A DNA stretch of 64,000 nucleotides, from NCBI GenBank assembly GCA_002633005.1, contig NMRA01000031.1, positions 1,318,858 to 1,382,857 of the forward strand, in the 5' to 3' direction. Position numbers and translations under genes: made by a program. Below are positions 1 through 64,000 of this stretch, piece after piece. Each line of letters starts with the position of its first letter. Within the stretch, counting starts at the first letter, position 1. The DNA is from Phoronis australis. Lineage: Eukaryota > Animalia > Phoronida. The notes beneath the pieces were generated by a model. It ran no database searches. It had not been told where the DNA came from and saw only the letters and a program-made list of their open reading frames with translations.

Positions 1-16
1 CTGGAGTGTCTGCTTT

Positions 17-175
17 TTAGGCATTACCGGTTTTCTTGGGAACCTGGGGCCGCAGTCCCTCTTTTGACTCTTCAGCTATGTCTGACTCTTCAGCTATGTC
101 TGGTCTGACCACAGGGCGCGCTTCAGCCAAGAGACTTCCTCCGAGGATGGAAATGAGAAGAAAGAACGCACTCAT
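17..175 (-). CDS. Signal-peptide-bearing exon of a secreted protein; the gene probably continues off the left edge
   Basis: Minus strand reads MSAFFLLISILGGSLLAEA|RPVVRPDIAEESDIAEESKEGLRPQVPKKT: hydrophobic core plus an A-x-A cleavage site. Acceptor ttcttccag lies just upstream (exon edge 201). A likely donor G|gtaatg is at 28/27; otherwise TAA at 19-17 gives 52 aa. Confidence 0.5.
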   Translation of the reverse strand: MSAFFLLISILGGSLLAEARPVVRPDIAEESDIAEESKEGLRPQVPKKTGNA

Positions 176-697
176 AGCGTTGTCGTGAGATGTATACTTG
201 ACTGGAAGAATAAAAGATCAAAACACTACAGAAAATTCGTAGATCTTAGAGAAGAAACACCATTTTAAGCCTTTCGGTATGGTACTTTGTCGTTTACTCT
301 AAAGAGTCAAAGTTACGAATGTCTTATGTCTATAAAGATATTTTGAAGCAAGCACACATCAATATTTTTGAAAAAATAAATGTTATAATCAAAAAACTAC
401 AAACCTTTTTCAACCGTAATGAACTTGATAATTCTTTTACTGAATTCGCTCTTTGACTTCGATTAAGCAACGTTGAACTTTAACGATTTCACGCTGTCGT
501 TTGTTCTTTGTGACGTCAGCGTTGAATGACGTAACCACATTCACAGTCGCCAAAATAGAGATTGGTCAGATACAAAACAAGCTGCCGATTTTCCAATTAA
601 AAATGTATGGGGACGTCTGTAAGTGCCACACGATCGTACTTGAAGTTCAAAAACTCCCCTATTTGTTTTAAAAATCTATAACAGAAAATAAGTTTCA

Positions 698-966
698 CAT
701 GCGCGCACCCGGGGGGTGGGGGCTCAAGGGCTCAAGCGAGCCACCCCATTTGGCGAAATGGGAAAAAAGATTCGCCTCAGAGAAACAAAAAGTCCGAGAA
801 AACGAGAGAATAGTATACAGGAATTCAGCACGAATGCACAATTCTCATGGTCTGAACGTAGTACTAATTTTTGTGTTTTTTTGTTTGGTTCCCGTTTCAG
901 TTTTCAGTAAATGGTCTACATACTGGAATATTCCAGCCCCCATATTTCAGGTTAGGTGTGCGCATA
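698..966. mobile_element. MITE-like dispersed repeat, family A, copy 1
   Basis: Colinear similarity to 56686-56957, with imperfect inverted termini catgcgcgcacc...ggtgtgcgcata. Confidence 0.65.
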
Positions 967-2748
967 TTTCATGAAGTGAAAGACATCACGCACTAGGTAC
1001 AAATTTCCCGAGTTTACATCGGTATGAACAACTATGGTGGCCATTTTGTTGACGCACCATTAAAAACTGCAGGAACCGAGACATCCATTCTGTTTATGCT
1101 GAATACAGCTACGAAGTTGTTTCAAACGGAGAGGTGTCTTTGAACATTGCGTAATTATCCATGCAAACCGCACACTTAAACTTCAGCATGAGCAAAACGC
1201 AGTATGAAAAACAATTAAAAGTTAACGTCTTTTGGATATTCCAATTGGTAATTGAAATGCTTATTAAATTAACACGTTAATTACCGTTCCACGCACGAGC
1301 AATTCTACTGGAATAAATCGTAATTACCAAGAGAAGACGTAAATGTTGTGTGACGGATTTCGTGGGTCCTTAATTAACATAGCGGGCGGCACCGAGAAAA
1401 GTAAACACTAGCAAAAAGTCCAAATATCTTTGAAGAGGGAAATGCACAGAAAGTAACTGCAAATATCAAAAAATGACGAGTAGAAACAATCTTCTTTGAA
1501 AGAAGAATAAAGGAAACTTTGCATCATCTTTCACTGTCAGCCTCAATAATTTAGACCTCTGTCTTCAGGAGCCGGTGCAATGTGGACAGCGACTTATAGG
1601 AATCTCCCATTACTCTGACGGATATTTTTTGCGGATAGCAGGGGTGAACCTGTCCATCACAACTGGCAACAATAAGTCTTTATTGTCTTATTGACGTAAT
1701 ATTTCCTATCATATTATCTTTATTATGAGCTCCTCTTTGACTAATGATATTTTCTAATAATAAAACTAAAAACCGAGGCCTTAATTCAGTCAAAATGTTT
1801 AGGGACAGCACAAGCACAACCTGTTTTCACAAGCCCATAAATACGTGGTAGATTTAGGCAACTTAGTTGAGTTGGGGTAATGAAATAGGCCGCTACTGGA
1901 TGAAATGTCATGGACTAAAACTGATGCATTCTCAATCAGTCGTGACTCCTGGAATTGAATCCTCCGTGGAAAGTTATTCTGGAATAGTTTTCCCGAATAA
2001 ATATGAAATATGTCATGATGAATGTTTTAGCCAAAAATGATTCAGTAAAAAGCCTTTGTTACCCGTTGATAAAAGTTTTCCAATGAGCTTTGATAGCCGC
2101 GGGTACATATCTGGTATATAACATTTGTGAGCTCCAACAAAAAATCGCGAGAACGCTTCACATAAAGATAAGCTGTTATCTGATCTCAGTTGAAAACCGC
2201 TTTTGTTTGGAGTTGTTTACACAGGAGGATATTTGAAATAAGTTCATGTAGGCCGGACACATTGGCAAAACTACTGCTTTTTAAGAATCAGAAGTTGTTT
2301 AGTAAATCATATACGTTTCAGCTATTGCGTTTATTTTGCACTGGAATTAGTCAGAGAGAGGTGTCCGGCAAGTCCTAAATATCCACCCTTTCGAAGCCAG
2401 CCCAAGTAATAGAATACAGAGATCACGTGCGAGAGTTGGCATTCCAGGGCTAGAGTTCCATTGTCCAATGCACACACGAACGAGATGCCTCAGTCATAGA
2501 TAAATACGAGTATTTAATCAATGACCCAGTCGGCGCCATCCTCGCCTCGCTGTTCGCCATTCTGGTCGTCTGGTTGTGCCCGTGAACCTCATGGTGTAAG
2601 GAAACCGATCGCCTCGAATCACTCAGCACTCAGTGTTTTAAATGAGGACTGAGTTGTATTCGACACAGAGCTGAACAACAGCACAATACGCCCGACATCT
2701 TTACACTGACGATAAGTAGACTGAAGTGGAGGTTTGCGGCCGAAAAAG

Positions 2749-5700
2749 ATGGCTGACGCGGAAAACCACAAAGAACAAGTAAGCAAAGGATGTTCAAACT
2801 TACACCCTTATAGCCGAAAGTGACTTGACGTTTTGGTGAAAATTAGAGTCATGTCTTGCGTTGTCTTGTAGATCCATGCACTTGGCGTACGTACAGCACC
2901 TTAAGACGTGGTAGGCGTATTTCCCTTTTCCGAGATGACTGGACAGTTGCCCCATGGCCTTGTTTTAAGTGCCCGCTTTCTGATGTTCAAATGTGGGCAA
3001 CTCATTTAAAGTCTGATACTTCCTAACCAGCATTCATATCGTCTCATGTCTCACAGTATTTATGCAGTCCCAACGCTTTTAGGCTCAAACTGAAAAGGAA
3101 TTGGGCAATGCGGCATACAAGGAAAAGAAATTTGAGGAAGCTCACGGACATTATGACAGAGCTATTAAGCTAGATCCGACGAACATCGTATTCTACACTA
3201 ATAAAGCAGGTATGGAGAATGCTTTTACTCCCCTGATCAACACTGTTTGCTTTTCTTCATTGTTGAAGTTAAAACTGCGTTTCCTCCAGTTTATCTGGCT
3301 AAGAAATCACAGCAGGCTCGATAAACGAGCTGCGGGCTGCAACGAGACCTGAAATTTGGAAATACAATTTCAGGTTGTGCCCTACTATCATTAGTCACTC
3401 CTGTGGTTTAAGTTAGACATTCTGTTAACTAAACTTTGCAAAGCTGCAGGTTAATTGGGCCACCTTAAGCAGTTGCCTATTCTGGAAGCATTCTTAGTTC
3501 TTCCACCATGAAAATGTAGGCCAACTTTGAACAACAGATCAGGTGATTATCGCCAAGATGAGCTCTCTTTGGCAGACTGCTTAAGGTGGACATTGAGTCT
3601 TCCGTGAAACCAAATGATGCATCTCGGCAGTGGGGTCATCGCCGAGGTGTTCCTTGTAGTTCACAGTAGCCAATACTCTCAGTCCTTTAATATACTCTAG
3701 GCAGGGACTCTTCACCTTTGTTGAACTCATTTGTACCCAGGTAAGCCAACGAAATTAAAAAATTCAGTTGTGCAAGTCCCTGTATGAATGCTACTCCCCT
3801 CAGTCAAGCACATCTGAAGGCATGGGAAACTGGTAAAGCGGTCCTTTTTGAAACCTAAACACTGACATCAAGAACTAGTTAAAAAAACTTGCCAACATGG
3901 ATAATTCGAGACCTGAAGACTGTTGGCTAATTCCACTGAAAGAACACATTTGACGACGCATGTGCTAAAGGGCTTGTATAGACAGTCGTGTCTCGGAAGT
4001 GAATTCAGCTTTATGATGAATCAACTTTGGGCAAATTTGAAATGTATTAGAACAGAATGTTTTGTTCCAAGCTGGATTAGTCTATGGGAAACTAGTGAAG
4101 CAGTGCATTTTCGGAACCTAGACACTGGCATCAAGAACCATGTAAAAATACTTGCAACATGGAGAATTCGAGACCTGAAGACTCTTGGCCAACTCCACTG
4201 AAAGAATGACATTTGAAGACGCATGTGTTAAAGCGCCAGGAAAGACAGTGGTGACTCAGATGTGAATTCAGCTTTATAGTGAATCAACTTTTGCCAAATT
4301 TGAAGTGTATTAAAACACTATGTTGCATCCCAAACTACGTAACTTAATATTTCAACTAACTAGTACAGTTTACACTGCTCTGGACAACATGACCGTCCCT
4401 CTTACTAACACGTGCAAACGAACAAATTCACTGCCACGGCATTGCCCGTAAGGTTTTCTAAATTCACAGAACCCTTTTGATTATTCCCTTTTATATTGAA
4501 TCAACCTAGACCCATGGCATCTGAGGTCGATACCCCAAGTGCCACTGATATTGGCCCCCTCTCATCACTTGCCCTTATTTGTTACCAGTGTCTGTTGAAC
4601 ATCTCTGGCTACGACAGTGATTGCGACATGACACATCGGGTTATTTCGACATCACGAAATGTTGTAGTCCAAAACAAGTGTTCTTGATAACCTTGCTCGT
4701 TTTTCAGCTGTCTACTTGGAGCAGAGCAAATTTGGGGAGTGTATCAAGATATGTGAACAAGCTGTCTCAGTGGGCCAGAACAACCAAGCAGACTGCAAGT
4801 TGATAGCCAAGTGAGAATTGTTCTGAAGAGTCCTAACATGAGTTGTTGCAGACTTGCCTGTAGATGGGTTTTAAATTCTTTTGAGATAGGACCTTATCGC
4901 ATGGGATTCTTTGGAGACAAAAGTACAACCGTGCAATGGTATTTGCCTAGATCAGAAGTTTAATTAAGGCAATTAAGCTCATTGATGCCAACTGTACCAA
5001 GAAATTGCTTGTAATACAGAAATTACGAGAATAGCAACTGCATTGTAAAATTGTTGAATTGACCAAAAACTTGGTACTTAGAACTGAGAAAAGAGAGAGA
5101 AGGAACTTTACATTCTAAGCATATGTCAGGAGCTTGTGGCAGAGACTTGTGCAATTTTTGTGACGTTAATGAATGAGACACGTTCTCGATGTATTCGCAG
5201 GGCCTTTGCACGGATGGGAAAATCATACCAGCGACAGAGTGACTTGAAAAATGCATTGCTGAATTTCAACAAATCATTGGCAGAACACAAGACCCTTGAT
5301 GTAGAGAAATTAGTGAAAGAGGTAAAAAGTGATGTGGAGTTAATTAAGCCACACAATTCAGTAATGTTTGGCTAGGAGTGGGTGATTGACCGGTGTCAGA
5401 TGACCACTGGTGTAGGAGTGGATCACTGGCCGATGTCTGAGGACCACTGGTGTGTGCTGGTAGAAGTGTACTGCAAGCTCCTAAATTTCACATTTTAATA
5501 TCAATTGATTTAAGTTGACTATTAGTTTGTCATATCTACTGGCAATTTAGTTCATAACTGAACACCTGATTATTAAAAACTGTACGGAGAATACGAGAGA
5601 GTGTCTGTGAAGCTATCTACTTACAGGAAATATCGTCAAATAAACAAATTTGGGACTGTGAACATTTCTGAAGGCCACGTGAATAGAACAAAGGATAATT

Positions 5701-8700
5701 CTTTTATAATCCTGTTATATTTCGTCACATATGTGAAGGTAGCAAAACTGTCAACCAAAGCCAACCATATAGGGCGGGCACTGGTTACAGTCGGGCTAAA
5801 AAGGACGACATGCAACTTTAGTGTATGAGATGTTGCTATCCATGTTATATACGAGAAAGAGGAGTTGGTCTTGATTATAGTTGAAATGTAAGGTTTCCTA
5901 TATGCTTCAAAGATGAAGTCAAAGAATTTTCCTATTTGTCTCTGTCTCTGTATATCAAATAATTGTTTGTTTGTGATAGATTTCAGAAGAGGAGCTGCGT
6001 CGGCTGGATGACGGAGAAACTGAGCTAGCATGTTCACTTAAAGAACTGATAAAGTCGGAAGGAGGGTCAGCGTCAGCTGGGACCATCTTTGTCAAAATGG
6101 GCAATATTCATAAAGAGCGGGCTTTGTTGACAAAATGTGTCCAACATTGTGTTACTGCTTCCGCGCTGTATAACGCTGCTTTAATAAGAACAAAGGATGG
6201 AGAGTTAGTTGAGGGCCTTGAGGCGACAGTAAGAGAAAATGAACAAGCATTTTGTGACCTATTGTCATTGCCTGGGAATAAAGTTCCCGTTGATTACAAG
6301 ACAGATACAAAAAATAGGTTGGACAGTATCAGAAAAAGAGTTTCACCAACACCCGAAAAATTATTGGAAGATTATAACAAGGCACTCCAGTTAGATCCAA
6401 CTGAAACTGAGCGTTTGTCATTGGAAAAAGAATTTGTAGAGGAAACTAGGCGAGTCTTTAAAGACATGTGTTCTGATATAATTTCTCTTGATGGATTTCT
6501 TATGACAAAAGCGGAGGAAATATTAGGGCCACCTCCACAGGAGTACGCAGCTATAGCCATGGGGTCTTTAGCTAGAGGAGAGGCAACGCCGTTTTCGGAT
6601 CTTGAGTGGGCAATTCTTATTGAAGATGAAAGTAAAGACCTTGAGTACTTCCGAAACTTGGTAAGACTTGTGCATTTATTTGTTTTAAATTTTGGAGAGA
6701 CATATCTTAGAACCATGAGCATCAAATCACTGAATGATTACTACACTCCTGGTGGGAATTGGTTTGTGGACGACGTAGTGGCACGTGGATTTGAATTCGA
6801 CAGTGCTGCCCCCTATGCGTGCAAGACCCCATTAGGACGAGCAGACAGACCAGAGAGACCAGGTATAGAGTTGATCAGAACACCTGAAAAGATGGCCGAG
6901 ATATGTGAATATGATACAGCATTAAAGGAAGGCTACATATTTGATCGCGTTCTGTCCACTACTGTGAAGCTTCATGGTAGCCATGATGCCGACCGTCTTG
7001 TGAAAGAATTTAAAGAAAAGAGGAAAAAATATAAAGCTGATGACCGAGTACTTAAAAAAGTGCATGTGGAAGTCATGGAGATACTTGGGCAATTCAGACC
7101 ACAAAAAATGCTTGTTAACGACATGGTTCATGACATTAAGCAAGATATGTTCCGATTGCCTACTGTGGTCATGAGCTTGTTAAAGACACTGTTCGGCGTG
7201 GACAGTGAATTCACATGGGACGTTTTGAGGGAACTGGAACACAACAAAATGTTGACAGAAGATGGTTGCCACAATTTACTGGTGGTTGTGTCCATTGTTG
7301 CTCTCCTGAGGCTAGTGATGTACTGTCAGAAGTCTTGTCAAGGGGAGTTGTTATCTTGGGCACCGCAGACCCTTGAGAGCGGTGATGCAGACTCCAAGAC
7401 AGTAACCCGACTTTACGGATACAAACCTATACTCATTCGGTATGCTTACACCGTTTTCCCGTTTGCTGAATGTATTGGTCGTATAGATTTCAAGACCATT
7501 TGTGAATCAAAGAAGCTGGGCGGTGTTTTCTATGATCGTAATCACTTTAACATTGCTTTACTAGAGGAGAAATTCATGTGTTTTGATGAATCTCGGCGTA
7601 ACTTCATTAAACACATTAAGAACATTTCGGATAATGCATGTGCGAAGGAAGCGAACAGGGAATGTTTCCTGAACATCAAATATGGACCAGACGGCGAGGA
7701 TGTTTCCTGCTTCGTTTACGACTTCACTGTTCTGTTGGCCTTACAAATGATCTCAAGCACTTACTTCCATGAGGGTATTTTCCAAAAGGCGTTAGAGTTC
7801 TGCAGATATGCGTCGGAAGCCATTACTAAGCAAGGTAAACCAAACAGTTCATCTGCACCAGGTCTCGATTTCGTTGAAAAGCATCAGAAATTATTTTCAG
7901 CAGACATCTTGCAGTGTGCATGTCAGGCCTATTATAGATTGGGCGATTACAACTCAGCTCTAGATTACGCAAACCAGTCGTTGGAAGTTTTCGAATGTCT
8001 AAGCGACTCTCTGGACAAAGTGAACAGTATAACAATGATTGGCACAATTTACAAGGCTATGGGCGAGTATGACAAAGGTATGAAGTTCTTAGAGGATGCA
8101 TTGAGTTTGCTAAACAACTGCGAGGACTTCCCTTCTAAACTACTGAAATATCACATTATTCATGTCAAGGGTCTTGTTCATGAAAAACGTAGAAATCACG
8201 ACGTGGCACTAGAAAGTCATAAAGAAGCGTTAAAAGGCTTACAAAAGATCTGTGGATACGGGGACCATTTCCAAATTGCGTCTGGTTTGCGAAATGTTGG
8301 AAGCGCTTACGCTAATAAGGCCGAGTATAAACTTGGGTTGAAATATTTTAACGACTCGCTAAGTATGAGTAAAACTCTAACTAAAGGGGAAGACCATCTT
8401 CTTACCATGGGATTGTTACGTAACATTGGAAACTTGCACCTGAGAACTGGTGAGATCGAATTAGGATTTAAAGTATGTCAGGAATCCTTAGATATGTGTA
8501 GTCGGATTTTTGGTGATGTTCATCCTGAAAGAGCAGAGTGTTTGTTGAAATTCGGTGTGGCGTGTGGCAAAGGCGGGAAACACGAATTGGCTTTGGAAAG
8601 TGTCAAGAAGGCCTTGCACATTTGGAGAAAACTCCTTGGTGATGTAGACCATCCCAACATTGCTAAATGTTTAGAAAACCTAGGGTTATCTTACTTCAAT

Positions 8701-8865
8701 AGGATGGAGTACCAAAATGCCTTGTCTCATTCTCAACAAGCATGGGATATGAGAGTTAGAATTTTCGGATACTCGCAACGTTATAAAATAGCTCGTTTGC
8801 GAGAGCTTATTATCTGGTGCTTAGCGATATGTGCATACAAAAACTATCTAGTATCCTGTACATGA
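2749..8865 (+). CDS. Chimeric HOP-TPR2A / DUF294-like nucleotidyltransferase / TPR-array protein, copy 1 (complete, about 1088 aa)
   Basis: Exons 2749-2778, 3083-3209, 4708-4810, 5201-5321, 5980-8865. All introns are GT-AG with compatible phases (0,1,2,0), total 3267 nt with an open frame. Exons 2-4 read AQTEKELGNAAYKEKKFEEAHGHYDRAIKLDPTN...TNKAAVYLE...LIAKAFARMG...NKSLAEHKT (STIP1 TPR2A-like). Exon 5 has GSLARGEATPFSDLE and C-terminal TPRs. Confidence 0.88.
3083..5321 (+). other. STIP1/HOP TPR2A-like domain encoded by three small exons (copy 1)
   Basis: The spliced peptide aligns without gaps, from memory, to human STIP1 [49 protein letters not shown]...QIAKAYARIGN...NKSLAEHRTPDV. Confidence 0.88.
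6541..7345 (+). other. Pol-beta-superfamily nucleotidyltransferase domain (DUF294/GlnD/GlnE-like) plus helical substrate-binding-like domain
   Basis: YAAIAMGSLARGEATPFSDLEWAILI fits the hG[GS]xxRxE-x4-SDx[DE]hhhh signature. Downstream are GFEFD...CKTPLG...ELIRTP, then DIKQDMFR...TWDVLREL...LLRL, resembling the DUF294_C/GlnD helical domain. Confidence 0.75.
7740..8790 (+). repeat. C-terminal TPR array (kinesin-light-chain/nephrocystin-3-type, roughly 7-8 repeats)
   Basis: Recurring units such as DHFQIASGLRNVGSAY...EYKLGLKYFNDSLSM, HPERAECLLKFGVAC...ALESVKKALHI and DHPNIAKCLENLGLSYFNRMEYQNALSHSQQAWDM. Confidence 0.85.
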
Positions 8866-9419
8866 TGTAACATGATGTGTACTTTTGTATTTATATTTAT
8901 GTTGGAGTTCTGTATATTCTCCGTACTGTACGGTAGAATTAGCTAGTATTTTAGTTCTGTATTTTCATTTTGTAGATTTTAAATGTGTTGGATAATACCA
9001 CTTGTGCTAACGTTTCATTGTTAAATCTCACCGACTTTTAAATAAAGATTATTACTACTCAGTACTACAGGATGATCACGTGAAAAGCGCCGGAGTCACT
9101 AAAGCATCAAGCAGTCGAAAAGAAAAAAAAGAACAACTAACGTTCTCTGCTCCTCTCGGCATTTTTTTCCACTAGGTGCCTCACCACCACATTGAGCGAA
9201 CTTCATTTTTTGCCAACTTCACCAAGCATGCCGCCATCCGGCCCCATCTCATTTTTACGATAGGCCTATGCCTCGTTCCCCTTATCTTACAAGAAAATAA
9301 GCATTATAATTAAATCTGTAAACAAGTTAACATTTGATTTAATTTCAATACACAAGCATTAAGGCACAACCGGAGAAAAGCTTTTTCCCGGAAATATAGT
9401 TCAAATTTTTCCCGTCTCA

Positions 9420-9745
9420 ACGGCCGACGAAGGACGACGGGAAAAACAAAAAATATTGCCCCATTTCTGCACATGCGCATTAAGGTACCTCGGCAAAAGT
9501 TTTTCCTGGGAAAGGTTTTAACCTGGTTCCCGGGCCTCACAAGATGACGTCACGGATAACTTGTGAAGGCCCAGGTACAGGATACTAGAACGATGGATTT
9601 CATTGGCTGTCAGCTGGCAATTTTTAACCAGGAAGTTGGTTCTGCGCATGCTTACATCCGGTAATACGTTACTAGGTCGCTAGGTGTCGCGAAAGTAAAA
9701 GTTATTTTGCGAGTTGCGTTTGCGGTCGGAACTGTGGTGAGGTAG
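9420..9745 (+). promoter_or_regulatory. CpG-rich putative promoter / non-coding first exon
   Basis: Cluster of a CRE (tgacgtca 9545-9552), NRF1-like gcacatgcgca and tgcgcatgc, reverse CCAAT (attgg) and ETS-like caggaagt, ending in a donor-like gag|gtagct near 9741, just before a 1-N contig join at 9774. Confidence 0.3.
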
Positions 9746-9850
9746 CTGTTTATATTGTTATATTATCAACAAANATACACTACATGTAGTGTATTGGGGA
9801 CGATCAGAAGCTGAGGACGCCTGTGCGTGCCGCTAGGTGGTCATTAGCGA

Positions 9851-10008
9851 TGTAGTAATAGCCGAGATTACCCGACCCGGGGATCGAACCCGCGACCCCC
9901 ATAAAACCGGCAAGCGTGCTAACCATTCAGCTAATACTAATAGGCAATTGCCCGTTAGCGAGTAGCTAACAGAGGCTCATATAATTCACCGGAAGCGCAT
10001 CTACAACA
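9851..10008 (-). mobile_element. Short solo-LTR-like element containing a tRNA-like Pol III promoter
   Basis: TGTAGTA...TACAACA termini with a 4-bp direct repeat GCGA on both sides (9847-9850, 10009-10012). Minus-strand A box TAGCTGAATGG (9933-9923) and B box GGTTCGATCC (9890-9881). Confidence 0.65.
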
Positions 10009-10207
10009 GCGACATTAGCCAGCGTGCTGGCTATGCACGCAGGGAACCATCGAGGTACTTGTAGATATATCTGCGGGTATTTGACGTTGTTATGTTATAC
10101 ATAGGCTGTCGGCAATTTTCGCCTGGTTTCGAAAGTATAGTGGTGATATTGTCCCAAGTCGAAACTTCTGACATGCCACACCTTTGGCCACCATGGTGTT
10201 AATACGT

Positions 10208-10465
10208 GGCTGCATGTTTTCTAGCCTGCCAGCTAGCTGTATGTTGTCGTCAAAATACGGCTAGGTACCACAGTGTGTATTTCTTCCGTAGACCCCGAAA
10301 TTGCATGCAGCCACAGCCAAGGTAGTATTTATGTATATACAGCTTAATTTGTACCAAGGCTACATGTTTTCTAGCCAGCCAGCTATAGCTGTATATTGTC
10401 GTCAAAATACAGCTAGGTACCACTGTGTGTATTTCTTCCGTAGACCCCGAAATTGTACGCAGCCA
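10208..10465. repeat. Local direct duplication of about 110 bp
   Basis: catgttttctagcc...gtcgtcaaaatac.gctaggtaccac.gtgtgtatttcttccgtagaccccgaaattg occurs at about 10213 and about 10362. Confidence 0.8.
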
Positions 10466-11723
10466 GGGTAATTCTGCTCTTCACCGCGTTGTGAAACTTG
10501 TATCAAAATGTAAAGCTAAAGACCGGACGGGGTGCATGTAAAATCTGGGAATAAACCGATACCTTGCCCGTTACAGCCGTTTAAGTGAAAAACAATGCAA
10601 TAAACGTCATTTTCTTGTGTAACTCTCTGCCTTTTCTAACAATGAAAAGTATGTGTTCATTTTGAAAACAATACGCTCGTGTCACATGCACGCGCCATTT
10701 CCTAAATTTTCGCGACAACTTCGGAGAAGCAAAATTTTTTCTGAAATTCGTTTTTTTGGTATCGAAATTCTAAAAAGTTGTAATGAAGTGAAACCAGTTC
10801 CAATAACTTGTTGTGACATGTACGCAAGCTCGTGAAAGAACAGCAGTTGATTGAAGAATCGGCGAAAAAAGAAACTGGTCAATAGGTGACGCAATATTTC
10901 ATGGCGCCGAAAGCCGTCGCTAAAGATCGCTCCACAACTTTAGCAGCAGAATAACGGTAGAACGTCATTGTTTCCACCACTGTTAAATAATTTTGTTTAC
11001 TCAAGGAAGACTGTAGTTTTTAACAGCACTAATTTTGTGTCAGATTTTATCTTACCACTTTTTTACCCACATCGGTGCAAAGCTGTACGTTATTTATATA
11101 CAGCTTTGTACCAAGGCTACATGTTTTCATGCTTTCTGGCTAAGCACCATTTCCGACATGACTGACCAGTTTCTCCCACAGCACACTGGCGTCAAAGTAA
11201 GCATGGACTTTTTTAGGCAATGTAGGGCCAGCAGAGGCGATGGTTATTGCCTAGGGCTTTTTGGGAACATTTAATTTTTGTGCTTTGACCGCAATTGTTG
11301 CGAACTCGCTGGAGCAAGACACAGTGAATGGTATTAGAAGAAAGAACAATTGCAAATAGTTTGTTGAAACCCTGTTTTGTGTAAATTTATTGAGTTTTGT
11401 GTTTAATATGGACGGCTGAAGTGAAGCACCCGTGGAATTTCTTGTCGAGAGTGTCATATCTTGTTGTATTATAATAGTGTATTGAGAACGATCAGAAGCT
11501 GAGGACGCCTGTGGTTGCCCGGCCCTTGCAGTGTGGCCTAGATTTATATGTGTGAGGTAAAGTTGTTTCATCATTTCAGTGGGAAGGTGTCCGCTTTTTG
11601 ATTTTCAAATGTTGGCAACTCATTGAAAGTCTGACAGGTAAATGATTAAACAACTTTATCCACTTGGATATCTAACTAGCATTCATATCGTCTCATGTCT
11701 GACAGTTGTCTCAACGTGTTTAG

Positions 11724-14700
11724 GCTCAAGCTGAAAAGGAATTGGGCAATGCTGCTTACAAGGAAAAGAAATTTGAGGAAGCTCACCAACGTTATGACCG
11801 AGCTATTCTGCTAGATCCGACGAACATCATATTCTACACTAATAAAGCAGGTATGGAGAATAAGTGCTTTTACTCCCCTGATCAGCACTGTTTGTGTTTC
11901 TTCATTGTTGAAGTTAAAATCTGCATTTTACCCAGGTATCAGGCTAAAAGCAAAATCAAAGAAGGCTCGACAAACGAGCTGCAGACTGCGCATTGCGACC
12001 TGAAATTTGAAAATACAACCTCCGATTTGGCCTACTGTTATTAGTCACACCTGTGTGACTTGGGCATTCCAAGTTCCGAGTCACATCTGAAAGTGCTGCA
12101 GCAATGATTCTATTTTCTAGTTGGAACGCGGAAAATTCGTGTAACACAATACCAGAAAACGTTTCGGTTTTTTGGTGGTCAGTATTGAGAGACGTGAATT
12201 TCAGATTTGCGAGCTTGGATTTTGACCAGGTCGCAACCTAGTTCTCATGCTGTTGAGGGTGGATATTTTCATGGTAGGACTTGTTACCAAGAAGAACATA
12301 CAGTGCTCTTGATAACCTTGCTCGTTTTATTTTTAGCTGTCTACTTCGAGCAGCGCAATTTTGGGGAGTGTATCAAGACATGTGAACAAGCTGTCTCAGT
12401 GGGCCAGAACAACCAAGCAGATTGCAAGTTGATAGCCAAGTGAGAATTGTTCTGAAGAGTTCCTAGCATGAGTTGTTGCAGACCTTTCAGTAGATGGGTT
12501 TTAAATTCTTGTATGATAAGACCGTATCACATGGGATTCTTTGGAGACGAGAGTACAACCGTGCCATGAAATTTGTAGAGATCAGAGGTTTAAGGCAGTT
12601 AAGCTTATTGATGCCAACTGTACTGCAGAACTTAGGAGAATAGCAACTGCATGGCAGAATTGTTGAATTGAACAAGAGCTAAGGTACTGAGAATTAAAGA
12701 AATTTTTGTTAATTCAATAAATGGCACATTTCCGGTGTGTTCGCAGGGCCTTTGCACGGATGGGAAAAGCATACAAGCGACAGAGTGACTTGAAAAATGC
12801 ATCTGGGAATTTCAAGAAATCGTTAGAAGAAAATTGGACCCCGGATGTAGAGGAATTAATAAAGGAGGTAAAAGTGAAGTGGAGTTAAACAGGTTTCCTG
12901 ATTCAGTAATGTCTGGATAAGAGTGGGCTGTTACAGGCCGGTGTCAGAGGACCACTGGTGTAAGAGTGGGTCACTGGCTGGTGTCAGTGGACCATTGGTG
13001 TGTGCTGGTAGAAGTGTACTGCAAGCTCTTAAATTTTACATTTCAATGTCAATTGACTGAAGTTAACTGTTTTAATTTATTTGTTTTTTGTGACTACTGG
13101 CAATTTACTTCATAACTGTACACCATTGATGTACGGAGGATACGAGCATTTGTGAAGCAATCCAATTATTTGACTAGAACAGTGCGCAATTGTTTTATAA
13201 TCCTGTTATATTTTGTAAGAAATGTGAAGGTGGCTCATTCCAAATTTCTTTGAAAACCTTTAATTTCCTCACAAAAACTGCAAAGCAAAGCCAGCCACAT
13301 ATGGCGACACAGGTTGCAGTGTTGCTAATGCAACTTTAGTGTAACTACATGAACTTTTACTTTCCTTGTTGTACATGAGGAGTTGGTCTTGAGTATAGTG
13401 TTCAAATGTTGTAGGATTTCCTGTACTGTATGCTTCTAAGATGAACTCAAACCATGTTCCTATTTTATCACTGCTTATCACATAATTGTTTGTTTGTAAT
13501 AGATTTCAGAAGAGGAGCTGCGTCGGCTGGATGACGGAGAAACTGAGCTGGCGTGTTCACTTAAAGAACTGATAAAGTCGGAAGGAGGGTCAGCTTCAGC
13601 TGGGACCATCTTTATCAAAATGGGCAATATTCATAAAGAGCGGGCTTTGTTGACAAAATGTGTCCAACATTGTGTTACTGCTTCCGCACTGTATAATGCC
13701 GCTTTAATAAGAACAAAGGCTGAAGACTTAGTTAAGGGTCTTGAGGCGACAGTAAGAGAAAATGAACAAGCATTTTGTGACCTCTTGTCATTGCCTGGGA
13801 ATAAAGTTCCCGTTGATTACAAGACAGATATAAAAAATAGGTTGGACAGTATCAGGAAAAGAGTTTCACCAACAGCCGAAAAATTATTGGAAGATTATAA
13901 CAACGCACTCCAATTAGATCCAACTGAAACTGAGCGTTTGTCATTGGAAAAAGAATTTGTAGAGGAAACTAGGCGAGTCTTTAAAGACATGTGTTCTGAT
14001 ATAATTTCTCTTGATGAATTTCTTATGTCAAAAGCAGAAGAATTATTAGGGCCACCTCCACAGGAGTACGCAGCTATAGCCATGGGGTCTTTAGCTAGAG
14101 GAGAGGCAACGCCGTTTTCGGATCTTGAGTGGGCAATTCTGATTGAAGATGAAAGTAAAGACCTCGAGTACTTCCGAAACTTGGTACGACTTGTGCATTT
14201 ATTTGTCTTAAATTTTGGAGAGACATATCTTAGAACCATGAGCATCAAATCACTGAATGATTACTACACTCCTGGTGGGAATTGGTTTGTGGACGACGTA
14301 GTGGCACGTGGATTTGAATTTGACAGTGCTGCCCCCTATGCATGCAAGACACCATTAGGACGAGCAGACAGACCAGAGAGACCAGGTATAGAGTTGATCA
14401 GAACACCTGAAAAGATGGCCGAGATCTGTGAGTATGATACAGCATTAAAGGAAGGCTACATATTTGATCGCATTCTGTCCACTACTGTGAAGCTTCATGG
14501 TAGCCAAGGTGCCGACCGGCTTGTGAAAGAATTTAAAGAAAAGAGGAAAAAATATAAAGCTGATGGCCGAGTACTTAACAAAGTGCATGTGGAAGTCATG
14601 GAAATACTTGATCAATTTAGACCACAAAGAATGCTTGTTGACAACATGGTTCATGACGTCAAGCAAGATATGTTCCGATTGCCTACTGTGGTCATGAGCT

Positions 14701-15517
14701 TGTTAAAGACACTGTTCCGCGTGGACAGTGAATTCACATGGGACGTTTTGAGGGAACTGGAACACAACAAAATGTTGACAGAAGACGGTTGCCACAATTT
14801 ACTGGTGGTTGTGTCCATTGTTGCTCTCCTGAGGCTGGTGATGTACTGTCAGAAGTCTTGTCAAGGGGAGTTGTTATCTTGGGCACCGCAGACCCTTGAG
14901 AGCGGTGATGCAGACTCCAAGAAAGTAACCCGACTTTACGGATACAAACCCATACTCATCCGGTATGCTCACACCATTATTCCGTTTGCTGACTGCATTG
15001 ATGGTGTGGATTTCCAGATCATCTGTAAATCAAAGAAACTGGACGGTGTTTTCTACAGTCAGAGTTACTTAGATGTTGCTTTCCTAGAGCAAAAATTCAT
15101 GTCATTTGATAAAGCTAGGCAGAACTACATTTTACATATTGAGACCATTAGGAATAGTGCATCTGCGATAGAAGCGAACGAGGAATGTTTCCTGAACATC
15201 AAATATGGACCAGACGGCAGGGATGTTTCCTGCTTCGTGAATGACCTCTCTGTTCTGTTTTCCTTACGAATGATAGCGAACAACTACCTCCACGAGAGTC
15301 TTTTCCTCAAGGCATTAGAGTTCTTTAATTATACAATTGAAGCCACCTCTATGCAAGGTAAACCAACCATTTCATGTGGATCAGGCCGCGATGTATTTGA
15401 AAAGCATCGGAAACTATGTTCGGTGCACTCTCTGCAGGGTGCATGTGAGGCCTGTTATAGATTGGGCGATTACAATTCAGCTCTAGATTACGCAAACCAG
15501 TCGTTGGAAGTTTTCAA
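11724..15517 (+). CDS. HOP-TPR2A / nucleotidyltransferase / TPR protein, copy 2 (partial: first exon not found, 3' end cut at a contig join)
   Basis: Exons 11724-11850, 12337-12439, 12747-12867 and 13503-15517, with the same small-exon sizes and phases as copy 1. The frame is open until the N at 15518, after which the sequence jumps to intron-2-like DNA. Confidence 0.8.
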
Positions 15518-16436
15518 NGATATTGAGTCTTCCGTGAAACCAAATGATGCATCTCAACAGTGGGGTCATCACTGAGGTGTTACTTGTCACAGTAGCCAAT
15601 CCTCTTAATCCTTTAATATACTCATGGGAAGGACACTTCACTTTTGTTGAACTCATTTGTACCCAGGCAACGAAATTAAAAAATGCAGTTGTGCTAGTCC
15701 CTGCATGAATGCGACTCGCCTCGTGCTTATGATTTCCTTTCCACCAAAGAACCATATGTCATCCTGTTGCCAATGAAGACATGGGAGACTAGTAGTCAAG
15801 TTGTGCATTTTGGGAACCTAATCACTGGCACTATAACACGTAAGAACCAAAGAGAAATGCTTGCCTGCTTGCCAGCTTGGATAGTTCAGGAACTGAAGAC
15901 TGTTGGCTAATTTCCACCCGTGACCGAAAGAATACGTTTGAAGATGCATGTGCTAAAACGCTTGTAAAGACAGCGTTGTCTTAGAAGTGAATTCAACTTT
16001 ACAATGAATCATTTTTGAGCAAATTTGAAATGTATTAGAAGACAATGTTTTGTCCCAAGCTGGATTAGTTGATATTTAAACTTTAGTAAATTTCACACTG
16101 CTCTAGACTGTTCTATCAGAAATCACTCTTACTAAAATGTGTAAACAAACAAATACACTGCCACGGTATTGTCTGGAGCATTTTCTAATTTCACAAAACC
16201 TTTTCAGCTTTGTCTTTTTATACTGACTAACTATAGTCTGATGGCATCTGCGATTGTTACCCCAGTTACCACTTACGTTGGCTCCTCCCAGCGTTGCCCT
16301 TAATTTTTAATTAGTGTCTGTTAAATATTTCGGGCTACGCAGTGATTGCGACATGATGCATTAGGAGATTGCGACATCGCGAGGTATAGCAGTAAAACAC
16401 CAGTGCTCTTGATAACCTTGCTCGTTTTATTTTTAG

Positions 16437-19400
16437 CTGTCTACTTCGAGCAGCGCAATTTTGGGAAATGTATCAAGATATGTGAACAAGCTGTCTCAGT
16501 GGGCCAGAACAACAAAGCAGATTGCAAGTTGATAGCCAAGTGAGAATTGTTCTGAAGAGTCCTAACATGAGTTGTTGCAGACCTTTCAGTAGATGGGTTT
16601 TAAATTCTTGTATGATAAGACCGTATCACATGGGATTCTTTGGAAACGAGAGTACAATCGTGCGATGAAATTTGCAGAGATCAGAGGTTTAAGGCAGTTA
16701 AGCTTATTGATGCCAACTGTACCAAGAAATTGCTTGTAATGCAGAAATTACGAGAATAGCAACTGCATGGCAGAATTGTTGAATTGAACAAGAGCTAAGG
16801 TACTGAGAATTAAAGAAATTTTTGTTAATTCAATAAATGGCACATTTCCGGTGTATTCGCAGGGCCTTTACACGGATGGGAAAGGCATACAAGCGACAGA
16901 ATGACTTGAAAAATGCATCTGTGAATTTCAAGAGATCGTTAGAAGAAAACTGGACCCCAGATGTAGAGGAATTAATAAAAGAGGTAAAAAGTGAATTGGA
17001 GTTAAACAGGTTTCCTGATTCAGTAATGTCTGGATAAGATTGGGCCGTTACAGACCGGTGTCAGATGACCACTGGTGTAGGAGTGGGTCACTGGCCGGTG
17101 TCTGAGGACCACTGGTGTTTGCTGGTAGAAGTTTACTGCAAGCTCTTAAATTTTACATTTCAATGTCAATTGACTGAAGTTAACTATTTTAATTTATTTG
17201 TTTTTCGTGACTACTGGCAATTTACTTCATAACTGTACACCACTGATGTATGGATTATACGAGCATCTGTGAAGCAATCCAATTACTTGACTAGAACAGT
17301 GCGCAATTCTTTTATAATCCTGTTATATTTCGTAAGAAATGTGAAGGTGACTCATTCCAAATTTCTTTGAAAACCTTTAATTTCCTCTCAAAAACTGCCA
17401 AGCAAAGCCAGCCACATATGGCGACACAGGTTGCAGTGTTGCTAATGCAACTTTAGTGTAACTACATGAACTTTTACTTTCCTTGTTGTACACGAGGAGT
17501 TGGTCTTGAGTATAGTGTTCAAAGGTTGTAGGATTTCCTGTACTGTATGCTTCTAAGATGAACTCAAACCATGTTCCTATTTTATCACTGCTTATCACAT
17601 AATTGTTTGTTTGTAATAGATTTCAGAAGAGGAGCTGCATCGGCTGGATGACGGAGAAACTGAGCTAGCGTGTTCACTTAAAGAACTGATAAAGTCAGAA
17701 GGAGGGTCAGCGTCAGCTGGGACCATCTTTATCAAAATGGGCAATATTCATAAAGAGCGGGCTTTGTTGACAAAATGTGTCCACCATTGTGTTACTGCTT
17801 CCGCGCTGTATAACGCTGCTTTAATAAGAACAAAGGATGGAGAGTTAGTTAAGGGTCTTGAGGCGACAGTAAGAGAAAATGAACAAGCATTTTGTGACCT
17901 CTTGTCATTGCCTGGGAATAAAGTTCCCGTTGATTACAAGACAGATATAAAAAATAGGTTGGACAGTATCAGGAAAAGAGTTTCACCAACAGCCGAAAAA
18001 TTATTGGAAGATTATAACAACGCACTCCAATTAGATCCAACTGAAACTGAGCGTTTGTCATTGGAAAAAGAATTTGTAGAGGAAACTAGGCGAGTCTTTA
18101 AAGACATGTGTTCTGATATAATTTCTCTTGATGGATTTCTTATGTCAAAAGCAGAAGAATTATTAGGGCCACCTCCACAGGAGTACGCAGCTATAGCCAT
18201 GGGGTCTTTAGCTAGAGGAGAGGCAACGCCGTTTTCGGATCTTGAGTGGGCAATTCTGATTGAAGATGAAAGTAAAGACCTCGAGTACTTCCGAAACTTG
18301 GTACGACTTGTGCATTTATTTGTCTTAAATTTTGGAGAGACATATCTTAGAACCATGAGCATCAAATCACTGAATGATTACTACACTCCTGGTGGGAATT
18401 GGTTCGTGGACGATGTGGTGGCACGTGGGTTTGAATTTGACAGTGCTGCCCCCTATGCGTGCAAGACACCATTAGGACGAGCAGACAGACCAGATAGACC
18501 AGGTATAGAGTTGATCAGAACACCTGAAAAGATGGCCGAGATCTGTGAGTATGATACAGCATTAAAGGAAGGCTACATATTTGATCGCATTCTGTCCACT
18601 ACTGTGAAGCTTCATGGTAGCCAAGGTGCCGACTGTCTTGTGAAAGAATTTAAAGAAAAGAGGAAAAAATATAAAGCTGATGGCCGAGTACTTAACAAAG
18701 TGCATGTGGAAGTCATGGAAATACTTGATCAATTTAGACCACAAAGAATGCTTGTTGACAACATGGTTCATGACGTCAAGCAAGATATGTTCCGATTGCC
18801 TACTGTGGTCATGAGCTTGTTAAAGACACTGTTCCGCGTGGACAGTGAATTCACATGGGACGTTTTGAGGGAACTGGAACACAACAAAATGTTGACAGAA
18901 GACGGTTGCCACAATTTACTGGTGGTTGTGTCCATTGTTGCTCTCCTGAGGCTGGTGATGTACTGTCAGAAGTCTTGTCAAGGGGAGTTGTTATCTTGGG
19001 CACCGCAGACCCTTGAGAGCGGTGATGCAGACTCCAAGAAAGTAACCCGACTTTACGGATACAAACCCATACTCATCCGGTATGCTCACACCATTATTCC
19101 GTTTGCTGACTGCATTGATGGTGTGGATTTCCAGATCATCTGTAAATCAAAGAAACTGGACGGTGTTTTCTACAGTCAGAGTTACTTAGATGTTGCTTTC
19201 CTAGAGCAAAAATTCATGTCATTTGATAAAGCTAGGCAGAACTACATTTTACATATTGAGACCATTAGGAATAGTGCATCTGCGATAGAAGCGAACGAGG
19301 AATGTTTCCTGAACATCAAATATGGACCAGACGGCAGGGATGTTTCCTGCTTCGTGAATGACCTCTCTGTTCTGTTTTCCTTACGAATGATAGCGAACAA

Positions 19401-20499
19401 CTACCTCCACGAGAGTCTTTTCCTCAAGGCATTAGAGTTCTTTAATTATACAATTGAAGCCACCTCTATGCAAGGTAAACCAACCATTTCATGTGGATCA
19501 GGCCGCGATGTATTTGAAAAGCATCGGAAACTATGTTCGGTGCACTCTCTGCAGGGTGCATGTGAGGCCTGTTATAGATTGGGCGATTACAATTCAGCTC
19601 TAGATTACGCAAACCAGTCGTTGGAAGTTTTCAAAAGTCTAAGGGACTCTCGGGACAAAGTGTATAGTATAAAAACTATTGGCACAGTTTACTATGCTAT
19701 GGGTAAGTACGACGAAGCTATGAAGTCCTTAGAGGATGCACTGAGTTTGCTAATCAACTGCGAGGACTTCACTTCTAAACTACTGAAATATCACATTATT
19801 CATGTCAAGGGTCTTGTTCATGAGAAATGTGGAAATCATGACTTAGCTCTAGAAACTCATGAAGAAGCGTTAATAGGCTTACAAAAGATCTGTGGATACG
19901 GGGACCATTTCCAAATTGCATCTGGTTTGCGAAATGTTGGATGCGCTTACGCTAATAAGGCTGAATATGAACTGGGGTTGAAATATTTTAACGACTCACT
20001 GAATATGTGTCGAGCTCTAACTAAAGGTGAAGACCACATTCTTACCATGGGATTGTTACGTAACATCGGAAACTTGAACCTGAAGATGGATAAGGTATAT
20101 GGTTTGGCGGAATTGGGATTGAAAGAATGTCAAGAATCCTTGGACATGTGTAATCGGATTTTTAGTAATGCTGATCATCCTGAAACCGCAGCGTGTTTGC
20201 TTAAGCTTGGTGTTGCGTTTGGCAATAACGGGAAACCTGAATTGGCTTTACAAAGCCTCAAAAACGCCTTGCGCATTTGGAGAACATTTCTTGGTCATGT
20301 AGACCACCCTGACATTGCTACCTGTTTATTTAACCTTGGATTATCTTATTATTGCATGAAGGAGTACCAGTCTGCTTTGTCTCATTTTGAACTAGCAAGG
20401 GATATGACTGTTAGGATTTTTGGGGACTCACAACCTAAGAAAATAGGTATTTTTGAGAATTTCATTACCCTAGTTCGTAATTCTATGGCTGGGAAGTAA
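16437..20499 (+). CDS. HOP-TPR2A / nucleotidyltransferase / TPR protein, copy 3 (5' exons missing at the contig join)
   Basis: Exons 16437-16539, 16863-16983 and 17620-20499. The large exon is intact (920 aa from its internal Met). Upstream 15519-16436 is homologous to copy 1 intron 2. Confidence 0.85.
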
Positions 20500-21766
20500 A
20501 TTTTCTGTGTGACAGGATAATGAAGTCTGTAGTGTCTTAGTTAAAATTTCAGTTGTAAACAGTTGTGTCATTTGTGTTTAAACTGGTCAGGAGTTATCCT
20601 AAAATTGCACTTCAACTGTAAACTAGTTTAAATACCTGGTTGAACTGTCTGTATCATTTTGGATTCGTGCAGAGCTGGTGGATAAGTCAACAATTATTTC
20701 AGTAAGGTATAGATGATGGGCTAACGCTCAAAATGTACCCTTCACCCCACAGTCTCCTACTTACTCTAGGTTGTGCAGTATGAACTTGTAAAATGTTGAA
20801 AATTAATTGACTAAATTTTGTTTTAGTCGGCAAGGCTTTGTAGCCCTTAGCAGGTGAACGAGTTGAACTTTTATTAGGGTTGTACAACTTGTTTGCGCTT
20901 TGTGGAGTTCATTAGCGCTTGTAGCCATTTGTAAGAAAAGATGTCGTTTGAATACACTTGAAACATACTTCGTTCAGTATCATTTTATGCGCCCACAAAC
21001 CCATTTTGTGGTCGCATATGGCATCGCGTCCGCTGTGAATTGCTGTCCGTATGTCATCTGCCCTTTGTCTTTCACGGTCTGTCGTTAAGTTGGTTTGTTG
21101 ACGAAATTATAACCGGTTTGACGAATATAGGAATTTGACACCGACTATCATGACGATGAGTCGACATGATTTTCGTCAGGACTCCATGATTACCGTAGCA
21201 CCGCTTGTTGGTCATTTTACTTTCCGATATGACATTTCTGACTCCGTTAATTTTTGCGGGACAGCTAGGAGTTTTCCGAATAGGGGGGAACCATTGGGGT
21301 TTCAGACAGCTTTGCCTTACAGCCCCTGTTCGTTTTAGTTATCTATAACCTTGTAGTCCGTTTCAGTTTTGCGAAACAACTTGGCGGACGGGGTCATGAC
21401 AAAATTTATCCGAGTTATGTGGCAAGGGAACACCGTCACCGGTTGATTTTTGTACATGTTGGACCGTTGCGGTGCCCCCTGTTTAGTAGATTTTTCCGTA
21501 TTCCTCCTTCCAGCAATTGCTGATCCACTACCGGGCTAATCTTGCTGAATTTTGCAGACGTCTGTGTAGGCCAGCTAGTGGTCAGCAAGGGGGTTAGCAT
21601 AGGCAGATTTAGCCCCCCCCCCCTTGGCTGCCGCAAAAAAAATATAAAAAACCAGCAAGAGCGTAGGGAAATGTTGAGTTTATTAATTAACCCCGGTAAT
21701 TAAAATTTTATGGCTGAAACAACATTGAAGTGTGTGCAGTTTTAGAGTGTTTGCGGGGGGGGGGGG

Positions 21767-22621
21767 NNNNNNNNNNNNNNNNNNNNNNNNNNNNNNNNNN
21801 NNNNNNNNNNNNNNNNNNNNNNNNNNNNNNNNNNNNNNNNNNNNNNNNNNNNNNNNNNNNNNNNNNNNNNNNNNNNNNNNNNNNNNNNNNNNNNNNNNNN
21901 NNNNNNNNNNNNNNNNNNNNNNNNNNNNNNNNNNNNNNNNNNNNNNNNNNNNNNNNNNNNNNNNNNNNNNNNNNNNNNNNNNNNNNNNNNNNNNNNNNNN
22001 NNNNNNNNNNNNNNNNNNNNNNNNNNNNNNNNNNNNNNNNNNNNNNNNNNNNNNNNNNNNNNNNNNNNNNNNNNNNNNNNNNNNNNNNNNNNNNNNNNNN
22101 NNNNNNNNNNNNNNNNNNNNNNNNNNNNNNNNNNNNNNNNNNNNNNNNNNNNNNNNNNNNNNNNNNNNNNNNNNNNNNNNNNNNNNNNNNNNNNNNNNNN
22201 NNNNNNNNNNNNNNNNNNNNNNNNNNNNNNNNNNNNNNNNNNNNNNNNNNNNNNNNNNNNNNNNNNNNNNNNNNNNNNNNNNNNNNNNNNNNNNNNNNNN
22301 NNNNNNNNNNNNNNNNNNNNNNNNNNNNNNNNNNNNNNNNNNNNNNNNNNNNNNNNNNNNNNNNNNNNNNNNNNNNNNNNNNNNNNNNNNNNNNNNNNNN
22401 NNNNNNNNNNNNNNNNNNNNNNNNNNNNNNNNNNNNNNNNNNNNNNNNNNNNNNNNNNNNNNNNNNNNNNNNNNNNNNNNNNNNNNNNNNNNNNNNNNNN
22501 NNNNNNNNNNNNNNNNNNNNNNNNNNNNNNNNNNNNNNNNNNNNNNNNNNNNNNNNNNNNNNNNNNNNNNNNNNNNNNNNNNNNNNNNNNNNNNNNNNNN
22601 NNNNNNNNNNNNNNNNNNNNN
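21767..22621. other. Assembly gap (N run) after a poly-G tract
   Basis: Continuous N. Other gaps at 41030-41037, 53372-53408 and 53946-54070; single Ns at 9774 and 15518. Confidence 0.99.
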
Positions 22622-23714
22622 AATTAATATAGCAGGGCTATATTAATGCGAACCCCTTCATGACTACTTGTCGTTGGGTACACAACAACAAATTGGAATG
22701 TACACCACCAGAAACACAAACACCCTTTGAGGATGAAGGAAAATATATACAAGAGTACTTTGCCAGTTACTAATATCCTATTCGGCTATGGAATGTTTAC
22801 AATGTGGAGCACCTTCGATTCAGTTGGGCAAAATGGAGCACTTCGTAATCGTAATTCCAGAAACTAAAGAGCACGGAAATTTTCTTGAAACATTCAAGGC
22901 ACTGTGATCAATTTTATCCACTTAAATTGCGCAGATATTCACAATCATATAAATTCTATACTTCTGCGTCATCAAGTTTAAAGGAAACTCCGCCAAAATA
23001 TAAGAAAGAGACTGAAATTCTTTACGTTATAACGGTTATTTGAAGTAGCCATCAAGTTTCCACTTCTCGCAAGATTTGGACCAATCACATGAAGGTGCTG
23101 AAGATGGTGCTCGACTCCAGTACGGTACACTTTTATAACTCGGTAAGGTGAGTGAAGCATGGTTTCATCGGTTCAAATAGCGGAAGGCCTGTGGTTGTAG
23201 ATTTGTAACCAAATCGAATTCCTAGCTTTTTAAAAGTGGTTTTAAGGCTAATTCAGTAGTTTAATTACCGTTTTAGCCGTCACAATGTCACAGGCAGCCT
23301 GCGACCACAGCACAGGCGTCCTCGGGCTCGGGCTCTGGCTCAGCTAGGCAAATTACATCGTGATAGTATATTCCCACAGAAAGTTACGAATTTCAAAATA
23401 CAGGAAATAAAATCTAATGAAACATGCATATATGCACATTGAGTTACAATTAACACGTACCATAAGTCTGGAGACGATCCAGTCTAACTGAATAATTTGA
23501 ACTAATCAATGAAAATCTGTCGTGGTTTGCTCGAGTTTCTCTTACCGGGTGACATTTTGAGGAAGTTACGTGAAATGACGCATGTTGACGGATAAAAAGC
23601 CCAAGGGATACAAATCATACAAATTTCACCTGATACCTTCCCATGCTATTTTGCAAATGTCACGTGCCAGCGTGTCACGCGCTTCGCTCAGTTTTGTGCT
23701 TCGCTCAGTCTCGC

Positions 23715-24085
23715 GCTAGCCTTTGCCTAACTCACGTGACTCAGTTGAAATACTTTTTGGTTATCGTGTGCGTAGTGAAAAAGTTAAAGGTGACCAAAAA
23801 AGTGGAGTTGGAATTCTTCGCCAAAGTCACCTTAATTCTCGTAACTTAAGCTTCATCGAAGATATGTATAGAACTAGAAAGGACCAATGAAGAAAGTAAG
23901 CGCTTTTTTAAGTGATAGTTTTAAGTGTGGAATGTATTTTTGACGAGGTGAAAACTCAAAATCGGTGGCTGTATTTGGCCTACCACCCGTTCAAAATACA
24001 TGGAACAAAATGCGTACAGAAAATACATGGAACAAAATGCGTACAGAAAGCGATGGGAAGTATTGTAGCCCCTAACCGGCCAACC
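23715..24085. mobile_element. Dispersed repeat family B, copy 1 (non-autonomous element)
   Basis: Colinear with 49628-49962 (tttgcctaactca.gtgactcagttgaaata...gtgaccaaaaa.gtggagttggaattctt...gacgaggtgaaaactc...atgggaagtattgtagcccctaacc). Contains a 27-bp tandem duplication at about 23993-24049. Confidence 0.7.
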
Positions 24086-25099
24086 GAGGGGGTAGGTGTT
24101 GCCCAAGGCTCAGCAGGCGGGAGATGCATCCCCAACTATAGGCAATGACCATCGCCTCTGTTGTCTGCTTCGGGCCAACAGAGGCGATTGTCATTGCCTA
24201 CCCCAACTCAAGCCAAGGCCTATGGTTTTATATTTAAAACCACATCCCATTTCTTATTTCTAGCTTTTTAAAAGTGATTTTAAGGCTAATTGGGTAGTCT
24301 CTTCTTCATTGTCGCCTTCACAATATCACAGGCATTATAGGCCTGTGACCACAGCACAGGCGTCCTTAGACAATTGCCATCGTCTGTGGCTGGCCCAGCA
24401 CAGACGATGGAGCTCCTATAGTAGCTTGATACGCCGGAAGCCTTTTGGCGAATTATGCCTCGCACTGACTAAAACATCAAAGTCACTTTGTTATAAATTA
24501 TATCTTTTGTGCCTAGAGGGACACCTTAGGAGGTCGTCGATGTATTTTAGTCCTTCCAACTCGTACAAATACTCCCGTTGTCAAACTTTTTCTTCGACCA
24601 GTCCCTCGTTCAGTTCCCAAAATCGGTAACTCGCCATTTTCACACTTCGCACGCTAGGGGATACATAGGTCTTGCCACCTGACGGGCGCAGTGTTGAAAA
24701 TGGCGATAGGAATTATGAATAGGCATTCCACTTAATAATATTATGGACTTTTTCAAATAGCCTGAAGTACATATTTATAGGCGTTAACTTTTTCTGTCAC
24801 TTTATGAGTATTGATGAGTGTAGCGTCGCTAAGTTTATTCATTGTTGAAGTCTTATATTTAACTTGTTTTGCCGTAAACTCGGGAACCAGGAAATGCTAA
24901 GGGTCCATTGTGAAAGAATAGTTCTCAAAGTTAAATTAATGTTGGCATCCTTCACATTTCTCCACCCTTATATGTTCTTTCATTTGTAAGATACAGGTGA
25001 GATTTTTCTTCTTAGTTACTGTCCTAAATATACTATTTGCACCAGGAATATAAAATTTGACGTTTTCCTATTCCTATTGACAGGTAGTCTGAGGAGACC

Positions 25100-28000
25100 A
25101 TGTTGAACCTTAGCCGCCAGATTTGCAGAGCTTCACAATGGGCTTTAAAGGCACCGCACCTGTTCAGTCTTTCCTGCCCAAGATGTGATGGTTCTAAGGC
25201 TCTCGTGAAATTACGCTTACCTGTGCCGAACACTTACACACGGACTGGGCCTTGCCTACGTCCTTTCAGCACAGCAGAGACTACTGATAGTTTGGACACT
25301 AGTGATGGCCATTCCAATCCTTTCATAACCACTGAATCTAGTCCAGTGCAACACAGTGCATTTGACAGCCCGACTGAGCTATTTGCTAGTATTCACCAAG
25401 CAGCCAGCGATGACGTGAACACTGTGTTAGAATTGGTCCATCTGCATAAAGATGCCATGTTTGAAGAACATGTATTAGAGTGTCTACACAAGCTGTTTGT
25501 GTATGCATGCTCAAACAGTACTGTGAAAAATCACCTAGTGACCAGTCTGCGTGAAGATCGCCGGTTCCTTGAGTTGTGTGTGGTTTTGATTCAATTGGGA
25601 CCTAGGTTTTCACCTGCTCAGATTGTCAGTACTGTGTTTAAGATGAAGAGACTAGGCCTTGACAGTAAGTCGGTACCCCTACAAGTGTTTCTGGAGTTGG
25701 GAAAGCATGTCGTTAATGACTTGAAGTTGGTCGATGTTATTAACATGGCTGACAGTATTTGGGACATGGAGGAAACAAGTCAGGTCATCATATTAAAGGA
25801 AGCTCTGCGTGCCTTAGCACTGGCACGGTTTGATGAAACTCAAAATCTTATTAAAGTGGATTCACTCATTAAATATGTGAATTGTTTTGGCGAGCATCTG
25901 AGTCAGATGCAGGCAGCGTCTCTGATGTTTTGTCTTGAGGATGAAATGCATGATCTCAGCTACCATTACAGCCTTAGACTGTTGTCTTGTGCTCATAAGC
26001 TTCTGATACAGACTGCTCCTGTTATCAACCACTGCATGTTGAAGGTTGAAAAGAGAGCCGCTAAGAAACCTCTGTGTAAAGATGATGTATTGACTGTGCT
26101 GAGAGCTTACGGAAATTTGAAAATTAAAAACTTGGATTTGTTGAAAACATTGCTTCAGTTTATAGTGATGTCAGATGAGTATACCGTGGTTGACCTGCTT
26201 GAAGTGTCAAGATTGCTCACCAGATGTCAGTATAGTTGTTCTCAGATGCTGGATTTGCTTGCGGACAAGCTGGTTGATCCTAGTTATGATGTTTCTGCGA
26301 TGGATGTTCATGAGCTTTGTCAGGTTATACATAACTTTGGGTATATGGACTACAGCAGTGACGTAATCGATCAACTCCTAGGCTCTTTAACAAATGTGCT
26401 GTGTAAATCTTCAGAGGCGCTGAACTTATCATCTTTGATTCAGTGCCTGTTGGACCTGGCAGTGTTGAACAACTTTCCAGAGAAATTATTACAAAATATT
26501 TTGACACATGAAACTTTGGGTAAGTTCACCGAGTTTCATTACTTGTTGTTGAAGTATGTCATGAATTTTCTAAATGCAAACGTGCAATGAGTCATTATGA
26601 TAACATTACCTGATGATATTCAAAATACAGTTGGTTCTGGTCTCTACCCTGAGTAATTTTGAGACCTGCAGTCATCGACTGAAAAATTTCAAAAATGTCC
26701 TCCCACATAAATTTCATGGAAGGTCTACAATGATTTTTGAATTGTTCCAAAAAGGCACATGAGCATGGTTTGAAACCTGGTGATTTGTCAAGCGATGGAT
26801 GAGATAAAGCAAACTCTGCATTATTTCTCCTTGTCTCGGGGTACATACATCACCAATCAACAAGGCTTTTAAAATCAGAACCAATGGCTATTTTTAGCAT
26901 TCTAAGGTAGAACGATTTTGTGTCAGATTCATGACTATGGTACAATATGCGCGATAAAAGATGGAACGTGAGTTTGATACAGTTGTATTGGGCAATAGTC
27001 TGATATAACGTGCCCGTATTTTGAGAACCAGTTTGATGCCCGTTATTTAGTGGAGAAAACTGCTTCTCAAAATTCGGGCACGCTATATCTGACCATTAAA
27101 GTTGTATTGCTATTATCAGGAATCTCGAGGCTTATTTGAGGCTTATTTAAGTCGCGTAAAAAAATCTTGCTCTATTTCTCTATTGCTCGGGTTTAAGCGC
27201 ACTTCTAATGTTTTTCTTTCAGACAAGATCAGCGAACCTACTCTCCTTGACGACTGGCTGTTATTGCGAGAAGTCACATATCAGCGATCTAACATGGCAG
27301 ATTCTTTGTAAGGCGTTGAATGTCACAGGCTTCTATATTCTTAGCACCAAGAGGTGGTCCTACTTGTACTTATTTGGAGATGCTGCTGGATATCTACCGT
27401 GTTCTCTAAGTTTATTTCGTGTCAAAATGATTGCCAATTTTTCTACTTTTCAATTGCTGATTTTTTGCTGCAAATAATTGTAAGTTTGTGAAATGTTGTT
27501 TTACGGCATTCCCACTCCACAAACCAAAGGTAACAGGAGACAAAGAAAGTTCTTAATATTTGTTTTTGTTGCAAAATTAGCCATTTAAAAAAATTCCATT
27601 TGTTCGCCATGTTGCTAAATTGGTGAAGAATTGCCTTTTTTATGACTACCGAAATATACCCCTCCTGGCGTTTAAACAAACTTTGACCTTAATTGTCAAA
27701 ACCTTTTCCAAAAATCTGAAACAATATTCAGTACATTTTTGTGCATCAAATCAATTGGAGTGGTTCCTTGACATGAGCAAAATGGCCGGTGGTGTTTTGG
27801 TTTGATCCACTTGCTCAAATTTATATGCACATGATAAAAGTCATGAGTCTAGCTAGAAACATGTCCAAACTTGGTTAACTTTAAAACAACATGACTGATT
27901 GCACTCCAGTGAAATTTTCATGTATTGTACTTTTTGCTCATTCTCCAAAAAGTTGTTAGACATTATTGTAGTTTCAGTACTTTTGGGATACCTTTGAAAC

Positions 28001-31000
28001 AAAAACAAAAACAAATCACATAAAACAAAAGACGAGAGATAATTTTAGATTTCGTGTTGTGCATTTTTGTGAAATTTGCTTATGTTTGATACTGTTTTTT
28101 GATGTTTTTGTTTGATACTGTTGTTTGATACTGTTGTTTGGCTACCAATGTACCATTCTTTGTTTTTTTTGGTTTTACTATAAAAACAGGTGGCACACCA
28201 TGGGGGTGGGGGGAGGGGGGCTATAGCCCACTTACTTCAGTGCATGCGCCGCCCATGTGTAAAGATATTGTCAAATGTCATCGTTAATGGCAGATTGTTT
28301 ATAAAGTCAACAATCAAATTCCACAGTCTTCCTACTTTCGGTTAAATTCTACAGATGTGTATATATTTCACTAAATGCACAGATTTGCCATTAAAACAAC
28401 AACGGTTTTAAAACTTGACATGTTTCGGTGTCATTTATTAAACACCATCCTCAGAAGTCATTATAAAGTGGCCACCTAGCTAGACTGGTCTAGTTCATTG
28501 GCACTCCCTGTAACTGACTGTTTCTGTGCTTCATTACTTGTTGCTGGGCCTAGCTAAGTGGCCACTTTATAAAGACTTCTGAGGATGGTGTTTAATAAAT
28601 GACACCGAAACATGTCAAGTTTTAAAACCGTTGTTGTTTTCGTGAACATATGCTGTTACTTGCTATCATGGAGATTTGTCATTAAAGTCTCACATAACCA
28701 TAAGGAGGAAGTCATTTGGTATTGCTAGCGAGACGATAGTCTTCCTTGAACACATGCGTGCTTTCTGATAATCACGACCAGATAATAGTAACCTGCATGG
28801 GTCCTGCATTTTGAGAACCTGTTTTCTCCACTCAATAACGTGCAACGACTGGATTCTCAAAGTACCAGGCAGTGCCGTATTGGTAAAATTAGAGGTAAGT
28901 AGGCCCCCAAAGCCCACCGTATCACCTTGAGCACTGAACGTAACTTACGGTGGGTAGGTGCAACATTCAAATGCCAAAAGGTGGTTGGCTGCTCCTATGT
29001 GCGCCTATGCCCCACTACAGCACCGGTACCAGGCCTCAGTGACTTATTGCTCTTGAATATCTTTATATCTGTGTTATTGTGTTTTCAGGGAACCCCTTAA
29101 TAAAGTACCAGCGGAAGTCATGTTTCCGTGGCACTTCAATCGCCTGCAGAAGTGTATTGTGCCCAGTGCACCCAGTCTTGATCATGTTGTTATCAATGTG
29201 TTCACTGATCAAGGGCTTCACATTGGTAAGTACTGACAGCGCAAGATAGGTCAAAGGTGAACTCATTCACAGCTGCCGTGGGCACGCCTTCTGTCAGAAA
29301 CATAACAAAAATAACTGTTCTTTGTTATGAAATTAGACTGAAATTGTCCCTTGTTCATATTATGTGTGATTTCTGTGCTTGGAAAGAGCTGATTTGTCAT
29401 TTTTGCTGAGATCAGGGTTAATTAATTGGTCTGGCCTAGCAGGTTTCTTATGTGCGGAGCATGACCTCCTAACGAGCTGTCACTTCTTGCCAAACCCACG
29501 CAATATTCATTTAATTTAAGGCAAAATGAAGTATGGTTGAACCTCATTACAATGTGCATTTGTAAAATTTGTATGTTATAATGATGGTTGTAACTACAGT
29601 TAAGTTGCATACATTAGGCATAATCAGGAGTTGGAAATTTATCACTTTTAACATTCTAAACAGGTTACATTGTAACAGGATTCAACTGTAAGATCTAAAG
29701 GGTGTGTTTTAGAATATACCATGGGTGGCTATAATCAGAAATGTAAGACATCAATCATGTCACACATTAACATATTCATTAATTACACATCGGCATATAT
29801 GCGTGTAGAGTCATATAGCCATTGCATTGTCTGAGCGTACGCCATTTATGTAGGACCTATTGACAAGTCTTGCATTTAGCTGACGTTAATTTTTGGAAGT
29901 TCTGGCCACTGTACCGCCTCGTAGCGATCTTCTTAATCCTTTGCAGAATTTTTGTGAAATTTGACAAGTGTTTTCATCTGAATGTGACAATGGATGACCA
30001 TGACTGTGAGACAGAACTGACGACTGCTGCTCCCCCTAGTGAGAATTTTAGTTTTCGTGGTTACCTCTGTATCTTCAGGTTCATTGACGGTTTTTCATGA
30101 AAGTTTCCAAATAAATTTCAATTATGGCGACAACATCACCTTTCCAGTTGAGACAGACTTTATATTCTGCAAGTCCTAGTGTTCATTATCCAACAATTAA
30201 AATCATTCTACAGGCGGTATTGCTCTCTGCGACTGCCTTTCTGGTGTTTTAATGTATTGATACTGAGTTTTATTCCTTTAAAGAACCTAATTATGTCAAG
30301 CTGAAACTGCAAACTTCAGATTGAAATGAATCAAGTTAGCGATGGCGAATCTTCCTGTTGCTTCAATCATTGAGCATCGCTCTGCCAAGGCTTTTAAGCG
30401 GGTTAATTGAATAAGCAGTTAATGACAGTACATGGATTGATGACATTGCATGGACTGATGACAATGTATGGGTTGATGACAGTGCATGGACTGATGACAA
30501 TGTATGGGTTGATGACAGTGCATGGGTTGATGACAGTGCATGGGTTCATGACAGAGCATGGATTGATGACTGTGCATGGATTGATGACAGTGCATGGATT
30601 GATGACAGTACATGGGTTGATGACACTGCATCGACAGACCCAAATGTTGAAACACTTCTAATTGCGTCAAAATATCTCAGAAGTACTGACACACTTCAAT
30701 AAATCACATTTTGGGTGGGTGTTTACCTTCAGATGTCTTGTGGTATCTCAGGTTAACCTGTACTGTTAAAATGGAACTTGCATGCTTATTCAATAACTCT
30801 GTGGTTGCTTGGCCAAATTAGTCAGAAGCACAACATACAGCGACGATGTGAATATTAAAGAGGTTGAAATTTGCCAAATGTTTTGAAGAACAAGTTTTGT
30901 GGCGAAAATGATCTTTTGCAAATCTCTGAACTGGGTCCAGTAAGTATCGTGACGTGATGCTGGGGAATAGCACTGTATAATGGAACATCATTTGTGCGAA

Positions 31001-32506
31001 ATTCACCTATTTGCAGAATTTTTGGTTTTCACATTTTACACATTCTCAATGAATGCAACTGCAATTTGTTTAGTGTAGATTATGTTAAAATAGCATTGTT
31101 TTTTAGTTCCTGCTGTACATTAGGATTGTTAGGAGTACGCAAATACATCTTTAAGGTGTCTCCTTGTATTCTAGAATACCTTCTGGGCCTGGATGTTGAT
31201 GGTTGCTATGCAGCCATACACCAGTCACCCTACACAGAGCTGAAGGAAATGAAGGACAGTGAACCAGTCAAGATGTCAGAGCTCAATTTGCCAGAGCATT
31301 TGCAGAGGTGAGTACGATTGGTTCCCTATAGTAGCTGACAGTTAGTGTCAAATAGCTATTCTAGCACTGTTGAAAGGTGGTCTAAACCACTCTTGTGATG
31401 CTACATCACAGATGTGATCACTACATTTTACTAGAGACTTGACATTGTTGGAAATTCGAAAGTTTACACTCACACCAAAATGGTCGGATAAGGAAAGTGT
31501 AAAAACTTGTAAAATGTGGAAGTAGCCAAGCTGAGACTAATGTCCTTTGTGACTACAGTGGAAGAAAGTGCAAAAACATGTCAGCTGCTGGCAGGTTAGC
31601 TACTCTGTCCAACACTGTATTAACCTGGCCTCAACTGATGTTGATTTTGGATCATATACTACTGTGGAGTCCCCTAGTGGCAATTCTGTTCGCCTTTGTG
31701 TTTGTCTTGAAATCTATCAAGTTTCTTCAAGGATGTTCATGAACTTTGGTGGGAAATATGTTACGGTAAATCATGTCGATGACATCACAAGCCCTGTTGC
31801 AGACGGATTTGATTTACATTGCGCCCCCCTGGTGGCCTTTTTATTGTTATTTGTCTGTTCTTTATCACCTGTCTCCCTTTGCTCCAAATAATGTGTGAAT
31901 TCATAATGAAAGTTGGCTGAAGTCTATCTTTGTTTTCATTCTCTAGTGCCTAATTTAAATCTAGTAGCATTACTGCTTTTAGTGCTGATGTCTAAAATAC
32001 TGATCACCCCTTATATCTATACTGTATGCGGCACAAATGGTGGGTGCATGTCAACTCTGCATTGCTGTTGTTTGATCTGTTGTTCTCCCAAGTTACAGTA
32101 ATAACAATAAGATATCTTGCAACTATTGCAATTCATTTTGGAAAAAATGCAGCTTGCAGCACATTTTTCAAACTTTTCACGTGTCTATGATGGTAGTGTG
32201 GTTTGGCACGCAGCGCATCTTATTTTCCATGTTCACTGTATTTGACTAAATGGTGACTGTTTGTGTTCCAGGGTTGCAGTAGTGTCTTTTCCAAGATCAG
32301 GTGTGATTCAAAATACAAGGAAACTGAGTGGACGGAACAGACTGTACATAGAAACCTTGCAACACCTCGGATATCTGACCATTCCCATTAACAGAGATCA
32401 CTTCTTTTCCCTGTCAGAGAAGGAGAGATTGAAGTATATCAAACGAAGGTTAAAAGCACCTTGGAGTTACCAAGAGCTGCAATGGTTTGGAGTTGGTGGC
32501 TTCTAG
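25100..32506 (+). CDS. Mitochondrial FAST kinase domain-containing (FASTKD family, RAP domain) RNA-binding protein, about 669 aa
   Basis: Exons 25100-26519, 27223-27307, 29089-29225, 31175-31307, 32272-32506; GT-AG, phases compatible, 2010 nt open. Arg/Ser/Leu-rich transit-peptide-like N terminus, helical repeats, FAST-like LLDLAVLNNFPE, and RAP-like RVAVV...LSGRNRLYIETLQHLGYLTIPI. The paralog (FASTKD2-like?) cannot be assigned by eye. Confidence 0.8.
26998..27093. mobile_element. Small fold-back (hairpin) MITE, family C
   Basis: gtctgatataacgtgcccgtattttgagaaccagttt pairs with aaactgcttctcaaaattcgggcacgctatatctgac. Related units occur at 47548-47702. Confidence 0.7.
28411..28459 (-). ncRNA. 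Minimal type I hammerhead ribozyme motif (inverted copy)
   Basis: Reverse complement of the 28572-28623 motif with an identical core. Confidence 0.7.
28572..28623 (+). ncRNA. Minimal type I hammerhead ribozyme motif
   Basis: aagactt-CTGAGGA-t-ggtgt(ttaataaatg)acacc-GAAA-catg-TC-aagtttt. Conserved core, stem II GGTGT/ACACC, palindromic mini stem III (ACATGT), GUC cleavage triplet, stem I aagactt/aagtttt. Confidence 0.75.
30419..30631. repeat. 18-bp minisatellite, about 12 copies
   Basis: Unit ttgatgacagtgcatggg/a in tandem, inside a FASTKD intron. Confidence 0.95.
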
Positions 32507-33214
32507 CAGGAAAAAGGTGGAATGTTGTCATTTTCATCACCAAACACCTTCAGATTTTACATGGACTGTTCAGAGGTACAATGCCTGCAAAGTAGACTGA
32601 AAGTTTGTATACACAGTAAGGCCAACCTTTCTAACTTCATCTTGTTTTTTTCTTGAAATTTGCCATTTCAATATTTTGGCTGAATAATACACTCCAATGG
32701 TGTTTTTCCATGGAAAAGGAGCACGGATCGATGGTACATCCCCTTGGCATGGTTGGAACAGAACTCTTCATTTTATACTGTATGGAAGGGCTGGAGTTGT
32801 ACCGCATCTTATGTCATAAATATGCCTTGTGAACCAGCATATATGATAAAGAACAACCAATGAAAGCAAGCTGATGTTTTATTACAGAACAAGCCAGTAA
32901 AACAGGCTGACAGCAGGGGCACTAAGCAGGATACCTGAAGCAGGAAATCGTCAATTTCTTTGAAGTGCGATTACCTCATGCGTTGCATACGCAATGCTCT
33001 ATTCTACAGTTCTGGTCCCACACTAAATGGGAAACATTGTGTAATAACTTTAAACATAAATCGATGACAAAATATCCGGACGTGTTCACTTGAAAAAAGA
33101 TTAAGCTGTGAACAGTAATTGGACTACACTGCAGTTTTCAAAGAATGGCAAAAATATCTTCTAAAAAAGTCTGTAAAGTGAAAACTCAGTACTGCCAGGA
33201 GACTTCATAATAAT

Positions 33215-33383
33215 ATACAACTTCATTTTCTTGACAGGTTTCCAGGTGCAATCCTCATTCCCAAAGGTACAACAATCATCATGATGACCTTGACATCATG
33301 ATGACCTTGACATCATGCTGGTTATTGTACCTTTGGGAATGAGGAGTGCTCTTGGAAACAGGTCAGGAAAATGAAATTGTGTA
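33215..33383. repeat. Fold-back palindrome (MITE-like) between the convergent gene 3' ends
   Basis: cttcattttcttgac...tcctcattcccaaaggtacaa pairs with ttgtacctttgggaatgagga...gtcaggaaaatgaaa. The centre is a 17-bp tandem catcatgatgaccttga. Confidence 0.8.
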
Positions 33384-35801
33384 CTATTTGACTATTTATT
33401 TAACATTTGACTGTACTTCTGCTGAACAGGTCTTTTGGAAATATGATACTTAACCAATGTTCTAGTTCGTCTAGTGCATTTTGACAGTAGGAAATATTGG
33501 CTACAACTGTCCAAGTTGTGCAACTCTCTCCTCTACCTGACAGTTACAATTCAACAAATCATTCTCTTGAACCATTCTTGTTTTTGTGAATAAAATGATT
33601 TTTAAGCCGATATTTTTGCAACGTTTAAAAACACCTGTCGAAAGTGAGACATAAGTAAACCACACATTCATGTTCAGTGCACAGCTAGTACAAACTGTTG
33701 ACCGGTTCATCTAAACTAGTTGACCAGTCCACTGTTATGACACAGCTCTAATATCACAAATGCTATATTTATAATTTCTAATAACATCAGTCGTATTTTT
33801 AAGTATAGATTTCTCGTAGAAACAATGCACGCATTCTTCAGTTAACAAAATTTGTACACAGAGTTAATTGGTACGCCATACAGATTGAAATGTTAACTGA
33901 GTACGTGGCGGACATTTCTTTACAAACTCCATAATTTACTGACATAAATTTAATAAAAACAGTTTAAAAATAGCCATATAGAATGGAAGACACAAAATAG
34001 CAAAAACTAAAATTTCAAAACCCAAGACTGGTCTTTTTGAAGTACATCACCATAAAAAGGTCATACAAAGGTCTATGTACCATCAGTGTTTTTAGTATAG
34101 TCGAGGTATACCAACATTGCATTCACTGTAATATCATGATTTACGGCCAAATTATTTTGATACTGGAAGCAACAGGTGACAAAAGAAATGCGTGGTACAG
34201 TGTAAGGGAAAGTTCACGTATTACGTCATTTAAAATTCGCGACTTTTAAACCCCCTCCTCACCCGTCATGATGTAAGCCCCCTTCCAACCTCTTAATTAT
34301 TTCATGATGGCCAACACCCATTTTTGGAAGAACCCACACTCTGTTGTAACTTCTGCGGTGCCCTAATGCACAACATCGTTGTGTTAATAATCAGCAAGGG
34401 GTTCAGGCAGTGATGGAATGCGGCTGTCGTTTGTCTATGTACATGTTTATAAAGTACACCTAGTTAAATATAATCGTATCTTGGAAGCGGTAAACGACAG
34501 GTCCCGATTTTGGAATTAGTTAATTCTACTAGAAAGTGGACCAGTTTCCAAACGGTATGTGCTGTGATGGACATATTCTAATAAAGCACACCACAAACTC
34601 ACCATAAGTCTAACACCCCCTCAACTTGTCCTAAATTGTAAACTGCCATCGTTTCCAAACCCTTCCCCTGCGAGTCATTACCCAATATGTGGATGCTCCC
34701 TTACCGAATTGGAAAACATTAAAATTTGAAAACACTTGTCTTTTATGATAAAAAGATGCGACCCCACACTGTATCCCCGACTGGTGATTTTATCACGCTA
34801 CGAATGCTAGTTGGTGACGGGTACTCAACAAAATATTCATTAAAATTCCAACGTTTTCAGTAGACGAACATTTAACAGATGGCGTAAAACTTCACAGAAA
34901 CGTGTTCACTTAGCAGACAGATACATAAATTATTCAGAATCTTTATTTACAATACACCATGTTTATACTATATACAAGGCAGCGTTGATGTAAAACATAA
35001 TGAATGGTGCATTCTGCATGGAAACGCAATTTCCTGACCACTTACAGAGACCACTTTAAGAAGGAGAGGGCAAATTGTAGTTTTAACTATTGCATGAACA
35101 GACTATTAAAAGAGGAAATACTTTTTTGCCACATACTACAAAATCAGTGACAGTATTTCTCACACTTTGGTACTCTGTACTTTATAGTGGCAATGTCAAC
35201 TCAAACATGTAAGCTTCAACAAGCTTTATTGTCATATACCATTATTGTTTTAATAGGACCAACATCACAGAGAAGAGAATAAAAATACTAAGAAATTTTA
35301 TGCAAGATGGCGTCTGTTCAGATTGATACAACTTCCCTTGCATTGGCATGGTTCCATACTACAAATGTGTCTGAATGAATATTGATTTTTATATTTCTAA
35401 GTGGTAATGGCATACACAGAAAACTGAACTTTGAGCTCGTCTCAACTAAAATCGTACTTATCATGAAGGTGTTGCAAATGATTTTGGTTTCCATGCAATA
35501 ATGGCCAAGTCTATGTCCCGTGACACAGTAAAACGCCTACCATCGTTATAAGCATCTAACCATAACTTGTCTAGTATAAAGACACCTTGAGCAATAGGCA
35601 CAGTAACACCTAGTACTTGTAGAACATAGCACAATGGATGCAGTGGTACCTCATGCAAGAGGAGAACATCCCAAAGTTCCTCAGTGACCTTTGATCTTTA
35701 CCGATAGAACCCAAGATGAGTGCACACCATGTGTCTACCACGAACGTCCTTATCTCAGCCATGACCGAGGATATCAGTTCTGTCTCCAGCTACGTGCCTC
35801 A

Positions 35802-38800
35802 TCAGTGTGCCGACTCAGGCAAGAAGATCTCCACTTCTTCCCCACTCGATATCCTATGTCTCATGGCTCTTTTCGCTGCCAGAAGCCTCTTCCTGGCTTC
35901 CTCCCGAGCTTTTGCCGGGTTTTTAGCACCTTCCTTGGTTTTTGTTGTCTTTGTCCGAGCACCTGCCCAAGTAGATTGCAAAATGAATGAAGCAAAGTGT
36001 ACCACATGAAACATGAACAATCTGTCATAATACCACAACAACTGGTCTACGACAGGAAAATTGTGCAAGTCCTTGACGCCCAATTTAAAACGGATAGCAA
36101 CCACAGTGCCTCCCATAAAAATCTAGATCCCTGGTTATCTTGGAGGGATGACATGGTTTCCTGCTGATCACTGCTCCCTAGATGTGCATTTATTAATCAT
36201 GAATTAATACAAAGTAATGACCCACCAAAAAGCACACAACGTGGCTCTGCTGTCCATAATCTATGCTTCCATTCAGTGAACGTGAATGACACACACAGAC
36301 TGCCTACAATAGTGTTTGCGCAGTGGAATTGAACACAGAGGCAAGATGCAGGTGTTTTGCTGGCCGTACACAACATGTTCTAATGTTCTTTGAGCAGTAC
36401 ACAACAGATGAGGAGACAGTAATTAATATGGAAATATGCTTCTCCAATATAACCACGAATCTTCATTTTTAAGAAACATAAAAGGCATAAGAGTAACGCA
36501 AAGCATTGAAGTAGGCTAATGACTACACCGCAAATGGTATACTTCTAGGGGTGTTTATTAGGATCTTAAAAACGGTGACCAGTAAGTGAAGCAAAATATG
36601 TCAAACCCCACCCAAAATGGGAAGGCATCATTGCCTCCATTAAAGAAACCTATTTGCTTAATTTCATGAAAATCCTTCAAGGAACTCTTGAATATACAGA
36701 GGCAAACGTAACGAAATAAAACTGCCACTAGTAGGCATAGTGGTATTTGGATCTGCCCAAGAGAAGACATCATCTGTTGTCGCGAACATAAGAATGCAAT
36801 TGCCAAAGTTCACAAAGATCCAGCAATCTGTTTAGGACATACAGACATAGATGCTAAAAACAAAATTGCCACTAGAAGGCACCACAGTACTCAGATCTGT
36901 CAATGTCCCCAATGGTCTTTTATTGCAGTAAGACATCTGCTCTTCGGACTGGTTTGGCAAATATACAGATGCCAAATAAACATGAAAACAAAAATGCTCT
37001 GAAGAGCGGCACTTGGAATAAGAATTTAAAGGTGAGGTGGGTGACGAAACCTACGTGTTAAATAGCCCTTGATGAGATCTAGTTACAAACCAAATTTAAA
37101 AAGGTTTGGTCCAAGGATCGAGGAGCTAGAACTCCGCAAACATAATTCGAAAAATGGCTGTCACAGTGCCATCTATATAAATTTCACGTTGATCACATGA
37201 AAAATGCGATATGCAGCTCAAATATGATATGGTAACAAAGTGCAGCTATACGTAACTAGTGAAAAAAGAGCAGTCACCTGAGTAGTAAATCTCAAATACC
37301 GTGAGAATGGCGAGTCATAGCAAGCAGTGGATTTCACAATACTGATAGCACTTGAAAAGATCTATCCACATACTACTATTCGGGACAGATTGATATAGGG
37401 AGGCCAGAGTTATGCCACAAAAACGTTAATTGGATATCAGTTGAAAATCTTGAATAAGTCGAGAATGATACGACATAGAGAAAAAGAAATAAGACACTTG
37501 CGATAGCTCTTTTGATGACGTATTGAAAGAAAAAAACCCATAAAAATCCTATCAGAAACAGCGGAGATATGACTCTACCACCAAAAAAGAGAAAATGGCT
37601 ACCACAGTGCCATCTTGTTTCCGATTTTAACCAAAAACAATAGGTTTCAAGCCATTCATGAAACGCATGTTGATCCGATAAGAATTGCGGTCTGTAGCGT
37701 GTGAACAAACAATGAAGTAAAGAAAGAAAGAGAAAGAAGCAAATATTATGACAAAGCAACATACTTGGAGAAATTTCATTTCACCAAGTAGTACTAAAAT
37801 GGGCTCCGGGTGCTCAGAATACGTATGTTGAATCCGTTCAACAAATGGTGAGCAGCTGTTGCCTCCTTATCAAAATCTGTCACGCTACTCGGAAGATAAT
37901 GAGGTAAATATAAGAAACTAAAACTGCCACTAGGTGTCAGAGTGGTAGTCATATCCACTCTAAAGTTGTAGTCATCTCTTGTCACATTCATAAATAGATA
38001 TACATCTGCCAAATTTCACATAGTTCAAAACCATAAGGTGATACAGCGACGGAGGTAAAAAATAACCACTAGTGGGCGCCACAGTAGTCAGACCAATCTG
38101 AAAATCAATGTCAACTGTTGTCTTCTCTGCAGGAAAACATCTGCCAATTTTCACAATGATCCTTCAGGGTAATTAAGCAAATTAGGAGTCAGATACCAAA
38201 AATTCCTAGAAACAAAAACAGCCACAAGGTCCAAAATATACTGAATCTGAAAGGCATAGTCATCTCCTTAATGGAAGCCTGTATGCCAACTTTTAGGGAA
38301 ATCTGTCCCAGGACTCCAAAGTTATAGCGGCAAACGTATAACGCTAAAATTGCCACAACAACTTCTTTGCGACTTTTTTGCAAACTGTGCGGAGCTGCCT
38401 TAAACAAATTTTGCACGCTACTGACATACCTGTGTTCGCTGTGATCTTGGAATGTGTCTTGTTCACCTCAGTAGATGCTCCCTTTTGGCTGGAACTACTC
38501 GAGTTTCTTCGGACACGCTGAAATGTAGAATGGACAATCTCTATACCTCTAAAACAAACCTCTGAATTGGACCATTTAATGTTATAAAATTGGTCTCAAC
38601 TTGCTCAGTACTCAGATTTGCAAAAAGTTGACACATGGCTATTCCTTGCGCAATGCATTGTGCAAAAATAATACTTTGTCTATCAGAGCCAGGCCTCAAG
38701 CACTAACGATTTAACAGATATTTCGAAGCCCTCAAATCGCCTTTAATATAACTAAGGAGCAATTTAAGATCAATTTCATAATGGCAAGTAATCTAAAGCA

Positions 38801-41800
38801 AACATTGGTTTTTGTGACGGAAGACAAGTGCACAGCTCACTAGGTGCACTGCATCGTACAGTACACAAATCAAACTGACATCACTTAATCAAAATTAAAC
38901 ATAATAGCCAACAATACATCTTTAATTATCCACCTAATCACACTTAAGTCTATTGTCATTCCTGCCTTGCCTGCTTAAAAAATATTTGCAGGCGGTGTGA
39001 TATGCATTGTACCAAACGTGCGCAGGCCGTGCATGTGGGCCCATTGCACTGACCACCTGGAACCATTTTTGTGCTTTATTAATATAAAGTTAAAACTGAG
39101 CTGAGGAGCTAAAAAACCCGACTCAAGGGTCTAGCAGTGTGACACCTATCGCACTAGGTCACACAGCCTCCTTCAACTCAGTATTAAGGAAGCATTTTTT
39201 GTCTTCTAATCTCATAAACTTTATGAAAAGGCAAAATTACTGATCCACATTCTCTACTTGTGTGGTGATCACCAGGGAAGCCAAATGTTCATTTATAAAA
39301 TTTTAGAAAAGAAACTGTTTGGAAACGAACCCCAATTCACGTGAACACTACTTAAACTTTCATTAGTTCAAGTCTTGTCACATGCAAACAAGATTTGAAA
39401 AAATGAAAACGAAATTTGAAAGTTTGGCAGATCTTCACTCTCCACCATGAAGCTTCAGTTGTCTCCTTTCACTACTAGGGGTCACTAACAGCACATTTTT
39501 CTACTGACCACCAGGGGCCACTGAAAGCATACCTCTCACTAGCCACCAGGGGTCCCAAGCAGCACACTTGTGTACTCACCACCACGGGTTCTGGCTCTTG
39601 CCAGTTGTTGCTCTTCATTTTCTCGATTGTGTCAAATTCGCCCTGAACATCCTCGACTTGGAGCTCCACCATATCCCAGAATCCCGCTAGATCCTGCGAT
39701 GTCGTCTTAAATGGCTCGTCATCTGACTGATTCTGTCCCATGAAAGATAATGCAACATAAAAACGCCCGATACACAAATAATTACCAGATTCACACAAAA
39801 CAACGTTTCTTTAGATATGGATACACAATCGATCAGTAGAGCAATTTTTCAGGAAATGCGTCTAAATAATACGTGAAAATGAGCTGATAGTGTTCTTCTA
39901 GCCTACATGTATACAAACATGGTGCTGAGCAATGTTTAAATGAAAGCATTCTCTCTTTCGTGACACAAATAATTAAAATAGTGTTGTATAATGGCAATCA
40001 TTTTTTATTCTCTTTTAATAAAAATAATAACAGCATGGTCAGCAAATGAAAATAGTATGTCACTATAGACCTCTACTGTGAATTGGCAAAAAGGAAGATT
40101 TAGACGTGAAAACACTTGCACCATGTTTGACATCTTGCTCTGTGAAAATATATATATTAGTTAGCCTTTGTCCAATTTCCCAAATGAAATGACACCCTTA
40201 ATCAGATCTCAGATCATGACAACTCAAAAGTGCTAGACAAAGCATGAGTTTGATTTTGTTCCTCACATCTCCAATTCGTGTCCCCTCCAATTTAAATGTG
40301 TAATTTTGACAACATACCAGATTGTTATGGCAGAGTGACCTGAACTGTTCAAACTTCTGAGACATCAACAGGTTGGCCTTGCCAACAGCAGCCCGGATAA
40401 AGCCAGAGGCTGGAACACAAATGGAGTTAGACATAAATAGTGAGTTTGCAAACATGTTCGGCAAAATATATGGTTGCTCAACCAGCAGACTGATCCGGCA
40501 AGAGGTGGCACTGACGTGCTGAAAAACTCGCGTTCACACAACTCAGAAAATACATTGAGGATCGATCACTTGTACACAGCTATCCTTTGTACAGATGTTT
40601 TTTTATGGAAAATTGAATCAAAAGATGCCCAAAAAACTCAGTTCAATTGACACTGTCAACAATAACCGATTCATTTAAGTTCCATTCACATGGCATCTAA
40701 GTCACTCCTAAATGCTTTGCAAACAAGCCCATCCACTTATAAACAATGGACCAAACAAAGGGCATACACACCATCCTCTGGAAGTGTTTCAGAGCTCATG
40801 TGTTCTTCCACATGGTGACAGCAGGACACAAGGTGGCGCTCCTGAGACTCTACCAGCTTCAGGAAGTAGTTCCCATCCTAGACAACAGTGCATTCAGATT
40901 TTTTAGAAAGGTGATGACAAGAAGCATATACGCTTCATAGATCAATGTCAGCAGACTCAACGGTGGCCAGATATAAATAAATCTACCGATCCACCTTTCC
41001 CCTATTTACACAAACTGCCCCCCCCCCCCNNNNNNNNCCCCCCCCCCCCGTATTTGACTCTAAGTGATACTTGCATGCTCTCATTATGCTGACTGAAGTA
41101 GAAATTGTGATGAAATATGTTTTTGCAGGTTCTCTCTTGTAAATGAGATTACAAATCGTCCAAAAACTTCTGTTCTGATATCACAGTATCACAGTAAACA
41201 TTGAGAAAACCACGAGCAGTGATTTTCAATGATTTTACTTTTAGAGTTGTATTTGTATCACTAAGGCCCATTAAAAGGACCCATTACATGCCTTTGTCAA
41301 TGTCCATCTTTCAAAGAATCTCAACTCACCAAGTCTTTACAGTTCACTTAACCATGACTAACACAAAAGCACATTGTCCATATTCCCTTATGTTTTATTA
41401 ACACTGGGCTGGTGTGTGAAGTGATTGATACTGTTACAACCTAAGGGCATTAACTAAATTGGACAATCCAGTTAACGATTGCACTTAATGCCCTGAAGAG
41501 TTTGCTTTCAAACAACCAACCTAGGCTCAACACTCATTCAGAGACTCTCTACAAACAGCCTAGGCACAGTATTATCGACAGTAAGACAAGGAATAAATAG
41601 TCTCAGCTACATTTGTAACAAAACTGGAAAATAATATAGATGTCATAATATGTTCATGCGGAAACTGAGAAACATATTTTCGTCAATGTGATCCATTAGG
41701 CATACTACAATTGATCTTTTATCTGAAATTGAAACTACAACACACTATTCTAGTTACAGCTCAGGGCCACTGTAACGCGCCACTTAGCAAATCACTTGGG

Positions 41801-44800
41801 TAAAAAAGGGTCGCGAAAACGGCATGAATTCGGTTACAGGCTAATGTGCCAAAAGGTGCAGCATTAAGGCAATACTTGAAACCATAAGTTTACTGAAACC
41901 GTAGAAACGTAACTTAGACATACTGTTAACATTTCTCATCGCCATTACAACTCAACTTCTAATACTGACCTTTGTTGAGTATGAGTCATTGAGTGGGCAG
42001 GACTCCTTGTTCACTGTGTTAGTGGCAGTTATTTCTGCATCGTATAGCTTGTCAATAACACAATCCTCCCCATTGACTTGGCTAGTGTCTTTCAGGTGAT
42101 TCCCATTCACAAGGATATTTTCTTTGTTTTCTTGGAAGTCTAACGTCACATTAGTTGCATCCACAGCCTCTTTATTACTACTGTTTTCAATTCCTGTCAC
42201 CTTTGAATCACTCGCGCTTGCAGCAGTGTCGGCCATGTTTGCTGCAGAGTCAGCCATGTTGGCCAAATTGCGCTGTTTGCTCGTACTATTTTTGCCACCC
42301 ATCTCGCTCTCATCTCCCGGTTCACCACCAGGTTGCGCTGATGGTGATCGATAAAGAACACTACTATATCCGCTAGCTGAGCAACTTATATGCACGTACT
42401 TAGGCTCGGTTGGTAGAGGTTCACTTGGTCCATTATTGATGGTGAATCTGTCTTCAGTCACAAGCGATGGTTCACTACCTGTAACAACATAGTGCAACCC
42501 AGGATTACATGGAGACAGCTCTCGAAGCTACAAATGTCTTATTCACACACGGAAGACAAGTACCAAGCAGAAAGACAACACAGATCCCATATCATAATAG
42601 TCAGACGATCAAATCATGATAATACTCAGATGATCACATCACGATGAATGACACAATTGCTAAATCGGGTACACTCTTGGGAAGCTGCAAAAAAACCCTG
42701 GACTCAAACAATAACCATAGGTTAATAACAGATTCTAAAAGTACAAGAACCATCTGTATCCATGGTAACCCGAGCACCTCCTGAGGTGGCCATGCATACT
42801 TTCATCACTAGTTTCATGTCTGACAGATCTGTTTGTAATGTCTCCCTTAGGAATTAGCCAACTTTGATACAGCCATGAAAATAAACACTTAGAGCTGTCA
42901 TTAATAGAATTACATGTGAATAGTGATGGTTCATGGAATGTGTCCTTATCAGGGTGGCTCAGAACATGGCGCCTCATTAAGGACACAGACAAAATGTAAC
43001 ATTTCTAATCTAGAAACAAGTAACAATCCAAGGCAACATTCGCTGCAGTGACAATAAAGGAAGGTATGGTGTGATAGTAAAATAGTGTCAGTCATATTCA
43101 AACGGAACTTCTTGACTTTCGCTGTTAAAGCACTTCTCCCACAAGTGATTTAATCATGACAAGGAAGACAACGGGAGGATCTTAAATTTTCTCTGACAAC
43201 CTCTTCTTTGAATCTTCCCATATTGTGACTAGATTCCCAATCAGTGCACATACAGGTACACTCAAATCTGCTAAAACACATTATCAGAAGACTCCAAACT
43301 CACCAGCGAAATGAGCTTAAGATTCAAAAGCACTTGTGCTGAAACCAAGTTCAGTTTCGAAAACTACAATGCTTCATGTTATGACATCTGTAGTTAGTGC
43401 AAATGAATCATGATGGAAATAACATGAAACTTGGGAATTTTGGTAAAATAGCAGATCTGCTAAAAGCTCAAGTGCATGCATGATCACACTTGAATTGTTG
43501 CAAAATTGGTAAAAAATAAATGGTGAACATAATTATTCAGTTTTAAAGTCTGAATAAAAAAAAAACAGCAACTTGGAAGTGATACCTATGAGCCAATTGT
43601 GATACTGAAAGTCATTGTTCACACTGTGAGGAGTTTGTGCGTTATGTCTAGGAATAAGTGCGTTGAACTGATACGATAACCCCAAAATGTCCTAATTTGC
43701 TTAGGAAATGGCTAATCTCTCAATACTTCAAACACGAAGCAAGTGAGCCAAACTCGCCAAGAGAAAATTCAAACTTGATGCAGCAAAAAGTCAAAACAGG
43801 TGTTGGAGAACACTGAGCAGCAGTAACACAAAACAAGAATGAAGCTGTTCAACAAACCAAAACGTAACATGAATGAATATAAGCTGTATTCCTGTCACAA
43901 TACAACCGTAGAAAACGAAAAGCGTTATGGTAAAAATTCTTCAGTTTGGGATACAATATGGCAGACGGGTGAAAATTCATTTTGCCAAATTTCTCAAAAT
44001 AGCTTTTCAGGAAATTTACTTTGCTTTTGTATGATGTAGCTAATATCACACAACATTTGACAAAATTTTGAGGATTTGCAACAATCCTCTAAAAATATGG
44101 TAATTTTAGCAATTATGTGCGTCTCAAATTGAAGATTTCTTGCCATAACCAGCTTACACTATTTCACAACTTTTTGTTAGGATATCAAAATTAAACCAAT
44201 GACTCAGCCCTTGCCATGTTAGAATGCAAGGTAAATTTATGAAAAACTCAGATGTTCGAAATACATTTCCAAGGGATACAGTGAAGCCAAATGAATGTCT
44301 TTTCATTTTCCAAAGGCTTTCAAGTTGTCAACAAGGAATATTTCGCGAAATATTGTTAGATGATAGCTATGTAGAAAAATTTAGGTTGACAGCTTTATCA
44401 TATGAAAAAATGTCAAAAACAATTTCCCCCTTCGCCATATTGTGTCCTAAAGTGAGATTTTACTGTAAAATGGTCTCAAACTTTTAATATGTCTGTGGAA
44501 TCTATCTAAACAAGGGAGACACTGTTGGATAATTACCCAGTCTGCACTGTCTACATTTAGCACCAGTTCTCCTTGACCTGGTATTTACAAAGGTCACACT
44601 AAAAGGTTACAAACATGTCATAGCTCCAGGACTAACTTTAAGGTTTTGGTTAAAATCGATGATACAAGCCTGGTGACCCATTAGCACATAATCTGTGACC
44701 CCAATATTAAAAAAATTGTATTTTGCAAGAGAAAACTTATATGATTTCCAACATTTTCAGAAAGTTTAAATTTCCTTTGTAGCACTGAGTTGGCCATTGT

Positions 44801-47800
44801 CTATTTACAGAGCCTAATAGTTAAGGCACTCTTGAAGGACAGGTAAAACTAATCAAGAAATAGCTAAAAGCGCTATCTGATTTTTATGATTTACTATTTG
44901 TCAGCCATTGAACATATACTGAGACTTCCCATTTTTGACTGATATTTCATTGCACCAGTACAAGACTCAGTTTCTTAATCATTCTTGTTGTTGCCATCAA
45001 CATTTTTCATTATGTCATTTACTGAAAGAATGTGCACATGCCCAGTCGGCTTTGCACAAGCCGAAAATATAGTCAATTTCCAAACTAGCCTGATACATGT
45101 TGTTACTATCCTATTTAGAAGAGTGGTAGTGTTCCTGAATACACAAACCCTGTTTGTTTACTACTTTGTCCTTCTTGGAATTATTCTAAGAATCCTATAC
45201 CAAGACAAAGCATATAGTCTGTATGATTACATTTGTACTAGTGCTGCACATTCACTAAGAACTTCCACCAGCACATTGTACATAGACGGTAAACTGGTAT
45301 AGGTGTTGCCATCAGTAGACATCAATGTGGAATATAAAACTAAAACACAACATTGGCAAGGGGACCAAGCTGGGCCTTTGTTGGAAGGCCCAACCTTTGT
45401 TGATAATTTATTGAACCTATTTCTTATGGCCAATCATGATCCAGAATAGATGGGAGATATAACAGGTATTTGTGCTGATCTGAACAGCAGACATCCAACA
45501 CTCTAAGGATAAGTCTAACCCCCAATATTGCTGTGCTGTAAACCATCACATACCATGGCGATCCCCCACACATGGCTACTGACAATAAACTAAACATACC
45601 AACACACAGTCTTACGCACACATATACTGAACACACACACAATCCAAGCACATCCCTTATGTATAGGTTATATTGACTGGAAAACAAGTTTTCACCGAAT
45701 AATTAAGCAATGACCTTGAGACTTTCACCACCCACTACTTAATTGACTTTTTCTCCACTTCGGCAAATCGACTTAATTTGAACTTAGGAACACGAGTTCT
45801 CGATAACGGCTTAGTAGATTTCGTTGAAACTTTCCAAAGTTAATATTTATTCATCAGTCTCTCAAAAACATTGTTAGATTTTCGATATAAAGGTCTAATT
45901 TTTGAATAATGTAACAAAGTCAAATACGACTACTATTTTTACAAAAATACCTTATGTCTTGCTTGTTGATTTATCACTGAAACCTTACTAAGGGACTAAT
46001 CAAAAATTCCTAACAGCATTTTAGAGGTAACTAGTTAAGTTTTCATTTAAAAAGGGTTTCATTAAAATCAACCGAGGCACTATTTTGCTATCAATGTACC
46101 TTTCTTAAAAGTGAAATTTCTTTCAGAATATATACCGATACTTTTGCTAGTTGACAAAGCCTGGTATACGAGTTAGAATGGAGCCCACTAAATAAGATTT
46201 GAGATAACCTCAAGTGCCCACCCCTGGCAACACATCTCAGCAAATGAACTAACTGTGTACACATGCTTTAGTCAAGCAAATCAATAAACCTGATCAATGT
46301 CAAACATCAACAATTACATGAGGAGAGTGGGCGAATATCACAAATCCTAGGAATATCATTAACAGTACACTGTGAGGTAAATAAAGATGGGTGTGCACAT
46401 ACAAAGCTTGTACCCAATATCTGGGCCATGGGGAGAGAAGTGAGGTTCAGACAGGAAGTACAATCACATAGTTATTGGAACTGCTATAGTTGAGATTGAC
46501 TTAGGAAATATACAACCGTCTCAAAGTAGCTGACTAACAACAAAATTTTCACCAATTAAGGACACAATAAATGTTCTCATTTTTTTACAAACTTTGTTAC
46601 AGACATGACTACTTTTTGTTAGCGAGCTTGATACTGGTACTTTTGTAATTTCCGAACAGTTTCCTTTCTTCTGGTGTGCAGGTACGAAGTAAATGACCGA
46701 TGACATTTTGCACCAAAATTTACTTTTTCATTTCTAAGCTCTAAACATGTACCTTAACAACCACCAAACAGTGCATCCAAACTTTGCTGGGTTTCACATA
46801 ACCTAAGAACATCTTAAAAACACATATTTTTCAAAATTGTTAACACTTTGCCACAAACTAAAATAGACCATGATAGTATTGAGTTGGATAGGTTTAGCAT
46901 AATTAGGAATCATCAGACAAGTGGTAAATATGTCGTCACTCAAATTTTCAAGCGGCCATTTTCGGCTAGGTCGAGTACGGCTACAAGTACATAACTTCGC
47001 ACTTGCAGAGAACGTCAGAGTCAGACACTATGCGAGTCCGACCAGAGTTGTTGATGCTGGCATTATAACCAGACAGGTTTGAAGTTTTGAGCAGTGGAAA
47101 ACACTTGTTGTTGGCCTGGATTCTCCAATGATCTGGACACAGAAATGTTAACCTTAAATCCCTCAGACATCTTAAAAGTAACAGATGGACAGTAGAGTCT
47201 TCCTATTAGTATCAGACCAACAGTAGAGTCTTCCTGCTAGTACCAGAAGGACAGTAGAGTCTTCCTGCTAGTACCAGACGGACAGTAGTCTTCCTGCTGG
47301 TACCAGAAGGACAGCAGAGTCTACCTACGAGTACTAGACGGACAGTAGAGTCTTCCTACGAGTACCAGAATAACAGTAGAGTCTACAAAACTGACACAGC
47401 AGCAAGATGTTTTAATCCTTGTTACATTTGATCTTGTCTGACTTGGTTCACAGGAACCAGAACTCATAATTTAGGTGCAACACTTTTCATATTCACACTT
47501 ACAACAGCCCTTGCATTTTGAAAGCCAGTTCCCTCTACTGAATAAACAGCATCAAAACTGGTTCTCAAAATCCGTGTCGCACATTTTGAGAACCAGTTTT
47601 ATCCAGTGAAAAACGGGCATCAAACTGGTTTTTAGAATACAGGTCCCACATTTTGAGAACCAGTTTTCCTCTGAGTTATAATGGGCATCAAACTGGTTCT
47701 CAACAGGACCCTTGCTATTGCCATCTCATGCAACCATAATAAAGTTATACTAGTGACCTATAGCGCACAGCTTATGGATACTGAACAGAACACAGCCAGT

Positions 47801-50800
47801 GGTGGTAGACACAGGAGGTGAAGTGAGAAAAAGCTGGAACACATGCTTGATCAAATGCATATGTGGCAGCAGACCTGGTGTACTTTGATGAAACCAAACA
47901 TCAGATGAAAATGTTCAGCTTACAGTCCCTGGTGAAAATGTAATAATTAACTTTTGCTTCAACTTCAAACCAATTAAGCTCTTGATTTACAATAACGCAT
48001 ATACTATACTACACATATTCCACTTGTGTACAAACAGTCTACCAGTAGCACAGCAAATGGACATACATTATTCACCTATGGTTTAATTTTTTCTTGGAGA
48101 GAGTTGACCATCAATGACCAGAATATTGACTATAGAACAATGCAGGACATGTCGGATGGGGATATCAACATCTCTTGCCTATACATCCCTGAGGCTTCTC
48201 ATGAGACCCAGAAACTGTCCAAGAATTCCTCTAAGGACTTGTCAATGTGATAATCTACAACACATAGCCACATGCTCACAACAGTATTCTCCAGACACAC
48301 TCCAGTTGTAATCTGTCTGTAAATAAGTATTTACAAACATGGGGCTACAGGTAGGCATCTTGTGGGGCATAATTTGCTAGGCTCACCCTAGCCGCTCGCC
48401 AACTCGCCATTGACGAATTCTGAAAGGCACTGGCAATGGTAGAGCTAAGTCCATTAACCAACTAGGCGAATGCTTTTGCAGCCTGACAATAAAAATAAAT
48501 TTCGCGCCTGTCCACTCACAGTCAGATCAAATCAAGCGGCACCAAAAACGTCATTCTTACTTCGATTCAGAGTCCTAAAATAGCAAGCGAATGTTCCGTT
48601 TCATATCCGTCACTTGCCCTGAAATGGCCATTCTTTTACAGTAACGAAATGTTCAACTGTGTGGGGAGGGGGCAAATCTCCTGTATCAAATTGGTCAGGA
48701 CTATTGCGGTGGCGGCTGAAAGAAAGCAAGGCAAAGCAAATGTCACGATTTAGGTTTATATTGTAAGCCACACGTTACGTTAACGTTTTGGACCCAATGT
48801 CTTGCTCATCAAAATGCCCATGAGGTGGGGAAAGGGGGAGAATCCCTCCACAATTTTTTAGGTCAAAACCAATGAAATGCGTAATCCAGGGCTAGGGGCA
48901 ACAACTGCCCAAGTTTTTTGGGTCAACATCAATGAAATGCCCAAGTAGCCAGCGTACCCCCGCTGTAAACCCGGGATAGAAGAAGCCCTACACATTTTTT
49001 GGTCAACATCATGCCCATGTGGCCGGCATACTCCTGACGTAGGAAGAAAGCGTTTGGGTAATAATTTTTGAAAATGGCTAAAAGCAAAAAGCAAGCGTGC
49101 TCTGAACTTGATACATTACATACTATGTGCCATTGTATCTAGCCTAGCCCTCAAGATGACATACCCGGTACATTATGTACTATGAGCTGTAACAGTTGTA
49201 TCTAGTTTAGTCCTCAATATGATATACCCGGTACACTGTGTACTATGAGCCATTGTATCTAGTCTAGTCCTCAATATGATGCCAAATGTTCAAAATGTTC
49301 TAATTTGCATACACAAATAAAGTACCTCCGACCTTGTATTTTAAACACTAACTAAACTCAATACAATAAATTTCCAAGTCCTGACTGTGATCAGTCAAAA
49401 CAGGATGTGGAGAACACTGGGTCTACACCGACATAAGCAATTACATCATCCTGAATGCCACAGGCATATAGGGGTGATAGTACATCCTCATAAAAAGTTA
49501 CTCGTTTCAACATAAAGCAAATAAAATGGAATGAAACATGCATATATACTCATAGTTATAATTAACGCGATAAAATTTAGTTAACATAACTTGAACACAT
49601 CCACGTCAAGCTCAGTCTTGCAATAGCATTTGCCTAACTCAAGTGACTCAGTTGAAATATTTTGTGTTTATCGCGCACACGGTGAAAAAGTTAACAGTGA
49701 CCAAAAAGTGGAGTTGGAATTCTTTGCCTTAATTCTGACAGCTGTGCTTCCTCAATATGTGTAGAAGCTGAAAGAAGCACTGAACACAGTAAGTGTCTTT
49801 TCAAGTGACATGTTTAAGTATAGAATGTATTTTTGACGAGGTGAAAACTCTTAATCGGTGAGCGGATTTTGCCTACAGCCCGTGTAAAATACTCCGGACG
49901 AAATTACTTAATTAGTACAGACAGCGACATGGGAAGTATTGTAGCCCCTAACCAGCCAACCGACACAATTAACGAGGGTCCTATACACAGAGGTGTCTCG
50001 CACAGACCAACCAGTTCATTGCAGTCCTCTATACAGACACATGACCCATCAAATCACCTGACCCACCTGCCCTGTGAGGGTTCCTACAACTGCCGGCTGC
50101 CTTTGTCCACAGCGTACCCATAGTCGCAAGCGTCCTATTGCTTCTCAATGGGTGACAACATCAGTAAAATCCTATAGTTGAAGTGCTTAGCTTTGACTCC
50201 TCTCAACACAAAATATCCTCTTGTGCTACGACATTCCACTGTTAACACTTGTTAGAATTCTATAAGTCAAGTTGGTCTGAGAGAATAGCAAGTCCACCAA
50301 AACACTTTATTCACTGTATCAACAATGTGTATAGAGACTCCTGGTGAGACTCCTCCGCATTATACAACACCTACTCCCCACAGAAGAAAGATTCAGTCCA
50401 TCGACAAATACCAGTCATAGAAATCCAAGTCATCCAAGCCATTTCCAAATCACTGCCTGTCTGACATCATTGCTGACCTGTTCCCCTACACCATGTCTGC
50501 CAAGGTTAATGTGAAACCTGAGATACCCCAGTTCAACCACACACTGCTAGCTCCTGCTATCTGACTGCCATCATAGACCACAGACAGTGGTCACTCCATA
50601 GACTCCTAGACCAGTAAACCACAGCTCCACACTATTCTCCCAGTAGATGGTAGAATGGCATCAAACATCAATACCCAAGCCTGACGTCAATTCAACTAGA
50701 CACTCAGCTCCAGCCACAACTCTCGCTATAACAACAAGATGGCGCATCAACTGTAGGCACCAACAACATTTCAGGGCTGATCTGTCTCCGTTTTCATTGA

Positions 50801-53800
50801 ATTGAGTACTTGATGAAACTTGTTGACCTCAGTCATAGAGCAAGCAGAAGCAATCTGACAACAGTTATTGGTCACTGAACAAATTTACATTAATCCTCTA
50901 GTTGATGCGTCACCATGGTGATAGATGAACATGATGTCCTGGCATTCCATAGTAGAGACATCAGTTAAGTACCACTGCACTAACAGCAGACAGCAGCCAA
51001 TCAAAATTGAACAGAAATGGTATTGGCAAGGCAGTACTAATGCTCCATCAGTTCTGCCATGAGTTTAACACTTGACCACAACTGTACATCCTGTGTTTTT
51101 CAATACTGCCACTTCCCTAGCTCAGCTTCACAGTCACACCAGATGACTCCAACAGCATATGGCGATCATGAGTGGGCAGACAATAGTCTGTTACTGTTTG
51201 TAAGAACAATTGTTAAAGTCTGATCTTTCAGTGTTTCATCTACAGTGACCTCACCTCATCCACCAGATGTGAGTTCCAGGTCTGTAGTCCACCAAGAGAC
51301 CAGCATTAAACGAGGTCAGAAGACTTCCACCTCATTGGGTTCAAGGAATCTTCAAGGTCAAATGTTACAGTTTTGCAGCAATAGGAAACACACGATGACC
51401 ATGACGAAAAATCATGAACAAAATGGCAAAAATGGCAAAACATTTCACATAGGGTCTCCCTGCTGAATTTGTTTGCAGCTGAAATGAGCAAGCCTCAATG
51501 GGTGAAACAGAATGCAATGTCCAAAATGTTTAACAAAAGAAATCTTTAGAATGCATTTAAGACCTTTGAATATAGATCTTCAGCTTGGCTAACAACTAAT
51601 AATAGGTAAAGCACTTGGCCAGTACAGTCTCAAGTTCAAAAGCATGCATTGAAGGGCCACATCTCCAGATTGTCCTATTGTAAAAAGGACGGTTTGGACA
51701 GGACGGCCAAGGCCAGAAAAAGAAGACAAAGATGGATCAGAAATTCAATGACGCCCCACTCATTAATTTTACTAAAACAGTTAGCAACCTGATTACAATA
51801 AATATTCTGTGAAAACAGGATTGGTGAGTGTAACTTCACATAGTTTGTATATGCTCATGACATAGCCATTTTTTGTTTGAAAGTGGTCAGTAAGCGAGTT
51901 CTCTACATGCAATCAACACTTGAATTTTGACGGCTAAATCTTGGTAAGAAATCTGCCAAAATGATTGTATTATTCTTTGATATATTTTATATGGTTATCA
52001 TGAGGCATTTCTCGTACCCATCGGCCCAGAAAATATCCTCAGCTGTAGAACACTGTCCACCAGAGATCCTGATGATGCCAGTCTTCTAGCAAAGCAGCAT
52101 GTCATGGTAACTACTTGCTAATAGGAGTCGTGATATATTAAAAGGTCTTTATACTACATAATTCTACTGCCTAAAACCTTTGAACCCATAGTTTGTTGTA
52201 GCTTGAATTTCTTATTTTTTGTTAAAAGTCATTTCATTCCAATTAACTGCCAACTCAACAAGAGCAAACCTTTTCAAATTTGTTCATTTCTCATCACTGA
52301 CTGTATTTTGAACAATTCACATGAAAAAAATCTCACCAACTTAGGATACATGGAATTTTAATTTCTCATTTTTCCTAAATAATACACAGTGGCAAAATCA
52401 TGCTTTCCCATACCCAGGTTCTTCACCATAGCGACCAAAAAACAACATTTTGAAAAAATTTCGGATCAATTTTAGAAGCCCTTGAAAAACAAAGAAAGCG
52501 CTGTTTTGGCAATTATTTTTCTAAAATTAGTGAGATTTTAACCGTAAAATGCCAGGCGAATAGCCCCTTTGCACATGAAACTCATTCTCTGAGCACCAAA
52601 ATCACTCTTAGACTGAGACATGTTACATAACTATCACTACACCCCAACAATAATAAGACACTTTTCCTCAGTGCTACAAATATGCCAACCAAAACACTGG
52701 TGGTTTTGGGTTATCTCAAACTGCCAGCAAAGGGACAACAGCAACTGTTCACATGCACCACACTGACTTTTTTACAAGCAACGAAAGCTCTAACCATTGA
52801 CAACGGTAGGAATTTAGCTAGTATGTTAACAGGGTAAGTAATACCATTCATAATGTACAGAAACCCTGGCAGCCAAAGAAGCTGTTAATATAGGTTATGT
52901 TGAGATGATAATGTATCTTAAAATCGAATATACCAGGTATCCATGGTAACTAACCTAATAATTTCATGCACAGATTTGATCAAGTTGTCAGCAAAACACC
53001 ATAAAACACCCAAGAGATTCATCTTTCCAGAACTGATGTTCTGTAAACTGCAGCCAAGGATTTTAATATTGCAACCCATGAACAAAGGTGAAATTTATAA
53101 ACCAGAACAGTATACTTTAAAGGCTAAAAGTGTAAAATGTGTTCCTCAAGGATAAACTCTGACAGAGAAATTCAAAATTAAGTAAATATTTTCAAAAAAA
53201 AGAAACAGTTGCGATCACTTTTTTGTGGTCACTGATTCTTGAGATGAAATGCTAACTAAAATCTGGAGAGCAAAATTTTGAAATTCACTTTCTAAAGATC
53301 ATTAGATCTTATATTACGAGTACAAGGAATCTCACATGGCCATCTCCTGATGGTGCACAAGGGAGGGGGGGNNNNNNNNNNNNNNNNNNNNNNNNNNNNN
53401 NNNNNNNNTGGGGGGTTCTGCAACTGTCTAACACAGTGTTTGGATATCTCAGGTTCTATGCTCTGTAAAGTTACTTTTACAGAGTCCCAAACTGAAGAAT
53501 TTCATTTAGATGAATCAAACCTACAACACCATGCCAGACTGTACATGTCAGTTATCTTCAACTCACCACAAAATAAGGACACAAACATTATAACAACCTG
53601 CTCCAGACAACATACCAGTCAAGATAACAATTATCTTCCTGCCATTATCAAGGCATATGATTCATTGAGGGGCAGGGTAGACTGAGAAAGAGCAGGGGCA
53701 GGGTAGACTGAGAAAGAGCAACAGCTTCAACAGCCTATTTTGACTGTCACTGTGAGGAGCTGCAATTATGCTGTGACGAGTTTGGCTTACTTGCGTCTAG

Positions 53801-56800
53801 TTTGACAGCCAGTGAAATGAGTTTGAGATGGGAGCAAATACAGTTCGAACTTATGGTATCAGTTCAACGTATTCATTCCAATATTCAACACACACACTCT
53901 GCACAGAATGGATGAACAGTTGAACAAGTATGACTTTTGTAATTANNNNNNNNNNNNNNNNNNNNNNNNNNNNNNNNNNNNNNNNNNNNNNNNNNNNNNN
54001 NNNNNNNNNNNNNNNNNNNNNNNNNNNNNNNNNNNNNNNNNNNNNNNNNNNNNNNNNNNNNNNNNNNNNNGGGGGGGGGGGGGTTCTCCAACTGTCTAAC
54101 ATAGTGTTTGGATATCTCAGGTTCTACGCTCTGTACAGTTACTTTTGCCGAGTCCCAAACTGAAGAATTTCATTTAGATCAATCAAAGGTACAACACCAT
54201 GCCAGACTGTCCATGTCAGTTATTTTCAACTCACCACAAAATAAGGACACAAACATTATAACAACCTGCTCCAGACAACATACCAGTCAAGATAACAATT
54301 ATCTTTCTGCCATTATCAAGACATATGATTCATTGAGGGGCAGGGTAGACTGAGAAAGAGCAGGGGCAGGGTAGACTGAGAAAGAGCAAAGTATTTATAC
54401 CTTCGTGCTTCCACAGCCTATTTCGACTATGTCACTGCGTGGAGTTAGAATTTTGCCATTGAAGAGTTTGGCTTACTTGCGTCTAGTTTGACAGCCAGTG
54501 CTGTGAGTTTGGGATGGGAACAAAATATACATTTCGGACTTATGTTACCAGTTCAATGTATTTATTCCAATAGGTAACACACACACACACACACACTGGG
54601 CACAGAGTGGATGAACAGTCGAACGTGTACGACTTCTGTAATTACCATCAAGTTTGAATTTTCAACAAACATATCAATGCAACAGGGTAGCGATGCAATT
54701 GCATGGCATGAGAAGGAACAGAAAGTCTTAAATGTAGCCAAAAGAAACTTTGACAGGTTAAGACGAACTGGATTGAACAAAGACAGAGTAACGACTCTGC
54801 CCCCTGCCAACAGCAGGATGAATACAGCACCCAGAGCCTTGTTGCTGTGGTCTCTAACTAGGTACCTACCTGTAGCTGAAAATGACATCATGGCCTGTCA
54901 ACTTACAAGTGTACACCTAGGTAATACACCTACATTGATTATAACCTTATCAGGCGTAAACAGATTACAAACAAACTTATCAATATACTATACTGTGTTC
55001 TGCTACCTACTAGAATTGTTGTGGTAGATTTATGGATTAGAGGACAGCCTCATTGAAATCAATATATGGTAGGCACACACACACACATACACACAGACAC
55101 ATACACACATACACAGACACACAGACACACAGACACACACACACACACACACAAAGTCAGAAGACAATAATTACATCAAAATGCCTTTCAAAGTTTGTGT
55201 TGACTTCCAAACTTTAAAATACTAACAGTTTTCCTAGATGTAATACCACTGGTTCACAACTGTTTTGTTTATTTCGTGAATCATTATATTTGCTACCGTT
55301 AGCAGTCGGCACACATCAAACACATGCTTACAGGAAGTAAAGAGATTGAAGTTGAAATTGTTCGGCAAAAATTGGTGAAACACGCATCTCCTGCGATTGT
55401 CTGTGTTCTATCTGCACTGGCAGGAGAAATTGAGTTGGAGATTGAACGGTGGATATTTTTACGGATAGAAATTGAAGAGGTACGCATAAGTTTTTAAGAA
55501 CGGAGTACGGCACGGCTGTTTATAGTCGACAGTTTCGACGAAACGTTTGATGACCTCAGATTTTGTTTGGTGACCTGAGAATTTCGCCAAGTCGCCAAAT
55601 GCAATTTGCCATCAAGCTAAGAGTCAAGCACTGAACTAAAAACATTCAGACAGGAGAAAATCAAAATTCAATCAATGACCTCTGTAGACGTGTAAAACAT
55701 GGATAAGATTGAAAGATCTTCATGGAATGAGGAAACCCCAAAACACTCGTGCTACCCATCAATCTGTCTATCCAGCATCCATTAAGAAAGGTGACTCACT
55801 AAGGCCCTATGGGAACAAAATACACCTGGATTATGACGTCTCCATGAGTCATGCACTGGTGTACTTGACTTAAAGGAAGTGTTTTCAACAGCTAGAAGCA
55901 CTTCTATCGATTAAATTCATTTGACAGATATCACTGCTTTTAGATGTTCAAAACTAACTAAAACTATGTCTACACCACGATCCTTTAGTGTGGTCATGTT
56001 TATGAGGCGCAATCCACAACCTTTTCAATTAAAATGTTTTTAGAACTATTAATTTCATCTAAGCAGCAGACAGTAGTGTATAATAAAAACAATACACATA
56101 CCTACCTTCAAACCACTCATCACTATGGGGTCCTATCACAGAATACAGAGAATAGGAGTGATTTTGTGGCTTAGGAAGAACTGGGCAATTGGCCACAAAA
56201 GCAAATTTACACAAATTAACAGTAGCGTAGATTCAAATCCTCTATCTCGACAGCAGCAGCAGTGCCCCAGGCTCTGCCACTGAGTCAAATCCTACACACA
56301 AATAGCACTGGGGTATTTTAAGTGTATTTAATGATATCTCAAACCTTATTCACAAAAATTGTCCGTTTTTATATTTCACATGTTAAGCAAAATACCTTAT
56401 CTTCATTCTTGGGGGAAATTCAAATACGAATTATATACCGTGCAACGAGAAAAAAGATTTAGCAGAACTACCTTCATCCGTGTGGAAATTAGTTTACTTT
56501 GTTGAATCTCCTGATTGTCTTGTGCACAATTCACAGTCCTTTAATTCACCGATTCCCTATAAGATTGAGTTAACGATGTGTACATAGCACGTAAAGATGC
56601 CACGGAAAACGAAAGCATAACGTATTCTTGATCATGATTGAGTTACAGTTCTGTGTACATACGCCTGTTATTTGACAATGTCAGCATGGGCACACCTGGT
56701 GGGGGGGGGGGGCTCGGGGGTCTTGAATGAGCCTCCTAATTTGGCAAATCGGGCAAAAAGGTCCGCCTCAGTGAAAAAGAAGTCCCGAGTAAACAACACG

Positions 56801-59800
56801 AAAGTCCACAAAGGACACAGGAAATCAGCACAGATGCACAATTTGTAGGCCTAAACCTAGTGGCCCCATTTTTTTAGTCCTCGTTGATTTTGTTCAGTAT
56901 AAGGGCCCCATACCGAGAAATTTGAGCCCCCTATATTTTAGGCTGGGTGCGCTCATGGTTATGACAAATGCATCGAGTCGCTGCACGGCGTCTGGCATAA
57001 CATGAACACACCAAGCTGTGAAGAAAGATAAAACTTAACCCAAATTAATTTACTACCAATATTCAATTTTAATATTTATTCAATCTCAAAAACAGCTTTC
57101 CTTTTAAATGACCACGTTTGAGCACCATTCGATATATGAATACGACTGCTATTATTTACAAAAGTACCCCACGGTTTGCAAGGTAATCTGCCATAGAAAC
57201 AAAACTAAATGAGCCATCAAAAACTAAGAGTTTCATTAAATTGAATAAGGAGTTGTTTAGCTATGAATGTACCTTTCTTAAAATGAAAATTTTACTTGAT
57301 GAATGTTTATTTGTTGGATCACCTTTACACACCAGACACCCTTAGGAATGGTTAGGCTTGTTTACAGTTGTCCAAGTCACCTCAAGAATCCTTAGAAGGT
57401 GGTCATTCAGACCCATGGTCATTGACACTACTTTAGTCTTTCCGTTCTTTGATCTCGCAATGACACAAAATGACGCGAAAACAGTACTAGAACTGCACTT
57501 ATGTTTCACTTAACAACTTACATAAGAGTAATTTAAATGTTTTCATGTTTATGAAGTATTGCTGTTACTACCTGTGTAGTCAACTACTTCTAAAATCAGT
57601 TCAAGAAGGCTTTAACAATTCACCTAGACAATTTGAATCATACAGTCATCTCAAAGAGATTCTTTTGAAATTCCCAAATTCCTATCACTTTCCACATGTT
57701 ATCAACAAAAATTATCTGCGCACATATCAGACCACGAAAACTAACTACCTGCCAGTACAATGGTCAACATCCAAAGCAGACGGAACAACACGGATACTCT
57801 ACTCACCCATAATTTGCTCACAAAATACGGAAGATACATTCACACAAAATTATGATGGAAAATTCATAGAAACAGGGTGCAACTTCAAGGAACCTATACA
57901 CATTTCTCAGATAATTTTCACCAGATGGTGAATCCAGTCGTGCAAAACGCCACGACTAGTATATAGAACACTTGATGGAAGAATAGAGCACAGGTCACCT
58001 GCATCAAGCACCAGTAAAGAATTGTGTGACGTAATGGGTACCGGTGGGACCCTCCTGTGTTGGTCTTCATTTGAAACCTTCCTCATGGCACACTGCCTCC
58101 CCTCACAGTCATGGGGCAGACACAGCAGGACTCCTGTGAATCTTAGCATGAGAATTTTATATCCATATGTAGGGGAGCCTGGGTTATAATGGAATGCAAA
58201 GACAAGGATACGTCCAGAACATCACAAGTTAGGTGATTCAAGCCATTGTTGACAGAACAATGGGAGCATTATAGGCCACTGAACAGAGAAATAAGGTACA
58301 CAGAACAGGTAGGGTCAGACAGGCAGACAGCTAGCCACCTGTGAAACAGTGTGTCACAGGTTGATAAGCAGTTGATGGGAAGTGGATGAGTCACATTATG
58401 AAATGAAATTGTGTGGTGTTTAGGTACTTAAATTTAACTTGAAAACAATCTCTTGAACAAGATTACTTTCTGCTATTCTGTCTCGCATAACAAGGAATTT
58501 CTGAGCTTGGGAAGAATTGAGTAATTGTTCTTGAGAAAGACTGAACAACTAAATGGTACCTTGTCATCTAAAGTGTCAAAAGCATTTGGCTGTCAGATGA
58601 AAGGCTGGTTTCAAGCAGGAACATTATTCAGATTATCTTAAAACATGCTGGTATTAACTGCCTTGTTAACATAACAACTCCTCCAGACATACAATGACAT
58701 CTACCCACATCTGCACTGCCAGCTCTGTTATCTTTCACAAGGCTTTCACCATTTTACTACTAAATACCTACCCCTATTTACATGGGAAACAATTAGAATT
58801 CAAGTCCCCAGCAAAATCCTAACTGTGAAGCCTGACACTGCGTGCAATCAGCCACAAGAGGACATAGACTGATGCAGCGGATTTAGAAGGGAGCCATGGC
58901 CCCTAAAATTCTCCTAGATTACATTTGGCACTTCAGGGGTGCGAATGTCTGACGGGCAAAATCCTGGCCAATGCTCTGCCCTAGCCCCCTAACTCAAAAT
59001 CCTGGATCCGCCCCAGAATGCATTCAACTGACAAAGTTTGAAAATATCCATCCACTGTTAAAGAAGCCCTTCTAGTCGGATGTTGAGGGCAAACTAATTA
59101 CAATTTGAGCAAATGTAATCATAAAAAATTAAGACGTAAATTTTACATTGACTTAATATCCCATCTTCTCAGTTTAGGCTCACAAACAAAACATCTCACA
59201 ACATTTACACACCCCTCTCAGTCTAATACAACTTACTTGAGGAGACATCTACTGCCCTCCAGAGCAGCACTACAAAACCAGTTCCTCACCTGGTGGGATT
59301 GCTCATAACTCTGCCAGGGTGGTTAGATCATTAACCCAGTGACAACACACTGGTGACATAACAGGGCATAAGTCTATTCAGGCCAGCTCAATAAATCAAT
59401 GTTGGTTCAGCCCCTGGCAATTCATTGAATAAACATGGCTACTGAGCAGCTAACAGTTAGCCCCACATGAGTGACATCTATTAGCCACTTTATGAACTTT
59501 CAAGTTGGGTGAGTGATGCTGAGTACACCGTAACATCAGAGCAGAGGCAGATTCTGAATTTCAGTTCGTGCGCAGAAGGTTATAGCATCATCTACAGCTC
59601 AGGCTAAGGGACTTCCGTAGTACTGGACTTGCCTATGAACCATTTCAGGGTCAGTCCAGAGGACGGGTCCAGGAAGCCCAGACCATCCATCCTACCACAG
59701 TCACTTTTACATTGCTATTGTGGAGGAATTACATGCACTACATGTTTGTCCATTGCCGAAGACTCCTGAACAAAATCCTACATCAACACCTGAATTTGTT

Positions 59801-61172
59801 CAAGTGTCAAAGGGTTCCACACTACACAGTTGCTCACAACTAACTTAAGTGATTGTCATACTACAGTTAAGAAATTAGTAATTCATGGAAAAATCTTCAT
59901 TACCAGACACGGTCAAATAGTCATTCATAACCACAGTGTCACACAAAGTAGTCAAAACTAACAATTTTCTAGCCTCAAAACAAGCCAACCCTTACCTGTC
60001 ATGTGACTGTTGACAGTCTCTGAGCGGATCATGCTCAGTTCCATCTGCGTTGGATTGTACATACTCATAATGGCTCGACCAGGCAACGTTGTGCTCTTGT
60101 TACGCACTGGTGATCCCTCAGGTGACTGGTTGGTGATGGTTCCAGATTCAAACCGTTTAATGATATCGCGCACACTGGAAGTCTTCGATTGGCCGACCAA
60201 GTGAATGTTAGCATCTGAACAGCGGCTGTTTATAGAAGAGTTACTAGCAAACTTCAGCTCAAGCTGAGCTCTCAAAGCGACTACACTGGGTCTAGACTGC
60301 CTGCTCGGGGAGTCGAAGGCTGTAGGCAGGTCTCCAAGGGTACTAGTTGTGAGACTGTTAGAGTCCTTGATTGAACTGTGCATTGCAGGCTGTTGACTGT
60401 GAGAGATGGGAGTCTCTGCACTGATATTTCCACTCTCGTCATGTGGTGACCTCTTTGGAGTACTTTGTACATTGGGTGAGAAGCTCGACTGAGTGAGGGT
60501 AGGCTGCGCATTATCACGAGCATCCACAAAATCAGTCGTCTGAACACCAAAGTTCGGGGAACATAACGGAGAACGCAGGCTCTTGTAGCGACGTGACTGA
60601 ACGTAGTTCTTGTCTCTACGGTGACGGAATGAATGACTTTGATTACGTTGGAATGAGTGAGAGATAGAGGCATTACCTGCCAGCAGGGTCTCCTCATAGT
60701 GGCTTGGGGGCATGGGGGAATGGACTATGCCCTCTGGGGGAATGTCCTGGATAAATGATTCATGGAGAGAGCTACCACCAGTTTGGTCTGACAAAATAGC
60801 AGACACGTCATGACTGGCAGCAGTCAGTTCAGCTGTCATGCTTTTCATGAGTTCAAGAGTTACATCCGGATAAGTATCCTCCAGGTTATCTTTAATTATT
60901 TCATCGTAAGTCAGTGTGACAGAGTGGTCGTAACTCTTCCGGACGATTGATTTGATCGGTGACCGTATTCCATCTCTATCCGAAGATCTGGATTTAGTTG
61001 AGTTGCCCCGGCTAAGCGATCCAGTTCCATTGATAGTCGGCATGATGGAAGAATCACATGACTCGAAGCCCAAATCTGAGCTCTCTTCAACCGACACTCC
61101 ACCGTACTTCCTGCCTTTTCTTGACTTGGTCGCTTGACCTTTGCCCCCGGTTTTCTTTGGAGACCTGCTCAT
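35802..61172 (-). CDS. DLGAP: Disks large-associated protein (DLGAP/SAPAP/GKAP family), at least 761 aa
   Basis: Exons 61172-59996, 42478-41970, 40877-40772, 40409-40318, 39732-39580, 38517-38430, 35962-35802; phases compatible, 2286 nt open. GKAP/GH1 domain DGNYFLKLV...LPEDASGFIRAAVGKANLLMSQKFEQFRSLC...TTSQDLAGFWDMVELQVEDV...KSNNW and tail AREEARKRLLAAKRA...EIFLPE. Further exons in the 17-kb intron cannot be excluded. Confidence 0.85.
36715..38110. repeat. Diverged internally repetitive element in the last DLGAP intron
   Basis: Recurring aaa(c/t)tgccactag..ggc.ccacagta.tcaga motif at about 36720, 36863, 37920 and 38062, each followed by catctgccaa-like blocks. Confidence 0.5.
47188..47385. 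repeat. 31-bp minisatellite, about 6.5 copies
   Basis: Unit gacagtagagtcttcctgctagtaccagaag in direct tandem, no spacers. Confidence 0.9.
47548..47702. mobile_element. Family C palindromic repeat (alternating inverted units)
   Basis: gcatcaaactggttctcaaaat and attttgagaaccagttt alternate; same motif as 26998-27093. Confidence 0.65.
49120..49280. repeat. Tandem repeat of about 60 bp, about 2.5 copies
   Basis: tactatg.gccattgtatctag.ctag.cctcaa.atga.atacccggtaca repeated. Confidence 0.75.
49628..49962. mobile_element. Dispersed repeat family B, copy 2
   Basis: Colinear with 23715-24085. Confidence 0.7.
50900..51230 (+). pseudogene. Highly decayed non-LTR retrotransposon (CR1/L2-like) reverse transcriptase fragment
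   Basis: Frameshifted remnants in the expected order: AFHS (AFD), NSRQQPIKI (RxQxV), QLYILC (LGPxLF), TPDDS (YADD), WADNSLLLF (W...N.m.FN). Confidence 0.4.
53409..54643. repeat. Tandem duplication of about 550 bp, bracketed by gaps (possibly two haplotypes)
   Basis: 53409-53945 and 54071-54643 are near-identical, and each starts with poly-G right after an N gap. Confidence 0.85.
55074..55152. repeat. (CA)n-type microsatellite
   Basis: Interrupted CA run; a shorter one lies at about 54578-54595. Confidence 0.95.
56686..56957. mobile_element. MITE-like dispersed repeat, family A, copy 2
   Basis: Inverted termini catgggcacacc...ggtgcgctcatg; colinear with 698-966. Confidence 0.65.
58873..59014. 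mobile_element. Short MITE with GCGGAT...ATCCGC termini
   Basis: Imperfect terminal inverted repeats gcggatttaga ... cctggatccgc. Confidence 0.45.
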
Positions 61173-63249
61173 TGTATCAAGCTACCAACCATCTTCATCA
61201 GGGGTGAGAGTTCACCTAATAACAAACATAGAGAACTTCGTTTACCTGAATGTAAAGTAATTTTATAACAGAAGCAAAACAACTCCAGTTCTACTATTAT
61301 GCTTAAAAATCATGTCGTCTGATGGCAAAACAAAGTTGGCTTTATCATAATATAAAAAAACAAGTTGTATAAAAAGCGGGAGAGTATGAATAATTTCTAC
61401 TGCAATGGTAATCGGACTATCTATGGGGTGGTGAAAAGGAAGGGTTTCTAGTTTGCAAACACTGCTACGTGAACCCTTCATTTTACTGGAGGTTGCATTT
61501 TTGGCCTTTGAAAAATCGTTGGTATGTATTGCATTCTTGACCTGGTACATGTAGGTCTATTGTTTTTTTCTTAGTGAATTTCCCTGTTTTGAATTTCGTT
61601 CAAATCCTGATTAAAATTTTTTGAAAGTGACCTATATTTGTATCTTGCTGCAACACAGTTTCAAGATAATTCTACACTGACAAAATTTCAAATTCTGCAG
61701 TATACCTAATTCACGTTTAGTCCACATTCTTGATGATACCAGTCAGAGCCCAGATATCAATCTGTCCTTTGTCAACCACCAAGCAGTCTTTTGTCCGATG
61801 TCAAGACACAAATGCCAATTATCTACCACCAGGAAGACACTACCAGGAATGGTAAATGGTAATGTCTTCCTGCTACCACATTATTTGCCCTGTACAACAC
61901 AATAGGAGCTTAGATCAACTTTCGTAAAATCAAGGGTGGACAGCGACGCCGGTTTTCCCGCATGATCCAGAGAAGCATTGTCCAACAACAGGATACCACT
62001 GAATGGCCGAGTTTCATAACGTGGGCAACATGAATTTTCTGTTTGGGAAAGTAAATCTTGAGTGGACTTACCCGAAGGGCAAGTGAAAGACAATTCTAGT
62101 GTCAATCCCTACTCAGATGGATGGATTTCTTCAAATTCAGATTCCCTATTACGGTAAGGGTAACTTATAAAATTGAATGCCTTCCCAAAGGACAACTAGA
62201 TGTTCTACTTAATTCGAAGACAAGAGTCGGAAACAACACTACCAAAAATGCCCATGAATGGATCACCTTCAATACTGAATTAACCCCTCCTGTAAGATGT
62301 TTTTCATCCAAACCATGTGAAAAGATGACTTTTCATAGAAGCTCCCAGAAAATGGGTGCCATTTTTACGTCTGCTATCTAGAAGGGTGGGAATCCTACTT
62401 GTCCAGCTGCTCTTGCCCATCAAAAACAAACTTAATTCTCTGTCGCACTACAACAGCTCCTACCTGCGTCAGAAAAATACTTACAGAACTGTTAAAAACT
62501 CCGTTTAAACATAAATTTACTGCCAATTTCTTCAGGAAAAGGAATAAAACTTTTAGTTAAACAGAACACAAAAACAATTAATAAAAATGACTACCAATTC
62601 TAAAATTAGCCTTAAAAGCAATATCAGTGATAAGGCCTAGACATGAGATAACACCATCAAGTCCTGTAGAGACTGTAAGGTGTTCTACCCTAATGTAAAA
62701 GCTCTGGATTGATTTGATGTGTTGCTGACCTAACACTCTTTCACAGTCATAATATAACTTAGGTTTGAAATACGATTAGGGCAATACTGCACAGGTGTCC
62801 ATATGAAGACTAACTCGGGACAGTCTATACATGTAACTGAATTTCAATTAATTTAACACATATCAAGTATAACATTTTATCCTGGTAATACCTGTAGGTT
62901 GAAAGATAGATAACACCTGCCGCAAATCCCAGACATATGTCTAAAGTGATAAAATGTGGATCCTTACCACAGACATTATCCTAATAGTTATGAGGAACCA
63001 TAACATTATGTGTGACTAGGCAGTGACAAGCAAAATTTAAATTGTGTCTTTTGCTTGTCGCTTTTCTGAAATAAAATATGTTATTCCTGTTTCTAACCAA
63101 CTTTTCAATGCTAATGTTACTACGAAGTATAGTACAAATTTTCATTTTTGAAATTTCTAATTGTAAAACTATTTTGATGAAGATTTGATTTTGTCTCCAG
63201 ATTTCTGACATGATTTTTGACTAAATATTCCCTTGCTTTTTAACTTAAA

Positions 63250-63630
63250 GCTAAAATTCGTTCTGTTCAGCTGCATTAAACAAAAATTGAAATTACAAAC
63301 CGGACGATTGCCGCACAAATAAAAAGTTCATGTTCAATCAAGGTTTCGTCTATTCATCAGACATCATCAGGACCATATTTACAAAGGACAGCAAGTGCCA
63401 ACATACAGCTCAGGTAACATCCATAAAGTGAAGTGAGAGATACAAGGAATATAGTCAGTAGCTGGTCATTGCCATAGGTGCAGGGTGATGACCAGCTACT
63501 GACTATATTCCCTGTATCTCTCACTTCACTTCATTGATGTTACCTGAGGTGTATGTTGACCGATTTTATGAGAGTAAAAGGCACAATTCGATTTTTGTTT
63601 TTAGCCAGCTGAACAGAGTTTTAAAATTGC
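63250..63630. mobile_element. Large fold-back element with a near-perfect inner palindrome
   Basis: Inner hairpin 63399-63558 (caacatac...tcaggtaacatc...gtgaagtgagagataca.ggaatatagtcagtagctggtcat and its reverse complement). Outer arms tctgttcagctg...aaacaaaaat / atttttgttt...cagctgaacaga. Confidence 0.75.
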
Positions 63631-64000
63631 AAGTATGAAGAAATAAAAAATAGTAACGTGACTTTTAGATTTATTTTCTCACAAAATTAAAAAAGATTTC
63701 AGTAAGCGTAGTTTTCCTATGGATAATGATTCACAGCATGAAAGCATATTTTCAGAATCTTACAGAAAAACTGCTTTAACAAACGAGGCCAAGATTGGTT
63801 GCAATAAGTAACTGCTATAGTCACTCAAGAAGACACCTATAATAGCTGAAATGGAACAGATCTGAACGTTCCTGAGTAGTTCCTCTGAGCACTTTCATAA
63901 GACCAAAGAGTAGAAAGATTTTGCTTGTATAGAAAACAAAGATACAGAACTGTCATGGCTCTCCATACTATGTCAACTGTATGCATTCTATAATAGTGGT

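Follow-up and report, generated by a model that had tools for sequence, protein, structure and literature searches.

In Phoronis australis, a 64,000-nucleotide stretch of contig NMRA01000031.1 (referred to here as the window) carries genes in which exons encoding the TPR2A domain of the co-chaperone HOP (STIP1) are joined to a predicted nucleotidyltransferase (NTase) followed by a tetratricopeptide-repeat (TPR) solenoid, and this fusion is real, transcribed and spliced. The novelty lies in the capture of TPR2A; the enzyme–TPR core is already a wide family. The sequence-only reading that preceded this work had treated the fusion as defining the system, which overstates its part, as 212 of 212 relatives have the NTase–TPR core without TPR2A and the accessible text of PMC4209131 describes putative effectors of Neochlamydia with such a core.

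Gene organization and assembly

The window is animal DNA with spliced genes and a G+C content of ~40%, in which a FAST-kinase-domain gene and a GKAP/DLGAP gene are neighbours of the fusion genes; repeats are found at 9.4–11.5 kb. Copy 1 consists of five exons separated exclusively by GT..AG introns and encodes 1088 amino acids with zero internal stops (Table 1), in agreement with the clean splicing proposed from the sequence. The same reading counted three copies sharing one architecture, of which copy 1 alone proved complete, copies 2 and 3 being 5′ and 3′ parts on either side of a single N. The GSLARGEATPFSDLE motif is present in the large exons of all three.

Table 1. Positions of the fusion genes and their parts within the window
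Feature	Position	Strand	Description
Copy 1 exon 1	2749..2778	+	ATG, 10 codons; GT donor
Copy 1 exon 2	3083..3209	+	TPR2A repeat 1; HOP 227–266; equivalents of K229, N233, Y236, Y248 and N264
Copy 1 exon 3	4708..4810	+	TPR2A repeat 2; HOP 268–300; equivalent of E271
Copy 1 exon 4	5201..5321	+	TPR2A repeat 3; HOP 302–342; equivalents of K301 (split by intron) and R305
Copy 1 exon 5 (large exon), 961 aa	5980..8865	+	Open frame; helical cap, NTase with helical bundle, TPR solenoid
TPR-like cap, four helices	5980..6291	+	Helices 3–94 in AlphaFold model; common to the wider family
DrrA/GS-ATase-like module	6292..7479	+	Predicted Pol-β NTase core and HEPN-like helical bundle without RNase motif
Catalytic signature G195-x11-D207-x-E209 (large-exon numbering)	6562..6606	+	Pattern in 168/168 aligned modules
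C-terminal TPR solenoid, LGN/KLC-like	7543..8862	+	~9 helix pairs, 7 regular
Copy 2	11724..15517	+	Exons 11724–11850, 12337–12439, 12747–12867 and 13503–15517; no exon 1 in window; cut at N
Single N	15518..15518	.	Assembly join from within exon 5 of copy 2 to within intron 2 of copy 3
Copy 3	15519..20499	+	Remainder of intron 2, exons 16437–16539, 16863–16983 and 17620–20499; exons 1 and 2 absent

Copy 2 terminates at the N within its first regular TPR, and copy 3 starts immediately after it with DNA homologous to intron 2, followed by exons 3–5. The two are 97.3% alike over 3.2 kb, with intron differences of 2.7–4.4%, and are identical over the ~1000 bases that lead up to the N. In the contigs of X1 this identical stretch has a depth of 37–49, not double that of single-locus stretches (41.5, 45.7 and 49), and the intron-2 pieces unique to copy 2 and to copy 3 have depths of 39 and 31, although contig depth of this kind is no copy number. 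We read the N as an assembly join, either between two alleles of one gene or between two half-assembled genes, and the window accordingly holds two or three genes, one of them complete (copy 1).

Transcript evidence for the fusion

Three stranded RNA runs bearing the same species label were searched, using 18–19% of each. The exon 2–exon 3 joint of the fusion is crossed by nine reads (7, 1 and 1 in the three runs), the exon 3–exon 4 joint by 19 (12, 3 and 4) and the joint between exon 4 and the large exon by nine (1, 6 and 2). All three joints correspond to GT..AG introns and none occurs in the DNA contigs of X1; transcripts joining the TPR2A exons to the large exon, which the sequence-only reading presupposed, are thus present. 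In 16 further reads with loose ends, exon 4 of the copy-2/3 type immediately precedes exon 5, and four reads connect exons 1 and 2 using an in-frame form of exon 1 that is 9 nt shorter. Sense-strand RNA depth extends across the exons, with coverage of copy 3 continuing into the 3′ UTR, and expression is low (depth of ~10–17 from the share of each run that was used).

Most reads are 90–99% alike to the window, a likeness of 99% or more being reached by 17/222, 7/238 and 0/190 in the respective runs, which indicates that other individuals are their source and that copy-2/3-like genes account for a large part of them; the fusion is therefore proved for the gene family, though not every joint for copy 1. 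A stand-alone TPR2A mini-gene, conceivable because exon 4 of copy 1 can be read through for 16 codons to a stop, was rejected on account of the spliced joint in RNA and of the read-through sequence of exon 4 in copy 2, which differs from that in copy 1.

The HOP-derived front domain

The front exons derive, on sequence grounds, from HOP TPR2A, as had been proposed: exons 2–4 are collinear with HOP 227–342 (Table 1). The nearest STIP1 found, P0213, is 73–76% identical in exon 2 and shares 58 of 115 residues over the domain; a tblastn search of the window with this protein matched the TPR2A exons only and gave no match for TPR1, DP1, TPR2B or DP2. Copies 1 and 2 retain the clamp residues K229, N233, N264, K301 and R305 together with the pocket residues Y236 and E271, all of which are Hsp90 EEVD or Met-pocket contacts of HOP according to the accessible text of PMC5480384. 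Two further HOP contacts, Q298 and N308, are replaced by Leu and Lys in the window protein; a worm STI-1 likewise has Leu at position 298. Between copies 1 and 2, estimates for TPR2A (dS of 0.158, dN of 0.095 and dN/dS of ~0.6) show a constraint that is loose but real.

None of the 212 NTase–TPR relatives has a TPR2A-like stretch, the best candidate being a generic TPR of 24–30% identity, and protein-sequence and cluster-representative searches, in collections that exclude the source organism's own proteins, returned no instance of the same fusion in close relatives (best match 53%, a fragment). The gene may have originated when a copy of a three-exon block from the host STIP1 gene landed ahead of a gene belonging to an old NTase–TPR family of animals; tandem duplication would have followed, and then gene conversion or recombination homogenizing the enzyme half.

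The nucleotidyltransferase module

The module is predicted to be a Pol-β NTase of the GlnE/DrrA branch with a helical bundle, which bears out the assignment to the GlnE/GlnD/DUF294 branch made from the sequence. The Pfam family DUF294 (PF03445) is matched with 33–36 bits, above its gathering cut-off of 21 in all three copies, followed by SidM_N as the second-best Pfam match (19.7–22.9 bits, below the cut-off of 27). NCBIfam GlnD models score 12–18 bits against cut-offs of 519–799, and no GlnE model is among the matches listed for the window protein. DUF294_C (PF10335), expected alongside DUF294 in the earlier reading, has no Pfam match in the window protein and is carried by 2 of 31 relatives; the modelled fold matches HEPN bundles at a Z score of ~7. 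The helical cap likewise has no Pfam match, and its conserved columns are L63, N65, A66, A67 and R70.

An AlphaFold model of residues 105–500 of the large exon, built from 78 sequences (pLDDT 91.2), was compared with known structures. Foldseek returned DrrA and both GS-ATase domains with E values of 2e-7 to 4e-6 and nothing else below 1e-3; nor did any viral structure score below 1e-3. The highest query TM-score, 0.57, belongs to the GS-ATase domain 1v4a. When the predicted model was aligned with VIA-align to 48,161 chains, the best match was DrrA (6yx5; Z of 25.8, r.m.s.d. of 3.6, 297 residues aligned), followed by the two GS-ATase domains (Z of 24.1 for 1v4a over 311 residues, and 23.1), all three covering 294–311 residues. 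Fragments of DrrA come next at ~10–10.5, after which scores fall below 8, the next NTases being aminoglycoside NTases at 7.5, near HEPN bundles at ~7. Among the fold and profile matches listed there is no row for cGAS, OAS or CD-NTases (Mab-21/SMODS). Identity to the structural matches is 12–14%, and sharing a fold does not demonstrate function.

In an alignment of 168 modules (copies 1 and 3 and 166 of the 178 relatives covering the region, 12 being dropped), G195, S196, T203, S206, D207, E209, E240, D264, G270, D274 and K282 are conserved in at least 160, and the G-x11-D-x-E pattern is invariant. According to the accessible text of PMC8097203, DrrA and the GS-ATase domains, all three of the top matches, act on protein AMP marks and carry the motif G-x11-D/E-x-D/E. 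The carboxylates E240, D264 and D274, present in 163, 166 and 167 of the modules, respectively, are candidates for the further metal-binding carboxylates that DrrA has in D150 and D249. The HEPN RNase motif R-x4-6-H is missing from the window protein, which has no His after R444, and a His at +5 to +7 of this position occurs in 16 of the 150 modules having that Arg. In the part of PMC3710099 that is accessible, the helical bundles of GlnD, GlnE and DUF294_C are classed as inactive HEPN domains; the RNase His is absent from the window bundle just as from those of GlnD, GlnE and DrrA.

The TPR solenoid and divergence between copies

The C-terminal repeats match TPR_12 with 111–118 bits in copies 1 and 3. 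Of the roughly seven to eight TPRs anticipated, the AlphaFold model contains seven regular helix pairs (residues 629–932 of the large exon), to which two irregular pairs preceding them must be added. The model of the whole large exon has a pLDDT of 91.5 and a pTM of 0.89, the latter suggesting that the solenoid is packed in a fixed arrangement on the enzyme, and in structure comparison the solenoid of the model resembles those of kinesin light chain and LGN.

Between copies 1 and 3, identity is 95% in residues 1–490 and drops to 67% beyond. Over the first part dS is 0.09, dN 0.022 and dN/dS 0.24, estimates that show purifying selection on the enzyme half; over residues 491–961 the corresponding values are 0.39, 0.19 and 0.49. 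The rise in dS from 0.09 to 0.39, with intron divergence between copies at 0.16–0.29, points to gene conversion or recombination, and the divergence of the TPR half appears to reflect a mosaic history. Positive selection on this half is not shown (dN/dS below 1, no 50-codon window above 1 and dS rising with dN, in a comparison of two sequences that has little power), and the earlier picture of variable TPRs acting as a selected sensor gains no support. Ligand gating and an immune role, also part of that picture, are what we would infer rather than observe.

The wider NTase–TPR family

Among 1.84 billion cluster representatives the module recovers 1598 clusters at E ≤ 1e-3 and 281 at E ≤ 1e-30. 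The ten best family matches are all from Branchiostoma, often automatically named KLC or TTC28, and nine of 20 further matches carry an organism name: Branchiostoma (four), Owenia (two), Paramuricea (one cluster), Jidaibacter (one) and Holosporaceae (one). Clavelina and Parachlamydiaceae are also among the family matches of the protein search. The family range thus comprises lancelets, a sea squirt, an annelid, a soft coral and host-associated bacteria, with independent expansions in lancelets and the sea squirt. A pattern scan of GTDB gave at least 26 loci, 23 of them in eight genomes (chlamydiae, Holosporaceae, a rickettsial bin and other bins, a single gammaproteobacterial bin contributing 11 loci) and three being weak Corynebacterium matches; a scan of genome contigs with the window peptide gave no match.

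In an unrooted quick tree of 33 rows, the window genes, whose branch is long, group with 20 of the 21 rows labelled as animal, apart from 12 bacterial rows (SH-aLRT 96), P0024 and P0155 being labelled bacterial by source and architecture alone. Recent transfer from bacteria is unsupported by this grouping. N-terminal captures recur: 24 proteins picked from 178 for their long N-termini include one each with CARD, IRF, ankyrin and EGF domains and two with a RickCE protease, and P0024, a direct match of the window protein, has an F-box at its N-terminus. The accessible text of PMC4209131 (Domman et al., 2014) describes the NEX2 family of Neochlamydia, 50 F-box/OTU–DUF294–TPR proteins regarded as putative effectors. 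So far as our searches reach, the NTase–TPR family is in print only for Neochlamydia and chlamydiae. In the open-access main text searched, the accessible parts of PMC3482391 and PMC8195603 included, neither the animal family nor the TPR2A fusion was found to be described, although supplements on domain architecture may list the family; within this scope the earlier claim that the fusion is undescribed holds.

Proposed function and alternatives

The best explanation, to which we give an even chance, is that the protein is an NMPylase, most likely transferring AMP, probably from ATP, onto a protein hydroxyl, docked through TPR2A on the C-terminal EEVD of Hsp90. D207 and E209 with one of E240, D264 and D274 would bind metal, TPR2A would recruit the enzyme to complexes of Hsp90, with the chaperone itself, one of its partners or a client as the target, and the TPR solenoid would select or shield that target. 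The accessible text of PMC8097203 names Fic and SelO as the only metazoan protein AMPylases and describes FICD as using its TPRs on BiP, a precedent for TPR-guided AMPylation of a chaperone; against this explanation stand the proximity of the deAMPylating domain 1v4a, within 2 Z units of DrrA, the low identity to the structural matches, the loose evolution of TPR2A, the changes at Q298 and N308 and the low expression. Since all 212 relatives do without TPR2A, docking on Hsp90 must be unneeded for the work of the family. A bolder form, which we hold only tentatively, is that protein AMPylases with the DrrA/GS-ATase fold form a third class in invertebrates, and that capture of TPR2A has here made one of them an enzymatic co-chaperone of Hsp90. 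Such an enzyme would be to the cytosol what FICD is to the ER, AMPylating Hsp90 or the clients of Hsp90, and its target would be determined by a TPR solenoid that can be exchanged.

The sequence-only reading left the choice between protein NMPylation and production of a nucleotide signal; with DrrA/SidM as the closest structure, the predicted activity is more in keeping with the former. A nucleotide-signal maker, or an RNA or small-molecule modifier, gated by the TPR solenoid in a cGAS/OAS-like role is distinctly unlikely: animal cGAS-like receptors do include enzyme-plus-TPR layouts (accessible text of PMC8195603) and the NTases ranking next are those of the aminoglycoside group, but the protein-modifying branch scores threefold higher, and both the helical bundle and the motif in its GSLARxE..SDxE form belong to the GlnE/DrrA type. 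Least probable of all is removal rather than addition of AMP, in the manner of the N-terminal domain of GS-ATase and possibly undoing marks left by symbiont effectors; the Z score and TM-score of 1v4a speak for it, yet two of the three top structural matches add AMP, SidM_N ranks second among the Pfam matches and the bacterial relatives resemble host-directed effectors (accessible text of PMC4209131).

Two other alternatives concern the front domain. TPR2A might be an integrated decoy, a bait for microbial proteins that target HOP or mimic EEVD, whose binding would switch on the enzyme, with Hsp90 not a substrate. The varied domains captured at the N-terminus of this core, the independent expansions of the family and the relaxed dN/dS of TPR2A are consistent with such a decoy, which we nevertheless consider unlikely, as all five clamp residues are retained, as real EEVD binding would need, and some of the captures may be gene-model fusions. 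It is very unlikely, finally, that the STIP1 exons supplied a promoter and start codon only and are now decaying in front of a core that functions alone. Their higher dN/dS relative to the enzyme half and the lack of TPR2A in all relatives would fit; against decay, every copy has intact reading frames and splice sites, the clamp residues are retained, dN in TPR2A lies below the intron divergence, and identity to the STIP1 P0213 has fallen to 58/115 with no clamp loss.

If the NMPylase is active, the invertebrate family would represent a third metazoan AMPylase class beside Fic and SelO (accessible text of PMC8097203). What this gene adds to the family is a handle on a possible target, for spliced onto the enzyme is a domain whose ligand is known to be the tail of Hsp90. 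The fusion is also a clean example, confirmed in RNA, of housekeeping-gene exons captured by a rapidly changing family of enzymes that intracellular bacteria share.

Comparison with known systems

The N-terminal adenylyltransferase of DrrA/SidM (PDB entries 6yx5 and 3nku) resembles the module over its whole NTase and helical-bundle fold, in the G-x11-D-x-D/E motif and in the weak SidM_N match. It differs in sequence (14% identity, with SidM_N under its cut-off) and in context: Rab GEF and PI4P/lipid-binding domains were not detected in the window protein, the remainder of which is TPR, and the window gene is an animal, intron-bearing gene with TPR2A and a TPR solenoid. The AT and AR domains of Escherichia coli GS-ATase (GlnE), GlnD and DUF294/DUF294_C proteins share the fold (Z of 23–24), the DUF294 match above cut-off and the HEPN-like bundle without RNase motif, whereas the window protein has a single module and showed no cNMP/CBS, HD or ACT domains. 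Similar in layout are the NEX2 proteins, with a mid-protein DUF294, a C-terminal TPR array, a variable eukaryote-type N-terminal domain and lineage expansion; unlike the window protein, fronted by TPR2A and the helical cap, they are bacterial, putatively secreted, fronted by F-box/OTU and of putative activity.

With HOP/STIP1 the window protein has in common a TPR2A with an intact dicarboxylate clamp, although it is without TPR1, DP1, TPR2B and DP2. PP5 and CHIP are clamp-TPR enzymes in which an enzyme is carried on an EEVD-binding TPR domain; to our knowledge, no co-chaperone carries a nucleotidyltransferase. FICD/HYPE offers a likeness of function and not of homology, being an animal enzyme that engages a chaperone by TPR motifs and AMPylates it, but with a Fic fold, in the ER lumen, as a single copy and with BiP as its target. 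Set against these systems, the window gene is expressed and specific to its lineage, a variant both of a known enzyme fold and of a family on record so far only from chlamydiae.

Variation in the TPR region

At two places in the window (19839–19874 and 8103), the TPR-region letters carried by RNA reads match no copy of the TPR2A–NTase–TPR gene in the window. Such letters are found in 22 of 22–23 reads in the read set X6 and in three loose-end reads in X5, and, judged from these sequences, the reads may derive from additional alleles or from paralogues having other TPR halves.

Genomic surroundings

The repeat stretch that separates copies 1 and 2 contains a further single N, at 9774, and the short ATG exon (exon 1) of copy 2 may have been lost within it. 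Neighbouring genes and a tandem repeat are also listed below; the low-complexity exons at 41955–42527 and 59961–61181 may be part of the GKAP/DLGAP-like gene.

Other features of the window
Feature	Position	Strand	Details
High-copy repeats	9400–11500		both strands transcribed; contig depth in tens of thousands
FAST-kinase-domain (FASTKD-like) gene	25088–26587	+	500-aa exon; FAST_1, E 1e-8
Tandem repeat	30418–30637		18-bp unit; one frame encodes W(V/I)DDSA units
GKAP/DLGAP-like gene	about 35800–61200	-	multi-exon; GKAP matches 39478–39810 and 35805–36122

Relatives of the family

Several protein relatives (P0032–P0037, P0046, P0073 and P0108) contain two or three NTase modules each, and may be either genuine proteins or fused gene models. 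Family members P0079, P0086, P0155 and P0162 bear CARD, IRF or RickCE-like protease domains at the N-terminus, which are candidate links to immune signalling.

The P0141 cluster is annotated as Paramuricea, yet its position in the quick, unrooted tree is among bacterial rows, and metagenome contigs also carry it; symbiont contamination and a separate transfer are both possible origins of its presence in Paramuricea. In the GTDB pattern scan, a single gammaproteobacterial bin held at least 11 family loci (L011–L021), comparable to NEX2, the F-box/OTU–DUF294–TPR proteins of Neochlamydia, which are likewise a bacterial lineage expansion (PMC4209131).

Follow-up and report, generated by a model that had tools for sequence, protein, structure and literature searches.

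An expressed fusion of a HOP TPR2A-like cassette, predicted to bind EEVD tails, with a GlnE/DrrA-like nucleotidyltransferase in Phoronis australis

Why would an enzyme gene in Phoronis australis begin with the Hsp90-binding module of a co-chaperone? The window analyzed here, a 64,000-nt stretch of the P. australis genome, contains three copies of a gene in which short exons resembling part of HOP/STIP1 precede a long exon encoding a predicted nucleotidyltransferase. The interval 3083..5321 corresponds exactly to exons 2–4 of copy 1, whose features are as follows.

2749..2778, + strand: putative exon 1 of copy 1, coding for MADAENHKEQ and followed by the donor GTAAGC (a candidate read from the sequence)
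3083..3209, + strand: exon 2 of copy 1, encoding TPR motif 1 of the HOP TPR2A-like head, where the equivalents of K229, N233 and N264 lie
4708..4810, + strand: exon 3 of copy 1, encoding TPR motif 2 with the equivalent of E271; the K301 codon starts here with two bases
5201..5321, + strand: exon 4 of copy 1, supplying the last base of the K301 codon and encoding TPR motif 3 plus the capping helix, with the equivalent of R305 and a lysine at position 308
5980..8865, + strand: exon 5 of copy 1, an open reading frame of 961 codons plus stop

Exons 2–4 are flanked by AG acceptors and GT donors throughout, and joining them to exon 5 (5980-8865) produces a single open frame; the spliced frame stays open for 1088 codons. 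Together they form a phase 0-0 cassette of 351 nt, which with the candidate exon 1 encodes ~127 residues. In human numbering, its introns interrupt the codon of residue 267 in phase 1 and codon 301 in phase 2, and the intron behind exon 4 falls in phase 0 after about residue 341. Copy 1 must take its ATG from a further exon upstream, since the frame of exon 2 is closed on the 5' side by a TAG at 3080-3082; the region of the candidate exon 1 has RNA depth on the correct strand in the bin 2600-2813. The residues that define the peptide-binding clamp of HOP can be placed on individual codons: the lysine and asparagine of EKELGN at 3095-3097 and 3107-3109, the asparagine of YTNKA at 3200-3202 and, in IAKAFARMG, a lysine whose codon is split by the intron (4809-4810 plus 5201) and an arginine at 5211-5213.

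Two further copies lie downstream in tandem.

11724..11850, + strand: exon 2 of copy 2, equivalents of K229, N233 and N264 retained; low RNA depth
12337..12439, + strand: exon 3 of copy 2, identified by sequence and by an RNA junction to exon 4
12747..12867, + strand: exon 4 of copy 2, IAKAFARMG; RNA junction to exon 5
13503..15517, + strand: exon 5 of copy 2, broken at a single N (15518) after ~671 codons
16437..16539, + strand: exon 3 of copy 3, with no exon 2 upstream
16863..16983, + strand: exon 4 of copy 3, IAKAFTRMG; equivalents of K301 and R305 retained
17620..20499, + strand: exon 5 of copy 3, 959 codons; DUF294 nucleotidyltransferase and TPR array

Copy 2 has the same head motifs as copy 1, and an upstream comparison for its first exon found similarity in the intron flank only. 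No exon-2-like sequence was found upstream of copy 3, whose head consists of the last two exons only; copy 3 alone lacks K229, N233 and N264, three of the five clamp residues. In all three copies the head exons are free of stops and frameshifts. Exon 5 of copy 3 is 98.8% identical to that of copy 2 over the first 670 residues, and past the N at 15518 the copy 2 exon continues as sequence resembling intron 2 of copy 1.

Three RNA runs (X1, X2 and X3), chosen by species label, were aligned to the window. The following junctions are GT..AG and on the strand expected for a gene on the + strand. In copy 1, exon 2 is joined to exon 3 (3209>4708) by 6 reads in X1, exon 3 to exon 4 (4810>5201) by 9 reads in X1 and 2 in X2, and exon 4 to exon 5 (5321>5980) by 1 read in X1 and 6 in X2, or 7 in total. 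In copy 2, the exon 3-to-4 junction (12439>12747) has 7, 2 and 2 reads in X1, X2 and X3, respectively, and the exon 4-to-5 junction (12867>13503) has 8, 0 and 8, or 16 in total. The junctions listed include neither exon 1-to-2 of copy 1 nor exon 2-to-3 of copy 2. The head exons are spliced in frame to the nucleotidyltransferase exon in RNA.

These reads bear on an artefactual origin, in which a fragment of a STIP1 pseudogene, or a chimera made in assembly, adjoins an unrelated gene. Such an origin could account for the interruption of copy 2 at a single N, its continuation into intron-like sequence and the clean 4117 bp spacing between copies 2 and 3, but it is extremely improbable given in-frame exon 4-to-5 junctions at two loci (7 reads for copy 1, 16 for copy 2) and uninterrupted head exons in three copies. 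An earlier note on this DNA, made from its sequence alone, had named a separate STIP1 pseudogene never spliced to exon 5 as the outcome that would overturn its reading; exon 4 is instead spliced to exon 5. Given the single N at 15518 and a backward junction, 16539>12747 (4 and 2 reads), copies 2 and 3 may be a single gene or a pair of alleles. RNA coverage falls to zero over 15655-16328. Most reads match the window at 95–99% identity rather than ≥99%, and allelic or paralogous genes with the same exon order may have contributed some of them.

We compared each head exon separately with PDB sequences using phmmer. Residues 3–42 of exon 2 align with residues 227–266 of human STIP1 (7kw7_E; also 1elr_A 6–45), residues 1–33 of exon 3 with 268–300 (7kw7_E) and residues 1–36 of exon 4 with 302–337 (also 1elr_A 81–116). 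All three alignments are gap-free and match K229, N233, N264, K301 and R305. The best natural PDB match of every head exon is a HOP/STI-1 TPR2A domain, and the matches are colinear with human STIP1 227–337. Of the 13 PDB sequences that reach E≤10 with exon 3, seven have E<0.01, and every one of these is a HOP/STI-1 TPR2A chain, 4gcn_A being the best (E 1.2e-7); by this measure, the resemblance of exon 3 to HOP/STI-1 TPR2A is beyond chance. The TPR domain of CHIP is among the weaker matches of exon 2. In tblastn searches, HOP queries align best through their TPR2A region and weakly through TPR1 and TPR2B. Four full-length HOPs match only the head exons plus weak generic TPR sequence, and no TPR1, TPR2B or DP exons were found in the 64-kb window. 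The TPR1-DP1-TPR2A-TPR2B-DP2 architecture of full HOP/STIP1 is therefore absent there, and exon 4 splices to the nucleotidyltransferase exon. As judged from these sequence comparisons, the head cassette is derived from HOP TPR2A. The earlier note had proposed this identity, the retention of all five clamp residues in copies 1 and 2 (with IAKAFTRMG in copy 3) and the presence of TPR2A alone; the per-exon alignments bear out the first two, and the last holds within the window. That note mentioned neither the lysine at 308 nor the missing clamp residues of copy 3, and it did not describe the interchangeable heads of the enzyme family.

The head is a divergent TPR2A that, in copies 1 and 2, has kept conserved groove residues. 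None of the 120 HOPs compared is more than 59.8% identical to it, and copies 1 and 2 retain 24 of the 26 columns that are ≥95% conserved among these HOPs. Seven groove positions are invariant in 120/120 HOPs (K229, N233, Y236, N264, A267, E271 and R305) and K301 in 119/120; all eight are retained in copies 1 and 2. The list of two-carboxylate clamp residues (K229, N233, N264, K301 and R305) comes from PMC7524759, in which isolated HOP TPR2A is described as binding an MEEVD peptide. Docking of the Phoronis head on EEVD tails is thus predicted on good grounds, by these residues and by analogy with HOP.

Several features suggest that the groove may instead have drifted to another acidic C-terminal peptide, or to none, with the clamp kept for the fold only. 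Position 308 is lysine in all three copies and in none of the 120 HOPs, R290 (present in ≥95% of HOPs) is glutamine in all copies and F270 is leucine in copy 1. Position 308 is a listed MEEVD contact in HOP TPR2A. In a 70-row TPR2A tree, copies 1 and 2 group together (SH-aLRT 100) beside HOPs P0063 and P0068 (SH-aLRT 89), within a cnidarian-like group that contains the Hydractinia and Hydra HOPs, and the stem of the head measures 0.42 changes per site, compared with 0.08–0.10 for the nearest HOPs. Between copies 1 and 2, the head has accumulated 25 non-synonymous and 10 synonymous changes (dN/dS 0.60), a constraint much looser than expected for HOP itself. We nevertheless regard such retargeting as improbable. 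The five clamp side chains face the groove and are not known to be required for the TPR fold, and both full copies retain all five together with Y236, A267 and E271; position 308, moreover, varies among HOPs themselves (N in 81 of 120, H in 27, with S, T and A also occurring).

The catalytic half of the protein lies in exon 5, which in copy 1 comprises a helical N-terminal region, a GlnE/DrrA-like nucleotidyltransferase, a helical middle and a C-terminal TPR_12/TPR_10 array. Two of its elements can be placed on the DNA.

6562..6606, + strand: catalytic motif G195-x11-D207-L-E209 (exon-5 numbering), from the family alignment
7900..8799 (approximate), + strand: C-terminal TPR_12/TPR_10 array of copy 1, from Pfam stretches at exon-5 residues 641–933

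Pfam DUF294, whose cut-off is 21, scores 33.2, 33.9 and 33.3 bits in the three copies, SidM_N is weak (19–20 bits, below its cut-off of 27) and TPR_12 in copy 1 reaches 3.9e-32. G195, S196, D207 and E209 are invariant in 19/19 aligned family members, and PMC8097203 gives the motif of GS-ATase and DrrA as G-X11-[D/E]-X-[D/E]. An AF2 model of exon-5 residues 1–640 (pLDDT 81.9, pTM 0.84) has only four Foldseek matches in the PDB with E≤1e-3, namely DrrA–Rab8a and three GlnE chains (6yx5_B, E 1.3e-6; 3k7d_A/B, ~2e-6; 1v4a, 2.4e-6; probability 1.00); the next, a designed repeat protein, has E 2.4e-3. TM-scores are modest (TMt 0.43–0.54) over alignments spanning 379–556 columns. A profile search with the enzyme against PDB sequences was dominated by TPR proteins because the TPR tails of homologues entered the profile, and it was uninformative on the nucleotidyltransferase. 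The C-terminal, substrate-binding HEPN-clan domain (DUF294_C / GlnD_UR_UTase) is not reported by Pfam in the window proteins at E≤0.01, and it is reported in relatives P0005, P0155 and P0156. Judged by the predicted model and the family alignment, exon 5 has an AMPylase-like fold and an intact metal-binding motif. Because Pfam, motif and fold all indicate a GlnE/DrrA-like, that is, protein-AMPylase-like, nucleotidyltransferase, the verb 'nucleotidylate', used in the earlier note for the enzyme's possible action on chaperones or clients, is a reasonable one.

The family of the enzyme is large, with 1573 representatives at E≤1e-3. None of 166 relatives has a HOP-like head (0/17 from a word search and 0/149 HMMER representatives); their TPR matches are weak, generic, at most 33% identical and confined to the C-terminal arrays. 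A search with exon 2 among longer proteins returned one HOP and nothing else. In the 59 scanned of the 149 relatives, we identified other heads: CARD in two (P0200 and P0207), IRF in one (P0206), OTU in one, RickCE-like in two and ankyrin in one. At the N terminus, heads thus appear to be swapped within the family (CARD, IRF, OTU and others), and the capture of TPR2A is therefore to be read differently, as one among many alternatives. The CARD and IRF heads fit immune signaling at least as well as proteostasis. The literature searched describes neither a HOP TPR2A fused to another enzyme nor DUF294-TPR proteins in animals, and, by their titles, none of the DUF294 papers among the matches listed concerns an animal protein.

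This modular build invites an immune reading, in which the head acts as an integrated decoy or guard that mimics HOP, traps a pathogen factor attacking HOP or the Hsp90 tail and signals through the nucleotidyltransferase and TPR array. The family is NLR-like in its three parts with swapped heads, the genes form a tandem cluster whose C-terminal halves are strongly divergent between paralogues (58–61% identity) and the head sits on a long branch with the unusual changes N308K and R290Q. However, no NACHT or NB-ARC (STAND NTPase) module was found in the three exon-5 products (Pfam, E≤0.01), and crude Nei–Gojobori dN/dS is below 1 in every segment (0.22–0.67), which gives no sign of positive selection. 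A bait also need not retain 24 of 26 conserved columns, though it might, and some heads of relatives may be gene-model fusions. We know of no HOP-targeting pathogen factor for P. australis. On balance, a decoy or guard role is unlikely.

We favor, with somewhat better than even confidence, the view that these are tandem, expressed fusion genes in which a TPR2A cassette from a HOP/STIP1 of the host lineage has been placed before a GlnE/DrrA-like nucleotidyltransferase–TPR protein, and that the head is predicted to dock on the MEEVD/IEEVD tails of Hsp90 and perhaps Hsp70. The cassette would have been acquired by exon shuffling, for which a phase 0-0 unit of 351 nt is what one expects. The head would bind the EEVD tail as isolated HOP TPR2A does. 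The catalytic domain, tethered in this way, would modify the chaperone, a co-chaperone or a bound client with AMP or another NMP, unless chaperone binding serves instead to switch it on. CHIP, PP5 and FICD, which combines TPRs with a Fic domain, offer models for such tethering or activation, and the C-terminal TPR_12/10 array would be a putative ligand-sensing or assembly surface. We counted K308, R290Q, F270L, the dN/dS of 0.60, the lack of a junction for exon 1 and of a listed exon 2-to-3 junction in copy 2, the clamp loss in copy 3, the 95–99% identity of most reads and the CARD or IRF heads of relatives against this proposal.

The clamp would serve equally well if the head recruited Hsp90 only to fold, stabilize or de-repress the enzyme itself, with substrates unrelated to chaperones. 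There are precedents: in PP5 the TPR domain keeps the phosphatase autoinhibited until Hsp90 is bound, and Hsp90 is also needed by NLR-type proteins. Such a head is dispensable in all 166 relatives examined, though, which means that in other lineages the catalytic core can fold by itself, and we consider this self-directed docking quite unlikely.

If EEVD docking by the fusion protein is correct, this animal would possess a novel type of chaperone-tethered enzyme, and a nucleotidyltransferase would join the short list of enzymes that ride the EEVD tails of Hsp90 and Hsp70: CHIP, PP5 and the large immunophilins. The locus is also a clean, RNA-supported case of exon shuffling, in which a phase 0-0 cassette would have passed from a housekeeping co-chaperone to a fast-evolving, multi-head family, and the clamp residues together with the D207/E209 motif offer a directly testable handle on a large, uncharacterized family. 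More tentatively, and with low confidence, we suggest a third, hitherto undescribed class of animal protein AMPylase, defined by a GlnE/DrrA fold, an immune-receptor-like build, swappable heads and a TPR sensor, in which the captured TPR2A would direct NMP marks to Hsp90/Hsp70 machines or their clients upon a sensed signal. A GlnE/DrrA-type AMPylase would thereby be placed in animals; in the text consulted, two reviews (PMC8097203 and PMC12409994) mention no metazoan or eukaryotic AMPylases other than Fic enzymes and SelO.

Among known systems, the head is closest to HOP/STIP1/Sti1 TPR2A (1ELR, 4GCN and 7KW7 chain E), with which it shares three TPR motifs and a capping helix colinear with 227–337, identical residues at the five clamp positions and at Y236, A267 and E271, and 24 of 26 near-invariant columns. 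It differs in making up the N terminus of an enzyme by itself, TPR1, DP1, TPR2B and DP2 being absent from the window, and in its identity of at most 59.8%, its lysine for N/H at 308, its glutamine for R at 290 and its long branch. CHIP (a U-box ligase) and PP5 (a phosphatase) work by placing an N-terminal EEVD-clamp TPR before a catalytic domain. The Phoronis protein has the same order, a three-motif EEVD-type clamp TPR and then an enzyme, but here the catalytic part is of the GlnE/DrrA-like nucleotidyltransferase type, with a long TPR_12/10 array behind it, and its clamp TPR is a recent copy of HOP TPR2A rather than an orthologue of either TPR domain. With NLR-type immune proteins, it shares a variable N-terminal head (CARD, IRF or, here, HOP TPR2A), a conserved center, a C-terminal TPR array and a tandem cluster with divergent C-terminal halves; its center, however, is a nucleotidyltransferase and not a STAND NTPase, with no NACHT or NB-ARC found. 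FICD (HYPE) likewise combines TPRs with NMP transfer, putative in the Phoronis enzyme, and PMC8065156 and PMC8097203 describe its TPRs as selecting the Hsp70 BiP as substrate of the AMP-transferring domain. The catalytic folds are unrelated (Fic in FICD, a polymerase-beta-like nucleotidyltransferase in the Phoronis enzyme), the TPRs of FICD are not EEVD-clamp domains, and FICD resides in the ER lumen. The catalytic domain itself is most like GlnE, DrrA/SidM and DUF294 proteins: GlnE and DrrA provide its only significant fold matches (E 1.3e-6 to 2.4e-6), and it contains the G-x11-[D/E]-x-[D/E] motif and scores above the DUF294 cut-off. It is 11–13% identical to GlnE and DrrA, uses E rather than D as the second acid, is flanked by helical and TPR regions and is encoded in the genome of an animal, with spliceosomal introns.

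The DNA of the window is eukaryotic and contains spliceosomal introns. Three related units occupy the + strand between 2.7 and 20.5 kb, and the last exon of each is very long:

2749-2778, +: candidate first exon of copy 1
3083-3209, 4708-4810 and 5201-5321, +: short exons (2-4) of copy 1, upstream of the first long exon, all with AG/GT borders
5980-8865, +: long exon (exon 5) of copy 1, 961 codons
11724-11850, 12337-12439 and 12747-12867, +: short exons of copy 2
13503-15575, +: long exon of copy 2, cut short
16437-16539 and 16863-16983, +: last two short exons of copy 3, with IAKAFTRMG
17620-20499, +: long exon of copy 3, 959 codons

The interval 3083-5321, in which the earlier note had placed a captured HOP TPR2A module, brackets exactly the three short exons of copy 1. 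These total 351 nt and both start and end in phase 0, so that they form a symmetric cassette, and together with the candidate first exon and exon 5 they make a single open frame of 1088 codons. Because an in-frame TAG lies just before exon 2 (3080-3082), the start codon must be in an upstream exon. No exon-2-like sequence was found before exon 3 of copy 3. Elsewhere in the window are an ordinary eukaryotic neighbor gene with a FAST_1 (FAST kinase-like) domain (25088-26590, +, 500-codon open frame), an 18-bp unit repeated in tandem about 16 times (30382-30667), a serine-rich open frame of 407 codons with no Pfam match at E ≤ 0.01 (59958-61181, −) and assembly gaps at 21767-22621, 53372-53408 and 53946-54070, the last flanked by a 300-bp direct repeat (53410-53709 and 54078-54377).

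We searched each short exon of copy 1 on its own against all PDB sequences. Residues 3-42 of exon 2 match human STIP1 227-266 and the isolated TPR2A domain (1elr_A, 6-45) without gaps, residues 1-33 of exon 3 align to STIP1 268-300, and residues 1-36 of exon 4 align to STIP1 302-337. The codons split at the exon borders correspond to residues 267 and 301, with that of K301 divided into AA and G. Together, the gap-free alignments and these split codons match all five residues of the carboxylate clamp (K229, N233, N264, K301 and R305) in copy 1, and the clamp sites of copy 2 are the same. In the exon 3 search, every one of the seven sequences at E < 0.01 is a HOP/STI-1 TPR2A chain, led by C. elegans STI-1 (1.2e-7), and the remaining 6 of the 13 matches listed are designed TPRs or SPAG1 (E of 0.03-1.7). 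The motifs described in the earlier note were found as stated, and the alignment to human STIP1 confirms its five clamp residues in copies 1 and 2. Its claim of TPR2A alone also holds: tblastn of four full-length HOPs against the 64 kb returned only the module exons and weak generic TPR matches, so TPR1, TPR2B and DP domains are absent from the window. By sequence and clamp, the head is classed with the HOP TPR2A family, yet it is no HOP orthologue.

RNA-seq reads from three runs of the same species label (X1, X2 and X3), mapped on the window, connect the short exons to the enzyme. In copy 1, the GT..AG joints 3209>4708 (six reads in X1), 4810>5201 (nine in X1, two in X2) and 5321>5980 (one in X1, six in X2) are all crossed by read pairs whose first mate lies on the minus strand, the orientation that a stranded library gives for + strand RNA. 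In copy 2, 12439>12747 is crossed by 7, 2 and 2 reads and 12867>13503 by 8, 0 and 8 (X1, X2 and X3, respectively). The short exons therefore belong to the enzyme gene, and these joints in both copies contradict the alternative of a separate STIP1 pseudogene never spliced to exon 5. Among the joints listed, none leaves the candidate first exon, and none links exons 2 and 3 in copy 2, a stretch of low depth. Read identity to the window is mostly 95-99%, so that some of the reads may stem from alleles or from paralogues with this architecture. Loose read ends in X1 (six) and X2 (three) just before 8875, ten bases past the copy 1 stop, mark either the start of another exon or transcript or an alternatively spliced 3′ end. 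Between copies 1 and 2, the stretch 10600-11600 has RNA depth on both strands, many loose ends, odd joints (opposite strands, 10857/11097) and no notable ORF; it probably represents either repetitive or mobile DNA or an overlapping transcript.

The number of genes may be smaller than the number of copies. The copy 2 long exon ends at a single N (15518), followed by sequence like copy 1 intron 2 (about 3588-3640). Copies 2 and 3 are spaced by a clean 4117 bp and share 98.8% identity across 670 residues (dS 0.027). RNA depth is zero over 15655-16328, and six reads link copy 3 exon 3 backward to copy 2 exon 4 (16539>12747). These features suggest that the arrangement around 15400-16440 arose by internal tandem duplication of 4117 bp or by the placing of two haplotypes one after the other in the assembly, in which case the three copies may really be two genes. 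Synonymous divergence between the long exons at 5980-8865 and 17620-20499 is uneven (dS of 0.07-0.10 in the first 470 codons of exon 5 and 0.33-0.68 beyond), as if the 5′ half (head and NTase) had undergone gene conversion or the C-terminal sensor half were of mosaic origin.

In all three long exons, the match to Pfam DUF294 exceeds the cut-off (about 33 bits versus 21), SidM_N matches below its own threshold, and TPR_12/TPR_10 match strongly in the C-terminal third. In an alignment with 16 relatives, G195, S196, D207 and E209 are invariant, giving G-x11-D-x-E, which fits the motif form given for GS-ATase and DrrA (PMC8097203). An AlphaFold2 model of exon-5 residues 1-640 (pLDDT 81.9, pTM 0.84) gave four Foldseek matches in the PDB at E ≤ 1e-3, namely DrrA in complex with Rab8a and three E. 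coli glutamine synthetase adenylyltransferase chains, all protein AMPylases or de-AMPylases; the next match is a designed repeat protein (2.4e-3). Pfam, motif and predicted fold identify a DUF294, GlnE/DrrA-like NTase, and the protein does not belong to the NLRs. GlnD/GlnE and DUF294 enzymes have C-terminal domains of the HEPN clan (PMC3710099); Pfam detected no such domain in the window proteins. Fic enzymes and SelO are the only metazoan AMPylases named in the reviews consulted (PMC8097203, PMC12409994), and our literature search found no account of such a fusion or of DUF294-TPR proteins in animals, which does not prove absence in print.

A full HMMER search with residues 1-640 returned 1573 representatives at E ≤ 1e-3, of which 281 reach E ≤ 1e-30; identity is only 32-37% even for the best. 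None of 149 new representatives or 17 earlier relatives has a HOP-like head. Pfam scans of 59 of the 149, picked for long N-terminal extensions, instead found, among others, CARD (P0200, P0207), IRF DNA-binding (P0206), OTU (P0217), RickCE-like protease (P0252, P0281), ankyrin (P0222), EGF (P0300) and eIF5A-like (P0181) heads, a C-terminal M28 peptidase (P0159) and a guanylate cyclase tail (P0219). In several members the NTase module occurs two or three times, and some of these heads and multi-module architectures may be gene-model fusions. Given such varied heads, the HOP head reads as another exchangeable N-terminal unit of a conserved NTase-TPR chassis. Atlas look-alikes, as leads only, are DUF294-TPR clusters, mainly eukaryotic and one from Chlamydiota. 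The family looks like an uncharacterized immune-receptor-like or effector-like one common to animals and intracellular bacteria. That relatives bear CARD and IRF heads lends some weight to a decoy or guard role of the HOP head, although an NTPase is lacking and positive selection was not seen.

Among longer proteins, a word search with exon 2 found just one match, a 541-residue HOP, 76% identical across the exon, whose relatives include Hydractinia and Hydra HOPs (64%). When the TPR2A regions of 120 listed HOPs were aligned with the spliced modules, the top identities were 59.8% (P0068), 59.0% (P0063) and 57.3% (Actinia). In a quick LG+G4 tree of 68 of these HOPs with copies 1 and 2 (118 columns; 52 HOPs, mostly vertebrate and insect, and partial copy 3 set aside), the two copies group together (SH-aLRT 100, stem 0.42) beside P0063 and P0068 (89) and then P0069 (86), within a group containing hydrozoan HOPs. 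The module appears to have been copied from the HOP of the host lineage itself and to have evolved fast since, a placement that is suggestive rather than firm with so few columns.

The key MEEVD-binding residues reported for HOP are K229, N233, N264, E271, Q298, K301, R305 and N308 (PMC7524759). K229, N233, Y236, N264, A267, E271 and R305 are invariant in the 120 HOPs, K301 is present in 119, and copies 1 and 2 retain all eight. Position 298 holds L, a residue shared with 65 of the 120. All three copies carry K at position 308 (codons at 5220-5222, 12766-12768 and 16882-16884, +), a site at which the 120 HOPs show N (81), H (27), S (6), T (4) or A (2) but never K; the change, derived and common to the copies, affects a MEEVD contact and may alter which peptides are preferred. 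Each full copy keeps 24 of the 26 columns conserved in at least 95% of HOPs, departing at R290Q (all copies), F270L (copy 1) and H247R (copy 2); K308 and Q290 leave room for a changed preference. Between copies 1 and 2, module dN/dS is 0.60 (25 non-synonymous and 10 synonymous changes), and by its substitution pattern the module is under constraint, though loose.

The natural ligand of TPR2A is the EEVD tail of Hsp90, which the head, with its clamp intact and spliced in frame to an AMPylase-like fold and motif, is predicted to bind, as it perhaps does that of Hsp70. Such binding would bring the catalytic domain to chaperone complexes, and the enzyme would then nucleotidylate the chaperone itself, one of its partners or a client; alternatively, binding would switch the enzyme. 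CHIP and PP5 offer analogies for an enzyme docked through its head in this way. The selection of BiP by the TPRs of FICD (PMC8065156) is likewise an analogue of the proposed docking.
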